Origin: Luteolibacter sp.
Lineage (GTDB): Bacteria; Verrucomicrobiota; Verrucomicrobiia; Verrucomicrobiales; Akkermansiaceae
Direction: 5' to 3'
Assembly (NCBI GenBank): GCA_965659125.1
Contig: CBFHVO010000004.1
Coordinates: 6,032 to 70,031, forward strand
Length of the DNA stretch: 64,000 nucleotides
The notes beneath the pieces were generated by a model, which was given only the letters and a program-made list of their open reading frames with translations, was not told the DNA's origin and did not search any database. Positions 1-64,000 of the stretch are shown one piece after another. How positions within the stretch are numbered: position 1 is the stretch's first letter; every line of letters starts with the position of its first letter. Position numbers and translations under genes: made by a program.

Positions 1-2
1 GC

Positions 3-806
3 TTTCATAAGACACCCGCCGGTTACTACGGCATGATTGAGAACATCGATGAGAACATGGGGCGCCTGATGGCCAAGCTCGAGGAATGGGACCTTGAGAA
101 AAACACCATTCTCATTTTCATGTCGGACAACGGCACCACGCCCAACGGAGCCGGAGTGAGCTTGCCGGGCGGCATGCTCGCCAAGGGTTATCCGCTCTAC
201 AACGGCGGCATGAAGGGTTACAAGGGTTCGACCGAGGAGGGTGGCTCGAAGGTTCCCTTCCTGATTCGCTGGACAGGCAAGCTCAAAGCCGGCCGTGAGA
301 TCGACACCTTGGCCGCGCACATCGACATCCTGCCGACCTTCGCCGCGCTGGCTGGCGCGCCCATTCCTGAGGGGCAGGTCGAGGGCCGTAGCCTCTTGCC
401 TCTTCTGGATGAAAAGGCCGATGCCGACTGGGCCGATCGTTACATTTTCAACCACATCTGCCGCTGGGCCACCGGGGCCGACCCCAATGACCATAAGGAC
501 GTGAACTATTCGGTGCGCAGCCAGCGCTACCGCTACCTGGCACCCCAGGAGCGCCGGCGCAAGCACAGCAAAGGTGCGGAGCTCTATGACATGATTGCAG
601 ACCCGGGGCAGACAACAAACATCATCGACAAGCATCCCGAAATCGCCGCCAAAATGAAGGCCGCCTTCGAGCAGTATTGGAAGGAAGCTCTGCCTCTCAT
701 GGTCAATGAGAACGCTCCCATGTCACCGGAGCGCCCCTACCATGTGTGGTATCACGCACAGGAGAAGAAGGAAGGCATTCCGAAGTGGGAAAAGCCCGAC
801 CTGTGA
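3..806 (+). CDS. S1-family sulfatase, C-terminal part (N-terminus lies upstream of the window)
   Basis: The frame is open from base 3, with no stop before the track's Met at 33. It carries C-terminal arylsulfatase blocks 'ILIFMSDNG', 'GGMKGYKGSTEEGGSKVPFLIRW' and 'HIDILPTFAALAG'. Confidence 0.85.
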   Translation, partial: FHKTPAGYYGMIENIDENMGRLMAKLEEWDLEKNTILIFMSDNGTTPNGAGVSLPGGMLAKGYPLYNGGMKGYKGSTEEGGSKVPFLIRWTGKLKAGREIDTLAAHIDILPTFAALAGAPIPEGQVEGRSLLPLLDEKADADWADRYIFNHICRWATGADPNDHKDVNYSVRSQRYRYLAPQERRRKHSKGAELYDMIADPGQTTNIIDKHPEIAAKMKAAFEQYWKEALPLMVNENAPMSPERPYHVWYHAQEKKEGIPKWEKPDL

Positions 807-878
807 GTGCGCAAAGGGCTTTACTTGCGGGACCACGCTCACCCAAGAAGATTGCTCTGAAGATTGATCAGGCACTGC

Positions 879-1604
879 TCAAGCAGCGTCTTCGTCTTCT
901 TCCGGAAGTTGGTCGCGGATGGTGTGCATCAAGACCCGCCCATTCTGCCCGGAGTAGAAAATAACCAGGGATCGCACCTTGGGGTGAAGGGGCCACCTGC
1001 CATCCAATATCATCTTCTCCCTGTCATGTTTGATGACGAATACCTGAGCCTGCACGACTCCGCGATCTCCCCGGAAATCGGGTTTGATCAGGGCCTGTTT
1101 GCTCGGGCCGATCTTGACCTTCTCTTCGTCAATTTTCGCAGAAATGTCCGACTTGGTGAGGTTGAGAAACATGAATGAACCGTATTTGAAGTGATCCGAA
1201 GCGCAGTTGATCACAGTCAACCGGTGTTGATCTTTCCCGGCTTGGGCGGGGTGTCCTATGATGAGCAACTGCTGCAAAGCATCCAAACTTTCGCACTTTG
1301 CGGCTGGCACAAACTTTTCTTGTTCGGTGTTCGCATTTCTGAGCCTGCCGATGGTCCATTGCTCCAGCAGGGGGACCGTTTGGAACTTGGAAAAATACTG
1401 ATTCGGAGTGTTGATTGCTATCCGGTTTGCTTCCCCGGTTTTGAGGTGGAAGTTTTCCATCTCAATCTGCGCAGGATAGGAGGCAAAGCTCAATTGCACC
1501 CTCTTTTTTACTGCCTCTTCTTGCCCTGTTGCCGCCGGAAGCGGGGCGCAGCAGAGGGCGATGGAGGCCCAGATGCGGATGCCCATGATTTTCGCGGTAG
1601 TCAT
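879..1604 (-). CDS. Secreted hypothetical protein, distant paralogue of the upstream gene (1636-2367)
   Basis: Start chosen at MTTAKIMGIRIWASIALCCAPLPAATG (signal peptide), 31 nt after the upstream stop. It shares 'GSFMFLN', 'LDGRW' and a C-terminal 'FY' block with the neighbouring ORF. I recognise no family. Confidence 0.6.
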   Translation of the reverse strand: MTTAKIMGIRIWASIALCCAPLPAATGQEEAVKKRVQLSFASYPAQIEMENFHLKTGEANRIAINTPNQYFSKFQTVPLLEQWTIGRLRNANTEQEKFVPAAKCESLDALQQLLIIGHPAQAGKDQHRLTVINCASDHFKYGSFMFLNLTKSDISAKIDEEKVKIGPSKQALIKPDFRGDRGVVQAQVFVIKHDREKMILDGRWPLHPKVRSLVIFYSGQNGRVLMHTIRDQLPEEDEDAA

Positions 1605-1635
1605 CGGAAATACTGGATCGAAGTTTTCCCCAGGA

Positions 1636-2367
1636 TCATTCCTCAGGTGGTGGCGCAATATCGGCTCCGATGATTTCAATCACCGGGGCAATGCTGATCT
1701 TGCCGGTTTTCGGGTGTTGGTAAAAGAATGCAACCGTTCGCATGTCCTTATCCGTGGACCAGCGTCCGTCGAGGAAGAGCTTCCAGCGCATTGCTTGCTT
1801 TTCTTTGCGTAGATATGAAAGGCTGACCTGACAGACGTCGCCATCGAAATTTGGTTTGGGAGTGAGCAGCTTTTGTTGCCCCGGTTTGAGTGCGAACTTC
1901 TTGTCTCCAATGACGCCCGCGCATTGCGAGCCGGAGGCGTTGATGAACATGAAACTGCCGCCCGGGAAATCGTTGTTTTGGGCATTGATCGGCAGCACAA
2001 CAAAGCCCGCGCTGTTGTCTTTGCCTTTGCGCAAAAGCAGGACGATCTGTTCTTTGGCCGGGAGTGCCTTGGCCTTGCCGTAAACATCGAATTTCGGGTT
2101 TCCGGCCTCATCAACTCCGCTCTTGCCAACGATGATCTGACTCAGCGCCGGAACCGAGTAGGTTTTCGACATCCGGTGGCCGGGAGTGTTGATCTCGATG
2201 GTTTCCTTGCTGCTGATGATCAACTCAACAGCTTCGGGTCTGGTATGAGCGGGGAACGCAAGAAACCTGAGTGCGATTTTTGCATCCTGAGCCATGCCGG
2301 TATGGCTGGTAGCAGCAAACAGAAGAAACAAGGCGATTGGGCGCAGGGGTGCTGGCATGAGTGGCAT
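1636..2367 (-). CDS. Secreted hypothetical protein, distant paralogue of 879-1604
   Basis: Start chosen at MPLMPAPLRPIALFLLFAATSHTGMA (signal peptide), 28 nt after the stop of the giant upstream ORF. Motifs 'GGSFMFIN' and 'LDGRW' are shared with the downstream ORF. Confidence 0.6.
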   Translation of the reverse strand: MPLMPAPLRPIALFLLFAATSHTGMAQDAKIALRFLAFPAHTRPEAVELIISSKETIEINTPGHRMSKTYSVPALSQIIVGKSGVDEAGNPKFDVYGKAKALPAKEQIVLLLRKGKDNSAGFVVLPINAQNNDFPGGSFMFINASGSQCAGVIGDKKFALKPGQQKLLTPKPNFDGDVCQVSLSYLRKEKQAMRWKLFLDGRWSTDKDMRTVAFFYQHPKTGKISIAPVIEIIGADIAPPPEE

Positions 2368-2395
2368 TCGAATCAGTTTGAAGGCAACGAGTGAA

Positions 2396-5300
2396 TCAAA
2401 CCTCGGATGCATTTAGCCAGCGGAATTGCACGACAATGAATTTGCGGCCGAAAATTTCGTTGCTCGAAGATGTCAGCTCTCGCTGTTTGGTATGATCGGG
2501 ATCCGCCGGGTCCACGTATTCCGGAGTGCGTTGTATCACGGCTTCACACCAGGCTCTGGCTTCAACGTTGCCACTCTTGTCGAGGGCGTCACCGTAAGCG
2601 CGGATCACGAAGGTGTCCCCGCGCGGGGTCAGCTGACCGGCGAAATTCTGGAGGATGTCGGCCTGGTCGACGTAGGCGGGGCTACCATAGGCAATGGCCC
2701 CATCTAAGGCCTCGGGGAACACACCGCCGATGAAGTTCTTCTCCTGCGCGCTGAAAACCCGGTCTCCACCACGGAAGCCACTATTGATCGAGCAATCGGG
2801 ATCATCAATGGCGGCCTGAAGGGCTCCCTTGAGCGACATTTCCTTGCTTGCGCTGTCGAGCCTGCGGTTCACGAATTCAGACAGGGAGAGGAAAGGCCCC
2901 CGAAGCTTGACTTGTTCGACCATGGCCTCGGCCAATTCGTCGATCTCATTGTCTGTCAACACTCTCACATCCCTCCATTGTTCCGGATCGCTGGGGTCGC
3001 TGCTGCTGCCGGTGTAAGGTTGTCCGTTGCCGAAGGATGCGGCGCCCACCGGGGTGCCCTCAGGAGTGTCCTGATTGAGATCGACGCCGCTGGTGAACGC
3101 GCTCTCGGCATTCATGAAGCTGACCGGCTTGCCTTTGAGGCTGGAGAAAACCGTCCTCCATGCATCCACCGAAGTGGAGTTGATGTTGAAGGGGCCTTTG
3201 ATGAGCAGGTGCGATGCGATTTTGTCGGCAAAGCCGTCGTTAAACTCACCGTATTGCGCGACCATTTCATCAAAAGCGGCTTCGTTCAGGTTTGCGAGGT
3301 AGGGGGTCATCCGTTTGTTGGGCAGCGGCACCTCATCAAAAAGGAACTCTCGGGCAACCTCTGTGGCACTCAGGCCGGAAGTTGCATAGAGCGGGATGCT
3401 CGAAGGCTTCGGTGTAATCGACGAGAAGAAGTAATCATCCCAGATGGCCTTGTTTACCAAGTAGGAATGATCCACGAAGGGTTCGTTGTAGGTCTCTAGG
3501 GTATTGCCAAGCTGATAGAGTTCACGGCGCCAGATGGTAAAGGCTTCGTCCTGCGGGATGTTGGGATGGGCGTAGGAGTTGCCGAGGGCCTGCACCATGT
3601 AGGGTTGTAAACCGCCGTAGCCTAGGGCTGTGTTGCGAATGTAGGCCTCGGTGCGGTATTGGCTGGGTGGGAAGCGGTCATACCAGTGAGGTGCTTCAGT
3701 GCCGAGGCTGTATCCGCTCAAGCGGGCATTGCTCAGGCTGGCGATGGAAATGGGCGGGGTAACCGGAAGTTTTTGCTGCACCACGTGCGTGGTGCCGTTG
3801 TCGGCGGTGTAGCCGCCACCATGATAGCCGTGGTTGTCCCTGGTGATCGAAACCGGAACGTCCTGGATGTTGTTGATCGGCTGGAAGAACCAGTTGTAGC
3901 CGTAGTTATACATCGAGTTGTCCGTGGTCTGGTCCAGGAACAGCGGGTTGAGCGGGGCGGAGTGAAGGAAGGGCCGGCTGGGGAACCTTCGTCCTGCGCC
4001 ATAGGCATAGGTGCCCTGCACGCTTTCATGGGTTTCGACGCCGCCCTTGATGCCGTAGTACATGAAGGCCTGGGGCATGTCATCGCGACCGTCGTAAGGG
4101 TTGCGCATCGCGCGGATGAGGTCGTTGGTGCGGCGTTCCAAAATTCCAATGGTGCGCGGGGTCTTGGTGGAAATGCCACTGACGGGGGGGAATCCCATGT
4201 GAATGATGTCCTGGCCGAACTGACGCGAGCCGTTGCCTTCCACCGTGCGCCCGGCGATCTTCCACCAATTGTAGAACCATTTCACGCCGACCAGGTTGCG
4301 GCCATGTCGCGATTTTTGGGTGAAGGCCGTTCCAAAGGAGGCGCCGCGGGGGTCGGCGCTGATTTCCGCGCGGATGTATTCGTTGCGGTTGAAGGTCATG
4401 ATGGGCCCGGCTTCAGCACGTTGGATGGCAACGGGAATCACGAAGCGGTTGGGGTCCCAGCCCGGAACCAGTTCCAATTCGGGAAGGAATGGCTCGCTGT
4501 ATCGGCCGAGCGCCCGGTTGTAACGGTGCGCCATGTCAATTTCCCTCAAGCCGTTCATCGGGTTGGTTTGAGAGCTGGCCTGGAGGGAGAAGACCTTGGC
4601 TTCACCGGGTTCGAAGCGAACCTGATTTCGGCCGGAAATGAACACGGTGCAGAGTTCTCCGCCACGGGTGTCCGTGATCCGGGTCCAACCGGCGGTGTTC
4701 GTCACGACACCGGGATCTCCGGGCAGGGCATTGGGGCTGGATGACTTGTGGATGGCCAAACTGATTTGCGGCGGGCCATCGCGCATCATGATGGTCATGT
4801 GCTCCGGATTGCTGCCGTAGTTCATCACCAGCGGCACATTGTTGGGATTCCAGAGGGTGATGGCGGGCGAGAAGCCGAAACGCAGTTCGTATTGATCTTC
4901 GCCAGCTGGTGGACGGGGGAGGATGGGCTTGGTGACAAAGTGCAGGACGTATTCCACTTTGATGGGCACCGGCGTGCGGTAGAGGCTGGTGTAGCCACGC
5001 AGGTAGTTGCCGTAATCAGTGGTATCGATGCCGTGGTCGGGACCGGTGACCATGATGCCCGAGTTGAGCAGCGAGGAGGGTGGAGTCGCGTCCGAGGTGG
5101 AGTAGATGATGCCGTCCCGCCATCCTTCTCGAACGCCGGACTCGGTGCTGTTCCATTCGGGGCGCGAGCTGTCGTAGAGTTGGTAGTAGGCGGCGAGGTC
5201 CTGGATCGGCACGCTGCCCTCACCGGTGTTGCCGTTGCGGCGTCTGACCATGTCATCAAAGCTGTAGAGCATGAAGTCGTTGCCCTCACTTTTGAGTGAA

Positions 5301-6349
5301 TTCGCTCGGTCGTAGCCGTCACCACCTCTCACAAGGTTGTAGACTTCCCCGGGCTGAATGGGTCTCTCCAAAATGGTGTTGAGACAGCGCTTCAGGCCGC
5401 CTTCACGAACGTCGGAAAATACGCCGTGGGAGTTGTAGGTGATGTCGTGGAATTGGCGCTTGAGCTCGTTCTGGCGCTGCTGCCTGCGCAGAGGGGAGTC
5501 GGAGACTTCCACCAGCTCTTGAGACTTGCGGCTGAAGACGCGGCTCAGAACCTGCTCGTCGGTGATGTCATTGAGGCCCTCCACGACTGCTGTGCCGGTC
5601 GCGGCTGGCGCCTGTGAGCGAAACAGACGCTCGGCCAGAGATATGCTCGACATCGCATTGTAGCGGTCGTCCATGATGGATGCTTTCTGGCTCTCGTCAC
5701 CCACCCACCAGCCGTAGCGGCCAACGATGTCGGTGGGATCACTGACCGAGCTCACGTTCACCAATGGGGCGTGGACATAATCGGCGGGCGGTGCCTCACC
5801 CAGCGAACCCTCACCGACCAGAATCACAGCCTTATCGTCCAGGGCGGGCATGCGGGCGGCATCGAGCACCAGGCTGCGTCCTGAGGTGATCGCATCCGCG
5901 CTGTCGTTGTCGAGCGAGACCAGCCATTCGCGGAAGTGACGCTGCCGATTGGTATCGTAGCGCGGGTGCATGCTGTCGGAACCGAGCGGGTAGATCGTCT
6001 GGTGGGAGCTGATCTCATCGATGCCGCCGTCAGCACCCGCATGCCAGGAATCCCAGACACCCGTCCAATGGGGGTTGGCCACAGCCGAGTTGGAGAGAAT
6101 GGAGGCGTTGGCCGAGATGCGCTGGTCGGGACCCATTTGTGCCTGCAGGCGATCAATGGCCATCATCAGGGCCATGCGGGCATTGGCGCGGGCTCGCTCT
6201 TCAGCCGAGGTGATGGAAGTGCTCTTAATAGAAATGACCGACAGACTCAGGAGACCAACGGCAACAACGGTCAGAACGACCAGCATGGCCACAGTGACAA
6301 TCAGCGAAAAACCAGTGGGTCGAAGTCGAGAAAGGCGGGAGCACTTCAT
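2396..6349 (-). CDS. Giant (1,317 aa) protein with a prepilin-like (class III) N-terminal leader lacking Glu+5; possibly Verru_Chthon cassette protein A-like
   Basis: A single uninterrupted ORF. The N-terminus MKCSRLSRLRPTGFSLIVTVAMLVVLTVVAVGLLSL is a basic leader, then G-F-S-L-I-V, then a hydrophobic helix, as in minor pseudopilins of the GspK type. The following 'ARANARMALMMAIDRLQ' helix is also typical of that class. I recognise no domain in the remainder. Confidence 0.7.
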   Translation of the reverse strand: MKCSRLSRLRPTGFSLIVTVAMLVVLTVVAVGLLSLSVISIKSTSITSAEERARANARMALMMAIDRLQAQMGPDQRISANASILSNSAVANPHWTGVWDSWHAGADGGIDEISSHQTIYPLGSDSMHPRYDTNRQRHFREWLVSLDNDSADAITSGRSLVLDAARMPALDDKAVILVGEGSLGEAPPADYVHAPLVNVSSVSDPTDIVGRYGWWVGDESQKASIMDDRYNAMSSISLAERLFRSQAPAATGTAVVEGLNDITDEQVLSRVFSRKSQELVEVSDSPLRRQQRQNELKRQFHDITYNSHGVFSDVREGGLKRCLNTILERPIQPGEVYNLVRGGDGYDRANSLKSEGNDFMLYSFDDMVRRRNGNTGEGSVPIQDLAAYYQLYDSSRPEWNSTESGVREGWRDGIIYSTSDATPPSSLLNSGIMVTGPDHGIDTTDYGNYLRGYTSLYRTPVPIKVEYVLHFVTKPILPRPPAGEDQYELRFGFSPAITLWNPNNVPLVMNYGSNPEHMTIMMRDGPPQISLAIHKSSSPNALPGDPGVVTNTAGWTRITDTRGGELCTVFISGRNQVRFEPGEAKVFSLQASSQTNPMNGLREIDMAHRYNRALGRYSEPFLPELELVPGWDPNRFVIPVAIQRAEAGPIMTFNRNEYIRAEISADPRGASFGTAFTQKSRHGRNLVGVKWFYNWWKIAGRTVEGNGSRQFGQDIIHMGFPPVSGISTKTPRTIGILERRTNDLIRAMRNPYDGRDDMPQAFMYYGIKGGVETHESVQGTYAYGAGRRFPSRPFLHSAPLNPLFLDQTTDNSMYNYGYNWFFQPINNIQDVPVSITRDNHGYHGGGYTADNGTTHVVQQKLPVTPPISIASLSNARLSGYSLGTEAPHWYDRFPPSQYRTEAYIRNTALGYGGLQPYMVQALGNSYAHPNIPQDEAFTIWRRELYQLGNTLETYNEPFVDHSYLVNKAIWDDYFFSSITPKPSSIPLYATSGLSATEVAREFLFDEVPLPNKRMTPYLANLNEAAFDEMVAQYGEFNDGFADKIASHLLIKGPFNINSTSVDAWRTVFSSLKGKPVSFMNAESAFTSGVDLNQDTPEGTPVGAASFGNGQPYTGSSSDPSDPEQWRDVRVLTDNEIDELAEAMVEQVKLRGPFLSLSEFVNRRLDSASKEMSLKGALQAAIDDPDCSINSGFRGGDRVFSAQEKNFIGGVFPEALDGAIAYGSPAYVDQADILQNFAGQLTPRGDTFVIRAYGDALDKSGNVEARAWCEAVIQRTPEYVDPADPDHTKQRELTSSSNEIFGRKFIVVQFRWLNASEV

Positions 6350-6707
6350 GAGTGGAGGTCTGGGTTTGTGGTGAGGAAAGGGGTAAAACTTAAGACCACA
6401 AAGTAAATACAATACTTATGTTCGCTCTAAAAGCAGTTTTTTCAAGACTGCATGGCTTGAGCATTGCCAATTTCTGGCCAGTTTTCCACTCAAACGGGCT
6501 CACCGCTGAACCGGGAGCCTGCGCGATGACGACAGCACCGCCATCGCGGTGGTGAAAGGTAGCGATATGGCCTCTGGCTCGACTGCGATCCGTGGCTGCG
6601 AAGGTGTTCCGATCGGGCGAATGGATATTGCCGGGCCCTCAGCTCGGGCCCTCAGCTGTCAGCAGAAATGGCTTTGCGGCCGGGTGCTCACCCAACATGA
6701 TTCAGGG

Positions 6708-8060
6708 GTGATCCGGATTCTCCTGCTTTCTCTGCCATTTGTCGTTTCGGCCCTCATGGCCGCCGAGAAACCCAACTTCATCATCATCTACACCGACGAT
6801 CAGGGCTACGGGGACACGTCGATGTATGGCAAGAATGGCATTGAGACCCCGCACATGGACCGCATTGCTAGGGAGGGCATGCTCTTTACCCAGATGCGCG
6901 CCAACTGCACGGTGTGCACGCCTTCGCGCGCCGCACTGCTCACCGGCATTTACGCAGATCGAGCGGGCGCGCCGGGAGTCATCCGCAACGAGCGCAGCCG
7001 TTCCTGGGGCTATCTCGATCCCAAGGTGCCGACCCTCGCCGACGAGTTGAACAAGCTTGGCTATCACACGGCGCTGGTGGGCAAGTGGCACCTTGGTGTT
7101 CAGGAACCCAACGTTCCCAACGATCGCGGCTTCGACTTTTTCCACGGCTTCTTGGGCGACATGATGAACGACTACTACAACCACAAGCGTGGTGGGGTGA
7201 ACTGGCTGCGCAAGAACAAGGAGGTGGTTCAGGAGGAGGGCAAGCACGCTACTGAGATGTTCACCGATTGGGCCATCGACTACATCGAGGGCAAGGCCCG
7301 CACGGATGATGACAAACCCTTCTTCCTCTATCTGGCCTACAACGCGCCCCACTTTCCCATCCAGCCGCCGGTGGCGTGGGTGGAGAAGGTCAAGAAGCGC
7401 CAGCCCGAGATGAGCGAGGGACGGATTCAGGCCGTGGCCTTTGTCGAGCATACCGATCACGAGATCGGCCGCGTGTTGGAATGCCTCACCAAAAACGGCT
7501 TGGACAAGAACACCGTGGTCTTCTTCACCTCTGACAACGGCGGCTCCTCTCAACACTTCCAGGAAAACGATCCCTGGCGTGGCGGCAAACAGGACCACTT
7601 CGACGGGGGGCTCAAGGTGCCCTTCGCGGTGCGCTGGCCCGGAGTGGTTAAGCCCGGCACCACCAGTGATTATCAGGGACTCACTTTCGACATCTTTTCC
7701 ACCCTCATCGAAGCCGCTGGCGGCACACCGCGCGACGACCTTGATGCAGTCAGCCTCCTGCCACTACTCAAGGGCGAAGACTTCAACACTCCCGATCGTG
7801 AGCTCTACTTCGTGCGCCGCGAGGGTGGGGGCAATCGGGTCGGCATGGCCTATCACGCCCTGATCAAGGATGGCTACAAGCTCATGCACAACAGTCCGAT
7901 GGAGCCGCTTGAGCTCTACAACCTGAACGAGGACCCGCAGGAGAAGACTGACCTCTTCAAGAAGGAGCCCAAGACCGTGCAAAAGATGATCAGTCGCATG
8001 GAGCATTATATCCAAAAGGGCGGGATGACCCCATGGATGGGGCCTCTACCGAGAAAATGA
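6708..8060 (+). CDS. S1-family sulfatase (Cys-type, formylglycine-dependent)
   Basis: Contains 'KPNFIIIYTDDQGYGD', the active-site box 'CTVCTPSRAALLTG' (C-x-P-x-R) and 'GKWHLG'. The probable start is the GTG at 6708, giving signal peptide VIRILLLSLPFVVSALMA. The track ORF extends to 6549. Confidence 0.9.
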   Translation: MIRILLLSLPFVVSALMAAEKPNFIIIYTDDQGYGDTSMYGKNGIETPHMDRIAREGMLFTQMRANCTVCTPSRAALLTGIYADRAGAPGVIRNERSRSWGYLDPKVPTLADELNKLGYHTALVGKWHLGVQEPNVPNDRGFDFFHGFLGDMMNDYYNHKRGGVNWLRKNKEVVQEEGKHATEMFTDWAIDYIEGKARTDDDKPFFLYLAYNAPHFPIQPPVAWVEKVKKRQPEMSEGRIQAVAFVEHTDHEIGRVLECLTKNGLDKNTVVFFTSDNGGSSQHFQENDPWRGGKQDHFDGGLKVPFAVRWPGVVKPGTTSDYQGLTFDIFSTLIEAAGGTPRDDLDAVSLLPLLKGEDFNTPDRELYFVRREGGGNRVGMAYHALIKDGYKLMHNSPMEPLELYNLNEDPQEKTDLFKKEPKTVQKMISRMEHYIQKGGMTPWMGPLPRK

Positions 8061-8178
8061 TTCTGCCGGACCGCGACCTTCAGCTCGCCCCGGATGCCAG
8101 GCCATGCGAATTCAAGCGAGTTGAAGATCGTGGTCCATCGTTGCCACCATCCTGCCAAACCGGCCCATCCCATCCATC

Positions 8179-9729
8179 ATGAAGGTTCTGCTAATTACTC
8201 TCTTCTTAGTAATGAGTTTCTCCGGCTTCGCAGCAGACAAGCCCAACGTCCTGCTCATTCTGGTCGATGATCTCGGCTGGTCGGACTTGGGCTGCTACGG
8301 ATCCGAGATCGAGACTCCCGTGATGGATAAGTTGGCTGCCAATGGCCTGCGCTTCAGTAGTTTCTACTCCACCGCCAAATGCCACTCCTCGCGTGTGAGT
8401 TTGCTCTCCGGTCGCTGGTGTCGCCAGGCCGGCGATGAGAGTTTGAAGCGTGCGGTGACCATTCCCGAGGTGCTGCAGCCCGCTGGTTATTTCACCGCCA
8501 TGACCGGCAAGTGGCACTTGCAGAAGGAGCCCACCGACTTCGGCTTCGAGCAATACTGGGGTCACCTCTCGGGAGCCACGCACTTCTTCAAGGGGGACAA
8601 AACCTTCCGCCTTAATGGCGAGAAGTGGGAGGTTCCCGAGAAGGACTTCTACACCACCACAGCCAACGCGGACTTCGCCTTGAAGTTTCTCAAGAAGGCC
8701 CGCGAGAGCGAAAAGCCTTGGCTACTCTACATGGCCTTCAATGCGCCCCACGCGCCGCTCCACTGCCTCGAAGAGGACTACAAGAGATACAAGGGGAAAT
8801 ACACCAAGGGATGGGATGCGGTGTATGCTGAGCGCATCGCCCGTCAGAAGGAGCTCAATCTATTTGGTGGCGAATTTGATGCGCCCCAGCGCCCCGAGCA
8901 TCTTCCCGCATGGAGAGATCTGCGCGAGGATCACAAGAAATGGGAAGAGAAGCGCATGACCACCCTGGCGGCGATGATCGATCGCATCGATCAGGAGATC
9001 GGTCGGGTGGTTACCGATATTGAGAAGGCGGCAGAGCTGGACAACACCCTCATCCTCTTCTTCTCGGACAACGGCGCCTGTCCCTACGACCGGCGCAACA
9101 TCCGTCCCAATTTGATGCCGTGGGACCCACGCACGCATTGGACAGATAGCACCGGTTGGGCTTGGGCCCGCAACGCACCCTTCCGCTTCTACAAGCAGAA
9201 CCAGTTTGAGGGTGGGGCATCCACTCCCGCCGTCATGCATTGGCCGAATGGAATGAAAAACACCAAGCTCAAGGGTGGGATCACGCATCAGCCTGCTCAC
9301 CTCGTCGACGTTCTGCCGACTATCGCTGAGGTGGCGGGTGCCGAGATTCCCAAGGAGTATCCGGGTCGCCAGCCAACTCCCTTAGCTGGCACTTCATTGG
9401 TTCCCATCCTGAGGGGTCAGGCTCTTGAAAAGCGTCCGCCCATTCATCTGATGTTCAATATGGACCGTGGGCTGCGTGATGGAGATTGGAAACTGGTTAG
9501 CTTCAAAGCCAAGAAGTGGGAGCTCTACAACTTGGCCGAGGATCGCTGCGAATTGAACAATCTCGCTGAGAAGCATCCCGAGATCGTGGAGAAGATGGCC
9601 AGAGAATGGCACCGCATGGCCGAGGAGGAGGTGCTCGCCACCGCCAAGGAGCAGAAACCGGTTTCGGATGAAGGCCCGCCGCACGCCAATCGAGAGTGGA
9701 CCCGCTTCGGCAAGCCGGCGCCCAAGTAG
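8179..9729 (+). CDS. S1-family sulfatase with a non-canonical active-site box C-H-S-S-R
   Basis: Has signal peptide MKVLLITLFLVMSFSGFA, plus 'KPNVLLILVDDLGWSDLGCYG', 'GKWHL' and 'LILFFSDNGA'. The active-site box reads 'AKCHSSRVSLLSG' (nt 8380-8394) instead of C-x-P-x-R-x4-T-G. Confidence 0.85.
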   Translation: MKVLLITLFLVMSFSGFAADKPNVLLILVDDLGWSDLGCYGSEIETPVMDKLAANGLRFSSFYSTAKCHSSRVSLLSGRWCRQAGDESLKRAVTIPEVLQPAGYFTAMTGKWHLQKEPTDFGFEQYWGHLSGATHFFKGDKTFRLNGEKWEVPEKDFYTTTANADFALKFLKKARESEKPWLLYMAFNAPHAPLHCLEEDYKRYKGKYTKGWDAVYAERIARQKELNLFGGEFDAPQRPEHLPAWRDLREDHKKWEEKRMTTLAAMIDRIDQEIGRVVTDIEKAAELDNTLILFFSDNGACPYDRRNIRPNLMPWDPRTHWTDSTGWAWARNAPFRFYKQNQFEGGASTPAVMHWPNGMKNTKLKGGITHQPAHLVDVLPTIAEVAGAEIPKEYPGRQPTPLAGTSLVPILRGQALEKRPPIHLMFNMDRGLRDGDWKLVSFKAKKWELYNLAEDRCELNNLAEKHPEIVEKMAREWHRMAEEEVLATAKEQKPVSDEGPPHANREWTRFGKPAPK

Positions 9730-9823
9730 CGCCTTTTGTATTCAAGAGGATGCCTTGAATCCCACCTCATTGACGCATACGGCCTTGATAAGAGCTGGCG
9801 CCTTTTGCAGTATACCCAAGCCC

Positions 9824-12334
9824 ATGCCCTGTGCCTGTTTTGCAGCCCCATTTTGCATCTCTTTTTGCCTTTCTTTGTCGCTGGCTCTCTTTTTTTCAGC
9901 CTGCAAGCCCAAGCAGCAGGATGAAGCGGAGACTGCACCCAATGATGCCGGGCAGGAAGCGATGCTGGTCACGGCACCCGCCCCGCTTTCTTTTAACTCG
10001 GATATTCGGCCCATCCTCTCGGACAAGTGCTTTGCCTGCCACGGCTTTGACGAGAAGACCCGTGAGGAAGACCTTCGTCTCGACACCCACGAGGGCGCGA
10101 CTGAAGACCTCGGCGGCTATGCGGCGATCGTGCCGGGCAATCGCAAAAAGAGCGAGGTGTGGATTCGCATCACCGACCGCGAAGACCCGATGCCGCCGCT
10201 CAAGTATCATGGCCAAGGGTTTCACAAGACCCTGAGCGAAGAGGAGATTGAGTTGATTGGCCGCTGGATCGATGAGGGCGCGCCCTACGAGGATCACTGG
10301 GCCTACACGCCGGTGGAAAAGCCCGAAGCGCCCAAGGCGGCAAATCCCTTGGACGGCTTTATCCAAGCCAAGCTCAAGCCACGCGGCATCAAGCCTTCGC
10401 CCCGGGCCGATGAACGCACCTTGCTACGCCGCGTCACCTCCGATCTCACGGGTCTTCCACCGACCCCACAACAGGCGGCCGCCTTCATGGCAGATGAGTC
10501 GCCGGATGCTTACGAGAAATACGTCGAGAGTCTCATGGCCAGTGAGGCCTACGGTGAGCATCTTGCCGTGTGGTGGCTCGATCTGGTGCGCTACGCCGAC
10601 ACCATCGGCATTCACAGCGACAACCCGCGAAACGTTTGGCCCTACCGCGATTGGGTGATCCAGTCGCTCAACGATAACATGCCATTCGATCAGTTCAGCA
10701 TCATGCAGTTGGCCGGTGACCTGATGCAGGATGAACCGACCACCGATCAACTGATTGCCAGCGCCTACAATCGCCTCAACCTCGCCACCGAAGAGGGAGG
10801 AGCGCAGGCCAAGGAATACCAGGTGATTTACAACGTCGACCGCGTCACCAACTACGGTGAGGTCTGGCTTGGCTCTTCAACCGGATGTGCGCAATGCCAC
10901 GATCACAAGTTCGATCCCATTAGCATGGAGGACTTTTACACGCTCGCTGCCTTCTTCGGCAGTCTGAACGGAGCGGCCGTCGGTGTGGAGCGCGGTTATC
11001 CCAAGCACGAGCCGCCCTACATCTTCCTGCCCAAGGACGAAGCGGAGAAAAAGCAGATTGCCGACGTCGAAAAACGCTACCGCGAGTTCATCGACAAATA
11101 CCCCGATGCTCCCTTGATCGAGGAATACTTTGGCAGTCGCGGCAACGCCCGCCCGGCATTGCCCGAGGGCGGCATGCCGAGTTGGGGCAAGGACTTTGAG
11201 AAATTACTGGGTGAGCGCCACAAGTTGGCCGAGAAAATCAACACCATTCCTGTCGCTCGCGATCTCAATACGCCGCGCATCGTGCGCAAGCTGGCTCGTG
11301 GTAACTGGCAGGACGAAAGTGGCGAGATCATGAGTCCTGCCACCCCGCGCTTCCTGGGTGGCCCGCGTTCAACCGAGGACAAGCGCGTGAACCGCCTCGA
11401 TCTGGCCAAGTGGACCGTCTCCAAGGACAACCCGCTTGCGGCGCGCGCCGTGGTCAACCGCCTGTGGGCCCGCTACATGGGCAGCCCGCTTTCAAGCAAC
11501 CCCATCGACCTGGGCAGTCAGGGCACGGCTCCCACCCACCCGAATCTGCTCGATTGGATGGCTGCTGAATTCATGGAGCAGGGCTGGGACCTGAAGCACA
11601 TGATCAAGCTCATCGTTACCAGCGACACCTACCTGCAGTCCTCCGATGCTCGTGCTGATCTGGCCGATATCGACCCGGACAACAACAAGCTCTTCGCCCG
11701 CCAATCGGCCATCCGTCTGCCGGCGGAGGTCATGCGTGATCAGGCGCTCGCTGTCTCGGGGCTGCTCAAGCCGCGGGTGGGTGGACCCAGCGTTTTCCCG
11801 TATCAGCCTGATGGTCATTGGGACGCTCTCAACTTCCCGAGACGCAAGTGGCCCACCAGCAAGGGCGACGACCTCTATCGCCGCGGCATGTACACCTGGG
11901 TGCAGCGCAGTTTCCCGCATCCGCAGATGGTGACCTTCGATGCACCCTCGCGTGAGCGCTGTATCGGAGAGCGCTTTCCGGCAACCACGCCGCTGCAGGC
12001 CCTGGCCCTGCTCAACGGGCCGGCCTTTGTGGAATCGGCCCGCGTGCTCGCGCAACGCCTCATCACCGAGGGCGAGGATGATGCAAGTCGCTTGGAGATT
12101 CTCTATCGCAAGGTGCTCAACCGCTCGCCGCGCACTGAGGAGATGGCCAAGCTAAACGACCTGCTCACCAGTCAGCGTGAGCATTTCAGTGCCAAGCCCG
12201 AAGACGCCGCCAAACTGGCTGGCGCCGGGGAGGCCATGCCCGTATCTAACGACCTCAAACCCGTGGAAGTTGCCGCGTGGACCAGCCTCTGTCGCGTGGT
12301 TCTCAACCTTCACGAAACCATCACCCGAAACTAA
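9824..12334 (+). CDS. PSCyt1 (heme-c CxxCH) / DUF1549 (PSCyt2) / DUF1553 (PSD1) lipoprotein
   Basis: Lipobox-like signal MPCACFAAPFCISFCLSLSLALFFSAC. 'IRPILSDKCFACHG' is the planctomycete cytochrome c domain. 'LLRRVTSDLTGLPPT' and '[12 protein letters not shown]' are DUF1549 hallmarks, and the C-terminal region is DUF1553-like. Confidence 0.85.
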   Translation: MPCACFAAPFCISFCLSLSLALFFSACKPKQQDEAETAPNDAGQEAMLVTAPAPLSFNSDIRPILSDKCFACHGFDEKTREEDLRLDTHEGATEDLGGYAAIVPGNRKKSEVWIRITDREDPMPPLKYHGQGFHKTLSEEEIELIGRWIDEGAPYEDHWAYTPVEKPEAPKAANPLDGFIQAKLKPRGIKPSPRADERTLLRRVTSDLTGLPPTPQQAAAFMADESPDAYEKYVESLMASEAYGEHLAVWWLDLVRYADTIGIHSDNPRNVWPYRDWVIQSLNDNMPFDQFSIMQLAGDLMQDEPTTDQLIASAYNRLNLATEEGGAQAKEYQVIYNVDRVTNYGEVWLGSSTGCAQCHDHKFDPISMEDFYTLAAFFGSLNGAAVGVERGYPKHEPPYIFLPKDEAEKKQIADVEKRYREFIDKYPDAPLIEEYFGSRGNARPALPEGGMPSWGKDFEKLLGERHKLAEKINTIPVARDLNTPRIVRKLARGNWQDESGEIMSPATPRFLGGPRSTEDKRVNRLDLAKWTVSKDNPLAARAVVNRLWARYMGSPLSSNPIDLGSQGTAPTHPNLLDWMAAEFMEQGWDLKHMIKLIVTSDTYLQSSDARADLADIDPDNNKLFARQSAIRLPAEVMRDQALAVSGLLKPRVGGPSVFPYQPDGHWDALNFPRRKWPTSKGDDLYRRGMYTWVQRSFPHPQMVTFDAPSRERCIGERFPATTPLQALALLNGPAFVESARVLAQRLITEGEDDASRLEILYRKVLNRSPRTEEMAKLNDLLTSQREHFSAKPEDAAKLAGAGEAMPVSNDLKPVEVAAWTSLCRVVLNLHETITRN

Positions 12335-12336
12335 CG

Positions 12337-13827
12337 ATGTCTCATCAAGCGCAACACCCCTTCCAAATGAAGAAGGTTCTCATGGAGCGAGCCCACGCCG
12401 AGGAGTGCCTGCTCAGCCAGACCCGCCGAAAGTTTTTGACGAGTGCCTTCGGTTCGGTCGGCTCATTGGCGCTTGGCTCCATGATGGGATCCAAGTTGAT
12501 GGCGGCCACTGGGCGCGAGCTCGCCGAGGGCCTGCCCGCGGGCGCGAAACCCTTCCTCACTCATGCCCCCAAGGCGAAGCGGGTGATTCACCTCTGCATG
12601 GCGGGTGGGCCCAGCCACCTCGAGACCTTCGACTACAAGCCGACGCTCAGAAAGATGCACAATCAGGCCATGCCGGAGTCCCTGACCAAGGGCCAGCCCA
12701 TTGCGCAGCTGCAGGGTCAGGCGCTCAAGGCCTTCGAGCCGCAAACCACTTTTACCAAATGCGGCAAGGCCGGCATCGAAATCGCCGACATCTTTCCCAA
12801 CATCCAGAAGCTTGCCGACAAGATTTGTGTGATCAAGTCGATGAAGACCGAGCAGATCAACCACGACCCGGCGCACACCTTCTTCAACACCGGCACCATT
12901 CGCCCGAACAATCCCAGCATCGGCTCTTGGCTGCTCTACGGCTTAGGCTCCATGAACGAGAACCTTCCCGGTTTTGTCGTGCTGACTTCGCAGGGCGGTG
13001 GTCAGGGTCAGCCCATCTCGGCGCGCCAATGGCACAATGGCTTTCTGGACAGCAAGTATCAGGGCGTGAAGCTCAATTCGGTTGGGGATCCGGTCTACTA
13101 CGTCGGCTCGCCTGACGGTGTCTCCAATCCCTGCCAGTCCGAGGTCATCGAGGCCATCAATCAACTCAATCAGGATCACGCCAAGGTGGTCGACGATCCC
13201 GAGATTTCGAGTCGCATCGCCCAGTATGAACTGGCCTTCCGCATGCAGATGGCAGTACCCGAACTCACCGATTTCTCAGACGAGAATTCCAAGACTATTG
13301 AACAATACGGCTGCACTCCCGGTGACGGATCCTTTGCCAGCAACTGCCTGCTCGCACGTCGCATGGCCGAGCGCGGTGTGCGCTTTATCCAGCTCTATCA
13401 CCGCGGATGGGATCATCACGGCGGCATCCGCAAGCGTATCCCCGGTGCGGCCAAGATGGTCGATCAAGGCACTTGGGCCCTGATCAACGATCTCAAGCAG
13501 CGTGGCATGCTTGACGATACCCTCATCATCTGGGGCGGGGAGTTCGGCCGCACGCCCATGGCGCAGGGCGACGGACGCGACCACCACATCAAGGGTTACT
13601 CCATGTTTCTTTGTGGCGGTGGTATCCAGCCAGGTATCACCTACGGCAACACCGATGACTTCGGCTACAACGCCGTCGAGGATGTGGTTCATGTCCGCGA
13701 CCTCCACGCCACCATGCTCCATCAACTGGGCATCAACCACGAAAGGATGACCTTCAAGCATCAAGGCCTGGATGCCCGCCTGACCGGTGTCGAGCCCTCC
13801 AAGATCCTCAAGGGGATCATTGCCTGA
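12337..13827 (+). CDS. DUF1501 protein (sulfatase/alkaline-phosphatase-like fold) with a twin-arginine signal
   Basis: The ATG lies 2 nt after the upstream stop. Tat motif 'TRRKFLTSAFGSVGSLALG'. Conserved DUF1501 blocks are '[18 protein letters not shown]', 'WDHH' and 'GGEFGRTP'. Confidence 0.85.
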   Translation: MSHQAQHPFQMKKVLMERAHAEECLLSQTRRKFLTSAFGSVGSLALGSMMGSKLMAATGRELAEGLPAGAKPFLTHAPKAKRVIHLCMAGGPSHLETFDYKPTLRKMHNQAMPESLTKGQPIAQLQGQALKAFEPQTTFTKCGKAGIEIADIFPNIQKLADKICVIKSMKTEQINHDPAHTFFNTGTIRPNNPSIGSWLLYGLGSMNENLPGFVVLTSQGGGQGQPISARQWHNGFLDSKYQGVKLNSVGDPVYYVGSPDGVSNPCQSEVIEAINQLNQDHAKVVDDPEISSRIAQYELAFRMQMAVPELTDFSDENSKTIEQYGCTPGDGSFASNCLLARRMAERGVRFIQLYHRGWDHHGGIRKRIPGAAKMVDQGTWALINDLKQRGMLDDTLIIWGGEFGRTPMAQGDGRDHHIKGYSMFLCGGGIQPGITYGNTDDFGYNAVEDVVHVRDLHATMLHQLGINHERMTFKHQGLDARLTGVEPSKILKGIIA

Positions 13828-13833
13828 GCCTTA

Positions 13834-14676
13834 CTAGCCTAGGATCTCAATCCCTTCGCCGTTGCCGAGGATGCGGCAGACCTGATCGACGCGCTCGCAT
13901 TCGGCCTCGAACTCGGCCGGATCGGCGGTGTTGAATTCAAACATGTCGAAGTGGTGGGGAATCACGAGGCCCGCGTCGATGGCTTTGCCCAGTTCGGCGG
14001 CTTCTTTCGGGTTCAAGTTGCCGGCCACGCGGCGCTCGGGCTTGTTGCCGTTGATGGGCAGGAAGGCGATGTCGGGGGCGAAACTCTTGAGAGTTTCCGC
14101 GAGGCCATCGTGCAGCAGGGTGTCGCCGCTGTGGTAGAGGCTCAGGTCGCCGATTTGGGCGACAAAGCCCATGAACTTGCAGTTGCCGTCTTCGTCGCGA
14201 TCAACCGTGTTGTGGGCTGCGGTGATGCCGTGGAAGGTGGCACCCGCGATCCCCACGGATTCACCAGCGTTGAGGTCGATCAGGCGATCTTCGTGTTCTA
14301 GGCCGAGGCGCTCCGCGATAAAGGTGTGGTTGGCGCGCGGTCCGAGAAGCTTGGCTTCGGGGTTGGCGGCAAACAGAGCCAGCAGGGTCTCTTTGTCGAG
14401 GTGGTCGGTGTGGTTGTGCGAAGTCGTGATGACGTCAATGCCCGTCAGTTTGGCGGGCTCGATCACCTTTTCGGTGACGCGCACGTGGGGCTTGTCGGTA
14501 TCCGCGTATTTGGTGGTCAGTGAATCCGAGAGGTAGGGGTCAAAGAGCACAGTGGTCGTTGGCGTGACCGCCAAAAAACCGCTCTGACCCAGCCACCAGA
14601 CCTTGGACTCGCCGTCCTCACGCGTCTGCGCGATGTCGGCGAGGAGAGCTTCGTCTTTTTGGTAAGCGGTTTTCAT
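13834..14676 (-). CDS. MBL-fold metallo-hydrolase (UlaG/COG2220-like)
   Basis: Carries the HxHxDH motif 'SHNHTDHLD', a later 'YHSGDT' and a C-terminal 'HH'. This is typical of short beta-lactamase-fold hydrolases. Confidence 0.8.
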   Translation of the reverse strand: MKTAYQKDEALLADIAQTREDGESKVWWLGQSGFLAVTPTTTVLFDPYLSDSLTTKYADTDKPHVRVTEKVIEPAKLTGIDVITTSHNHTDHLDKETLLALFAANPEAKLLGPRANHTFIAERLGLEHEDRLIDLNAGESVGIAGATFHGITAAHNTVDRDEDGNCKFMGFVAQIGDLSLYHSGDTLLHDGLAETLKSFAPDIAFLPINGNKPERRVAGNLNPKEAAELGKAIDAGLVIPHHFDMFEFNTADPAEFEAECERVDQVCRILGNGEGIEILG

Positions 14677-14681
14677 TTTTT

Positions 14682-14764
14682 AACCACGAATGACACGAAT
14701 GTTCACGAATACTTGGGTTCTGAAGATTCGAATCGATTCGTGTTGATTCGTGTCATTCGTGGTT
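14682..14764. repeat. Palindromic intergenic repeat (REP-like), copy 1, built from CACGAAT/ATTCGTG heptamers
   Basis: The left arm aaccacgaatgacacgaat is the exact reverse complement of the right arm attcgtgtcattcgtggtt. There are three forward and three reverse heptamers around a central spacer. It fills the whole gap between two same-strand genes. Confidence 0.85.
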
Positions 14765-14769
14765 TGAAA

Positions 14770-15822
14770 TCAGGAAATCCCCAATTCCTTCTTCACAAGG
14801 TTCACGCCAGCGACCTGATTGACCAGCTTGCGCTTGGCGGCCCAGCGGGCGGTTTGGCTAAGGCCACAGTCGGGGGCGAAGACCAGCTTGTCGGCGGGCG
14901 CGTATTCGAGGCAGCGCTTGACGCGGGCGGCGATGTCCTCGGGCGTTTCGATGTAGTAGCTCTTCACGTCAACAATGCCGACGGCGACGTCGGTCTTCTC
15001 CGCGATCTTGGCGATCAGCTCCAACTCGGCGAACTCGCGGCTGGCCATTTCGACGTGCATTTCATCACAGGTGAAGTCGAGGAAGTCGGGGAACATCGGA
15101 GCGATCTTGCGCAGGCCCACGGCGCGCGCCTTGAAGTTGCCGAAACAAAGGTGGGTGCAGATGCGGGCCTTGCCGACGATGCTCTCCACGGTGCGGTTGA
15201 AGATGTCGACAAAGCGCTTGGTGTCCTCCTTGTAGGCGTAGCAGCTCATTGAAGGCTCATCGACCGAGATCTCAGTGCAGCCGGCGGCGACCAGGTCTTC
15301 GAGTTCCTTGCGCACGATGGGCAAGAGGGCCTCGGTCAGCGCCCAGCGGTCTTTGTATTGATCGTTGGGCAGCAGGCGGCCGGTCATGGTGTAAGGGCCG
15401 GGAATGCTGGCCTTGAGGGTCACTTCCTTGTCGTGACCGACGGCCTTGTAGAGACGAACCAAGCGCTCGTATTCCTCAACGGCCCCGAGCCCATCGGGGG
15501 CGTGGAGTTCGCCGGTGACGGCGTGCTTACCGCGTTGGTCGTGTGCCGGCGGGCCGAACAAACGGGGCGAGGCGCTCTCCAGCTCGATGCCCTTGATGTA
15601 GCCGTAGAAGGAAAGGTTGAAGTCGAAGCGGGTCTGCTCACCGTCGGTGATCACATCAAGCCCGGCGGCCAGTTGATCGTGCATGGCGGTGATGACGGCA
15701 TCGTCCTGAGCCTCGGCGATATCATTGCTGCCGAACTGGCTGAGATGTTGAGTGGTGAATTCCAGCCAGCCGGGGAAAGGGTAGCTGCCAATGACAGTGT
15801 TGCGAAGTGGGTTGGATTGCAT
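14770..15822 (-). CDS. Cobalamin-independent methionine synthase (MetE) C-terminal-domain family protein, Zn-dependent thiol alkyltransferase type
   Basis: Has the 'IGSYPFPGW' N-terminus. Zn-ligand pattern is H-x-C ('CTHLCFGNF') and 'APDCGLS'. The ~350-aa size matches the short MetE-like 'methionine synthase II' family. Confidence 0.75.
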   Translation of the reverse strand: MQSNPLRNTVIGSYPFPGWLEFTTQHLSQFGSNDIAEAQDDAVITAMHDQLAAGLDVITDGEQTRFDFNLSFYGYIKGIELESASPRLFGPPAHDQRGKHAVTGELHAPDGLGAVEEYERLVRLYKAVGHDKEVTLKASIPGPYTMTGRLLPNDQYKDRWALTEALLPIVRKELEDLVAAGCTEISVDEPSMSCYAYKEDTKRFVDIFNRTVESIVGKARICTHLCFGNFKARAVGLRKIAPMFPDFLDFTCDEMHVEMASREFAELELIAKIAEKTDVAVGIVDVKSYYIETPEDIAARVKRCLEYAPADKLVFAPDCGLSQTARWAAKRKLVNQVAGVNLVKKELGIS

Positions 15823-15840
15823 GGGTTGAGGGGTGAGAGT

Positions 15841-16620
15841 TTAGGCGCCTAGGTTCTGGTAATACTTGGCAATGCGGCGGCCGTGTTCGTCGTAGGCGGC
15901 CTCAAAGAGTTCAGTGGCTTTTTCAGCACCCGTGATGATGGAGGCGGTGAGGACTTTGGGAGGCTGTCCACCAGCGGTGAGGCGCTTGGCGACTTCGGCT
16001 TTGATGCTGTTGACTAAGAGACAGCCACCGACGGTGGAGCCGGGAGCGACGGGAGTGTCGAGACCGTCGACGTAGACCATGGCGTCGCCGGCAGGCGCAC
16101 CCGTATCGAGCACGAGGTCGGCGAAGTCCTGCAGCTTCTTGCCACGCACGTCTTTGCTGGTGCTGGGCTCGCTGTGGTCCTTGCTGATCATGGCGACCAC
16201 CTTCACGCCGCGTTTCTGCAGGCCCTCGGCCATTTCGATGGGCACGATGTTGCAGCCCGAGGACGAAATGATGAGCGCCGAGTCAGTGTCGTTGATGTCG
16301 AAGTTGCGCAGGATGCGGTCGGCAAGACCGCTGATGTTCTCCAGGAACATGGCCTGACGCTGGCCATTGCAGCCGACGACTAGGTTGTGGAAGCTCAGTG
16401 AAAGCTCCACGATGGGGTTGAAGCCGGCGAAAGAGCCGTAGCGCGGCCACATCTCTTCGGTCATCATGCGCGAGTGGCCAGATCCGAAGACGTGAACCAT
16501 GCGCCCGGCGAGAATGGTTTTGGAAAACCAATCGGCAGCTTGGGCGATGGCGTCTTCCTGGGCGGCGACCTTGTCGATCAGTCCGCGGCATTTTTCTAAA
16601 TAGTCCTGTGTTGGTGTCAT
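15841..16620 (-). CDS. SIS (sugar isomerase) domain protein, UPF0309-like
   Basis: Blocks 'RMVHVFGSGHSRMM' and 'DSALIISSSGCN' are SIS-domain phosphosugar-binding blocks. The ~260-aa size is typical of the UPF0309 group. Confidence 0.75.
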   Translation of the reverse strand: MTPTQDYLEKCRGLIDKVAAQEDAIAQAADWFSKTILAGRMVHVFGSGHSRMMTEEMWPRYGSFAGFNPIVELSLSFHNLVVGCNGQRQAMFLENISGLADRILRNFDINDTDSALIISSSGCNIVPIEMAEGLQKRGVKVVAMISKDHSEPSTSKDVRGKKLQDFADLVLDTGAPAGDAMVYVDGLDTPVAPGSTVGGCLLVNSIKAEVAKRLTAGGQPPKVLTASIITGAEKATELFEAAYDEHGRRIAKYYQNLGA

Positions 16621-16634
16621 GAGATTTCTTTTTT

Positions 16635-16735
16635 AACCACGAGTGGCACGAATGTTCACGAATGCTTGGGTTCTGGAGATTCGAATCGATTCGTGTTGAT
16701 TCGTGTAATTCGTGTAATTCGTGTAATTCGTGGTT
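16635..16735. repeat. Palindromic intergenic repeat (REP-like), copy 2, with a 3x tandem 9-mer expansion
   Basis: Near-identical to copy 1, with a few substitutions. The right arm is expanded as attcgtgta x3. It again fills the gap between two same-strand genes. Confidence 0.85.
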
Positions 16736-16739
16736 CTTG

Positions 16740-17870
16740 CTAATCAATAATTTTGCAGTTGGGTCCAGCAACCTTGGCTTCACCAACTTTGACCTGACGG
16801 CCTTCGTCAACCGAGGCGATGAGGGCGAAGGCGGCTTCGAGTGAGCGTAGGTTGTGAGCGGCGGAGTTGTAGGGTTGGCGGTTTTCGGCAATCGCGCAGA
16901 GCAACTCGCCCATGGCACCACCAAAGCCCTCAGGCATCCAGTGGCCGTCGAGTTGCGGGCGGGCGATGCCTTCGGCGGTGATGAGTTGGAACTCGTGAGC
17001 CTCGAGTGGCTTACCAGTCGCTGAGATGCGTCCCTTGGTGCCGATGATCTCCACCGACTCGAAGGCGCCCTGTTTGACGCTGCCGTCGAGGTGAATGGTG
17101 GCCACGCCACCCTCGAAGGCGAGTTGGGCGGAACCGACCAGCGGCGGGGCAATCGTTTGTGAAGCCGAGCGCTGGATCATGGCGTTGGCGGTGTGTGCCG
17201 GGCGACTTGGACCACCAAAAAGGCAGCAGGCCATGTCGATCCAGTGGATGCCGAAGTCATACAAGAGTAGGTGGGGTATTTTCTCGAAGGGCGTGCCGGC
17301 CACCCAGCCGTGGTCCCAGCAGACCTGCAGGGTAACGGTCTGGACTTCGCCGATCAGACCCGCGTCGATGGCCAACTGGGCGTAGCGGAAGTAGGGAGCG
17401 AAGCGGCCGTTCTGGTTCACGGCCAGCAGGCGCCCTTCTTCCTCGGCAATGGCCACTAGCTTTTCTCCTAGTGCCAAATCGAGCACAAAGGGCTTCTGGC
17501 TGAGCACATGCTTGCCCGCGAGCAGGGCCTTTTCGATCCACTCGGCGCGCGGCTCGGCATGCAGTGCAATGTCGACGACTTCAATTGAGTCATCCGCGAG
17601 CAGCGCGTCACCATCGGTCAGGACTTTGGCCTCGGGAAAGAACTCGGCGGCCTTGGCCTTGGCGTTGTCTTCGTTGATGTCGCAGAGCGCCACGACATTG
17701 AGGCCCGCATTGCGGTAAGCGGTGAGGTGTTGCTCGGTGATGCCGCCGCAACCGATCAAACCGATGGCAGGGCAAGTGTCCGGAAACTGCGGACGATAAA
17801 GCAGCTCCGGAGCCGGCAGCTCTTGCTGCGAGTCATCGGACTTCAGGGCGTAGTTCTTGTCGTCGCTCAT
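16740..17870 (-). CDS. Gfo/Idh/MocA-family NAD(P)-dependent oxidoreductase
   Basis: Rossmann N-terminus 'IGLIGCGGITEQH', then 'HVLSQKPF'. The start ATG overlaps the upstream stop (ATGA at 17867-17870). Confidence 0.85.
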   Translation of the reverse strand: MSDDKNYALKSDDSQQELPAPELLYRPQFPDTCPAIGLIGCGGITEQHLTAYRNAGLNVVALCDINEDNAKAKAAEFFPEAKVLTDGDALLADDSIEVVDIALHAEPRAEWIEKALLAGKHVLSQKPFVLDLALGEKLVAIAEEEGRLLAVNQNGRFAPYFRYAQLAIDAGLIGEVQTVTLQVCWDHGWVAGTPFEKIPHLLLYDFGIHWIDMACCLFGGPSRPAHTANAMIQRSASQTIAPPLVGSAQLAFEGGVATIHLDGSVKQGAFESVEIIGTKGRISATGKPLEAHEFQLITAEGIARPQLDGHWMPEGFGGAMGELLCAIAENRQPYNSAAHNLRSLEAAFALIASVDEGRQVKVGEAKVAGPNCKIID

Positions 17871-18943
17871 GGTTCCACTTCCTCCCACTTCACGCTGCGC
17901 TTCTCAGTGGCGCTGAGCACGGCGGCGTCGACCAACTTTTGGCCGATGCGCGCGATCTCGGGGCAGAGCGGGCCGTCGATGGCCTCGCCCTTCTCGATTT
18001 TGTCGATCACGTAGGAAACGGGGTTGTGTAGCGGGAAGTCCAACTTAGGCGCGGGAATGTTCTCGCCCTCGGGGCAGGCTTCGGTCTGCAGGCGCACATG
18101 ATCCTCGTAGTCGTAGGATGCGATGGTGCCTTTTTCGCCGACCACCACGAAGCCACACTTGGGTTGGGGCTGGTGGATCCACGGATCGCTGAAGGTACCC
18201 CAGCGGGTTTCGAACTTGGAGAGGCCGGTGGCGTAGCGGGCGACGGTGATGCTGTGCTCGTCTACCTCAAGGCCCTCGGGCTCGTCGACGGTGGCGGTGA
18301 CTTCAATCGGCTCAGCACCATCGAGCAACCAGGTGCCCAGCGTGGTGCCGTAGCCGAGGTAGTCGAGTAGCGAGCCACCTCCTTTGGACTTGTGGTAGAA
18401 CCAGCTTTCTGACTTGGGGCCGGGGTCCTTTTCGATCTTGTCGGCACCATGGCGCAGCGGGCCGCGGTTGCCGTCGTAGTAGTGGACTTGGAGCACCTTG
18501 CCGATGCGGCCTTCGTGAATGAGTTCGTAGGTCTTGATGTGCGATTCGCACCAGCGCAGCGGCCAGTTGATGATGAGTTGTTTGTCCGCGGGCATGGCGG
18601 CGACCATGCGATCGGCTTCGGCTAGGGTGGCGGCGAATGGCTTTTCGACAAAGACGTGCACGCCGTAGGGCGCAACCTTCTCGACGTAGTTGGCGTGATC
18701 GGCGGTGGCGGGGCAGAGAATGACCATGTCCGGCTCACAGGCCTTCATGCATTCGTCGACGTCGGTGAAGACTTGGGACTCTGTGAGGCCGAAGTTCTCG
18801 ATGGCCTCTTTCATCCGCTCGGGCTGCTCGTCGCAGATGCCCACAATCTCCGCGTTGGGGTGCTCGTGCACCTGACGCAGGAGGTCGCCCATGTGGAAGT
18901 GGTCGAAGTTGATGCCGGCAATTTTCCAGGTCTTGTCGCTCAT
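17867..18943 (-). CDS. Gfo/Idh/MocA-family oxidoreductase (second copy, divergent)
   Basis: 'KIAGINFDHFHMGD...AEIVGICDE' and 'HVFVEKPF' are typical of this family. There is an ATGA overlap with the upstream ROK gene. Confidence 0.8.
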   Translation of the reverse strand: MSDKTWKIAGINFDHFHMGDLLRQVHEHPNAEIVGICDEQPERMKEAIENFGLTESQVFTDVDECMKACEPDMVILCPATADHANYVEKVAPYGVHVFVEKPFAATLAEADRMVAAMPADKQLIINWPLRWCESHIKTYELIHEGRIGKVLQVHYYDGNRGPLRHGADKIEKDPGPKSESWFYHKSKGGGSLLDYLGYGTTLGTWLLDGAEPIEVTATVDEPEGLEVDEHSITVARYATGLSKFETRWGTFSDPWIHQPQPKCGFVVVGEKGTIASYDYEDHVRLQTEACPEGENIPAPKLDFPLHNPVSYVIDKIEKGEAIDGPLCPEIARIGQKLVDAAVLSATEKRSVKWEEVEP

Positions 18944-19860
18944 GATGTCTTCGTGGTTTTAATATTGGCCAAAGACCCAAGCGCACCGCTCCATTCGCCG
19001 AGGCTAGCGTGAAGGATCTCGACCTTGTGACCGCCGGGTCGCCATTCGATGCGATCCAAGTGGGCGGCAAGGGGCTCAAAGAGCAGGTCGCCGACTTCCG
19101 CGATGCCGCCGCCGATGACCACGGCTTCGGGGTCGAGAATGTTGATGAGGCTGGTCACCCCGCAGGCCAAGGCTTCCACCGAACGCTCCCAAATAGCCTT
19201 AGCCTCTTGGTCTCCGTCTTTCACCGCGTTGATCAGATCTAGGGTGGAGTCGAAGCGGCCGTTGCTGCGCTCGTTGACCGTGTGGTTGCCGATGGCGTAT
19301 TCAAGGCTGCCGGGAGTGCCGGTGGCGCCGATTTTATCCGACCAGACATCGAGGCAGAGGTGGCCACAGTGGCCGGCGCGTCCGATGCGGCCACGCAAGA
19401 GTTTGCTGTCGGAGAGAATCGCTCCACCCACTCCGGTGCCGAGCGTAAGCATGACCAAGTCGCTCTTGCCTTGGGCCGCACCCTCGGCGAGTTCGCCAAG
19501 TAAGGCGGCGTGGGCGTCGTTGAGCACACGGCAGTGACGACCGAGGAAGTCGGAGAACTGGAAGCCGACGATCCCGTGGAGTTTGCCGGGTAGGTTTTCA
19601 ATGCAGCGACCGTCGCGACTGGCCAGTCCCGGGCAGGCGATGCCGACGGCTTCGATGATCACATGGTGCTCCTGCTCCCAGGCCTCGATGAGTTCCTTGA
19701 TGGCGATGGCCCAGCTTGGAGTCTCGTCGCTGGTTTCGCCTTTGTCGCCGGTGGGCTGAATGGTGCGGGCAATCTCTTCATTGGTCGCCGCATTGTGCAA
19801 CACCGCCTTGATGCGGGTGCCGCCCATGTCGATGCCGGCGATGCAGCGCGTCGAACTCAT
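18940..19860 (-). CDS. ROK-family sugar kinase (no N-terminal HTH domain)
   Basis: 'IAGIDMGGTRIKAVL' is the actin-fold ATPase phosphate-1 motif. 'LNDAHAALLGE' and 'TLGTGVGGAI' are also present. Only 306 aa, so a kinase rather than a repressor. The classical CxCGxxGC zinc box is not evident. Confidence 0.75.
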   Translation of the reverse strand: MSSTRCIAGIDMGGTRIKAVLHNAATNEEIARTIQPTGDKGETSDETPSWAIAIKELIEAWEQEHHVIIEAVGIACPGLASRDGRCIENLPGKLHGIVGFQFSDFLGRHCRVLNDAHAALLGELAEGAAQGKSDLVMLTLGTGVGGAILSDSKLLRGRIGRAGHCGHLCLDVWSDKIGATGTPGSLEYAIGNHTVNERSNGRFDSTLDLINAVKDGDQEAKAIWERSVEALACGVTSLINILDPEAVVIGGGIAEVGDLLFEPLAAHLDRIEWRPGGHKVEILHASLGEWSGALGSLANIKTTKTS

Positions 19861-20702
19861 GCTTTGGGGCCTCCTTCGGAGTGAGTCCAGCCACCATCCA
19901 CGGCGAGCACCTGACCGGTGATGAAGGCCGAGCCGGGGCTCAGAAAGAGGATGGCGGCTTCATCGAGATCCGAGCTTTTGCCGATGCGCCCCCCGTCGAG
20001 CGGCTGCTTGTGTTTGATGAAGCCCAGAATCTCGTCGTCCTGTGCGGCGCGCTTGGCCATGGGAGTTTCGACCAAGGCGGGGGCGATCAGGTTGAAGCGG
20101 ATGTTGTCCTTGGCATAGTAGGCGGCGCAGGACTTGGTGAAGCCGATAGCTGCGGCCTTGGTGGCGGCGTAAGCGTGGGTGGAGAAGTAATCGGGGGAGG
20201 GGGAGTAGCCGAGGACGGAACCCATATTGAGAATGCTGCCCCCCGTGCCCTGCTCGCGCAGTTGGCGCACTGCGGCACGGTTGGAATTCATGAGGGTCGT
20301 AAGGTTGAGTTCAATGGTCTTTTGCCAGCCCTCATCGGTGAGTTCGTGCAGCGGGCCGTCACCCCACTTGCGACCGCTGCCGCCTGCCACGTGGTAGAGG
20401 CCGTCGAGTTTGCCGAAGTCAGCCACGGCGAGAGCCACGGCAGCCTCGGCGGTGGCGGGATCGGTGGCGTCACCGGTGACCAAGCGGGCGTTCTCACCCA
20501 ACTCTTCGAGCGCCCTGGCGCCGCTGTCCGGGTTGCGGCCAACGACCACGAGTTTGGCGCCCTCGGCAATCAGGGCCTTGGCGGCCGCGAGGCCCATGCC
20601 GGTGGTGCCACCGACAACTACGATGGAGAGATCCTGCAAACGGAGTTTCACGCGGGCCAGCATTCGGTGTTGGTCCGCTGGATTCAAGGCCTGAAAAAGC
20701 AA
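19857..20702 (-). CDS. Short-chain dehydrogenase/reductase (SDR)
   Basis: 'VVVGGTTGMGLAAAKALIAEGAKLVVVGR' (TGxxxGxG-type), the catalytic 'YAATKAA' (YxxxK) and 'ITGQVLAVDGG'. The true start may be the internal Met at 20663. Confidence 0.85.
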   Translation of the reverse strand: MLFQALNPADQHRMLARVKLRLQDLSIVVVGGTTGMGLAAAKALIAEGAKLVVVGRNPDSGARALEELGENARLVTGDATDPATAEAAVALAVADFGKLDGLYHVAGGSGRKWGDGPLHELTDEGWQKTIELNLTTLMNSNRAAVRQLREQGTGGSILNMGSVLGYSPSPDYFSTHAYAATKAAAIGFTKSCAAYYAKDNIRFNLIAPALVETPMAKRAAQDDEILGFIKHKQPLDGGRIGKSSDLDEAAILFLSPGSAFITGQVLAVDGGWTHSEGGPKA

Positions 20703-20714
20703 TCTGAGAGCAAA

Positions 20715-23084
20715 TCAAGGCCGTGCCGCTGGATCGGGCAGCTTCTGCTGCTCGATGATCACGCTGAGCGGGCCGATGGCAGGGGCCAGGTCGCCTTGCG
20801 TGCAGTTGTTCATCGGGTAGTTGGCGATGGCCAGAGTGACCGGGCCGCCCTTGAAGTCGTCCATGAATTCGCTCCAGACCTGGCTGCCGCTCTGGCCCTG
20901 ACGGCGAAAGCCGGTGACTCCGCTCTTGCGCTCGCCGAGTTCTTTTCCATTCACGTAGATGGTGAAGCCTTCGCCGGAGTTGGCATTGATGCTGCCAGTG
21001 ACCAGCACGCGGTAGCGATGACCGGGCTTGGCGGCGGGTAGGTCGATGGTTTTTCGCATCAGCAACACGCTTTCTTTGACGACGCTGGTCGGCTGCGGGC
21101 GCTTGGCGGGATACATGTGGCCATAGCGGGTTGCCATCCACTCCATGCCCTCGCCCCATTCTTTGGGAACGGTTTTGCCGAAGGGGGCCGGAGCTTTCTT
21201 CCAGCCGACCTTTTTGGCGTCGAAGTCTTTGGTAAACCAATCCTTCTGCGCGGCGGGGATCTCGAACTTCACGGGAGCCGTCTTGGGCTTCTGTCCTTTT
21301 TTGGGTGCGGGTGCCTCGTAAGGATTCACTTGCGCATCGAAGGCGAAGATATCCCATTGGGCCTTGTCCATGTCTGCAATCACCGGCTTCCAAGAGTAGG
21401 TGTTGATGCCGGCGGCCTCGAAGTAGGCGACGACGTCGTCGAGCGGGCCTTCAAGATATTCGGGAAACTTGGCGGGCTTGGGAACCGAGGTGACGAATGC
21501 TCCATCGAGGTTGTTCTGATTGCGCTCGTTGCTGAGATAGGCGTGCAATAGGCCGTCGAGAATCATGGGCTTGCAGGCTGCCTCGGAGGCGGCGATTTCG
21601 GCTTCAGTCGGCTCGGGAGTGGCGGCCTCCTTCTTCATGAGCGCCAGGGTCTTGGCCTCACGATCGGACTTAGGTATTTCGGCGGCTTCACCACCCATCA
21701 GGCGCACCATCGCACGGCCCATGGCCTCTCCGCAAAGCAGGTAGAACTCCGGGTTGCGGTGGTAGTGGTAATCCTGGCTGCGTGGTGATTCCTCGACTTC
21801 ACGCCAGAAGTCGCGGGTGTCCACGCTGGCAACATTGCCGGCAAAATCGGGATGTTGCTTGGGATCCCCCACGGCCATCTGGGCTTCCCACACACCCTTC
21901 CAGTTACCGGAGTTGATACGGTAGCCGCCGAAGCCCGCTGTGGCGACCACGGCTTTCATCTTTGGAGCCTTGAGATCGCGGCGCAGGTCCTTGATGAGGT
22001 TCACCAGATGGCCTTCGTATTCCTCCTTGCTTGAGCCGCTATCCTTGTGGCCCTGGAACCAGCCGAAGCCGACGACCTCATAACCTTGGCCCTGATAGCC
22101 GGGCATGATGTCCTTGAGGTTTTCTAGCGTCTTGTTCACTCCCTCGAGCATCAAGCGGTATTCCAGGCCTTCCCATTGGCTGTCGGGATCCAACTTGCCG
22201 CTGGAAGGGGGGCGGAAGTCCGATCCCAGTGAGCGGTTGCCCATGGCGGTTTTGATCAGCAGTACCGGCTCGTCATGGAACATGCCCATCACCGTGCCGA
22301 AGCCGACTTCAGGGCCAAGGCTGCCACCGTTGGAGGCGGCGCTCAGAAAGCTACCCTCTTTCTTGCCGACGCGCGCTTCGTGAAAGAACACGTCTTGGCG
22401 CACGCTCCATTCACCCTTATCGTCGAGGAGGTATGGGAACTTAGCGTCCTTTTGAGTAAGGGTGACGAGGTCACCCTTGCCCTCTAGCTCGATCTGCTCG
22501 AGCCACAGAGCGGCGGTGCCACCCTTGGCGTAGTTGATTTCAAGCGGGTAGATTTTTCCGGCTTCCAGGGTAGTCTTGGTCAGGATGGCATTGGCGCCTG
22601 CCTGCTTTGTGTAGACTTCCTTGCCGTCGAGTTTGGCAGTGGCGTGGCTGCTTTCCCCGTAGCCGATATGCATGAGATAACTGCCGCTGTTGGGTACATC
22701 GAGGAAGAGTTTGGTGACGCCCTTGTTGACGGTGCCGTTGGGAGTGACAGGGTTTTTGCCGTCCGCGTCCGTGTAGAGGCCGTGTTTGAGTAGTCCCGGT
22801 TGGCTCCGCCAGAACCACTTGCAGGCTCCCTTGCTGCGGCTGGTGCCAACGTGCATCTGGCCTTCGATGATGGCGGGATGCGCCGAGAGATAGATGGAGG
22901 GGTAGGGTGGCCGCGCGCCCTTGAGATCACCCATGCCGACCATGTTGGACTGACCGGCAAGCACATAGACTTTGACCTTTTTGCTGTGATTGGCGGGCTT
23001 GCCGTCGGGCTTGGGAAGTTCGAGGGGGATGGCGGCGCTGAGTGCGGTGGCCGAGAGGGTGGCGAGAAGGAAGGGGAGTTTCAT
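20715..23084 (-). CDS. SASA/DUF303-type carbohydrate O-acetylesterase with an inserted PA14-like domain and a C-terminal extension
   Basis: Signal peptide, then esterase block I 'VYVLAGQSNMVGMGD'. A ~170-aa insert follows ('GLYTDADG...YPLEINYAKGGTAALWL'). The esterase then resumes with 'LLIKTAMGNRSL' and 'WFQGHKDSG'. Confidence 0.75.
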   Translation of the reverse strand: MKLPFLLATLSATALSAAIPLELPKPDGKPANHSKKVKVYVLAGQSNMVGMGDLKGARPPYPSIYLSAHPAIIEGQMHVGTSRSKGACKWFWRSQPGLLKHGLYTDADGKNPVTPNGTVNKGVTKLFLDVPNSGSYLMHIGYGESSHATAKLDGKEVYTKQAGANAILTKTTLEAGKIYPLEINYAKGGTAALWLEQIELEGKGDLVTLTQKDAKFPYLLDDKGEWSVRQDVFFHEARVGKKEGSFLSAASNGGSLGPEVGFGTVMGMFHDEPVLLIKTAMGNRSLGSDFRPPSSGKLDPDSQWEGLEYRLMLEGVNKTLENLKDIMPGYQGQGYEVVGFGWFQGHKDSGSSKEEYEGHLVNLIKDLRRDLKAPKMKAVVATAGFGGYRINSGNWKGVWEAQMAVGDPKQHPDFAGNVASVDTRDFWREVEESPRSQDYHYHRNPEFYLLCGEAMGRAMVRLMGGEAAEIPKSDREAKTLALMKKEAATPEPTEAEIAASEAACKPMILDGLLHAYLSNERNQNNLDGAFVTSVPKPAKFPEYLEGPLDDVVAYFEAAGINTYSWKPVIADMDKAQWDIFAFDAQVNPYEAPAPKKGQKPKTAPVKFEIPAAQKDWFTKDFDAKKVGWKKAPAPFGKTVPKEWGEGMEWMATRYGHMYPAKRPQPTSVVKESVLLMRKTIDLPAAKPGHRYRVLVTGSINANSGEGFTIYVNGKELGERKSGVTGFRRQGQSGSQVWSEFMDDFKGGPVTLAIANYPMNNCTQGDLAPAIGPLSVIIEQQKLPDPAARP

Positions 23085-23116
23085 CGAATGGGTTGGGTTT
23101 TACGTGGTGGAAAAGT

Positions 23117-23797
23117 TCAGTCCTTCAGCGGTGTGAGTTCAATCTTTCGAAATTCAACTTCGGCGCCTTCGGCTTGGAGCGCGATCTTGCCCTCAGTTGC
23201 GGTGGCGTTGTGGCCACCATTCACCATGTCGCCGTTCACATGCACGGTGATGGCATCGTCCTTGCAGAGAATGGTCATGGTGTTCCACTCGCCGAGTGGT
23301 TTTTCAGAATTGTCGGTGAGATTCAGGATGCGCCGCGCATCGTTCTGGCCACCACCCCACTGCTGACCCTCCTTGTGTGGGCGGCGCTGCTCCATGTCGG
23401 GCACCTTGATGTCTTCCTCGATGACCCAGAAGTCTCCCGCATCACCCGACATCATCTGCACCTCGATGGACTGAGGGTGCATGTTGCCTCGGGCGCGCAG
23501 TCTTGAAGCATGGACGAGCACTCCACAGTTGCCGGGCTTGCCGGGGAAGCGATATTCGACCACCAGCTTGTAGTTTTTGAACTTCTTTTCGGTGAGCAGC
23601 TGGCCGCGTGGGTTTCCAAGGGAGACGAGCATGCCGTCACGAACGATAAAGCTGGGCTCGATGCCGGGGTTTTTGTCGGCCTTGGGGATGTCGGGCTTCC
23701 AGCCGGCGAGGTCCTTGCCGTTGAAGAGTTGGACGGGCTCGGCGGCGTGCAAACATGCTGTCCACAGGGCAAAGAAGGCGGTGAGGTAGGCTTGCAT
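23117..23797 (-). CDS. DUF1080 (3-keto-disaccharide hydrolase-like, LamG fold) secreted protein
   Basis: 'LFNGKDLAGWKP', 'FIVRDGML', 'NYKLVVEYRF', 'NCGVLVH' and 'GKIALQAEGAEVEFRKIEL' are the family hallmarks. Start chosen at MQAYLTAFFALWTACLHA (signal peptide); the track ORF is longer. Confidence 0.85.
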   Translation of the reverse strand: MQAYLTAFFALWTACLHAAEPVQLFNGKDLAGWKPDIPKADKNPGIEPSFIVRDGMLVSLGNPRGQLLTEKKFKNYKLVVEYRFPGKPGNCGVLVHASRLRARGNMHPQSIEVQMMSGDAGDFWVIEEDIKVPDMEQRRPHKEGQQWGGGQNDARRILNLTDNSEKPLGEWNTMTILCKDDAITVHVNGDMVNGGHNATATEGKIALQAEGAEVEFRKIELTPLKD

Positions 23798-23928
23798 GGT
23801 GATATCCAAGCGGTCATGACAGTCCATATCCAGCACGAAGGGTGCCCGATGGCATGTGGTGGGCAGATTGGACAAAATGGAATTCCAATGTAGATTTTCC
23901 ATTAAATATGCCCATCGCCACTTCAAGC

Positions 23929-25155
23929 ATGTTTCGACTTCAGGCTCTGGTGCTGGTCCTTTTGCCATGGCCGGCACAGGCGGTAATTCTTTTTTCCGGG
24001 GATAATTCAGCCAACCTGACGGCTCCTGATGCAGCGCGTGAGGATGTCTTCAACTCGGTGGCACGGGTGTGCAACGCGACTGGCACTTTGAACAACGGTT
24101 ATGGCAGTGCTGTGCGAATACGTGGTAAGTATTTGCTTACTGCCAACCATGTAAACTCATCCGGTGCTGGCCATGTGACCTTTGATGGGGTGACGGTTTA
24201 CCCGCTGGATGCTGCTTTTGGTAAGAGGCGCATTGGAACTGCTGATCTGGCCTTAATCAAGCTTGTGGATGACCCCGGCTTGAATGAAGTGAAGTTGTTT
24301 GATGCTGTGGAGGGGGATATTCCAAGGTCCTTCAGTGGTTCTACAGCCACGATTATCGGCGTTGGTAGAGGTCGAAGCCCTGGCGACACCGATGGCGATG
24401 CCATTTGGAGTTGGGGTGACAACTCGACGATGGTCAAGCGTTGGGGAACCAACCGTATTGAGAGGGCTGTTGGTTTTACTCCTGATAACCAACCATACGA
24501 TGCCGAATATCAGGGCTTGGAGACAACTCTCGACGGAAGTGCTGGCAATGACGAAGCGGCGACCACGATCTATGATTCTGGCTGTGGTTTGTTCGTCGAG
24601 CACAACGGCGAGTGGAAGCTGGCCGGCATAGCGACCTTGGTCAGCAATAGCGGATCATCCACCTTCGGTGGCCCCACCCCCGACTCAAACTATTTCGTGC
24701 GAATCAATCAGTTGGCAGCTGCCATCGAAGCGGCCATCCCCGACCCCACCACTTACTCCGGATGGAAGGTCGATCACAGCCTCTATGGTGCGAATGCCAA
24801 CGATGACGCCGACACCGATGGCGACGGCATTCCGCAGTTTTTAGAGTATGCTCTTGGAGGTAACCCCAACAATCCCTCCCGCGACATCCTGCCCGTGCAG
24901 CAGATGACCGAGGACGGCGGCAGCCTATATCTCGAATTGTCGGTGACCCGACCCGTCGGCTTGCAGGGTCTCAGCTACCTCCCCCAGACGGACACCACCC
25001 TCACGAGTTGGCCGACGGATTCAACCGGTATTGCCGATCCAACGCCCACTCCCACCGACAACGGAGATGGCACCGAAACGCTGATTTATCGCCGATCCGA
25101 GGCACTGTCCGCGAATCCGAGGGCCTTCATGCGCCTCAAGGTTCAATCCAACTGA
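23929..25155 (+). CDS. Secreted trypsin-like (S1) serine protease with a ~130-aa C-terminal module shared with the next gene
   Basis: Signal MFRLQALVLVLLPWPAQA (alternative start 23908). Triad contexts are 'LLTANHV' (His), 'DLALIKL' (Asp) and 'YDSGCGLF' (Ser). The C-terminal 133 aa are roughly 60% identical by hand alignment to the C-terminus of 25313-28924. Confidence 0.75.
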   Translation: MFRLQALVLVLLPWPAQAVILFSGDNSANLTAPDAAREDVFNSVARVCNATGTLNNGYGSAVRIRGKYLLTANHVNSSGAGHVTFDGVTVYPLDAAFGKRRIGTADLALIKLVDDPGLNEVKLFDAVEGDIPRSFSGSTATIIGVGRGRSPGDTDGDAIWSWGDNSTMVKRWGTNRIERAVGFTPDNQPYDAEYQGLETTLDGSAGNDEAATTIYDSGCGLFVEHNGEWKLAGIATLVSNSGSSTFGGPTPDSNYFVRINQLAAAIEAAIPDPTTYSGWKVDHSLYGANANDDADTDGDGIPQFLEYALGGNPNNPSRDILPVQQMTEDGGSLYLELSVTRPVGLQGLSYLPQTDTTLTSWPTDSTGIADPTPTPTDNGDGTETLIYRRSEALSANPRAFMRLKVQSN

Positions 25156-25312
25156 TCTTCCTGGCACCAACCCGGTAGTTTCGGAGTGCAAAGGCCTTGC
25201 GAGGTCGATTTTTTGATCGGTAGGTCTTTCATATTTACATTGTAAATTATTGAGTTGCAACAAGCCTCCCGTGCGTGTTGCAATTTGCAAATAATATCCC
25301 CTCCCGGCCCCG

Positions 25313-28300
25313 ATGCGCACAGACCAACGAGCCAAAATTTTCAGTCCTTGCGGTATTGTAGGCGGACTATGTGCCATGCTGACCGCTTTGAGCGTAGAGG
25401 TGCATGGACAGACTCTGGCTCCGCTGACAGCTGCCGGGCAGAGCTTCGCCGGCTACTTTGTCGAATTTGACGGCAAGGAATGGTTGCTGATCGGGCGTGG
25501 CCGTGAGGGTTGGGAATTTGACACGGACGGCCAGGGTTCGGTGGACGCTGTCAGCCAGAACGTCGGAACATCGGGCGCATTTGCTCCCGCCTGCTATTCC
25601 GATGCCATCATCAACGATCTCCTCAACCAAGCCGGCATCACCGACATGGCCAATCTTGAGGTGCGCCTAGCGCGCGCCTCTAACCCGGGCGGCACCGGTG
25701 TGTATCAGGATGTCCGCTGGACCAACTTTACAGGCAATGGTGGCAACTTCACCTGGAACCTCGAAGACAGCCGCTATGGCGTGACCATTGAATACAAAAA
25801 TGCCCCATACGGACTTTCCGGAGCGGCGACCGGCATCCACACGGGCCGCGATACCCGAGACGCCAACATTTCCAATAACGCCGGCCGCATTTTTACCTGG
25901 GCCTGGGGCGGTCACGGTAACCAGAAGGGTTTTAGCTATGGCAACAGTGTCAGCAACGGCAGCAACAGCGCGACCAGTTTCCTCTGGGAGTATGGTAACG
26001 AAAATCACGCCATTCCCTACACCGAGGTCTACATTCCCTACATCAGCAATGACGACCAACCGCCCTCCATCGACAGCCTGAATCCCGCGGATAATGACAC
26101 GGGAATCTACATCGGCGCGGATCTGGTGGCCACCTTCGACGAGCGGATCGCTCTCAGAGACGGCGGCACGATCACCATCACTGACCTCACCGACGGCTCA
26201 AGCACCCGCACCATCACTTTGCCCAATGCTCAGGTCTCCGTGTCCGCCAGGGATCTCATTATCAACCTCTCGACCAATCTAGAGGTTTCCACGCAATACG
26301 AAGTCACCATCAACAGCCTCGCCATCCAGGACACCTATTCCACGCCCAATGCCTACGGCGGTACCGCTTCGGGTGAATGGACCTTCACCACCGCGGATCC
26401 GGATCCGACGGCACCTGTGATCACCAACTTCAGCCCTGCCGACAATTCGACAGGAGTCACCAACAACGCCGACGACCTCTCTCTGGTTGCCACCTTTGAT
26501 GACAATATTCTCTTTGGCAGTGGCAATATCACCCTTGTCGATCTTGCTACTCCCGCCAACAACCGGGTCATTCCCATCGGTGACCCGCGGCTTTCAATCA
26601 CCGATAACAGGCTGACCATCACGCTGGCCTCCGATTTGGAGATGAGTGTGGAGTATGCGCTCCAAATCGATGCCGGCGCCTTGATCAACTACAGTGCGGT
26701 GCCCTTCGCCGGCATCAGCAACACCACCACCTGGAGCTTCACCACCCGGGCCGGCCAGGATGGTGCGTGGACGCTCAACAATAACGGGCAATGGTTTGAT
26801 ACGAACAACTGGTCCGGTGGACTTATTGCCGGTGGCACGGTTGCCAATGCCGGCGGCACGGCTGATTTTTCCACGATCGACATCAACAATCACCGAACCA
26901 TTACCATCACCGGCGCGCCGGCTGTCATTGGCTCCTTGATTTTGGGAGACAGCAACAGTTCCCACGATTACCGCTTCAGCAACGGCACGGGAGGCTCACT
27001 GGTCTTTGATGGCCCGGGCGACACCGCCTACCTGACGGACACCAGTATACGCAACCAGCTTTTTAACCACGGTTTCGTGGTGAATGATCAGCTTGTGATG
27101 GACATCAGTGGTGACACTGAAGGATCGGAGAGTAACCCCTTGGAGGGTAACGGAACAATCGGTGGTCTCGAGGTCCGTGGTGAAATTTCCGGACCGGGGG
27201 GGATCACGGTCAATGGAGGTCGTCTCCAGCTACGCAATGGATCCACAGATACCTACAGCGGCCCGACCATCCTGAATAATGGTGCGCAGGTCATGTGGAG
27301 AAACGGCAATGGTTTCACAAATGAGAGCACCAATAGTAATATCATCATCAACAATGGCGTCTACAACCGCTACTACGACAGCAGCGTGACCCTTCAGCTG
27401 GGAACCGGACCCAGGCAGATCCAGATTTTGGGTGGCACCAGTGGTTTTTCGGCAAACAGAAACGGCAGCTACACCCTTAACAACACGGGTGCCACCATCG
27501 TATGGGGCAGCGCCTACTTCAATCCCGACAAACTCGTTCTGACCTCCAATTGGGCCAATACCTATGGCAAAACAATCCTGCACAACCGTATTGACCTCAA
27601 TGGTCAATCCCGAACGATTTCCATTCTCTGCAATAGCTCGAATGATACGGGATACGGAAATATCAACTATCCAATCGTTGACAATGCTGCCACAGGAACC
27701 GGCCTCATCAAAGAGGGTCAAGGCGTGCTGCTTCTCAACCAAGCCAACACATTTACGGGGCCGGTTCGGATCCATGGGGGGCTTGTTAGAGTGACCCATG
27801 CCGCAGGCTTGGGGACACAAGCGGATGGCGGCTTGATGTTCACCGAAGGAGGCACCACTTTGGACATGCGGACGAGTTTGACCATTCGTGAGTTGTCCTC
27901 CACCGACATCTATTTCGGCACCGTCACCAATGGGGGTACCAGCATTCTCACACTGACCGTGGATCAGGACACCGACAGCACGTATGCAGGTGTCATTGAT
28001 GACGGCTACACCGGAGGGCAGACGGGAATTACCAAAGCGGGTACTGGCACCCTCACTTTCCCCTTTGATGAGGAGATTGGATATGGCGTTGGTAGCTACC
28101 ATACGGGTCCCACACTGGTTAACGAGGGCGCTGTGATCATGGATGCGGACTGGGATGCCGCCTACAGTGATGTCACGGTTGCCGCGGGTGCGAGCTTCGG
28201 CGGCAAGGGCCAGATGGCTGGCGATCTGACGCTCGCCGATGGTGCAAAGCTCCTCTTCGATCCGGCCGAGACGCTCACTTGCAACGGCTTCAGCGTTGAT

Positions 28301-28924
28301 TTGGGCAATCTCAGCGTTGCCAAGCTGGTTCTGCATGGGGCAGCCACTGTGCCTGACGACACCTACCTTGTGATCACGGGAAGCGCGACCATCGACACCA
28401 GCACTGTTGAGAATCTGGGCGCCGAAAACGCCGGAACCTTTGAGGGCAAATATGGCTACTTCAACATTAACACGGATGGGGATCTGGAATTGGTGGTCAG
28501 CGCCACTGATCCCGCCGACACCAGCAGCTACGCAGGCTGGAAGAGCTTTCACAGCCTTTCCGGATCATCGGCAAATGATGATGCCGATAATGATGGCGAC
28601 GGCATCCCGCTGTTGCTCGAATATGCCCTTGGCGGGGATCCGGGCGTGGCTTCGCGCGGCATTCTGCCGACCCGCCAGTTCAGCGATGATGCCGGCAATA
28701 CCTATCTCGAGCTGGTGGTGACCCGACCCACCGGCCTGACTGACATCAACTACACCGTGCAGACTGACACAACGCTCACGAGCTGGCCGGTGGATTCTGC
28801 AGGGGTGATTCTGTTCTCAACCACCGACCATGGCAATGACACTGAAACCCTCGTCTACCGAAGAGCGGCAGCGGTGTCGAGCAGTGCACGTGCGTTCATT
28901 CGCTTGAAGGTAACAGCCAACTGA
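25313..28924 (+). CDS. Giant surface protein: unknown N-domain, 2 Ig-like repeats, autotransporter-associated beta-strand (PATR) repeats, shared C-terminal module
   Basis: Signal peptide present. There are two tandem ~100-aa repeats ('P..I.S.NPADN.TG...A.L.ATFD..I......I.....'). PATR-type units include 'GLIKEGQGVLLLNQANTFTGPVRIHGGLVRV' and 'GITKAGTGTLTF'. The C-terminus ends '...ARAFIRLKVTAN'. Confidence 0.8.
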   Translation: MRTDQRAKIFSPCGIVGGLCAMLTALSVEVHGQTLAPLTAAGQSFAGYFVEFDGKEWLLIGRGREGWEFDTDGQGSVDAVSQNVGTSGAFAPACYSDAIINDLLNQAGITDMANLEVRLARASNPGGTGVYQDVRWTNFTGNGGNFTWNLEDSRYGVTIEYKNAPYGLSGAATGIHTGRDTRDANISNNAGRIFTWAWGGHGNQKGFSYGNSVSNGSNSATSFLWEYGNENHAIPYTEVYIPYISNDDQPPSIDSLNPADNDTGIYIGADLVATFDERIALRDGGTITITDLTDGSSTRTITLPNAQVSVSARDLIINLSTNLEVSTQYEVTINSLAIQDTYSTPNAYGGTASGEWTFTTADPDPTAPVITNFSPADNSTGVTNNADDLSLVATFDDNILFGSGNITLVDLATPANNRVIPIGDPRLSITDNRLTITLASDLEMSVEYALQIDAGALINYSAVPFAGISNTTTWSFTTRAGQDGAWTLNNNGQWFDTNNWSGGLIAGGTVANAGGTADFSTIDINNHRTITITGAPAVIGSLILGDSNSSHDYRFSNGTGGSLVFDGPGDTAYLTDTSIRNQLFNHGFVVNDQLVMDISGDTEGSESNPLEGNGTIGGLEVRGEISGPGGITVNGGRLQLRNGSTDTYSGPTILNNGAQVMWRNGNGFTNESTNSNIIINNGVYNRYYDSSVTLQLGTGPRQIQILGGTSGFSANRNGSYTLNNTGATIVWGSAYFNPDKLVLTSNWANTYGKTILHNRIDLNGQSRTISILCNSSNDTGYGNINYPIVDNAATGTGLIKEGQGVLLLNQANTFTGPVRIHGGLVRVTHAAGLGTQADGGLMFTEGGTTLDMRTSLTIRELSSTDIYFGTVTNGGTSILTLTVDQDTDSTYAGVIDDGYTGGQTGITKAGTGTLTFPFDEEIGYGVGSYHTGPTLVNEGAVIMDADWDAAYSDVTVAAGASFGGKGQMAGDLTLADGAKLLFDPAETLTCNGFSVDLGNLSVAKLVLHGAATVPDDTYLVITGSATIDTSTVENLGAENAGTFEGKYGYFNINTDGDLELVVSATDPADTSSYAGWKSFHSLSGSSANDDADNDGDGIPLLLEYALGGDPGVASRGILPTRQFSDDAGNTYLELVVTRPTGLTDINYTVQTDTTLTSWPVDSAGVILFSTTDHGNDTETLVYRRAAAVSSSARAFIRLKVTAN

Positions 28925-29050
28925 AATTCCCAGCCGGGAGGCCGAGGGTAGGCCCGACCACTTCAAACACTCATCGGGCCATTCCGTCTGCAGGTGCATT
29001 GGCTTGGCTCCGCTCGAGCCGGGTATGATCAGGGGCTATCTGGGCGGCCT

Positions 29051-31834
29051 TTATTTGGCCTTGAAGCGATAAGTTCCGCTGCCGACTTCCTTGCGGATGA
29101 ATCCACCGTCATTGGGCAGCTCCAAGCTGGCCGTGGTGTTGGGTGGAATGGTGATCTCGTATTCAATGCCGTCTTCGCCTTTCACACGCTTCCAGTTGGA
29201 GACGATGGTGCCGCGGATGGAATCGTGGGAACTATTGACCCAGTCGAGACCCTCCACCGGTCGCGGCCTGATCAGGATGCGGTCGAAGCCGACGGCATCG
29301 GGCGCGCACTGGATACCACCGAGCCAGCGCAAAAACCAACCGGACACCGAACCAAACATGGGGTGGTTGTTGGAGAAGGTGTTGTCACTGCCGGCCCAAT
29401 GCTCCCATAGGGTGGTGGCGTCGTTCTCGAGCATCCAGCCCCAGGATGGCTCTGTTTTGCGATTGGCGAGTCCGTAGGCGAGGTCGTTGCGCCCATTCTC
29501 GGGAAGTAGCTCGAGCAGCTTCCAAGTGCCGTAAATGCCGGTGGTCAGGCGCGGGCTGTCTTCGGTCGTAGTGAGATCCTTGATCAGCACGTCGAAAACC
29601 TTGTCTTTGTCGTCGGCTGGCACGACACCAAAGCCAAGCGCGAAGGCCTGTTGGGTCTGGTTGGCGAAGCCGACCTTGCCGCTGTCCTTATCGAGATACG
29701 CTTTCTCCCAAGCGGCTTGGCTTTCCTTCGCCCAGGCCTCGCATTGCTTTGCGCTGGCCTCGTCACCGATGATGTGGGCAAGCCGGGCGATGCGTTTGCA
29801 GGAGTCGATGAACTTGGGGGTCTTGAGCTCGGGGCCTTTCTTTTGATCCCCGGGGAGCAAGGCCTCATGATCACCCAGACCAACCATCACCAGAGCGTCC
29901 TTGCGTCGATTGGCTTCGGCTTCGATCCACTCCATGGCGATGGGCAGTTGCTCCTCGAGTAGCTCCTTGTTGCCGTAGTGCTGGTAGAGTTGCTCGATGA
30001 GCAGGGGATGCACCATACCCCAACCCACGCCGCAGTATTTCACACCGGCGTAGGGGGCTGTGTCGGGCATCAGGCCGTTGTCCAGTTGGGCGTCGCCCCA
30101 GTCGCGAAGGGTCTTCGTGTAAAACCCGTTCATGTCGTAGTTCATCAGGAAGGTCTCACTGGTAGCCACGATATCCCCACCATAACCGAAGCGCTCGCGA
30201 TGCGGACAGTCGGACTGCACCGCCACGGTGTTGGCAAGGAAGGTGTTGAGGCAGAGTTGCTGGATACGGTTGAGGAGTTCGTTGGAGCATTCGAATGTGG
30301 CGATGGCCGGTAGGGCAGTGCTGAAGGGGATGGAACGGAAGTTCCCCTTCTTGGGTGCCGAAGGCAGTCCGGCCACTTCCATGTAGCGATAGGAGTGGTA
30401 GGTGTAATCGGGACTGAAAGTCTCACCACCACCTTTGGCGATGTAGATATCCTCCTGCCAGGCGATCTCGGGAGCGCCCGCCCCCCCCATGGACTGCATG
30501 GTGCCGTCGTCCAGGGTGATATTGCGTTTGATTTGGCCGGTGACGCTGGTCATGGGGTTGAGCGTGCCGTCGTCATAAATCAACTCACCGTAGCGCAGGG
30601 TGATCTCGGTGCCGGCAGGAACATTAAAATCAATTTCAGGAATGCCGGTATGGTTGAGCCCGAAGTCAACGACATACACGCCGTCCTTCTTGGGTTCGGT
30701 GATGTTGACTGCGCTCAGGGTTTCATGCGCTCGCACCGGCAGCATGCGCAGCGCTTCGAGTGGCTCGAGCGGAGCTTCGATGACGGTGGCCTTGCGCCAG
30801 GCCGAGTCCTTGAAGCCGGGCTTGTCCCAGCCTTGCGCCGCCTTGCGGGCATCGCGAATCTCGCCGATGTAGATGTTGTTGCGCAGCGAAGCGCCATGGC
30901 CGTATCTCCAGCCTTCGCCACCCGTGGTCAGCAGCGTTTCGGAACCGTCTTCGTGAGTCACCACCAGTTTGGCGATCGCGCGCGGGCGACCGATGAAGAG
31001 GTCGCCTCGCAGGTTGCGTCGACCCCACTTGCGCATGGGCAGGGGGTTGAAGAAGCCGTTGCCGAGCGCGATGCCAAGGCAGTTGTCGCCTTGCACAAGT
31101 AGTTCGGTGACATCGTGGGTGCGGAACTGGATGCGCTCTTGGAAATCAGTCCAGGGTGGATCGAGGAGGTGGTCTTTGATGCGCTCGCCGTTGAGGCTTG
31201 GGTAGCATAGGCCAAGGCCGACCACATGCAGGCGTGCCTGCTTGAAAGGCTTTTCGAGTTTGAACTCCTTGCGAAAGAGGCGGGCCGGATCGGGCTTGTA
31301 GCAGTCCTCATCTTTTTGCGGGTTGGCCTTGCCGTCGAAAATCCACTTCGCACCGGCCCAGTCTTCGGGGGTGGTGGGTGCGACTTCGAAGCTGGCGATT
31401 TCGCTCCAAGGGGAGGGTTTTGCGCGCTGATCCCAGATGCGCACGGTCCAGTAACAGGTCTGTCCGGCTTGCAGGGCCTTGCCAGCGTAAGGGATGAGGG
31501 GTGAGCGCCCGCTTTCGGTTTTACCCGTATCCCAGAGGTCGGCTTTTTCCGGCTCCAGGAGTTCCGGGCTAGTGGCTACCAGGATCTGCCAGGCACTTTG
31601 CTGTACATCGCGCAGATTGCCGGCATTCAGACGCCAGCTGATCTGGGGAGTCTTGCCGACGGCAAGTGGGTCGGTCTTGCCTTCGCAGCGAAGATCCACT
31701 GGCACGATGGCTGCAGACTCCACTTTGGAGGCAGCTTCGCCGGCTTCGGTATCAACGCCGGCTTCCTTGCTGCCGCAGGAGATCAAGCCTAGCAGGTAAA
31801 TGCAGGACAGGCCAAGTCGGAGGATTGCGCTCAT
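29051..31834 (-). CDS. GH78 alpha-L-rhamnosidase (lipoprotein)
   Basis: Lipobox 'LLGLISCGS'. The N-terminal 'DLRCEGKTDPLAVGKTPQISWRL...QSAWQILVA' is the characteristic rhamnosidase N-domain. The ~927-aa size and six-hairpin-region motifs ('DCPHRERFGYGGD') fit. Confidence 0.9.
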   Translation of the reverse strand: MSAILRLGLSCIYLLGLISCGSKEAGVDTEAGEAASKVESAAIVPVDLRCEGKTDPLAVGKTPQISWRLNAGNLRDVQQSAWQILVATSPELLEPEKADLWDTGKTESGRSPLIPYAGKALQAGQTCYWTVRIWDQRAKPSPWSEIASFEVAPTTPEDWAGAKWIFDGKANPQKDEDCYKPDPARLFRKEFKLEKPFKQARLHVVGLGLCYPSLNGERIKDHLLDPPWTDFQERIQFRTHDVTELLVQGDNCLGIALGNGFFNPLPMRKWGRRNLRGDLFIGRPRAIAKLVVTHEDGSETLLTTGGEGWRYGHGASLRNNIYIGEIRDARKAAQGWDKPGFKDSAWRKATVIEAPLEPLEALRMLPVRAHETLSAVNITEPKKDGVYVVDFGLNHTGIPEIDFNVPAGTEITLRYGELIYDDGTLNPMTSVTGQIKRNITLDDGTMQSMGGAGAPEIAWQEDIYIAKGGGETFSPDYTYHSYRYMEVAGLPSAPKKGNFRSIPFSTALPAIATFECSNELLNRIQQLCLNTFLANTVAVQSDCPHRERFGYGGDIVATSETFLMNYDMNGFYTKTLRDWGDAQLDNGLMPDTAPYAGVKYCGVGWGMVHPLLIEQLYQHYGNKELLEEQLPIAMEWIEAEANRRKDALVMVGLGDHEALLPGDQKKGPELKTPKFIDSCKRIARLAHIIGDEASAKQCEAWAKESQAAWEKAYLDKDSGKVGFANQTQQAFALGFGVVPADDKDKVFDVLIKDLTTTEDSPRLTTGIYGTWKLLELLPENGRNDLAYGLANRKTEPSWGWMLENDATTLWEHWAGSDNTFSNNHPMFGSVSGWFLRWLGGIQCAPDAVGFDRILIRPRPVEGLDWVNSSHDSIRGTIVSNWKRVKGEDGIEYEITIPPNTTASLELPNDGGFIRKEVGSGTYRFKAK

Positions 31835-31840
31835 GCCTGC

Positions 31841-34270
31841 TTACTTGATATCGAAGTTCAAGGTGGCTTTCTCACCGGCTTTGAGCGGGGCCTTCACGGT
31901 GATGCGCTCGCCCTTGCCGGGGATGCTGATTTCCACTTCCTGGGTCGACTTGGAGGTCAGTTCGCAACTGATCTTGCCGTCCTTCCACTCGAGGCGGTGG
32001 ATTTCGATGCCACCGCGGCAGAGCACGCCTTCGATGCTGCCCTCGGCCCATTGCTCGGGCAGGGCGGGCAGCAGCTTGATTTCACCGATGTCGGAACCCA
32101 CCAGCATCTGGATGATCAGGGCGGGCTGACCCCCGCTGATGTCCATGTTGAAGAGGTGGCGATGGTTGTGCATGGAGGCCAGGTTGTTGAGCCAGAAGCG
32201 GTTTACCAGATGGCGCAGGCAAAGGTAGGAGAGTTCACCGTCACCAAGGGTGGAGACAACCTGACCGAGCTGAACCAGACCAAAGGACATGAAGCCGCGG
32301 TCTTCGGGGTCCTTCCAGTGTTCGGCGAGCTTGTACTCCACGCTCTTGCGGAAGCCTTCGAGCAGTTCAGGATCGTTTTCGATCTCTTCGGGCATCACGT
32401 AGTAGAGCGGGTAGAGTTGTGAGGAGTGGCGGTGCTTGTCGTTGTTGCCGAGGCGCGGAGTGAGCCATTCCTTGATGTGCCCCTGCTCGTCGAGCGTGTA
32501 GGGAGGCATCTTCTTGAGCATGCCTTCCCACTTGGGGATCTTGCCGGCATTCACCCCAAGCACGCGGGAGGCGTGGATGAGATTGGTGAGCGTCTCCTTG
32601 GCCACGGCTACGTCCATGGTGGCGTTGTAGCTGGCTTGGGCTTTCTGCTCCTCGGGCACGCCGGAAGGCCAGTTCTCCGGAGACTGGGTGGGAGAGAAAA
32701 TGTATTGGCCGTTCTCATCCTCGTAGCAGAAGTCCTCGAAGAACAAGGCGACCTGTTCCATGTAGGGCACAGCGTGCTTGGCGAGGAAGTCCTTGTCGCC
32801 GGTGAAGAGGTAGTAGTCGTAGAAAAAACGGGCGGCTTTGCCGGCGCCGGCAACCCACATGCCACCGGCGAAATTGGGAGCCAGCGCGTTGTTGTAGCCG
32901 TTGGTGGTGGAGCGCGAGGGCAGGACAATGCCACGACAACCGAAGAGGTGCTTGGCGTTGAGCTGCATGTCAGCAATCAGTGACTCGATGTAGCGGGTGT
33001 AGGCCGGTGTCAGCTCGGGCATGTTGCCCGGCAGGTTGGCGGCGATGGCTGAGGGAACGTTGCCGTTGTGGGTGAAGTCGCTCGCCCAGTTGGGAACGTA
33101 GGTGCCACCCCAATTGCCTTGAAGGTTGGGCGGCAGCTTGCCGGTGGAGCAGAGGATGTTGTAGCGGCCGGCGTCGAATTGTTTCTCGATGAGCGCAGGG
33201 TTGATGTCCTGCCAGGTGGAGAGTTCGAGAAGCTGCTCGGTGCTTTTTTTGTGATCCTCTTCACTGCCGCCGATGTTGAGCTTCACACGCGCGAAGATCT
33301 CACTGTGAATTTTGGCGTGGCTGGCGAGCAATTTGTCGTAGTTGGCTTCGACCTTGTCGAGTTTGGCGGCAAGTTCCTTGAAGAGATCGCTGCCTTTTTG
33401 TGTGGGTAGGGCGATGTCGATGAGGATCAACACTTCATCTGCACCATTGATGGTGATCGAGCCGTCCTGCTTGGCGGCTGCCTGGCCGCCCTTGGTGATG
33501 ACGCGGGCATGGGTGTTGACTGCGGTGATGCTACCCTCGTAGGCCTTGAGACATTGCATGCTGTAGGAGAGGGAGTCGGCGGTGGAACTGCTGACGATGT
33601 TGCCGAAGTGCTCCTTGAAGGAGTCGCTCGATTTCATCGCAATGTCGGTGTCCTTGTTGAACTCATCGCTGAGCTCGCGCGCAACGAGCTTGAGTTGGGT
33701 ATTGAGGGTTCCGGGCTTGGTGGAGCGGATGCGTACTACGGCCACGCCATCCTTGCGGGAAACGAACATGCCACGCTCGAAAGTGCCGAGGTCGTTGGTC
33801 CATTTCACCAGTGCCTCGCCGGAGGCGAAGTTGACGGTGCGTGCGTAGTCGCTGCATTTGCCGCCAGGCTGTTGGATCAACAGGTCGCAGGCCGGAACGA
33901 AAAAATCCGGATACATGAAGCCTTTCTGGCCGGATTTGTCGAATTGCAGCTGCTCGGCATCGTTGTATTTTCCCTCGGCGATCAGTCTGCGGATCTCGGG
34001 AAGGAATTCGGACTGGTCAACGGGCACGTGAGGAGCACCCATGGGCATGAAGAGTTCCTCGTGGGTGAGGATGATGCGTTCCTCATTGGGATGGCTGAAG
34101 GCCAGGGTGCCAAGTGTGCCGTTGCCCGAGATCAGCCCTTCTTCCCAGTTCTTGGCAGGCCGCGAGCTGATGAAGCCGCGTTGCGGCACGGGTAAGAGCT
34201 CGGCGTGGCTGGTCATGGTGCTGAGGAGGCTCATGGCGATGGTGGTAGAGAGGAGACGAAGACCGTTCAT
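31841..34270 (-). CDS. GH95-family-like glycoside hydrolase (alpha-L-fucosidase/galactosidase type)
   Basis: 'NWEEGLISGNGTLGTLAFSHPNEERIILTHEELF' matches the GH95 N-terminal (Glyco_hyd_65N_2) pattern. An N-x-N element ('THNGN') sits where GH95 has NINxxMNYW. Start chosen at MNGLRLLSTTIAMSLL (signal). It ends 6 nt before the GH78 start. Confidence 0.7.
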   Translation of the reverse strand: MNGLRLLSTTIAMSLLSTMTSHAELLPVPQRGFISSRPAKNWEEGLISGNGTLGTLAFSHPNEERIILTHEELFMPMGAPHVPVDQSEFLPEIRRLIAEGKYNDAEQLQFDKSGQKGFMYPDFFVPACDLLIQQPGGKCSDYARTVNFASGEALVKWTNDLGTFERGMFVSRKDGVAVVRIRSTKPGTLNTQLKLVARELSDEFNKDTDIAMKSSDSFKEHFGNIVSSSTADSLSYSMQCLKAYEGSITAVNTHARVITKGGQAAAKQDGSITINGADEVLILIDIALPTQKGSDLFKELAAKLDKVEANYDKLLASHAKIHSEIFARVKLNIGGSEEDHKKSTEQLLELSTWQDINPALIEKQFDAGRYNILCSTGKLPPNLQGNWGGTYVPNWASDFTHNGNVPSAIAANLPGNMPELTPAYTRYIESLIADMQLNAKHLFGCRGIVLPSRSTTNGYNNALAPNFAGGMWVAGAGKAARFFYDYYLFTGDKDFLAKHAVPYMEQVALFFEDFCYEDENGQYIFSPTQSPENWPSGVPEEQKAQASYNATMDVAVAKETLTNLIHASRVLGVNAGKIPKWEGMLKKMPPYTLDEQGHIKEWLTPRLGNNDKHRHSSQLYPLYYVMPEEIENDPELLEGFRKSVEYKLAEHWKDPEDRGFMSFGLVQLGQVVSTLGDGELSYLCLRHLVNRFWLNNLASMHNHRHLFNMDISGGQPALIIQMLVGSDIGEIKLLPALPEQWAEGSIEGVLCRGGIEIHRLEWKDGKISCELTSKSTQEVEISIPGKGERITVKAPLKAGEKATLNFDIK

Positions 34271-34558
34271 GAATGGGTGTGTTTGAATGCTGAGGCGGAT
34301 GTTGGGCAAGTGGGAGGGACGCGGCAAGCGTATCCGAATTTTGCCAAAAAATGGGGCCTCAATCCTAAGCTACTCACTGCTTGTCGTGCTCTTGAAATGC
34401 ATACTTGCTCTCAATTTGCCCGCTTGCGGCGGCCACCACGGGAATTGGACTGCTGCAACGCAGTTTAGGGATTGCCCCCGGCGGATGTGCCTTTCCATAC
34501 TGCTACACCGAATGGCCTGTAGGCTCGGGCGCTGACGGCTCAACCCATACAACCCATC

Positions 34559-36232
34559 ATGACCACTCCATTTCTCGCCGCGACCGTCTCCGGAATCGAT
34601 GTCATCATCATCATCGGCTACCTCGTTGCCATCATCGCCCTCGGCATCATCGTCGGCTTCCGCAAGAACACCACTGCCAGCCAGCTCTTTCTGAGTGGCC
34701 GCTCGATGACCTGGCCCGTCATCGGCATCTCGCTCTTCTGTGCTAACATTTCCTCCATCCATCTCGTGGGTCTTGCCGCCGGCGGCTTCGGTGAAGGTAT
34801 GCCTGTGGGTAACTTCGAGTGGGGTGCCTCCTTCTGTCTGATCATCCTCGGTCTGGTATTTGCGCCCTTTTACTTCCGCAGCCAGCTCAGCACGCTGCCC
34901 GAATACGTTGAGAAGCGATACAGCCCCGGCACGCGCACCATCTTGGGCGTGATCTTCATTCTCTCCGCTCTGCTGGTGCACATCGGTATCAGTCTTTATG
35001 CCGGTGCGGTGCTGATGGAGAAGTTCTTCGGCATCGGCGTGGTGACCTCCATCATTCTGATGGCCGGTCTGGCCGCCGTTTACACCGTGCTCGGTGGCCT
35101 GCGTGCGGTGATGATCACCAACCTAGTGCAGGTTGTGGTCCTGCTGGCGGGTGCGATCACCCTGACCTACCTCGCATGGCAGGCTCTTGGCGAGAAGGGC
35201 ATCACAACATACGCCCAACTCAAGGAAGCGGTGATGACCACTTCACAGGCGAGTGGCGACAATATTTCGCCGACTGTTCTGCAGTCCATCAAGAACCCGG
35301 AAGGCGGTCTTAACAAGTTCTCCTGGCTGTGTGTGCTGGTGGGCTATCCGATTCTGGGCATCTGGTACTGGTGCACCGATCAGACTATCGTCCAGAACGT
35401 GCTTGCCGCCAAAACCGAGAAAGACGGCCGCGCCGGCGCTATCTTCGGTGGCTTCCTCAAGATCCTGCCGGTTTTCTGCATGGTGCTGCCCGGCATGATG
35501 GCCTACGTGCTCTACAAGGACCAGATCAAGGACAACAACGATACGCTTACCGTCCTGATGCGAGAGTTGCTCAAGCCCGGCTTCATGGGTCTGTTCGCGG
35601 CCGGCCTGCTGGCCGCCCTGATGAGTACAGTGGCCGCCGCCCTCAACAGCATCGCGACTCTTGCCTCCAATGATGTCTACAAGCGTCTTCATCCGGATGC
35701 CTCAGAAAAGAGGATGGTCTGGGTGGGTCGTGTCGCCGCCATTGTGGTGGTGCTGCTCGCCATGCTTTGGTCCACCCAAGGTGGCTCCTTCCCCAGCATC
35801 TTCGACGCCATCAACCAGATCCCGATGATGTTCGCACCGGCTATCACCACCATCTTCCTTGGCGGGGTGTTCTGGAAGCGCGGCACCAAGCAGGCGGCCA
35901 TCTTCACCATGGTATTCAATATGGCGGTGGGTGTGCTCTACATGCTGGCCGTCTTGGTCGACAAACCGATCTTCACCCAAACCCAGTGGATCGCTGACTT
36001 CGTGGCCATTCCCTTCATGCTGGTGGGTGGCATTTTCTTCGCGCTCTGCCTGCTTGCCTATGTGGTCGTCAGTCTGGCAACGCCCGCTCCCGCCGAGGAG
36101 AAAGTCAAGGGCTTGGTGTGGGAGCACCCGCTCGCCTTCCTGAGCGAAGGTAAGATTTCCGGTGTGACCGATCCGCGCATCATGGCCCTGATCCTGCTGG
36201 CGCTGATGGTCGTTCTCTACATCGTCATGTAG
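34559..36232 (+). CDS. Sodium:solute symporter family (SSF/SGLT-type) sugar transporter
   Basis: A 557-aa polytopic membrane protein. 'FLSGRSMTWPVIGISL' and 'TLPEYVEKRY' are conserved SSF blocks. Confidence 0.85.
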   Translation: MTTPFLAATVSGIDVIIIIGYLVAIIALGIIVGFRKNTTASQLFLSGRSMTWPVIGISLFCANISSIHLVGLAAGGFGEGMPVGNFEWGASFCLIILGLVFAPFYFRSQLSTLPEYVEKRYSPGTRTILGVIFILSALLVHIGISLYAGAVLMEKFFGIGVVTSIILMAGLAAVYTVLGGLRAVMITNLVQVVVLLAGAITLTYLAWQALGEKGITTYAQLKEAVMTTSQASGDNISPTVLQSIKNPEGGLNKFSWLCVLVGYPILGIWYWCTDQTIVQNVLAAKTEKDGRAGAIFGGFLKILPVFCMVLPGMMAYVLYKDQIKDNNDTLTVLMRELLKPGFMGLFAAGLLAALMSTVAAALNSIATLASNDVYKRLHPDASEKRMVWVGRVAAIVVVLLAMLWSTQGGSFPSIFDAINQIPMMFAPAITTIFLGGVFWKRGTKQAAIFTMVFNMAVGVLYMLAVLVDKPIFTQTQWIADFVAIPFMLVGGIFFALCLLAYVVVSLATPAPAEEKVKGLVWEHPLAFLSEGKISGVTDPRIMALILLALMVVLYIVM

Positions 36233-36251
36233 GCTCCAGTTACTCTTCGTC

Positions 36252-37214
36252 ATGGAATATCACATCCTCGGCAAAACCGGGCTCAACGTCTCCGAAATCA
36301 GTTTCGGCGCCTCGGCTCTGGGTGGTGTATTCCGTGACATCGATGAGGCCGACGGTATCGCCGCCGTGCACGAGGCGCTGGAGGAGGGTATCAACTACTT
36401 CGATGTCGCGCCCGCCTACGGTGGCACCGTGGCGGAAACCGTGCTCGGCAGGGCCCTGCACGGCATTCAGCGCGAGCGCTACGTGCTTTCCACCAAGGCC
36501 GGCAAATACACCGAGCCCGGCGGCTACGGCAATGACGAGCTCAACTACAGCGAGGAGCGCATGCGCAAGGGACTGCAGGAAAGTATGGAGCGTCTCGGTG
36601 TGGACTACATTGACATCGTCCACCTTCACGATTTCGAATATCAAGGCGGCTCCAAGACCGAGATGGCCTTCGAGGAGGGTTTCCCAGCGCTGCAAAAGTT
36701 CAAGAAGGAGGGCCTGATCGGAGCGGTCAGTGCCGGCATCTACCCGCTGGATCTTTGGTTTCGCGTGATTGAAGAGGCTCGCGTCGACTGCATCCTCACC
36801 CACAACCACTACAGCCTGATTGACACCCGTGGCAAAGAACTCGCGCCACTCTGCAAAGAGAAGAACATCGGCATGATCAATGCCTCGCCCTTTGGCAGTG
36901 GTTGTCTAACGGGTGGCAAGTTAGCCGACTGGCATCCGGCCAATGAGCAGCAGCGCGCTCTTTTCGACGAAGTTGCCCACTGGTGCAGCGAGGCAGGCAC
37001 TCACATTGCCAAGCTCGCCCTGCAGTTCTCGCTGCATGACAGCCCGTTCCACACCACCATGTTCAGCACCGCGCGACTGAGCTCGCTCAAGCGCAACCTC
37101 GAGTGGATCGAGGAGCCCTATGAGCAAGAACTCATTGAAAAGGTCCGTAAGATGCTCGCACCCGTCATCGACCATCAATGGGACTACGATGCCGGAGTTG
37201 ATAACGTCACCTAA
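36252..37214 (+). CDS. Aldo/keto reductase, L-galactose/L-fucose (D-threo-aldose) 1-dehydrogenase-like
   Basis: 'LGKTGLNVSEISFGASALGGVF....AV.EALEEGINYFDVAPAYGGTVAETVLGRAL' closely follows the AKR pattern of L-galactose/D-threo-aldose dehydrogenases. Confidence 0.7.
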   Translation: MEYHILGKTGLNVSEISFGASALGGVFRDIDEADGIAAVHEALEEGINYFDVAPAYGGTVAETVLGRALHGIQRERYVLSTKAGKYTEPGGYGNDELNYSEERMRKGLQESMERLGVDYIDIVHLHDFEYQGGSKTEMAFEEGFPALQKFKKEGLIGAVSAGIYPLDLWFRVIEEARVDCILTHNHYSLIDTRGKELAPLCKEKNIGMINASPFGSGCLTGGKLADWHPANEQQRALFDEVAHWCSEAGTHIAKLALQFSLHDSPFHTTMFSTARLSSLKRNLEWIEEPYEQELIEKVRKMLAPVIDHQWDYDAGVDNVT

Positions 37215-37227
37215 GACATCCCTTGCC

Positions 37228-37929
37228 ATGAAAGCCATCCTCACTCTGTTTGCTCTCTCGATCCTGCCCTTGGCTGCTGCCGATAAGGCCAAGAAGCACT
37301 TTGAACCCGTTAAGAAGGAGATCGAAGGCTGGACAGTTTGGGTGGAACCCAAGCTCTTGGAAGGCGAACACGCCGAGATGGGAGCCAAGGCCTTGAGCAT
37401 GCTCGGCAATCACCTTGAGCGCATCGCCATTCTCCTGCCTGAGAAGCAGTTGGCAGCGATGAAGAAACTCGAGATCTGGATCGAGCACGAGCACGAGCTG
37501 GTGCCCATGCAGTATCATCCTGGTAAAGACTGGATCGTGGAGCGCGGCTACGATCCACGTTTGGTTAAGAAGGTGCACATCCCACGTGCCGAAGCTCTGC
37601 TCTCACGTCAACACATGCTCAAGCATCCCGCCGTTATCCTCCACGAGCTGGCTCACTCCTATCACGACCAAGTACTCGGCTTTGAAGACAAGGGCATTCT
37701 TGATGCCTACAACCAGGCCATGAAGGAGAAGCTCTACGACAAGGTGATGCTCTACACTGGAGAGAAGGTCCGCCATTATGGCGCCACCGACCACAAGGAG
37801 TACTTCTCCGAGTCCACTGAGTCCTACTTCTATCACAACGACTTCTATCCCTTCGTGCGCTCTGAGTTGAAGCTGCACGATCCTCGCGGCTATGCCCAAA
37901 TGGAGCGCGTCTGGGGGAAAGTGGAATGA
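37228..37929 (+). CDS. Exported HExxH zinc-metallopeptidase-like protein (MtfA/LF-like minimal gluzincin)
   Basis: Signal MKAILTLFALSILPLAAA. 'VILHELAHSYH' is the HExxH motif, followed ~50 aa later by 'HKEYFSESTESYF'. The stop overlaps the next start (ATGA at 37926-37929). Confidence 0.6.
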   Translation: MKAILTLFALSILPLAAADKAKKHFEPVKKEIEGWTVWVEPKLLEGEHAEMGAKALSMLGNHLERIAILLPEKQLAAMKKLEIWIEHEHELVPMQYHPGKDWIVERGYDPRLVKKVHIPRAEALLSRQHMLKHPAVILHELAHSYHDQVLGFEDKGILDAYNQAMKEKLYDKVMLYTGEKVRHYGATDHKEYFSESTESYFYHNDFYPFVRSELKLHDPRGYAQMERVWGKVE

Positions 37930-38771
37930 TTCTTATGTCTGAGCGCATCGACAGCCACCACCACCTGTGGGCCATCAACGACACGGATTACGTGTGGATG
38001 ACCGATGACCATGCGGTCATTCGTCGCGACTTTCTCGGCCCCGAAATGAAAGCCGCCTTCGCTGAAGGTGGCACCGCTGGCAGCGTGGCCGTGCAGGCGC
38101 GCCAGATGATTGAGGAGACCGAGTTTCTGCTCGATCTCTCCGAGAAGAATCCCGAGATCCGCGGTGTGGTGGGTTGGGTGCCGCTGCGTGAGAACGCCGG
38201 CGAGCCGCATCTTGAGCGTTTCGCCGCGTACCAGAAACTCAAGGGTGTGCGCCATGTGGTCCACGACGAGCCTGACGATGACTTCATTCTCGGCACGCAA
38301 TTCAACGAGGGCATTGCGCGCCTCAAGCAGTACGACCTGCTCTACGACATCCTCATTTTCTACAAGCACCTGCCCCAAACCATCGACTTCGTCGATCGCC
38401 ACCCTGAGCAGCCCTTCGTCGTTGATCACATCGCCAAGCCGCGCATTGCCAAGGGCGCCTTCGATCAGCAGTGGGCCGACAACATGAAGGAACTCGCCAA
38501 GCGTGAGCATGTGAGCTGCAAAGTGTCCGGCGTGCTAACCGAAGTCCGCGACGGAAGTTGGGACCTGGAACTGCTCCAGCCCTACTTCGACACCGTATTC
38601 GAGGCCTTCGGTCCCGAGCGCGTGATGTTTGGCTCGGACTGGCCAGTGCTGCTGTTGCGCGACAGCTACGCCACCTGGAGCCAAACCGTCGAACAACTTG
38701 CCGCCTCCTTGAGTGAGGACGAAAAAGCCGCCTTCTGGGGTGGTAACGCCGCCCGGATCTACGGGCTCTGA
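37926..38771 (+). CDS. Amidohydrolase-2 (COG3618) family, L-fucono-1,5-lactonase-like
   Basis: The N-terminal 'RIDSHHHLW...DYVWM' metal-binding HxH, an internal 'VVDHIAKP' and a C-terminal 'MFGSDWPV' are typical of COG3618 sugar lactonases. Confidence 0.75.
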   Translation: MILMSERIDSHHHLWAINDTDYVWMTDDHAVIRRDFLGPEMKAAFAEGGTAGSVAVQARQMIEETEFLLDLSEKNPEIRGVVGWVPLRENAGEPHLERFAAYQKLKGVRHVVHDEPDDDFILGTQFNEGIARLKQYDLLYDILIFYKHLPQTIDFVDRHPEQPFVVDHIAKPRIAKGAFDQQWADNMKELAKREHVSCKVSGVLTEVRDGSWDLELLQPYFDTVFEAFGPERVMFGSDWPVLLLRDSYATWSQTVEQLAASLSEDEKAAFWGGNAARIYGL

Positions 38772-38828
38772 GGAACTCCATCCATCTCATCGCCCAACTG
38801 GCCAATCAACTGCTCACTCCCCATCGCC

Positions 38829-40256
38829 ATGAACCTTCTTGCCACCAAAAAAGGCCGCCTGATCACTTTTGGCGGCCTCTACCTCAGTGAGGGCCTGCCG
38901 GCCGGACTTTTGATGATGGCCATCGCCACCGAGATTCAACGGCGAGGCATGGGCACTGCGGCTCTGGGGGTGTTCGTGACCATGCTGGCCCTGCCTTGGA
39001 CTGTGAAGTTTTTGATGGGGCCCTTTGTCGACAATCTCCATTTCAAACGCTTCGGTGCCCGCAAGCAATGGATTGTCATGGCTCAATTCATCATGTTGGC
39101 AGCGATCGCGGCTGCGATGCTCTACATGCCGGATTCTGTCAGCGTGGAGAAGATCGAGGGCAGTGGCGTCATTGGCACCATTCAGGCTCTGTCTGCTTCC
39201 GGCATCGGCATTTTCGCGGTGCTGCTCCTGATCCACAACAGTCTTGCGGCGACTCAGGACGTGGCAATCGATGCTCTGGCCTGCCAAGTGCTCAAGCCCG
39301 ACGAGCGCGGAATCGCCAACGGTATCATGTTCAGCTCCACCCACGCGGGCTATGCCATTGGAGGCTCCGGTGTGCTTTTGATGAAGAGTTGGTTCGGCAA
39401 TTTCGAGGCGGCCAGCGTAGTGATTATCGTTCTGATGGCGATGATTCTAACCTGTGTGATCTTGTTCGTCGTCGAGAAAACCGCCGCACAGCAAATGGCG
39501 GATGGCGAGATCCCAGCACCCAAACCCGGGGATCATGGCCTCAAGATTGTCGCCGATCAGTTGGTGGATTACTTCAAGACCATCTGGGGCTCTGTCATTC
39601 GGTCCCGAAATGGTCTGCTGACCCTGCTTTTGGCCCTCACTCCGATCGGAGCCTTGGCGCTCAGCATGCTCCTGTCCGCGTTGATTGCGCCACGTCTGGG
39701 CATGACGGACAACGAGCTTTCGGTGCTCAACCTTTGCACCTCGCTGGTGTGGATTGCCTTATGTCTGTTGGGTGGTTGGCTCTCGGACAAATACAACCGC
39801 AAGGTGCTGTTTGGAATTTCCGCCGCCTGCACCATTTTCCCCAGTCTGTGGATGGCCTGGCAGTTCAAGCAGGCAGGGTGGGCGACTCCGCCGGACGCGG
39901 CAGCAGATGGAAGCTGGCCGCGTGAGGAATCGCTGATCGTGGCATGGTGGATCGCGACTGCGAGTTTCTCCATCTTCAGCGGCTTCTCTTACGGCATCAA
40001 GAGCGCCTTCTACATGGACATCGTCAATCCCAAGATTGCCGCAACCCAGTTCACCGCTCTCATGGCCCTGACCAACCTGACCAACAACTACAGCAAGGTC
40101 TGGCAGGGTCAGGCCATCGATGCGGATGGTTGGAAATGGCCGATGTGGAAGCTGCTCTACGTCGACTGCGCCATTGGCCTGATCTTCCTTGTGATCCTGT
40201 ATTTCATCAGGCCTGAGAGCGACAAGAGCCTGAAGGCCGGGCCGGTGGATTGCTGA
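38829..40256 (+). CDS. MFS transporter (AmpG/acetyl-CoA-transporter-like)
   Basis: About 12 predicted hydrophobic segments. The N-terminal 'FGGLYLSEGLPAGLLMMAIATEIQRRGM' resembles the AmpG-type MFS signature. Confidence 0.65.
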   Translation: MNLLATKKGRLITFGGLYLSEGLPAGLLMMAIATEIQRRGMGTAALGVFVTMLALPWTVKFLMGPFVDNLHFKRFGARKQWIVMAQFIMLAAIAAAMLYMPDSVSVEKIEGSGVIGTIQALSASGIGIFAVLLLIHNSLAATQDVAIDALACQVLKPDERGIANGIMFSSTHAGYAIGGSGVLLMKSWFGNFEAASVVIIVLMAMILTCVILFVVEKTAAQQMADGEIPAPKPGDHGLKIVADQLVDYFKTIWGSVIRSRNGLLTLLLALTPIGALALSMLLSALIAPRLGMTDNELSVLNLCTSLVWIALCLLGGWLSDKYNRKVLFGISAACTIFPSLWMAWQFKQAGWATPPDAAADGSWPREESLIVAWWIATASFSIFSGFSYGIKSAFYMDIVNPKIAATQFTALMALTNLTNNYSKVWQGQAIDADGWKWPMWKLLYVDCAIGLIFLVILYFIRPESDKSLKAGPVDC

Positions 40257-40310
40257 GAGCTGGCGCGAAAGCCTTTGTCAGATGGCCCATTCAATGGCAA
40301 TTTAGGGCGA

Positions 40311-41900
40311 ATGGAACTCTCACCGAGTATCTTCAACGATGTGCTGGGACCCGTGATGCGGGGCCCCAGCAGCTCGCATTGCGCTGCGGCCAACCGCATC
40401 GGACGGATCGCGCGTGATCTGGCGCAGGAGCCCGTCACCAGGCTCGCGGCCTATTACGATCCCAACGGTTCACTGGTAACCACCCACAAGGATCAGGGAA
40501 CCGACCTCGGTCTCTACTCGGGCATTCTCGGCTGGGAGCCCGACGACGCGCGTCTGCCGACTTATCCTGCGGCTCTGCGCGAAGCCGGCATTGAAGTGGA
40601 AGTGCACTACGCTTCCTACGATGCGCCGCATCCCAATTTCTACCGCCTCGAGATCACCGGTGAGAGCGGCACCGTCTATCACTTTGATGCCACCTCCACC
40701 GGTGGTGGCATGATCGAGCTGCGTGCCATTGATGGAATCGCTCTGGGTGGGCAGGGCGATTATCACTCGACTTTGTTTTGGTTGGACCAACAACCGCCTG
40801 AGGCTCTCGTCACCGGCAGCGAGTTGAATGCACAATCGGAAGGCTGGTCCTGGCTGCCGGGTGGCGAAGGTGGTTTGCTCAGATTCGATTCCCGTGAGGT
40901 GCCTGCCAGTGAGTTGGTCAACTCCTTTGCTGAGGAGCTTGGAGCCAAACGCGCCCGCGTACTCAAGGCGGTGTTGCCCATTCTTTCACGCAAGAACATG
41001 AGCGTGCCTTTCACTCGTTGCGGCGAGATGGAAGCTCATCCGGACTTTGCCGATGCACCGCTGTGGGAAAGTGCCGCCTGCTATGAGGCTGCCCGCGGTG
41101 GCATCACGCCCGAGGAAGTCATCGAGAAGATGAAGGCCTTGGCCAAGATCATGAAGGGGGCCGTTGAGGAAGGTCTCGCCGGCACCGAATACGACGATCG
41201 CATCCTGCCTTCCCAAAGCCCCAATTTCACCAAGGCCGAAGAGGCTGGAAAACTCATTCCCGCCGACATTAACAACCGCATCGTGCGCTATGTCTCGGCC
41301 ATCATGGAGGTGAAGAGCTCCATGGGCGTGATAGTCGCGGCACCCACCGCCGGTTCCTGTGGCGCTATGCCGGGTGCGGTGCTTGCCGTTTGTGATGCGC
41401 TTGGGGTCGATGAGGACACCCGCGCTAGGGCGCTGCTCATTTCTGGCCTGATTGGCGTGTTCATCACTCGTGATGCCACTTTCGCTGCAGAAGAAGGCGG
41501 CTGCATGGCCGAATGCGGCTCGGGTTCTTCGATGGCCGCAGCTGCCATGGTCTATCTCGGTGGTGGCACGACGGCTCAGCAACTTGCTGCCGCTTCCATG
41601 GCGCTGCAAAACTGCTTTGGTATGGTCTGTGACCCCATCGCCAACCGCGTCGAGGCACCCTGTCTCGGCAAGAACGTGCTAGCGGCCAGCAACGCGCTCT
41701 CCGTCGCGAATATGGCGCTCGCTGACTACAAGCACCTAGTGCCGCTCGACGAAGTCATCCTCGCGATGGCCAAGGTGGCCCACCAGATTCCGCGCGAACT
41801 GCGCTGCACCAATCTCGGTGGCCTTTCCATCACGCCCACAGCCGACAAGATCGCCAGCCAGCTCAATGCCGGTTGTGCCTGCGGCAAGATCCAGTGTTGA
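40311..41900 (+). CDS. sdaA: Iron-sulfur L-serine ammonia-lyase family protein (single-chain beta+alpha)
   Basis: 'IFNDVLGPVMRGPSSSHCAA' is the N-terminal SDH_beta motif. 'APTAGSCGAMPG' and 'EEGGCMAECGSGSSMAAA' carry the cluster-ligand cysteines of the alpha domain. ATG at 40311; the track uses an upstream TTG. Confidence 0.8.
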   Translation: MELSPSIFNDVLGPVMRGPSSSHCAAANRIGRIARDLAQEPVTRLAAYYDPNGSLVTTHKDQGTDLGLYSGILGWEPDDARLPTYPAALREAGIEVEVHYASYDAPHPNFYRLEITGESGTVYHFDATSTGGGMIELRAIDGIALGGQGDYHSTLFWLDQQPPEALVTGSELNAQSEGWSWLPGGEGGLLRFDSREVPASELVNSFAEELGAKRARVLKAVLPILSRKNMSVPFTRCGEMEAHPDFADAPLWESAACYEAARGGITPEEVIEKMKALAKIMKGAVEEGLAGTEYDDRILPSQSPNFTKAEEAGKLIPADINNRIVRYVSAIMEVKSSMGVIVAAPTAGSCGAMPGAVLAVCDALGVDEDTRARALLISGLIGVFITRDATFAAEEGGCMAECGSGSSMAAAAMVYLGGGTTAQQLAAASMALQNCFGMVCDPIANRVEAPCLGKNVLAASNALSVANMALADYKHLVPLDEVILAMAKVAHQIPRELRCTNLGGLSITPTADKIASQLNAGCACGKIQC

Positions 41901-43328
41901 TCACTTCTCTTCTTTGATTAGCTCCTCCCACTTCTCAGTGGTGAAGGGAAAGGCGGGAAGCCCTGCCCTGTTGTAGAGATATGGCCCTATGGGTCGGTTG
42001 GTGAAGGCGTAGCGAACAGCTTTTGGCTTTTTGACTGAGGGATGGTTGACGAGCAGCTCGTCTCCCTCGACCCATGCGGTGGCCCAATGCCACACGCCTT
42101 GGGTATCCTGAATGGAAATCCATGGCAGCTCGGTGCCATCCTTGCAAACGATTGGTGCGCCGTAGCCCTCACTCTTGTTGGCGAAGCATAGACCCTTGGC
42201 GTTTTCAAACCGAATGGCGATGCTTGAGCAGCGGATCTGGTAGCCGAGATAAATCGGACCGCTGGCGGTGATCTTGTGCTTGTATTGGTGATGTAGGGCC
42301 CAATGAGCAAGCCGCTTGCCGATGTCGGTTTTGTTGGGTGGATGCTCCTTGGGCCCGCCGATTTCAACGGCGGTTGCCAGACCGACATTGGGGATTTGCT
42401 TCATGGCCCGCAACTGGGCTTCGCGAATGGCGGCGCGGCCGTCGCCCATCACCGGATTGTTCGAATCGGACTCACCGATGCCGGCGAGTTGCACCACCAG
42501 AAAAGGAAAGTCACCCTGCCCCCATTGTTCGCGCCAGCCTGCGATCAGGGTTTTGAGTTTATCATAATACCCATAGCCATCACCTGCATTGGCCTCGCCC
42601 TGATACCAAAGCGCGCCTTTCATGGCGGTGCCGATGAGGGGCTGGAGGCTGGAAGTGTAGAGGCCGCCAATCGGACGCTGCTTTCTGTCAGCAGCTTCTT
42701 CGGGGAGTCGGTCCGAGGGTCGTATCCAGGATTCGATGGCACTGCCGCCTCGAGTGGCATTGAGTAGGCCGATCGGAACCATGAGTTCCTTTTGAATCTT
42801 GCGCGCAAAGGTCAGGCCAACTTTGGTGATCTGCATGACGTCACCCTCGGTGGCAGCGATCCAGCCGGTTTCCAAATGATAGTGGCGAATGGCGGGCAGG
42901 TTGAGTTTGGTGAGGTCGTCCTTGGGATCGGCGTTGGCGCGGTTGTTCTTCACTTTGCCTGCCATGTTGGACTGTCCGGCGCAGAGCCAGACTTCGCCGA
43001 TGAGAATGCGATTGAAGGACAGGCTTTGCCCGCCGCTACTCACGATGAGTTCACGTCCTGCGGGCGCTGTGGCGAGGTTCTCAAGTCGGTCGGCTTCCAT
43101 CGCCCTGAGTTCAATCTTCCAATCGCCGAGCTCGTCGGCCTGTGTGCTGAGCGCCTGATCCGCGAAAGACACCCTGATTTGGCTGCCTGCATCAGCCTTG
43201 CCCCAGACGGGAACCGGCACACCTTGTTGCAGAATGGCGCCGTCCTGAAAGACCGGTGCACAGCTCAGTTCTGCATGGAGGATGGTGCCCATTGTCATGA
43301 GCGCGGCGAGGGGAGTCAGGAACTTCAT
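41901..43328 (-). CDS. SASA-type sialate/carbohydrate O-acetylesterase
   Basis: Signal peptide, 'VWLCAGQSNMAG' (block I), 'LWYQGEANAGD', and the typical ~475-aa two-domain size. Confidence 0.85.
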   Translation of the reverse strand: MKFLTPLAALMTMGTILHAELSCAPVFQDGAILQQGVPVPVWGKADAGSQIRVSFADQALSTQADELGDWKIELRAMEADRLENLATAPAGRELIVSSGGQSLSFNRILIGEVWLCAGQSNMAGKVKNNRANADPKDDLTKLNLPAIRHYHLETGWIAATEGDVMQITKVGLTFARKIQKELMVPIGLLNATRGGSAIESWIRPSDRLPEEAADRKQRPIGGLYTSSLQPLIGTAMKGALWYQGEANAGDGYGYYDKLKTLIAGWREQWGQGDFPFLVVQLAGIGESDSNNPVMGDGRAAIREAQLRAMKQIPNVGLATAVEIGGPKEHPPNKTDIGKRLAHWALHHQYKHKITASGPIYLGYQIRCSSIAIRFENAKGLCFANKSEGYGAPIVCKDGTELPWISIQDTQGVWHWATAWVEGDELLVNHPSVKKPKAVRYAFTNRPIGPYLYNRAGLPAFPFTTEKWEELIKEEK

Positions 43329-43336
43329 GCTTTCAT

Positions 43337-44857
43337 TCAGTTGGTCTTGAAGGCGGCACGCACGCCCGGGCCCTTGCTTACTTTTTGCGTGAGCAGAGTC
43401 CGGAGAGTCTTCACCTTCTCCGGATATTGCCTCGCGAGATTGCGGCTCTCGCTGACATCCTCCTTGAGGTTGTAGAGCTCTTCTTCGCCTTTGATACCGG
43501 CGATGAATTTCCAGTTGCCCTGACGAATGGCTAGGCCGCGCGCTTCTGATATCAGGATGTCGCAGCCTGCGGTGCTCTTGCCGAGCAATGCATCGAGATA
43601 GTTGCGGCTGTCGATTGCTTCGTCGTCCTTGAGTTCGATGTTTAACATCGCGGCAAAGGAGGCGAGAAAATCGATCTGATTGACGGTGGCCGCACTGGCA
43701 CCGGGCTTGACCTTTCCGGGCCAGCGCACAATCAGAGGCACGCGATGGCCGCCCTCATAGATCTGGTATTTGCCGCCGCGGTAGGGGCCGGAACCGTCGT
43801 GACCACGATCGACTTCCTTGGTCGAGGTTTTAACGGTGGTGCCGTCCTCGTAGCCATCGTCGTAGACCGGGCCGTTGTCACTGGTGAAAATCAGGATGGT
43901 GTTGTCAGCGAAACCGTTTTTCTCGAGCGAGGCCATGATCTCGCCCACGCACCAATCGAGTTGCACCATGGCGTCACCACGGTAACTAAGACCGGACTTG
44001 CCTCTGAATCGTGGATGCGGGGTGCGTGGCACATGGATGTCGGCGGCGGACCAGAAGAGAAAGAAGGGCTTGTTGCTCCCCTTGCGGCTGGCGATATAGT
44101 CGCTGGATCGTTTGGTAAACTCGTCCGCCATGGTTTCGTCGTCCCACAGTGCGGATTTGCCACCCCACATGGTGCCGATGCGGCCGATGCCGTTGATCAC
44201 CGAGTGGTTGTGGCCATGGCTGCTGGGATAGTAGGTCATGGCATCACGGCTATTGCGACCGTCGGGATAGAGCGTGCCATTGAAGCCTTCGGGCTTGCTG
44301 CCAACGTAGAGTGGATCCTTTGGATCTAGGTTCACGACTTTGTAGTTTTCCAAGTAAACGCAGGGGACGCGGTCGTTGGTGGAAGGCAGCAGGAAGGAGT
44401 AATCGAAGCCGATTTCAAGCGGGCCGGGTTTGACCTCGCCGTTCCAGTCGACCTCGGATTTGCCATCGCCAAGACCGAGGTGCCACTTGCCGATCACTGC
44501 CGTGTGGTAGTCGGCCTTCTTGAAAAGGGCGGGCAGGGTGAGGCTGCCCGGCTTGATGGTCATCGGTGCGTTGGGAGCGAGAATGCGCACATTGTGGCGG
44601 AAGCCGTGAATACCGGTGAGCATGGAAAAGCGCGACGGCGTGCAGGTGGCCGCCGAACAATGGCCGTCGGTGAAGCGCAGGCCTTGGCTGGCCAACTTGT
44701 CCAGATGCGGGGTGGGGATCTTTTCAGCGCCATAGCAGCCGAGATCCCCCCAGCCGACGTCATCGCCATAGATGATGACCACGTTCGGGCGATCCTGAGC
44801 TTGGGCGCTGAGAAGGCCGATGGCGACTGAGAGAAGAATAATTCTGAGTAATTGCAT
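43337..44857 (-). CDS. S1-family sulfatase (Cys-type)
   Basis: Signal peptide, 'RPNVVIIYGDDVGWGDLGCYG', the active-site box 'ATCTPSRFSMLTG' and 'GKWHLG'. Confidence 0.9.
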   Translation of the reverse strand: MQLLRIILLSVAIGLLSAQAQDRPNVVIIYGDDVGWGDLGCYGAEKIPTPHLDKLASQGLRFTDGHCSAATCTPSRFSMLTGIHGFRHNVRILAPNAPMTIKPGSLTLPALFKKADYHTAVIGKWHLGLGDGKSEVDWNGEVKPGPLEIGFDYSFLLPSTNDRVPCVYLENYKVVNLDPKDPLYVGSKPEGFNGTLYPDGRNSRDAMTYYPSSHGHNHSVINGIGRIGTMWGGKSALWDDETMADEFTKRSSDYIASRKGSNKPFFLFWSAADIHVPRTPHPRFRGKSGLSYRGDAMVQLDWCVGEIMASLEKNGFADNTILIFTSDNGPVYDDGYEDGTTVKTSTKEVDRGHDGSGPYRGGKYQIYEGGHRVPLIVRWPGKVKPGASAATVNQIDFLASFAAMLNIELKDDEAIDSRNYLDALLGKSTAGCDILISEARGLAIRQGNWKFIAGIKGEEELYNLKEDVSESRNLARQYPEKVKTLRTLLTQKVSKGPGVRAAFKTN

Positions 44858-44906
44858 GGGTTTCGAATAGGTGGATGGGGCGCTCGGCTTATCGGATCAT
44901 GGGAAA

Positions 44907-44978
44907 TGTCCCCGCCAGGAATCGAACCTGGATCTAAAGTTTAGGAAACTCTTGTTCTATCCGTTGAACTACGGGGAC
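44907..44978 (-). tRNA. tRNA-Arg (anticodon CCT)
   Basis: The reverse complement folds by hand into a cloverleaf: acceptor GTCCCCG/CGGGGAC, D arm GTTC-AACGGATA-GAAC, anticodon stem AGAGT/ACTTT with loop TTCCTAA, and T arm CCAGG-TTCGATT-CCTGG. It is 72 nt and CCA is not encoded. Confidence 0.9.
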
Positions 44979-45028
44979 TTTGGGTGTGTGAGCGCCACTG
45001 GATAACGCGCAGGGCTGGGTCTCGCAAG

Positions 45029-46282
45029 TCATGAGTCGCGAGGGGGGGCGCCGAACTTTGTCACTTCCACGCGCTGTGAAGCGTAGATGCCTTTGTGGCC
45101 GCTGCAATAGTAGGCGATGATGCATCCCAGACCGAGGTATAGCCCGCAGCCGGCACCAAAGAGCTCGATGCCCAACAAAGACGAGGCGATGGGCGTGTTG
45201 GTGGAGGCGGCGAAGATGGCGACCAATCCAATTGCGGCAAAGAGCTCGATGGGCGCTCCCATCCAGACAGCAAGTGCATTGCCCAAAGCGGCGCCGATGA
45301 AAAAGAGCGGAGTGACCTCACCACCCTTGAAGCCGGCACCCAGAGTGATGGCCGTAAAAGCGAGCTTCCAAGCCCAGGCACTTGCGGGAAGTTCGCCATT
45401 GCTGAACATGCCGGGCAGGGTGATCGCTCCTTCGCGCCCGGCAAGTGTGCCGAGACCCAGATAATCAGGTGTGCCAACGATCAAGAAGAGTCCGATCACC
45501 AGCACACCTCCCATAGCCGGACGCAGAATGGGAACCTTGACCCAGCGTTTGAATGCGTCGCCAAGCCGGTGGCAAGCCCATGTGAAAAAGCTGCCGGCCA
45601 GCCCGAAGGCGATGGCGGCCAGTGCAATCTTGCCCAGAAGCCATGGATCGGGCATGGCGCTCAAGCGGACGTTGAGGAGGGGGTAGGTGGTGTGATGGAT
45701 GCCCCATGCCATGCAGGTCCAGTGAGCCGCCAGGGAGGCAATAAAACAGGGGATGAGGGCATCGTACTGCATGCGACCGATGACTAGGACCTCAATCGCA
45801 AAGATGGCGCCCGCGATGGGGGTGCCGAACACCGAGCCGAAGCCTGCGGCGACCCCGGCCATCAGAAGCAGACGCATACCGGAGGCATCGAGTGCAAAGA
45901 AGCGACCGACTGCCGCGGCAATGCTGCCACCCATCTGCACAGCCGTGCCCTCGCGTCCGGCCGAGCCTCCGAAGAGGTGAGTGGCCAGCGTGCCGATCAA
46001 GACCAAAGGGGCCATGCGGCGTGGCACACCACCACCCGGCTGGTGGATTTCATCGATGATCAGATTGTTGCCTGCCGCCGAATTGGCGCCAAATCGCAGA
46101 TACATCCAAGCGATGCCAATCCCGGCGATGGGCAATAGGTAAAGCAGCCAAGGATACTCAAAACGAAACCGTGTCAGCGCATCCAGACTCCACAGAAAGA
46201 AAGCCGAGGCCGAGCCCACGATCGCCGCCATCGGCAGCAGGATGGCGAGCCATTTGAGAGTGGCGAGGACGTGGCGAAGCAT
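45029..46282 (-). CDS. ClC-family voltage-gated chloride channel / H+-Cl- antiporter
   Basis: A polytopic membrane protein with 'GGSAGREGTAVQMG' (GxEGP-type selectivity segment) and 'GFGSVFGTPIAGAIFAIE'. Confidence 0.85.
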   Translation of the reverse strand: MLRHVLATLKWLAILLPMAAIVGSASAFFLWSLDALTRFRFEYPWLLYLLPIAGIGIAWMYLRFGANSAAGNNLIIDEIHQPGGGVPRRMAPLVLIGTLATHLFGGSAGREGTAVQMGGSIAAAVGRFFALDASGMRLLLMAGVAAGFGSVFGTPIAGAIFAIEVLVIGRMQYDALIPCFIASLAAHWTCMAWGIHHTTYPLLNVRLSAMPDPWLLGKIALAAIAFGLAGSFFTWACHRLGDAFKRWVKVPILRPAMGGVLVIGLFLIVGTPDYLGLGTLAGREGAITLPGMFSNGELPASAWAWKLAFTAITLGAGFKGGEVTPLFFIGAALGNALAVWMGAPIELFAAIGLVAIFAASTNTPIASSLLGIELFGAGCGLYLGLGCIIAYYCSGHKGIYASQRVEVTKFGAPPRDS

Positions 46283-46405
46283 GAGCTGTGACGCTTTTTA
46301 GAGACTTGAAAGAGAATTGGCAGCTTCATTTCAGCCGATTCACTGGCGAATTACGGGTTGAAGGCATGAGTTTCATGTATTAAACTACGCAGCCATTTTT
46401 GTCCG

Positions 46406-47098
46406 ATGGTTTTTCCTTTTTCTGCCAAAACCTACTGCCTGATCGCAATCCTCATGGTGCTGGGTCAGCGGTCGGATGCTGCGGTTCTGCTTGGCACGGA
46501 TTTCTCTGGCCGAACGGCAAGTGGCGCGACTGCCAGTAATTTGACCTACACGCTGAATGGCTTTGCCAATCCCGGGGATCTGACCGCGTTAAAAGAAACT
46601 CCGGAGGATAATTCCAGGTTTGACGGTTTGTTTGATACGTTCCGTAGTTACAATCATTTCGCAGTTGACCGCAATGTCGGTAACGAGGGGCCGTGGAGTG
46701 TTGATGTCCCACTCGTGCTGACTGTCACCCAGTTGCAGATTGATGGTATCCATCTGGATTGGCAGGATTTCGACAACTTTGGCAATTTCCAATCTGCAGG
46801 GCGTGACAAGGTTTACACGGCCACTCTCCTGAACTCTTCGATGACCCAATTGGCCGCGAAGGCGGTTCAATCGGCGAGCGCAACCAGCGGCCAGGATCTA
46901 ATCACGTTTGACGCGCCTGTATTGCTCACAAACTCGGACACCTATATTCTCAATATCCGTGCAGAGCACGGCAATACTGCGGAGGGCAACAACACGGGCA
47001 TTGATGCGTTTGAGGTCAGGGGAGCAATCATTCCCGAACCCTCGTCCGTGCTGCTCCTCAGCCTCGGCAGTCTGATCCTGCTGCGACGCAGTCGTTGA
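46406..47098 (+). CDS. PEP-CTERM sorting-domain protein
   Basis: An N-terminal signal peptide. The C-terminal 'IPEPSSVLLLSLGSLILLRRSR' is the PEP motif, a TM helix and a basic tail. Confidence 0.85.
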   Translation: MVFPFSAKTYCLIAILMVLGQRSDAAVLLGTDFSGRTASGATASNLTYTLNGFANPGDLTALKETPEDNSRFDGLFDTFRSYNHFAVDRNVGNEGPWSVDVPLVLTVTQLQIDGIHLDWQDFDNFGNFQSAGRDKVYTATLLNSSMTQLAAKAVQSASATSGQDLITFDAPVLLTNSDTYILNIRAEHGNTAEGNNTGIDAFEVRGAIIPEPSSVLLLSLGSLILLRRSR

Positions 47099-47118
47099 TC
47101 GAGTTTTTGCAATTAAAG

Positions 47119-48123
47119 ATGAGCACGGCTCCCATTGTTTCGGTTGTCATGCCTCTGCGCGATGCGGCAGGCACGCTGGAGGCAGCGATTGCAAGTATCT
47201 GTGCTCAGACTTTCGGCGATTGGGAGCTGATTGTGGTGGATGATGGCTCCACGGATGGAAGCTCCGCTCTGCTAGATCAGCTCGCTGCAGGCGACGATGA
47301 GCGTATCCGCATCGAGCACACCGGGGCTCTTGGGGTTGCGCCTGCGATGACATACGGCTGTGAGTTAGCGCGTGGCGAGTGGATCGCGCGCATGGATGCC
47401 GATGACTGGATGCATCCCGAGCGATTGGCCAAGCAATTGGAGTATGCGAAACAACATCCCGAACTCGGAGTGATCTCCTGCCGAGTGGGCTACGGCGGGG
47501 AGGGGGAGGGCTACCGCGCTCATGTTGATTGGCTCAACACTGTGATGAGTCCCGATGTGATTGCCCTGCGTCGTTTTGTCGAGGCACCCGTGGCCAATCC
47601 ATCGGTGATGTTTCGCAGTGAGCTGATCGCACAATTCGGTGGGGTTCTCGATGGTGATTTTCCCGAAGACTATGAACTCTGGTTGCGCTGGTTGGATGCG
47701 GGGGTGCGCATCGGCAAAGTGGATGAGGAGCTCTTGATTTGGAATGATCCGCCAACGCGTCTCACCCGTAACGATCCCCGCTATGCGCTGGAGCGCTTTT
47801 ACGAACTCAAATGCAAGTGGCTGGCCAAGTGGCTTGAGCGCGAGGTGAAGCCTGAGCGCAAACTCTGGCTGTGGGGCGCGGGACGGGTGACGCGTCGCCG
47901 CTTTGAAAGTCTGCCAAATGTCCACGGCTACATTGACATTGATCCCAAGAAGCTCGGCGCTCAGCGAGATGGCCGACTGGTGCGCTTGCACGATGATCTG
48001 CCTTCACCCTGTGAGGCCTTCATCATTGTCGGTGTTGCCAAGCGCGGGGTGCGCGATGAGATCCAGCAAGTGCTTGTCGCCGAGGGCTGGCTCGAGGGCC
48101 GCGACTATCTATTGTGCGCCTGA
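47119..48123 (+). CDS. Family 2 glycosyltransferase
   Basis: 'VSVVMPLRDAAGTLEAAIASICAQTFGDWELIVVDDGSTDGS' and 'ARMDADD' (the DxD). ATG at 47119; the track uses an upstream TTG. Confidence 0.85.
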   Translation: MSTAPIVSVVMPLRDAAGTLEAAIASICAQTFGDWELIVVDDGSTDGSSALLDQLAAGDDERIRIEHTGALGVAPAMTYGCELARGEWIARMDADDWMHPERLAKQLEYAKQHPELGVISCRVGYGGEGEGYRAHVDWLNTVMSPDVIALRRFVEAPVANPSVMFRSELIAQFGGVLDGDFPEDYELWLRWLDAGVRIGKVDEELLIWNDPPTRLTRNDPRYALERFYELKCKWLAKWLEREVKPERKLWLWGAGRVTRRRFESLPNVHGYIDIDPKKLGAQRDGRLVRLHDDLPSPCEAFIIVGVAKRGVRDEIQQVLVAEGWLEGRDYLLCA

Positions 48124-48124
48124 T

Positions 48125-49435
48125 TCAGGACTGCTCCGGCACGATGGCGCCGTGTTGTTTGAGCAAGGAGTGTAGGTCTTTGAGTGGCACCTTGCCGGGT
48201 GTGGTGCCGTTCATCGCGGCGATCACGGCGGCGCAGGCGGCAGCCTGGCCCATCGCCATACAGGGGGCTTGCACGCGCAGACCGGAGTTGGCGAGGCGGT
48301 CGCTGGAAACGCAGCGACCCGCCACAATGATGTTCTCGCTGTCCTTGGGAATGAGGGCGGAAATGGGAACGGTCGGCACCACACCCTTGGCCAGCGGCTC
48401 GGGTTTGACGCCGTTTTTGGTGTGCAGGTCCACTGGATAAAAGGCGTAGCAGATGGCATCGTCGAAGTGGCGGCCGGAACGGTAATCTTCAACCGTGATC
48501 ACGGTTTCGCCCTCGATGCGGTAGCTTTCGCGGAACCCCGGCTCGGGTTGCAAATGCATCAGGCGCTTCCCGGTCTTGCGGACTTTTTCCAGAACCGCTC
48601 TGCGACCGGTGAGGCTGGCTTCGGTGACTGTGCGCGAGTTGGTGGAGTCCGCGCCATGCACGTAAATGGCATGCAACAGGCCGGTGCCACGAGATTTGAC
48701 CGGGCGGCCGGGATTGTTGGCTTCATCAATGAGGAACTGGATGGAGCCGGGCTGGCGGACTTCTCCGCGCAAACGTGAATGGCCCAGCATGCCGGCGATT
48801 TCCGCACCACCCGTGCAGTCGACGATTTGCTTGCAGAGCACACGGCGGCGGGTGCCGAAGCCAACGCAGTCGACTTGCCAGCCGTCCTTGGTTTTGGTGA
48901 TCTTGTGAGGAGACTCATGGTAGGCGATTTCGACACCGGCCTGAGCGCATTTTTCCTCGGCGAGTATGTAATAAAGAAACTGGTTGATGTGGACCTGATT
49001 CTGCCAGTGGTCCCTGGGAACCTTGGAGAAATCGGGCAGGGTGCCGCCGTCGAGTTCCACGCATTCCCTAACCAACTCCCAGCCGATACCGGCGATGATT
49101 TGTTTGCCCCAAGCGTCGAAGAGGCCGGGAAAACAGACTCCTCCGCGAGTGGTCATGCCGCCCAAGTAGGAGGCACGTTCCATCAGCAGGGTCTTGGCAC
49201 CAGCGCGGCCGGCTTGGATGCCGGCGATGGTTCCGGCAGACCCGCCGCCGACCACGAGCACATCGAGCTCGGTGGTGATGTCGAGGCCCAATGGGCCGGC
49301 AACGCTCTCACTGTCCCGGGCAAGGGTGACATCAGTGGTGCTGGCCAATGAGATGCCGGCAGCGGCGACGGCTCCTTTGGTAATGAATGAGCGGCGGTCG
49401 AGCGGATGATGAGAGTTGGAATCAGACATGGCCAT
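48125..49435 (-). CDS. Tat-exported FAD-dependent oxidoreductase (FAD_oxidored/PF12831-like)
   Basis: Tat motif 'LDRRSFITKGAVAAAGISLA'. The dinucleotide fold is 'DVLVVGGGSAGTIAGIQAGRAGAKTLLMER'. Start at MAMSDSN (49435) or MSDSN (49429). Confidence 0.75.
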   Translation of the reverse strand: MAMSDSNSHHPLDRRSFITKGAVAAAGISLASTTDVTLARDSESVAGPLGLDITTELDVLVVGGGSAGTIAGIQAGRAGAKTLLMERASYLGGMTTRGGVCFPGLFDAWGKQIIAGIGWELVRECVELDGGTLPDFSKVPRDHWQNQVHINQFLYYILAEEKCAQAGVEIAYHESPHKITKTKDGWQVDCVGFGTRRRVLCKQIVDCTGGAEIAGMLGHSRLRGEVRQPGSIQFLIDEANNPGRPVKSRGTGLLHAIYVHGADSTNSRTVTEASLTGRRAVLEKVRKTGKRLMHLQPEPGFRESYRIEGETVITVEDYRSGRHFDDAICYAFYPVDLHTKNGVKPEPLAKGVVPTVPISALIPKDSENIIVAGRCVSSDRLANSGLRVQAPCMAMGQAAACAAVIAAMNGTTPGKVPLKDLHSLLKQHGAIVPEQS

Positions 49436-49476
49436 GAGAAGTGATTGTCTAATACTTCGCCTCGAAAGTCGAACTA

Positions 49477-50805
49477 TCAGGTCTGCCAACGCTCAATGGC
49501 GAGGCGGATGCCCGCGGCCTTGTGCAGGGTTTCCTGATATTCGTGGGCGGGATCGGAGTCGGCGACAATGCCTGCGCCCACCTGATAGCTGAGGGTGTCG
49601 CCCTCGCGCACCAAGGTGCGAATAGCGATGTTAAAGGAACTCTCGCCATTGCGGCCCAGCCAGCCGATCGCACCGCAGTAGATGCCGCGCTGACGGGCTT
49701 CGAGCTGCTCGATGATCTCCATCGCCCGTTTCTTGGGGGCGCCGGTGATGCTGCCTCCCGGGAAGCAGCGGGCCAGGCAGTCGATGGCATCGTAATCCTT
49801 GCCAAGCGTGCCGGTGATGGTGGAGACAAGGTGGTGCACTTGCTCCAGAGATTCGAGTTGAAGCATTTCGTCGACTTCCACCGAGCCGAATTCGCAGACT
49901 TGACCGAGGTCATTTCGTAACAGGTCGGTGATCATGATGAGTTCGGCAATCTCCTTGGGCGAGGTTTGCAGTTCGTAGGCAGAGCGCGTGTCGGCATCGG
50001 GATCCTCGAAGCGTGGACGCGTGCCCTTGATGGGTCGGGTTTCGACTTGGCGGCCCGAAATCTTGAGGAAGCTTTCGGGTGAGGAGCTGAGCACCTCTTT
50101 GCCGGCCAGTGAGAGCCAGGCCGCCATCGGAGCGGGGGAGGCGTCGCGCAGGGCCTCGTAGAGACCGAAGAGCGAGCCGCCTTCGATTTTGGCCTCAAAG
50201 GCTTGAGAGAAGTTGGCTTGGTAAATGTCGCCGGCGCGGATCCACTCCTGAATGTGCTGCACGGATTCAATGAATCGTGACTCAGTCTGCAGTGGCTTGA
50301 AAGAGGAGATGGTGGCCACATCATCGGTGCTCTCGGCAAGCTGGCCAGAGAGTTCGCCCAATTCCCACCATTGGTCGTGGCCGTGATCAAAAATCAGCAT
50401 CTGGTCATACTGGCCGAAGATGAATTCACCCTCATAGCCGACCCAGCCGGCGAGGCCTCCGAGCGCAAAGCCGTGGTCGCCGGCGACTTCGGGTAACTCG
50501 GTGAGGGCGGCACGCAGGCTAGCGCGGTCCCCGGCCCGATGGATGGAGCCTTGCAACATCCGGCGGGGTGATGCGGCGATCAGTGAGACGGGTTGGCCCG
50601 CCGAGCTTGGTAGGTGGCCGGAGGTGTCAAAGAAGCACAGCCCGGGCAGATGGCGCAGCTGCCTGACGACCTCCAAGGGTTCCATGCCTTCGAGAGCTGG
50701 GCAGGTGCGGGGGGGTGGAATGACGATCTGCGCCATGGGGGCAACAAACAGCGTGGGAAGCTTGGAAGGCAAGTCGTAAGGGGCATTTGGTGCCGAAATC
50801 CGCAA
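49477..50805 (-). CDS. pabB: Chorismate-utilising enzyme, aminodeoxychorismate synthase component I-like
   Basis: C-terminal chorismate-binding blocks are 'FPGGSITGAPKKRAMEIIEQLE', 'RGIYCGAIGW' and 'VGAGIVADSDP'. The start codon is uncertain, with several in-frame Met. Confidence 0.75.
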   Translation of the reverse strand: MRISAPNAPYDLPSKLPTLFVAPMAQIVIPPPRTCPALEGMEPLEVVRQLRHLPGLCFFDTSGHLPSSAGQPVSLIAASPRRMLQGSIHRAGDRASLRAALTELPEVAGDHGFALGGLAGWVGYEGEFIFGQYDQMLIFDHGHDQWWELGELSGQLAESTDDVATISSFKPLQTESRFIESVQHIQEWIRAGDIYQANFSQAFEAKIEGGSLFGLYEALRDASPAPMAAWLSLAGKEVLSSSPESFLKISGRQVETRPIKGTRPRFEDPDADTRSAYELQTSPKEIAELIMITDLLRNDLGQVCEFGSVEVDEMLQLESLEQVHHLVSTITGTLGKDYDAIDCLARCFPGGSITGAPKKRAMEIIEQLEARQRGIYCGAIGWLGRNGESSFNIAIRTLVREGDTLSYQVGAGIVADSDPAHEYQETLHKAAGIRLAIERWQT

Positions 50806-50916
50806 AAACCTCAGATTTGACCAACTCCAGGGTTGCCAAATTCTTCGCTGCGACTAGGAATGCGCCCCCGGCGCGCTTGACACCATGCCGCTCGACACAA
50901 CCCCACGCATATCTCC

Positions 50917-53007
50917 ATGAAGGACCTCCTCAAATATCGCAACATCGGTATTTTCGCCCACGTTGATGCGGGCAAGACCACGACCACCGAACGTATCCTC
51001 AAGCTGACCGGCAAGATCCACAAGATCGGTGAGGTGCACGACGGTGAGTCAACCATGGACTTCATGGAGCAGGAAGCGGAGCGCGGCATCACCATTCAGT
51101 CGGCCGCGACCTCCTGTTTCTGGCGCGACCATCAGTTCAACGTCATCGACACCCCGGGTCACGTGGACTTCACCATTGAAGTGTATCGTTCGCTCAAGGT
51201 GCTCGACGGTGGTATTGGTGTGTTCTGCGGATCGGGTGGTGTGGAGCCTCAGTCCGAGACCAACTGGCGCTACGCCAACGACTCCAAGGTGTCGCGCATC
51301 ATCTATGTCAACAAACTCGACCGCATTGGTGCGGACTTCTATCGCGTGGTGGATCAGGTCAAGAAAGTGCTGGGCGCGGTCCCGCTTGTCATGGTCTTGC
51401 CCATCGGCACCGAGTCCGATTTCAAAGGTGTTGTCGACCTTCTGAGCATGAAGGCCTACATCTGGGACGAGTCCGGACAGCCCGAGAACTTCACCATTGA
51501 AGACATCCCCGCCGACATGCAGGCCAAGGCCGAGGAATACCGCGCGCTCTTGGTCGAAACTGCGGTTGAGCAGGACGACGATGTCATGGAAGCCTACCTC
51601 GAGGGTAACGAGCCCGATGTTGAGACCCTTAAGAAGTGCATCCGCAAGGGCACCATCGATCTCGCCTTCTTCCCGACCTACTGCGGCTCTTCCTTCAAGA
51701 ATAAGGGCCTGCAGCTCATCCTCGACGCCGTGGTCGACTTCCTGCCTTCGCCACTCGAAGTGAAGCCACTTCCCGAAGTGGACGAAGAGGGTAATGAGAC
51801 CGGCAAGTTCGCCGAGGCCAAGGCTGACGCCCCCTTCCGCGGTCTGGCCTTCAAGATCATGGACGACCAGTTCGGTGCCCTGACCTTCACCCGCATCTAC
51901 TCAGGCACCATCAAGAAGGGCGACACCATCCTCAACTCGGCAACGGGTAAAACGGAGCGCATCAGCCGTATGGTTGAGATGCACGCCGATGACCGCAACG
52001 AACTTGATATGGCGCAAGCCGGTGACATCGTCGCCCTGGTAGGCCTTAAAAACGTTCAGACGGGTCACACCCTCTGTGATCAAAAGAACCCCGCCACGCT
52101 CGAGCCCATGGTCTTCCCGGATCCGGTGATCTCGATTGCGGTAGCCGCCAAGGACAAGGCCAACGCCGAGAAGCTCTCCAACGCCATCGGCAAGATGGTC
52201 GCCGAGGATCCCTCCTTCCGCGTCGAAACCGACGAGGAAACCGGCGAGACCATCCTCAAGGGCATGGGTGAGCTTCACCTCGACATCAAAATCGACATCC
52301 TCAAGCGCACCCACAAGGTGGAGGTCGAAGTCGGCGCACCCCAGGTGGCCTACCGTGAAACCATCACCAAGCTCGTCTCCGACAGCTACACCCACAAGAA
52401 GCAGTCCGGTGGTTCGGGTCAGTTCGCAAAAATCGACTACACCATCGAGCCGCAGGAGCCCGGTGAAGGTTTCGTCTTCGAATCCAGCGTGGTCGGCGGC
52501 AACGTGCCCAAGGAATACATCCCGGCTGTGGAGAAAGGCTTCAAGCTATCCCTCGAGAAGGGCCCGCTAGCCGGTTACCCCTGCTTGGACTTCAAGGTGA
52601 CTCTGACCGATGGTGGTTTCCACGCCGTGGACTCCTCCGCCATAGCCTTCGAAATCGCCTCCAAGGCTGCTTATCGCCAGACCATGCCCAAGGCGGGTCC
52701 GCAGATTCTCGAGCCCATGATGAAACTCGATGTATTCTCTCCCGAAGAGAAGATTGGTGATGTCATCGGTGACCTCAACCGTCGCCGCGGCATGATCCAA
52801 GGCCAGGAACCCACCCCCGGTGGTGTCCGTGTCAAAGCCGAGGCTCCGCTGAGCGAAATGTTCGGCTACATCGGTGACCTTCGCACCATGACTTCGGGTC
52901 GCGGCCAGTTCTCGATGGAGTTCAGCCACTACTCCCCTTGCCCCAAGAACGTCTCCGAAGAGGTGATCGCCAAGGCCAAGGAGCGCGAAGAGGCCAAGAA
53001 AAAGTAA
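50917..53007 (+). CDS. fusA: Translation elongation factor G
   Basis: '[21 protein letters not shown]' (G1), 'DTPGHVDF' (G3), 'NKLDR' (G4) and a full five-domain length of 696 aa. Confidence 0.9.
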
Positions 53008-53030
53008 GTCACATCCGGCTCCCAATAAAA

Positions 53031-53064
53031 AACCCGCAGCTCTTCATGGAGCGGCGGGTTTTTT
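53031..53064 (+). terminator. Rho-independent terminator of the EF-G gene
   Basis: aacccgc-a-gctc [ttcatg] gagc-g-gcgggtt followed by a T6 run. An A-run precedes it, so it could act bidirectionally toward dprA. Confidence 0.8.
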
Positions 53065-53259
53065 GTGTGACGGTTGGTCAAGCTTGCTCCTCTGATCCTG
53101 CGGTTGCATGGGCTTGGCGGCCATTTCAGGATCCGGCTCGATGAATGTTATTTGGAAGAATCCGGATAGGGTTTCAGGATCAAGCGTGGGCCTAACAGAT
53201 TTATGGTGCGCATTGACTCCCGCAGTATGATGCGCTCGGGGGTAAAGCGTAGCGATTGA

Positions 53260-54366
53260 TTAGTTTGGTCGCCTTTTGCAGTATCGAGCTCCGGGCAGAG
53301 ATTCCACCAATCCGTGTATTTCGAGCATGGCAAGGCAACGGGTCACAATGGCCGCCTGCAGGCCGCTGGCCTCGATGATTTCGTCTGTGGTTATAGGGTC
53401 CCGGCCGATGTGCTCGAGCATCATCGATTGTTCGCTATTGAGAGCCGGTGATGCGCAGCCTGATTCAGGATCTACAGTCGCAGTGGCGAAGTGAATGCCG
53501 CCAAGATCCTCAATGATGTGGGAGGCGTCCGTGACTAGGGTGGCGCCATCACGGATCAGGCGGTGACTGCCGGCAAAATTGGCGCGCTCAATCTGGCCGG
53601 GCAGAACGAAGAGCGGACGGCCATATTCACCCGCCAAGTTGGCGGTGATCAGAGCGCCCGATTTGTCCGAGCATTCGATGACCAACACAGCCTGTGACCA
53701 AGCGGCAATGATGCGGTTGCGCATGGGAAAAGTACCCCGGTCCGGCCGGGTGTGCAGTGGGTATTCGGACACCACCGCGCCGTGGCCGGATGCAATGCGC
53801 TCGGCAAGTTGTTCGTTTTCCGCCGGGTAGAGGTGGTCGAAGCCTGAGCCGATGATGGCGATGGTTCGCCCACCTGCAGCGAGTGCTGCTTCGTGAGCGG
53901 CGGTATCGATGCCGCGAGCCAGCCCCGAAACAATCGTCTGCCCGTTACTTGCCAGCTGGTAGGTAAGTTTGCGGGTGCTTTGCAAGCCGTAGTGGCTGCA
54001 GCGTCGCGAACCGACCACGCCAATGGCCTGATGATCAGCCGCCTCCAGCTTGCCCATGCAGTAAAGTAGAATGGGCGCGTCATAGGATTCCCGCAGCAGG
54101 GCCGGATACATATGGCTCTCAGCGGTAATCAGATCAATGCCTCTGCGTCGCGCATTGGCAATCTCGGCAGCGGGGTCGCAGTGATCCTGCCAACCAAGCA
54201 GGGTGTTGGCGGTTTGTGCTCCGATACCCTGAACGCTCAAGCATGCATCCCTGCCGGCTCGCAGAACCTCCCCTGCCGAGCCGAAGTGCTGAATCAGCCT
54301 GCGGCAGCGGATGGGCCCGATGCCGGGCAGCATATTGAGCGCGACCAGCGCCTCAAGTGGTGACAT
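53260..54366 (-). CDS. dprA: DNA-processing protein DprA (Smf)
   Basis: 'LNMLPGIGPIRCRRLIQHFGSAGEVL' is the SAM/HhH N-domain. 'AIGVVGSRRCSHYG' and 'IVSGLARGIDTAAHEAAL' are Rossmann-like DprA core motifs. Confidence 0.9.
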   Translation of the reverse strand: MSPLEALVALNMLPGIGPIRCRRLIQHFGSAGEVLRAGRDACLSVQGIGAQTANTLLGWQDHCDPAAEIANARRRGIDLITAESHMYPALLRESYDAPILLYCMGKLEAADHQAIGVVGSRRCSHYGLQSTRKLTYQLASNGQTIVSGLARGIDTAAHEAALAAGGRTIAIIGSGFDHLYPAENEQLAERIASGHGAVVSEYPLHTRPDRGTFPMRNRIIAAWSQAVLVIECSDKSGALITANLAGEYGRPLFVLPGQIERANFAGSHRLIRDGATLVTDASHIIEDLGGIHFATATVDPESGCASPALNSEQSMMLEHIGRDPITTDEIIEASGLQAAIVTRCLAMLEIHGLVESLPGARYCKRRPN

Positions 54367-54433
54367 GGGTCAGAAACTGAACCGATATCATTAACGATCA
54401 ATCATAATATCATTCAAATGAATGATAATTGTA

Positions 54434-56113
54434 TCATACTCCGGCCTGCTTGAGCTCCTGCCAGAGTTGGGGGCACTCGTAAACCGGCATCCAACGTTCC
54501 ATGCCACCGGTCCAGATCATCTTGAGGGGCGGTTTCATGGTCGGATCGTTGAGCTTTTCCTTGAGTTCCTCGGCGAGGATGGGCCCAACGGCTTGGTTGT
54601 CCTGAATGTAGTACCATTCGCCTTTGCGGCCCTGTGTCGAGGGAAGCGGTACACCTGCCGAAGCGGCGCTCAGGCGCTGCTCGCGTGCCTGTGTACGAGC
54701 GATGGCCCGGGTCTTCTTCATGTCCTCGAGAGCAGCGGCCTGCTGCTCGGGAGTCATTTTCTTTTTCTCTCCCGGATTGGTTTCTGCATTGGCACTGGCG
54801 TCCAGGGATGGCAGCGCTTCCCTGCCTTGATTGGTGATTTTGCTTGGCGGCAAGAGGATCTGTTGTTGCTGAGTTTTCCGATCTTCCTCGTCGGCTGCAG
54901 AAGCGGCGGCCTTGGCGAGGTGGCCGATTTTTTTCTTCTGGGTCTTTTCGGCTGCGGCTTTGGCTTCGATGGCCTCCATGTCGGCGTCTTCCATGGCCGC
55001 TGGATCGGGCGCTACTGGTGCACCGGGGCGACGAAGTTTGCCGTCGGGACCGATGGTGGCTCTGGCCGCCACACGTTTGAGCATAGATATGGCCTTCGGG
55101 GCCTCGGCCATTGTTGCCGCTGCCGTGCCCGCGAGATTAGTGCCAGGAGCAACCGGCAAGGCGGGTGGGGGTGTGGACCTGGCCGCTATGGTTGCGGGTT
55201 CTTGCTCGCCATCTGGCTTTGCAGCGGGGCTGGGAACTTCAAACTGTGCGGCAGCTTTGGCGACCTTGACCTCCGCAACGGGATCTATGGACTGCATTGC
55301 TGGCTTGCTGGGGGTATTATCGACATCGGCACCCATGGTGGAGTCGTAGCGTCGATGTTTGGCTTGCACGCGGTCGGCTGGGATGGTCACCGCTGGAGGA
55401 GGAGTGATTTTTGCGTTCTTGTCGGCAGCCTGTAAGTAGAGGTGGTTCTTAAGATCTTCTGCCACTACGGGCTTGAGCTTGGGAACCGAGATTGGGGTAG
55501 AGTGAAGGCTGATGCGGGTGGTAAGCTTGAGGGCTTCCATCGGGTCGCGTGCCATCCATGGGAGTTCGCCAAGTTTGGGGCGGCGGTCTTTAAAGTCTCC
55601 CCACAGGGTTTGTTCCTCGTCGGTCCAGAGAATAAAGTGCTCTAGGTCGGGATTGACCAGTTCGGGGTCGGCCTCGAGAGCGGCGCCATAGAAACGGGCA
55701 GCCTGCAGGACCATGCCGTGGTGTAGGAGTGCGTTGGCCATGCCCATGTTCTGCACAGACTTGCCTTTGTTTTGCTCCAGCACCGCAGCCAACAGGCGGA
55801 TTGCTTTACGTGGTTGATCCTTGGCGAGGATTCGCGCCGCAAAGGCGATATCCATGTCGGTGCTCGGAATCTGGTCTGCTTCCCAAATGACCACGGCGGC
55901 TTGGCCGTATTGACCCTGGTCATAAAGGAGATGAGCCAATTGCTGGCGGGTATCCCAGTCGGAGGGATCTCTTTCCAGCTTGGCTTCCAGGAGCTGTTCT
56001 TGGTTTTGTTGGGTCTCGCTACTCACGTTAAGGGACGGGTGAGGGTGAGGATATGGGTTGGTTGAAAAACTACGCGAATGCGTGTTTTTTAAAAAAATAT
56101 GCGAAATGGACAA
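54434..56113 (-). CDS. TPR-repeat protein with a long Pro/Ala/Lys-rich linker and a C-terminal GYF_2-like domain
   Basis: N-terminal TPR-like helices ('QQLAHLLYDQGQYGQAAVVIWEA', 'ANALLHHGMVLQAARFYGAALEADP'), a low-complexity middle, and a C-terminal 'EWYYIQDNQAVGPILAEELKEKL' (GYF_2/DUF4339 pattern). Confidence 0.6.
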   Translation of the reverse strand: MSISHIFLKNTHSRSFSTNPYPHPHPSLNVSSETQQNQEQLLEAKLERDPSDWDTRQQLAHLLYDQGQYGQAAVVIWEADQIPSTDMDIAFAARILAKDQPRKAIRLLAAVLEQNKGKSVQNMGMANALLHHGMVLQAARFYGAALEADPELVNPDLEHFILWTDEEQTLWGDFKDRRPKLGELPWMARDPMEALKLTTRISLHSTPISVPKLKPVVAEDLKNHLYLQAADKNAKITPPPAVTIPADRVQAKHRRYDSTMGADVDNTPSKPAMQSIDPVAEVKVAKAAAQFEVPSPAAKPDGEQEPATIAARSTPPPALPVAPGTNLAGTAAATMAEAPKAISMLKRVAARATIGPDGKLRRPGAPVAPDPAAMEDADMEAIEAKAAAEKTQKKKIGHLAKAAASAADEEDRKTQQQQILLPPSKITNQGREALPSLDASANAETNPGEKKKMTPEQQAAALEDMKKTRAIARTQAREQRLSAASAGVPLPSTQGRKGEWYYIQDNQAVGPILAEELKEKLNDPTMKPPLKMIWTGGMERWMPVYECPQLWQELKQAGV

Positions 56114-56195
56114 TAAGCAAGCCTGAAAGTCAGGAAACGTGAGGCAATTGTAAAATATCAGCCTAAAAATCCGACTTCAGACCTTTAATTTGTGA

Positions 56196-57332
56196 TTATG
56201 ACTGAGCCAAGAGGGCTTCGTCCCAATCCTTCCAGACAGGATCGATCTGCTGTTGGCGCAGCATTTGCGCAATTTCCGCCATACTCCGGGTGTCGTTGAT
56301 GCGAAATTGCTCGGTTGCTTTCTCGCAGCCGGTGGCTGATTTCAGCTCCACACGACGTCCTTTGACGGTGAGGTGAAGGTCTTCACTGCCCGCCCCGGTG
56401 TAGCCGCCGGGTTCGGTGCGCGCTCCTGCGGACATGTGTGTCACGCCCAGCGGGGCGAGGGCATCCCGCAGTCCTGCAGGCTCCCGGGTCGACATCACGA
56501 TGCCAACTTGCGGGAAAAGAATGCGCAAGGCGCATACCAATCGCAGTAGATCCTTGTCCGCCAGATAGCGCGAGGGATCGGGTGTGTAGTGGTAATTGCC
56601 GGCGTAGGGTCGCATGCGGGGAAAAGCGACGGTCATCTGCGCCTTCCAACAGTGACGGTAAAGGTATTCGAGATGTGCGCAGAGCGCCATCGCCTCCAGC
56701 TTCCAATCTGCGAGGCCGAACAATGCGCCGATGCCGATGCGGCGAAAACCTCCGGCGTAGGCGCGTTCGGGACAGTCGAGGCGCCAATCGAAATTCTTTT
56801 TGGGTCCGGCCGTGTGAAGGGTCTCATAGACTAGGCGGTCGTAGGTCTCCTGATACACGACCAGACCTTCTGCGCCGTGATGCACGATCTCGCGGTATTG
56901 AGTGTCTTCCATCGGACCGACCTCGATGCCCAGTGTAGGGATGAAGGGTTTGAGCGCATCGAGGCACTCCTGCAGGTAGCCTTCGCTGACGAACTTGGGA
57001 TGTTCTCCGGCGACGAGCAACAGGTTGCGCAATCCTTGTTGGTGAAGGTGGCGCGCCTCGGTGACCACCTGCTCCACCGTGAGGGTTGTGCGCAGAATGT
57101 CCGCATCCCGGGAGAAGCCGCAGTAGCTGCAATTGTTGACGCACTCGTTGGAGAGATAAAGCGGGGCGAAAATCCGCATGGTGCGCCCGAAATGGCGGCG
57201 TGTGGACTGCTGGCTCTGCCGCGCCAGCCTCTCAAGCGAGTCAGGGTGTGGATCCGACAACAGGCTCTCCAAGCGCCTCATGGTGGGCGTGGGTTGCTCA
57301 AAAAGTCGGGGCAGGAGTTCGGAGAATGCCAT
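56196..57332 (-). CDS. thiH: Radical SAM enzyme, ThiH (2-iminoacetate synthase)-like
   Basis: 'FAPLYLSNECVNNCSYCGF' is the CxxxCxxC cluster motif in the ThiH/HydG context. The 378-aa length fits ThiH. Confidence 0.7.
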   Translation of the reverse strand: MAFSELLPRLFEQPTPTMRRLESLLSDPHPDSLERLARQSQQSTRRHFGRTMRIFAPLYLSNECVNNCSYCGFSRDADILRTTLTVEQVVTEARHLHQQGLRNLLLVAGEHPKFVSEGYLQECLDALKPFIPTLGIEVGPMEDTQYREIVHHGAEGLVVYQETYDRLVYETLHTAGPKKNFDWRLDCPERAYAGGFRRIGIGALFGLADWKLEAMALCAHLEYLYRHCWKAQMTVAFPRMRPYAGNYHYTPDPSRYLADKDLLRLVCALRILFPQVGIVMSTREPAGLRDALAPLGVTHMSAGARTEPGGYTGAGSEDLHLTVKGRRVELKSATGCEKATEQFRINDTRSMAEIAQMLRQQQIDPVWKDWDEALLAQS

Positions 57333-57477
57333 CCGTGCAAAAGCATAGGGGGTGTCCGGCCTGCGTCAAAGCTCCATTGAAGCTGCTCTCCATGCTTTCA
57401 ACAAGTGGCAGGAGGATTCTCCAATCCTTGAAAAATTCATTGTAGAAAAGCGTATTTGTGGAAGTTTCCCAACAATA

Positions 57478-60400
57478 ATGAATTTTCGAGTTTTGGCACC
57501 GTTCGCCGCAGCGACGGCCGGTCTGTGGTTGACCGCCTGTGATCCCACCTCAACCGACGTCACTGGCGCCCGTGTTGGCGGTGAGGGGGGCAAGCTTGGC
57601 GAAGGTTCCGGATCCGCCCTCGAAGCCGGCATGAAACTGCCCGAGGTGGTTTCATTCAATGAGCACATCCAACCGGTGCTCTCTGAATACTGCTACCATT
57701 GTCATGGCCCGGATGCCGGTACCCGTGCGCCCAAGGAGGCGCCGCTTCGACTCGATATTGAAGAGCACGCCTTCGCCCTGCGCGACAACGGCAAACCGGT
57801 AATCATCAAAGGGGACCCAGCGGAGTCGCTGGTGATCAAGCGCATGAAGACCGATGATGCGGATCTGATCATGCCTCCCCCGGAGAGTCACAAGGAGTTG
57901 AATCAATACCAAGTTGCACTCATCGGGCGATGGATTGAACAGGGCGCCCAATACGAGGCCCATTGGTCATTTAATCCGGTGGAACAGCCCGAGTTGCCCA
58001 AGGCCGGCGAAAAGTGGGCCTCCAATGCCATCGATCGCTTTGTCGCTGCGCGTCTGGATGAGGTCGGGCTCAAACCCAACCAGAAGGATGGTCTGCGCCG
58101 TTATCATCGCCGCATGGCATTGGATCTTACGGGTCTTCCGCCCAAGCCCTCCGAAACTGACGCGTTCGTCAATGCGCATCAAAAAGATGGGGAGGCCGCG
58201 GTGAGTGCCGAGGCTGATCGCCTGCTCGCCACCGATGCCAGTGCCGAACACTTCACCCGTCTGTGGCTGGACGCCGCGCGCTACGCCGACACTCACGGCA
58301 TCCACATTGACAACTACCGCGCCATCTGGCCCTATCGCGACTGGGTCATCCGTGCCTTCAAGGCCAACATGCCCTGGGATCAATTCACCATCGAGCAGAT
58401 CGCCGGTGATCTGCTGCCTGAAAGTTCACTCGATCAGAAGGTGGCTTCGGGCTTCAACCGTTGCATGGCCACCACCGGTGAGGGCGGTGCCATCGCCGAG
58501 GAATACGAGGCGATCTATGCCAAGGATCAGGTTGATACGGTATCGGCGGTGTGGCTCGGACTCAGCACCGGCTGCGCCTCTTGTCACGATCACAAGTTCG
58601 ACCCGGTCACGATGAAGGACTTCTACTCGATGGCGGCCTTCTTCCGCAACACGACCATGCACGCCATGGATCGCAACAACGCGAACCACCCGCCCAGCCT
58701 GTTCGTGCCATTGATGCAGGACCGCGAACGCTACCCCGTGCTTCAATCCGAGATTGCCGGATTGGATGCTGCTCTGGCCGAGCGTAAAAAAGAGGCCAAG
58801 GCCGATTTCGAAAATTGGTCGAAATCCCCAAGGCTAGCCGATGCCAGTGATCTCGATTTAGCCCTCGATGTCCATTTGCCGCTCAATGAATCCGGGGCTA
58901 CGATCAAGGGCCTGGCCCAGGGTAAGGCTCATGAGTGGTCGGCAAATGTCGAGCGCATCGATGGTCCGCTGGGCAAGGCCCCCGTGATTTCCGATAAGCC
59001 CATAGAAATTGGAGACTTCGCCTCTTTCGAGCGAGGGGATCGGGTCAGTTACGGTGGTTATGTCTACTTTGAGGGTAAACCGACCGGTGCGATCGTTTCC
59101 CGCTCGGACGCCGCAAACAATTACCGTGGATGGGATTTATATCTCCAAGGAGACAAGCCCGCGGCCCATATCACCGACACCTGGCCCAACGCCGCCAACA
59201 AGCTGCTGCGTGGCCAAGCAATTCCCGCCAAAAAATGGCACCACATCATGGTGACCTTCGATGGGCGTCAGTCCGGCCATCAGTCGACCAACCTGTATGT
59301 GGATGGTGTCCGGGCCAGCGTTCGGGCGAACCCCAACACGGTGGGCGGCAACATCGTCTCGGAAGTGCCCTTGATTCTTGGTTCGCGCTCAGGTGGTGAT
59401 GGAAAACTCGTCGGAGGTAAGGTGGCCCTGCAGGACTTTCGTTTCTATCGCCGGCTGCTTTCGGAGGCCGAGATCAGGCGTCTGGCCAGCCTGAGCCAGA
59501 TTGCGCAAATCGTCAGCACGCCGCGAGACAAGTGGAGCAAGGATCAGCTCAATCAGGCCTTTGAATACTACCTCAATCACATCGACGCACCATCCACCGA
59601 GCTTCGTACCAAGAAGAAGCCGCTCGATCAGGAAATGGCCGACATCAAGAACCGCGGTTCAATGAGTCTGGTGATGGAGGAGAAGCAGGGTGAACCCTTC
59701 GCTCACATCCTGGAGCGAGGTGTTTACAGCGACAAAGGCGAAAAGGTCGGCGCCGCAGTTCCTGAGTTTTTACCACCCATGCCCGAGGGTGCCCCTAACA
59801 ACCGCCTGGGTCTCGCTAAGTGGATTGTAGACCCCGCCAACCCGCTGCCGGCCCGTGTCACCATGAACCGCGCCTGGTCCTATCTCTTTGGCAAGGGCAT
59901 TGTCGAAAGCAATGCCGACTTCGGGGTGATGGGCGCCCGCCCCTCGCACCCCAAGCTGCTGGATTGGCTTGCGGCCGAGTTCGTCAACAGCGGTTGGGAC
60001 TACCGCCACATGATCAAGCTGATGGTGACTTCCAGCGCCTACCGCCAGTCCGGATTGGTCAGTGCCGAGAAGCTCGACAAGGATCCTGACAACACTCTGC
60101 TTTCCCGTGGCCCCCGTCACCGTCTCGATGGCGAGCAGATCCGGGATCTCGCGCTTGCTGCTTCCGGGTTGCTGGTTGAGGAGTTGGGTGGCCCACCGGT
60201 CAAACCCTACCAGCCGACTGGTATCTGGTCGGCAGTGGCCATGCCCCAATCCAACACCCGCAACTACAAGCAGGACTCCGGCGACAAACTTTTCCGCCGC
60301 TCGCTTTACACCATCTGGAAGCGTACGGCACCCCCGCCCTCGATGGAAATCTTCAACGCGCCCACCCGCGAGGTCTTTTGCGTGGCTCGTGAAAAAACCA

Positions 60401-60744
60401 ACACGCCCCTACAGGCTCTTGTGCTTCTCAACGATCCCCAGTTCGTGGAGGCCAGCCGCCATCTCGCCTGGCGTGCGATGAACGAAGCCAGCGATTTCAA
60501 CCAACGCCTCGATCGCATGACCTCACTTCTCATCAATCGCGTGCTTGATGCCGATGAGCGTGAAACGGTCCGCGAGTCGCATGTAGAGTATCTCGCCGTG
60601 TTCAAGGGCAAGCCCGAGAGCGCCAAGGAATTCGTTTCGACCGGCTCCACGCCGCTACCAGAAAATGCCGACCTGACCGAGTTGGCCGCCTGGACCCTGG
60701 TTGCCAGCAAAATTCTCAACCTCGACGAAACCCTCACCCGTTAA
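57478..60744 (+). CDS. PSCyt1 (CxxCH) / DUF1549 / LamG-like insert / DUF1553 lipoprotein
   Basis: Lipobox-like 'GLWLTAC'. '[14 protein letters not shown]', '[10 protein letters not shown]' and '[12 protein letters not shown]' are present. A ~170-aa insert, '[14 protein letters not shown]...[10 protein letters not shown]...LYVDG...ILGSR', has a concanavalin/LamG-like pattern. A DUF1553 tail follows. Confidence 0.85.
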
Positions 60745-60764
60745 CCCGCAAGCAACCTTTCGCA

Positions 60765-62228
60765 ATGGATCCCCTGATCGAACATTACAACACCGCCTTC
60801 AGTCGACGTCAGTTCTTTCGCAAGTCCGGCACCGGCCTCGGGGTGGCCGCGCTTGCGAGCCTGCTTGGCAAGTCCGGCATGGCTGCCACCGAGGCACTCG
60901 GCAAGTTCGGCAAGGTTTCGCACATCGCGCCCAGAGCCAAGCGCGTGATCTACATCTCGCTGATCGGAGCGCCATCACAGCTCGAAACCTTCGATTACAA
61001 GCCAGAGCTTGAGAAGCGCTTCAAAGAGGACCTCACCGAATGGCTCAAGGAGCAGGGTGAGCGCCTGACCGGCATGACTGCCGGCCAAAAGGCCTTTCCG
61101 GTTGCCCCTTCGCGCTTCAAGTTCAAGAAACACGGCAAATGCGGCACCGAGGTCAGTGAACTGCTGCCTTACACCGGCAGGATGGTCGATGACATCTGCG
61201 TGGTGAAATCCATGCACACCGACGCCATCAACCACGAGCCGGCCAACCAGTTGATATACACCGGCTCAATGCAGGCCGGTAATGCCTCCATCGGTTCCTG
61301 GCTCTCTTATGGCTTGGGATCGATGAATGAGGAGCTTCCCTCTTTTGTGGTGCTTCATGCCACCCACTCCTCACCCTACGCCAACGTGCAGGCGATTTCC
61401 TCCCGCTTGTGGGGTTCGGGCTTCCTGCCCGGCAAACATTCGGGTGTGGCGCTGCGCTCCTTGGGCGACCCCGTGCTTTTCCTCAAGGACACCGCCGGTA
61501 TCGATCGCCAGACCCGGCGCAAGATGCTCGATGGTATGAACGCGCTCAACGCACGTTCCTATGACGAGATTCGCGATCCCGAGATTCAGGTGCGCATGCA
61601 ACAGTATGAAATGGCCTTCAAGATGCAGGCTTCGGTGCCCGAACTCACCGACCTCAGCGGCGAAAAGGATCACACCTATGAGCTTTATGGCGAGGACAGT
61701 CGAAAGCGCGGCACCTTCGCCAACTCGGCACTCATGGCCCGTCGCTTGGCCGAGCGGGGCGTGCGCTTCGTGCAGATCTTCCACCGCGGTTGGGACCAGC
61801 ATGGCAACCTGCCGCGTGACCTCGCCTCGCAGTGCAAGGACGTCGACCAAGGCTGCTACGGCCTGATTCAGGACCTCAAGCAACGCGGCATGCTTGAGGA
61901 CACGCTGGTTGTGTTCGGTGGCGAGTTCGGCCGCACGGTCTATTGCCAAGGTAAGCTCTCAGACACCAACTACGGCCGTGACCACCACCCGCGTGCCTTC
62001 AGCATGTGGCTGGCAGGTGGCGGCATCAAAGGCGGTCAGGTTTATGGTGAAACCGATGAGATGAGCTACAATATCGTCAAGAATCCGGTGCACATCCGCG
62101 ACCTCCATGCCACCATGCTGCACGCTCTCGGCATCAAGCATGAGAGTTTGACGCACAAGCACCAGGGTCTGGACGCGCGTCTGACCGGAGTTGAGCCGGC
62201 CAAGATCGTCCACGATTGGTTTGCCTGA
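60765..62228 (+). CDS. DUF1501 protein with a twin-arginine signal (second copy)
   Basis: Tat motif '[23 protein letters not shown]'. It has '[17 protein letters not shown]', 'WDQHG' and 'GGEFGRT', and is collinear with 12337-13827. Confidence 0.85.
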
Positions 62229-62269
62229 CCGATAGAAATCAAATTGATTTGCGATCAGTCAGAGTGGGC

Positions 62270-64000
62270 TCACTGCTCGGCTTTCAATGAGGCGAGATAA
62301 TCGATGAGCGAGTTGAACTGCTCGAGTGTCAGTGCGCCTCCAAGTCCCGGAGGCATCATCGATTGGGGTAGGGCTCTCTGCTCCTTGATCTCGCTGCGTT
62401 TGATCCGGGTCGCGACGCCGGCGATGTTGCGCAACTCGATCACACCGTCGGCCTCATTGACGATGAAACCCATGTGGGGTGTGCCTGTCTTGGTGGTGAT
62501 CAAGGTCGTTCGAAAACCCTGCGAGACAACCGCATTGGGCTCGAGGATGGATTCGACGAGGTAATCCCGGGTGAACTTGGTCCCGGCCGAGCCCAGGTAA
62601 GGACCTTTTTGGGCGGCATTCGGGTCGACCGCGTGACAGGCAATGCAGCCTTGTGCGGTGTAGAGGCGTTTGCCTTCGGCGGCGTCGCCCTTGCCTGCCG
62701 AGTTCATCACGAAAGCGGTGACTTCCTCGGGTTTGAGCTGCGCGATGGGCTTGCCGCCCGCACCTGCCGCAGAGGTGGCGTCCTTGGCGCGTTTGGCAGC
62801 GGCGATGAGTTCGTCATTATCCCAGTTCAAGCCGGCCTCAATCTGCTTGTCGTAGCCGGAGAGTCTGAGATCGGCCAAGGCATTGAAGAAGCCAACTTCT
62901 TTGGGGGTTTTCTCGGCCTCCTTGAGAGCGGCCTCCCGCCATTGGTTTTTGGCCAGCGGGCTTACGGTGACGGTGAGAATCGCTTTCCAAGCAAGGGTGC
63001 TGACAGCATCACTGCCCTTGGCGGCAATTTGGCGAAGCGCTTTGATTTGCTCGCCACGCTTGGTTTCATTGACGAAATCCTCGATGGCCTTTTCGGCTTG
63101 CGCGGCCAAATTGTCCTCATTGGACCATGCGGCGAGAATGTCGACTTGTTGAGCCAGCACGGTCTTGGGATTTCCTCTCAGGATGGCCTGATAGCATTCG
63201 AGCCGTTGGGCCATTGGCTTGTTCTTGTCCTTGGCAGCATCGATCAGGACTTGGATCTGATCCGGGGCCGGGTTGGGATTGCCTAGGGCGGCCATGACCG
63301 GGTCGAGGCCCGGAATGTTGAGTTTGGAAATGGCGATGCGGTTGGTGGCAAGACCGGAGAGGTAGGGTCCCTGCAACTTGTGCGGCAGCTTGGTGTAGCC
63401 CTGCTCGAGTGTGGTGCGGATTCTGGCTGATGCTTCCCATTCCACGGGGGAGTAGTAGGGGCCGCGGTCGTCGGGGCGGGTGCCCCACCAGGCCTTGCCA
63501 TCCCAGTCGCCCTCCTTGAAGTGCAGGCGGGCGAGAGTCAGCAGTGCCTCGTAGGTTTGCTCATCGCTGCCGGAGTCCTTGACGATTTCAATCAGGCCAT
63601 CGACCACTTTATTGCGATGAAGCTCGCGCAGGGAACGGAAGCAAAGTGCGGCGGTATCCGGATTGGCCGTTCCCGCGAGTAGGGCTTGGGTGTTGCCCAG
63701 TTTGCGAAGCGTCTGCATGGCGGTGTGCATCAGGCGTGGCGATTTGCCCGGCTCGTTCCACTGGGTGGAGGCGGTAAGAATTGCGGGTGCCGCATCTTGC
63801 GCGCCCAGTCGCTCGAGACCGACCAAGGCCTGTTGCACGATGCGGGCATTGGGATCGTTGAGCGCTTTGATGTAGAGGTCGACCGGAACCCCTTCGAGCT
63901 CGGACTTGCGGTCGGTCATGGCGCGTAGCGCGTACTCACGCACGGCGTCGTCGCCAACCAGTTTGGCCAGAGATGGTGTGGAGGCCTTGCCGGTCAATTG
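62270..64000 (-). CDS. HEAT-repeat protein with a C-terminal PVC-type heme-binding (CxxCH) domain; N-terminus lies beyond the window
   Basis: The C-terminal 'GKRLYTAQGCIACHAVD...KGPYL' is a cytochrome c motif, followed by 'MPPGL...LTLEQFNSLIDYLASL'. Upstream are HEAT-like repeats ('NARIVQQALVGLERLG'). The ORF runs open to base 64000. Confidence 0.75.
   Translation of the reverse strand, partial: QLTGKASTPSLAKLVGDDAVREYALRAMTDRKSELEGVPVDLYIKALNDPNARIVQQALVGLERLGAQDAAPAILTASTQWNEPGKSPRLMHTAMQTLRKLGNTQALLAGTANPDTAALCFRSLRELHRNKVVDGLIEIVKDSGSDEQTYEALLTLARLHFKEGDWDGKAWWGTRPDDRGPYYSPVEWEASARIRTTLEQGYTKLPHKLQGPYLSGLATNRIAISKLNIPGLDPVMAALGNPNPAPDQIQVLIDAAKDKNKPMAQRLECYQAILRGNPKTVLAQQVDILAAWSNEDNLAAQAEKAIEDFVNETKRGEQIKALRQIAAKGSDAVSTLAWKAILTVTVSPLAKNQWREAALKEAEKTPKEVGFFNALADLRLSGYDKQIEAGLNWDNDELIAAAKRAKDATSAAGAGGKPIAQLKPEEVTAFVMNSAGKGDAAEGKRLYTAQGCIACHAVDPNAAQKGPYLGSAGTKFTRDYLVESILEPNAVVSQGFRTTLITTKTGTPHMGFIVNEADGVIELRNIAGVATRIKRSEIKEQRALPQSMMPPGLGGALTLEQFNSLIDYLASLKAEQ

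Follow-up and report, generated by a model that had tools for sequence, protein, structure and literature searches.

The window, by which we mean the whole 64-kb stretch of DNA that was analysed, carries one three-gene unit, A-P2-P1, on its minus strand. The first ATG of a minus-strand open reading frame spanning 2396..6412 lies at 6349 and gives a 1,317-aa protein A, MKCSRLSRLRPTGFSLIVTVAMLVVLTVVAVGLL. P2 starts with MPLMPAP (an in-frame ATG further upstream, at 2412, would overlap A), and P1 starts with MTTAKIM. These starts match the gene calls of an 84%-identical locus, L001, and leave intergenic gaps of 28 and 31 nt, in agreement with the first-pass annotation of this DNA. The genes and the features of A are as follows.

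2396..6349, minus strand: gene A, encoding a 1,317-aa giant pilin-headed protein (open reading frame and homologues; stop codon at 2396-2398)
1636..2367, minus strand: gene P2, encoding a 243-aa Sec-signal protein, the canonical partner of A (AlphaFold2, P adjacency)
879..1604, minus strand: gene P1, encoding a 241-aa paralogue that has diverged from P2 and forms a second copy confined to one clade (BLASTP, P-family HMM)
6311..6349, minus strand: putative leader peptide of A, MKCSRLSRLRPTG, 13 aa, net charge +4, with Gly-1 at its end (read from the sequence)
6140..6313, minus strand: predicted prepilin-type alpha-1 region of A, aa 13-70, GspK/PilX class (TIGR02600, NF037980, hhalign)
4010..4819, minus strand: stretch of highest variability in A, aa ~511-780, a candidate specificity region (column entropy)
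2399..3832, minus strand: strongly conserved C-terminal region of A, aa 840-1317 (lowest entropy, many invariant residues)
2414..2614, minus strand: three long terminal beta-strands of A (AlphaFold2 DSSP mapped onto the window protein)

Sulfatase genes flank the unit, at 33-806 (by translation) and at 6549-8060 and 8179-9729 (by Pfam). The sulfatase neighbourhood that had been pointed out for this locus is thus real here, but the adjacency is not conserved, being found at 17 of 84 loci, and it therefore lends little support to the idea of substrate capture. Sulfatases or CAZymes accompany A-P at a minority of loci only, and the other neighbourhoods vary. Any link between A-P and polysaccharide use is weak in these data. 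A role in anti-phage defence was also considered and rejected, as PADLOC gave no match for A or P2 and a single chance-level match for P1 (E = 0.014).

A Pfam scan of essentially all large open reading frames in the 64 kb found no component of a type II secretion system (T2SS) or type IV pilus, confirming the reported absence of such machinery nearby, and a six-frame motif scan of the same 64 kb for prepilin-like N termini returned A alone. Neither the window nor the surroundings of about 85 related loci contained a prepilin peptidase, ATPase, platform protein or secretin. Near the modules, phmmer searches with the Escherichia coli Gsp proteins gave GspG-like hits only, a single “GspE” match turning out to be RecA, and gsp genes were absent around the about 85 loci except for pseudopilin genes at two of them: at L050 three minor-pseudopilin-like genes come after A-P, and at L080 the gene after A-P-P encodes a bona fide GspG (122 bits against a cut-off of 88.85). 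A canonical prepilin gene that could encode a GspI/J-type partner was missing from 82 of 85 related stretches, so the “orphan” state that had seemed special to this locus is in fact normal for the A family. Pseudopilin genes in Verrucomicrobiota are commonly scattered far from the T2SS operon (PMC13274419).

Protein A opens with a 13-residue basic leader, then G|F-S-L-I-V and a hydrophobic helix. Its alpha-1 region has Phe at +1, Val at +5 and a hydrophobic alpha-1N followed by an amphipathic alpha-1C, and helix is predicted for aa 45-72. These features of a class III signal (leader, G-1, F+1 and helix) are conserved: all 104 A relatives that retain the N terminus have G-1 and F+1, and at +5 they carry V, A, I, S or T but never Glu. 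The N_methyl models (TIGR02532 and Pfam N_methyl) did not match A, which lacks Glu+5. Residues 13-70 of A match positions 1-58 of the TIGR02600 profile (23 bits, E = 1.6e-5), positions 2-65 of the GspK model NF037980 are matched by 22 of 34 A relatives, again by the N terminus alone, and hhalign pairs A with a GspK alignment over columns 4-73 (92% probability, E = 5.7e-7). Judged by these profile matches, the N terminus of A is a prepilin-type head of the GspK/PilX class without Glu+5, in line with the original reading.

The likeness to both families is limited to the first ~70 residues, and on sequence criteria A is therefore a member of neither. Membership of TIGR02600, which describes Verru_Chthon cassette protein A, takes at least 332.3 bits and a match across the ~1,296-position profile, far from the 23 bits and 58 positions of A. 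TIGR02600 is matched by 30 of 34 A relatives, but at 14-41 bits and within profile positions 1-60, and the match was N-terminal only in all six examined singly; seven more divergent A paralogues, considered as possible true members, likewise have N-terminal matches only and do not belong. For GspK the NF037980 cut-off is 130 bits; the A protein of the window gave no match to this model and its relatives reached at most 28.8 bits, by the N terminus only. Real GspK proteins carry the Pfam domains PF21687 and PF03934, neither of which was detected in A. The small proteins P1 and P2 do not match TIGR02596, TIGR02598 or TIGR02599, nor any other NCBIfam model at E <= 1. A four-gene Verru_Chthon cassette with B, C and D is absent, any canonical prepilin open reading frame occurring in only 3 of the 85 stretches, and literature searches for “Verru_Chthon” found nothing. 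The description of A as a protein-A-like gene thus has to be replaced by assignment to a separate, unmodelled family.

Past the head, the ~1,250 residues of A match no Pfam family, and NCBIfam matches are confined to the N terminus. A profile search of the PDB with A gave 0 hits. The AlphaFold2 model of an A homologue is confident (pLDDT 90.8, pTM 0.91), and a Foldseek search with it against the PDB and BFVD returned nothing below E = 0.1, no pilin and no GspK being listed among the PDB matches. By eye, the C terminus of A could be taken as GspK-like, with helix-hairpin-helix motifs (FNINSTS, LRGPFLSLSEF) and terminal strands, but this candidate was dropped as not significant in hhalign. When A without its N terminus, together with five sub-segments, was compared with a 38-sequence GspK alignment, all hhalign probabilities past residue ~70 stayed below 20%; the best match, at an FNxN motif, had P = 0.0016 and a probability of 16%, and the co-linearity of three such weak hits is a hint at most. 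Conservation is uneven along the body, with column entropies of 1.7-2.4 bits at aa ~511-780, whereas most of aa 840-1317 lies at 0.7-1.3 bits. The terminal strands (aa 1246-1256, 1262-1278 and 1302-1312, mapped from AlphaFold2 DSSP) end in a near-invariant RKFIVVQFRWL, in which F1309, R1310, W1311 and L1312 are each at least 90% conserved. Their secondary structure and conservation fit a possible cis-strand layout.

P1 and P2 are 31% identical over 192 aa (BLASTP, E = 2e-26), and P1 reaches 179 bits with the P-family HMM. They are related, non-pilin signal-peptide proteins, as had been proposed. Of the sequence blocks said to be common to them, LDGRW and F-Y are present in both, but the first reads GGSFMFIN in P2 and YGSFMFLN in P1. 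The signal of P is of the ordinary Sec type, and P is not a lipoprotein. P2 has no Pfam or NCBIfam match, and searching the PDB with a P profile found nothing. Its AlphaFold2 model (pLDDT 90.6) is all-beta and predicts tandem Ig-like beta-sandwiches, for which the best Foldseek match is the extracellular domain of PepT1/PepT2 (E = 3e-7, TM about 0.5). No PapD-family chaperone appeared among the top 50 Foldseek hits of P2, and a PapD-like periplasmic chaperone was rejected as a description of P1 and P2. The final conserved block of P, near the C terminus, forms a beta-strand. An A-P fusion was sought as evidence of interaction; in P0399, the sole long protein with a P domain, the N-terminal part is unrelated and has no Pfam match.

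More than 500 full-length A homologues were found (41-84% identity), and A relatives occur at 376 loci in species-representative genomes, so A is not a chance open reading frame. The P family comprises about 1,400 representatives at 50% identity. Every one of 90 full-length A genes examined has an adjacent P gene, immediately downstream in 80, divergently upstream in 9 (the Roseibacillus clade) and in an A-A-P arrangement at the remaining locus. The distances among A proteins and among P proteins are tightly correlated (Mantel r = 0.92, against a maximum of 0.21 in 500 permutations). Co-conservation of the small paralogues with A, which the first-pass annotation had set as a test of its reading, is therefore strict, although not in the form of the A-P2-P1 triad: the conserved unit is A plus a P2-type gene, and P1 orthologues among the related loci were confined to the three closest, L001 and L005 (78%) and L006 (43%). 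A-P modules are multi-copy, with 4-7 diverged modules per genome and often in tandem, as in the complete genome CP121322.1 of a Luteolibacter MAG, where four follow one another. The A, P2 and P1 genes thus represent a single instance of an A-P module, a self-contained unit that recurs in Verrucomicrobiales, exists in hundreds of copies and has no description in Pfam, NCBIfam, the other protein databases or the literature searched.

Several known systems resemble this module in part. Like A, GspK and PilK (PilX) have a prepilin-type leader and a hydrophobic alpha-1 without Glu+5, with profile similarity over ~70 residues, and GspK has long conserved beta-strands at its extreme C terminus, which take a cis-strand arrangement (PMC13533445). 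The order of an alpha-1 start, a large body and a C-terminal strand has been described for both GspK and CpaL (PMC13533445). A is about four times larger than GspK (1,317 aa versus about 330), has F at +1 where V, M or S is usual in GspK, and lies outside a gspGHIJK operon, paired with a non-pilin Ig-like protein rather than with GspI and GspJ. Verru_Chthon protein A comes from the same phylum, is of similar size and shares the GspK-like N-terminal helix, but its partners are prepilin-type in a set of four genes, whereas A forms sets of two or three genes with Sec-signal tandem-Ig partners.

In Myxococcus, interchangeable paralogous tip clusters are encoded away from the machinery, and each includes a large pilin whose distal domain lacks a structural homologue in the PDB (PMC12075869). 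The TadG/CpaL and KilN “Tip” clusters resemble A-P in having a large minor pilin that is pilin-like at its N terminus and carries a big distal domain without a PDB homologue, in the functional importance of the extreme C-terminal strand of CpaL, TadG and KilN (A has conserved terminal strands), and in occurring as several paralogues per genome, presumed interchangeable and encoded apart from the machinery (PMC12075869, PMC13533445). Kil and Tad tips, however, are heterotrimers of three pilins (KilL, KilM and KilN, or TadE, TadF and TadG), whereas A-P offers one pilin-like protein and non-pilin partners. Moreover, A is roughly twice as large as CpaL, has no detectable sequence relationship to TadG/CpaL and has an N terminus of the T2SS/T4a type (G|F) rather than the Flp/Tad type. 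The gene pairs pilX-pilY1 and mshP-mshQ also place a PilK-class gene directly before that of a Sec-exported non-pilin partner (PMC13533445). There the sizes are reversed, the giant here being the pilin and the partner being small (about 240 aa), and Foldseek detected no beta-propeller or PilY1-like fold for A or P2.

Taken together, we lean, with only a little better than even confidence, towards A-P modules being interchangeable tips of a pseudopilus whose assembly machinery is encoded at another place in the genome. A would be made with a class III (prepilin-type) signal, which a prepilin peptidase would cut after Gly13, and would then sit at the very top of a type II secretion pseudopilus or a type IV-like filament, a placement suggested by the lack of Glu+5, as in subunits of the GspK/PilK family. 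Its large body would be displayed at the filament tip, and its extreme C-terminal strands would probably fold back on the N-terminal helix, so that A completes its own pilin-like domain in cis in the manner of GspK and CpaL/TadG. P2, with P1 as an extra copy, may be a dedicated periplasmic partner, either a stabiliser or assembly factor or a co-subunit of the tip. The several diverged modules per genome could then provide one machine with alternative tips for adhesion or substrate capture. This pseudopilus-tip reading draws on the invariant G-1 and F+1, the GspK-like alpha-1, the architecture of A, the A-P linkage, the pseudopilins at L050 and L080, the module repertoire, the variable centre of A and the Myxococcus precedent. 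It is weakened by the lack of any supported pilin or GspK likeness beyond residue ~70, by the lack of adjacent machinery and of GspI/J-type partners in 82 of 85 stretches, and by the conserved C-terminal 480 residues of A, which are unusual for an adhesin tip.

Class III signals also occur on archaeal sugar-binding proteins. By analogy with these, A might belong to a membrane-anchored periplasmic complex, held by an uncleaved signal anchor or by a cleaved but unpolymerised pilin-like anchor and bound by P in the periplasm. We regard this as unlikely, though of all the alternatives it deserves the most weight. The isolation of the unit and of nearly all related loci from machinery and pilin partners, the lack of a detectable pilin fold in the body of A and the ordinary Sec signal of the non-lipoprotein P would all suit such a complex, and the conserved C-terminal half of A fits an enzyme or fixed complex better than a variable adhesin. 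A plain anchor, however, requires neither an invariant G-1/F+1 nor a GspK-like alpha-1C, it would leave the pseudopilin genes adjoining modules at L050 and L080 unaccounted for, and isolation carries less weight where scattered pseudopilin genes are the norm (PMC13274419).

A different division of labour between the two proteins is also conceivable. P could supply the last beta-strand of the pilin domain of A in trans and so be a tip co-subunit needed to license assembly, as in PilX-PilY1 and MshP-MshQ. The position of P directly after a PilK-class gene, like that of pilY1 after pilX and mshQ after mshP (PMC13533445), speaks for such an arrangement, and the strict co-occurrence and co-divergence of A and P and the strand formed by the last conserved P block agree with it. 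That strand, however, is an integral, high-confidence part of the second Ig domain in the monomer model and is followed in P2 by an 11-residue tail, and A has near-invariant terminal strands of its own; donation in trans is accordingly rather improbable. Least probable by far, and refuted as a claim of membership, is a degenerate or reduced Verru_Chthon cassette in which a true TIGR02600 protein A has lost B, C and D: the N-terminal profile match, the similar overall length and the UniRef name “Verru_Chthon cassette protein A” on one relative (P0116) are outweighed by the sub-threshold score of A, by the equally N-terminal matches of its relatives and divergent paralogues, by the failure of P1 and P2 to match any partner model and by the standing of A-P as a conserved unit in itself rather than a remnant.

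The families of A and P have no Pfam or NCBIfam model, and no solved relative or paper was found for either. If the pseudopilus-tip reading is right, the recent notion of exchangeable tips, so far drawn from the Tad pili of the predatory Myxococcus, would extend to T2SS-like systems in Verrucomicrobia, an environmentally and gut-relevant phylum. The tip composition would differ, with one giant pilin and a non-pilin Ig-like partner, and the tip would bear a confidently predicted body of 1,250 residues without a structural relative. A bolder version, which we hold to be improbable, is that A-P constitutes a type IV filament tip of a new class, with a single giant PilK-class pilin and a non-pilin tandem-Ig protein in place of the PilI-PilJ-PilK trimer and with the modules as exchangeable capture heads. 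That trimer is not known to be missing from other type IV filament tips, and Verrucomicrobiota are not known to have SusC/D-type importers. Pili-dependent uptake of polysaccharides has reportedly been proposed for Planctomycetes. Were the bolder version true, exchangeable heads would let one T2SS-like machine of Verrucomicrobiota bind and reel in different polysaccharides or surfaces, which would connect with the uptake suggested for Planctomycetes and with a pseudopilin over-expressed during growth on alginate (PMC13274419). The A-P modules may be a testable candidate for how Verrucomicrobia attach to or capture their substrates.

The large pilin-headed protein A and the two small signal-peptide proteins beside it, P2 and P1, are encoded by three consecutive minus-strand open reading frames (ORFs) of the window:

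2396-6349, minus strand: A, 1,317 aa from the first ATG (ORF call)
1636-2367, minus strand: P2, 243 aa (ORF call)
879-1604, minus strand: P1, 241 aa (ORF call)

The starts chosen here leave 28 and 31 nt between the genes, the values given in the first-pass annotation, and they match the gene calls of a metagenomic locus that is 84% identical; the A reading frame is open further upstream, to a TTG at 6412. P1 and P2, also described there as related, are true paralogues (31% identity, E = 2e-26). The same annotation's picture of an orphan pilin-headed protein plus two paralogues, with no pilus or T2SS machinery nearby, was confirmed by ORF calls, Pfam and motif scans: Pfam detected no pilus or type II secretion components in virtually all large ORFs of the 64-kb window, and a six-frame motif scan found no second prepilin-like N-terminus in it. 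The Pfam content consists of sulfatases, GH78, GH95, SASA esterases, PSCyt/PSD plus DUF1501 pairs, sugar-metabolism enzymes, transporters and housekeeping genes. Plus-strand sulfatase genes lie on both sides of A-P2-P1, in divergent orientation beyond its 5' end and in convergent orientation beyond its 3' end.

Positions 33-47000 resemble a sulfated-polysaccharide degradation region, with at least four sulfatases, a GH78 rhamnosidase, a GH95, two SASA esterases, a 3-keto-disaccharide hydrolase, GFO/IDH/MocA oxidoreductases, an ROK kinase and SSF and MFS transporters between 33 and ~45000. The PVC-typical PSCyt1/PSCyt2/PSD1 (DUF1549/DUF1553) plus DUF1501 pair occurs twice, at 9668-13827, a copy missing from the otherwise syntenic related locus L001, and at 57352-62228, where a Laminin_G_3 domain is inserted. 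A 1,203-aa Big_5/PATR protein is encoded at 25313-28924, ~19 kb away from A-P2-P1. Pfam gave no match (E <= 1e-5) for four ORFs of 200-440 aa (23842-25155, 37120-37929, 46406-47098 and 34370-34981); some overlap adjoining genes and may be spurious.

Within a type IV filament, the Glu5 of one subunit pairs with the N-terminus of the next, and a subunit without Glu5 (GspK/PilK) caps the tip. The N-terminus of A reads MKCSRLSRLRPTG followed directly by FSLIVTVAMLVVLTVVAVGLLSLS. Gly-1 and Phe+1 do not vary among the 104 A relatives in which the N-terminus is retained. The residues that follow are A, S or T (+2), Leu (+3) and, in all but one relative, V or I (+4; 103/104); +5 is occupied by V, A, I, S or T and in no case by Glu (0/104). 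Profile-profile comparison of the A family with a 38-sequence GspK alignment gave 92% probability (E = 5.7e-7) over columns 4-73 and nothing outside them. This motif conservation and GspK profile similarity identify the A head as a conserved prepilin-type signal of the GspK/PilK class. A protein search returned more than 500 full-length relatives (41-84% identity, 1,230-1,480 aa) from Luteolibacter, Haloferula, Roseibacillus, Prosthecobacter and other Akkermansiaceae and Verrucomicrobiales, all annotated as hypothetical or with the COG label PulG, PilX or PilV.

The association of A with P was examined by scanning one genome per GTDB species, which gave 376 places encoding an A relative, and by running A and P HMMs on six-frame ORFs of all fetched loci, 80 of these places among them. 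P lies directly downstream on the same strand at 80 of 90 full-length A genes (63 with one P, 17 with two) and divergently upstream at nine, which all belong to a clade dominated by Roseibacillus; one locus has the order A-A-P, and every stretch without a P match breaks off at or within its A gene. Modules (A plus P) are multi-copy, with at least five in single MAGs, and are frequently in tandem: CP121322.1, a complete 3.09-Mb Luteolibacter MAG, carries four over ~30 kb (821104-855714; loci L045 and L068). Two A subfamilies alternate along this array. A second A subfamily, full-length yet highly diverged, pairs with its own P subtype. Across 78 modules, A-to-A and P-to-P distances are strongly correlated (Mantel r = 0.92; highest of 500 permutations 0.21), and modules have therefore been inherited and duplicated as units; this co-divergence does not in itself prove physical A-P binding. 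P1-type copies occur only in the three closest loci and P2-type copies are universal; this distribution makes A plus P2 the conserved unit and P1 an additional, local copy.

We infer, at somewhat better than even confidence for the reading as a whole, that A would be cleaved after Gly13 and would take the topmost position of a pilus or pseudopilus made by distantly encoded machinery. Its terminal strands would fold back in cis and so complete a pilin-like domain, and the tip would display its large body; P would be a dedicated periplasmic partner, and a genome with several diverged modules would have a set of different tips to choose from. In Myxococcus, four paralogous tip clusters are regarded as interchangeable; three lie away from the kil cluster, and each includes a large pilin with a distal domain for which the PDB has no structural homologue (PMC12075869). 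Verrucomicrobiota carry PulG-like pseudopilin genes at dispersed sites, with 67 homologues in one genome and one gene inside an alginate-utilisation cluster; a pseudopilin is among the genes over-expressed on alginate, the T2SS being encoded elsewhere in the genome (PMC13274419).

Outside the module the context varies, with sulfatases/CAZymes in some loci and housekeeping genes in others; a sulfatase lies in the flanks of 17/84 loci, and support for a link of the module to polysaccharide capture is weak. Only 3/85 stretches contain canonical Glu+5 prepilin genes, and no GspD, GspE, GspF or GspO homologues were found near modules of related loci, the lone weak GspE match being RecA. Such surroundings would suit a membrane-anchored periplasmic A-P complex that forms no filament, a reading to be weighed against the GspK/PilK-class head and two pseudopilin-bearing loci, and one that we consider fairly unlikely. 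In the first of these loci, L050:30-6558 of one Verrucomicrobiales MAG, A-P is followed directly by three minor-pseudopilin-like, prepilin-type genes (231, 235 and 310 aa), and the ensemble resembles a full set of minor pseudopilins in which A takes the place of GspK. In the second, L080, a bona fide GspG (122 bits; cut-off 88.85) comes after A-P-P. The prepilin-type N-termini of L050 resemble GspH/cassette D, XpsI (GspI) and cassette C/HpsC. L080:1-13511 holds three consecutive units, each ending in a P pair, and then the gspG major pseudopilin gene; the first unit is cut by the contig start, leaving the P pair alone visible, and the locus ends ~100 bases after gspG. At L085:14822-23978 and L086:14787-23945, the A-P module is followed by a giant autotransporter- or adhesin-like protein (4,671 and 3,117 aa, respectively) that carries PATR, PKD-like and HpiC1-like domains.

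PilK-family pilins have a small beta-sheet completed by a terminal strand, supplied in cis in GspK and the ~600-residue CpaL/TadG and in trans by PilC/PilY1 or MshQ, whose genes lie directly downstream (PMC13533445). A profile search of A against all PDB sequences gave nothing at E <= 10. A confident model (pLDDT 90.8, pTM 0.91) of the homologue P0068, 45% identical to A (residues 35-1234, alpha-1C kept, 114-sequence alignment), had no Foldseek match better than E = 0.1 in PDB or BFVD. Mapped onto A, it predicts a long N-terminal helix (aa 45-72) and a large, mixed alpha/beta body; the predicted end is three long beta-strands (aa 1246-1256, 1262-1278 and 1302-1312). The least conserved stretch is aa ~511-780 and the most conserved is aa 840-1317; the terminal RKFIVVQFRWL strand is almost invariant. 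A by-eye impression of GspK-like helix-hairpin-helix motifs in the C-terminal region was rejected by hhalign of the body and five sub-segments, the best result being a short FNxN motif (P = 0.0016, 16% probability). P2 is predicted to have a signal peptide and then an all-beta fold (pLDDT 90.6); structurally it is closest to the extracellular domain of PepT1/PepT2, which is two-lobed and Ig-like (E = 3e-7, TM ~0.5), with no pilins or PapD-type chaperones among the top 50 matches. Donation of the final strand by P in trans would fit the downstream position of its gene; given the terminal strands that A itself carries, we judge it improbable.

Pfam, NCBIfam and PDB sequence searches with the small proteins gave nothing. 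P relatives among 1.84 billion cluster representatives number 1,418 (E <= 1e-3), 543 (E <= 1e-10) and 141 (E <= 1e-30), and the best 150 of the 1,418 are nearly all stand-alone proteins of ~230 aa. An N-terminal hydrophobic run in 122/148 and a lipobox-like motif in 4/148 point to Sec export, not lipoproteins. P0399, a 1,094-aa secreted protein with a P-family domain at residues 892-1092, is the sole clear multidomain context met among those best 150; its long N-terminal part is unrelated to the A family and has no Pfam match.

Against Pfam, A had no match; against NCBIfam it scored 23 bits with TIGR02600 (cut-off 332.3; aa 13-70, profile positions 1-58) and, beyond a chance-level PilV match, nothing else. 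Of 34 relatives scanned individually, 30 matched TIGR02600 and 22 NF037980 (T2SS GspK), at 14-36 bits, far under the cut-offs; in the members whose matches were inspected one by one, these cover the first 60-70 residues only. Seven more divergent paralogues gave likewise N-terminal, sub-cut-off matches of up to 41 bits. Judged by these comparisons, A belongs neither to TIGR02600 nor to GspK. Despite the N-terminal TIGR02600 similarity, membership of a Verru_Chthon cassette (TIGR02600 protein A with small prepilin-type proteins B, C and D) is refuted, and descent by degradation from one is very improbable.

By analogy, the module would work most like GspK/CpaL-type tip pilins and the Kil 'Tip' clusters, although it is a member of none of these. 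It differs from them in the size of A and a body without detectable structural relative, in a partner that is a non-pilin tandem-Ig protein rather than pilins, in its tandem multi-copy arrays, and in its restriction to Verrucomicrobiales and near relatives (one match is labelled Chthoniobacteraceae and one Coraliomargarita). The A and P families have no Pfam or NCBIfam model, no solved structure and no paper in the literature searched. The A-P module is widespread and clean, and it offers a large unexplored structure together with the testable idea that these bacteria may hold a repertoire of filament tips.
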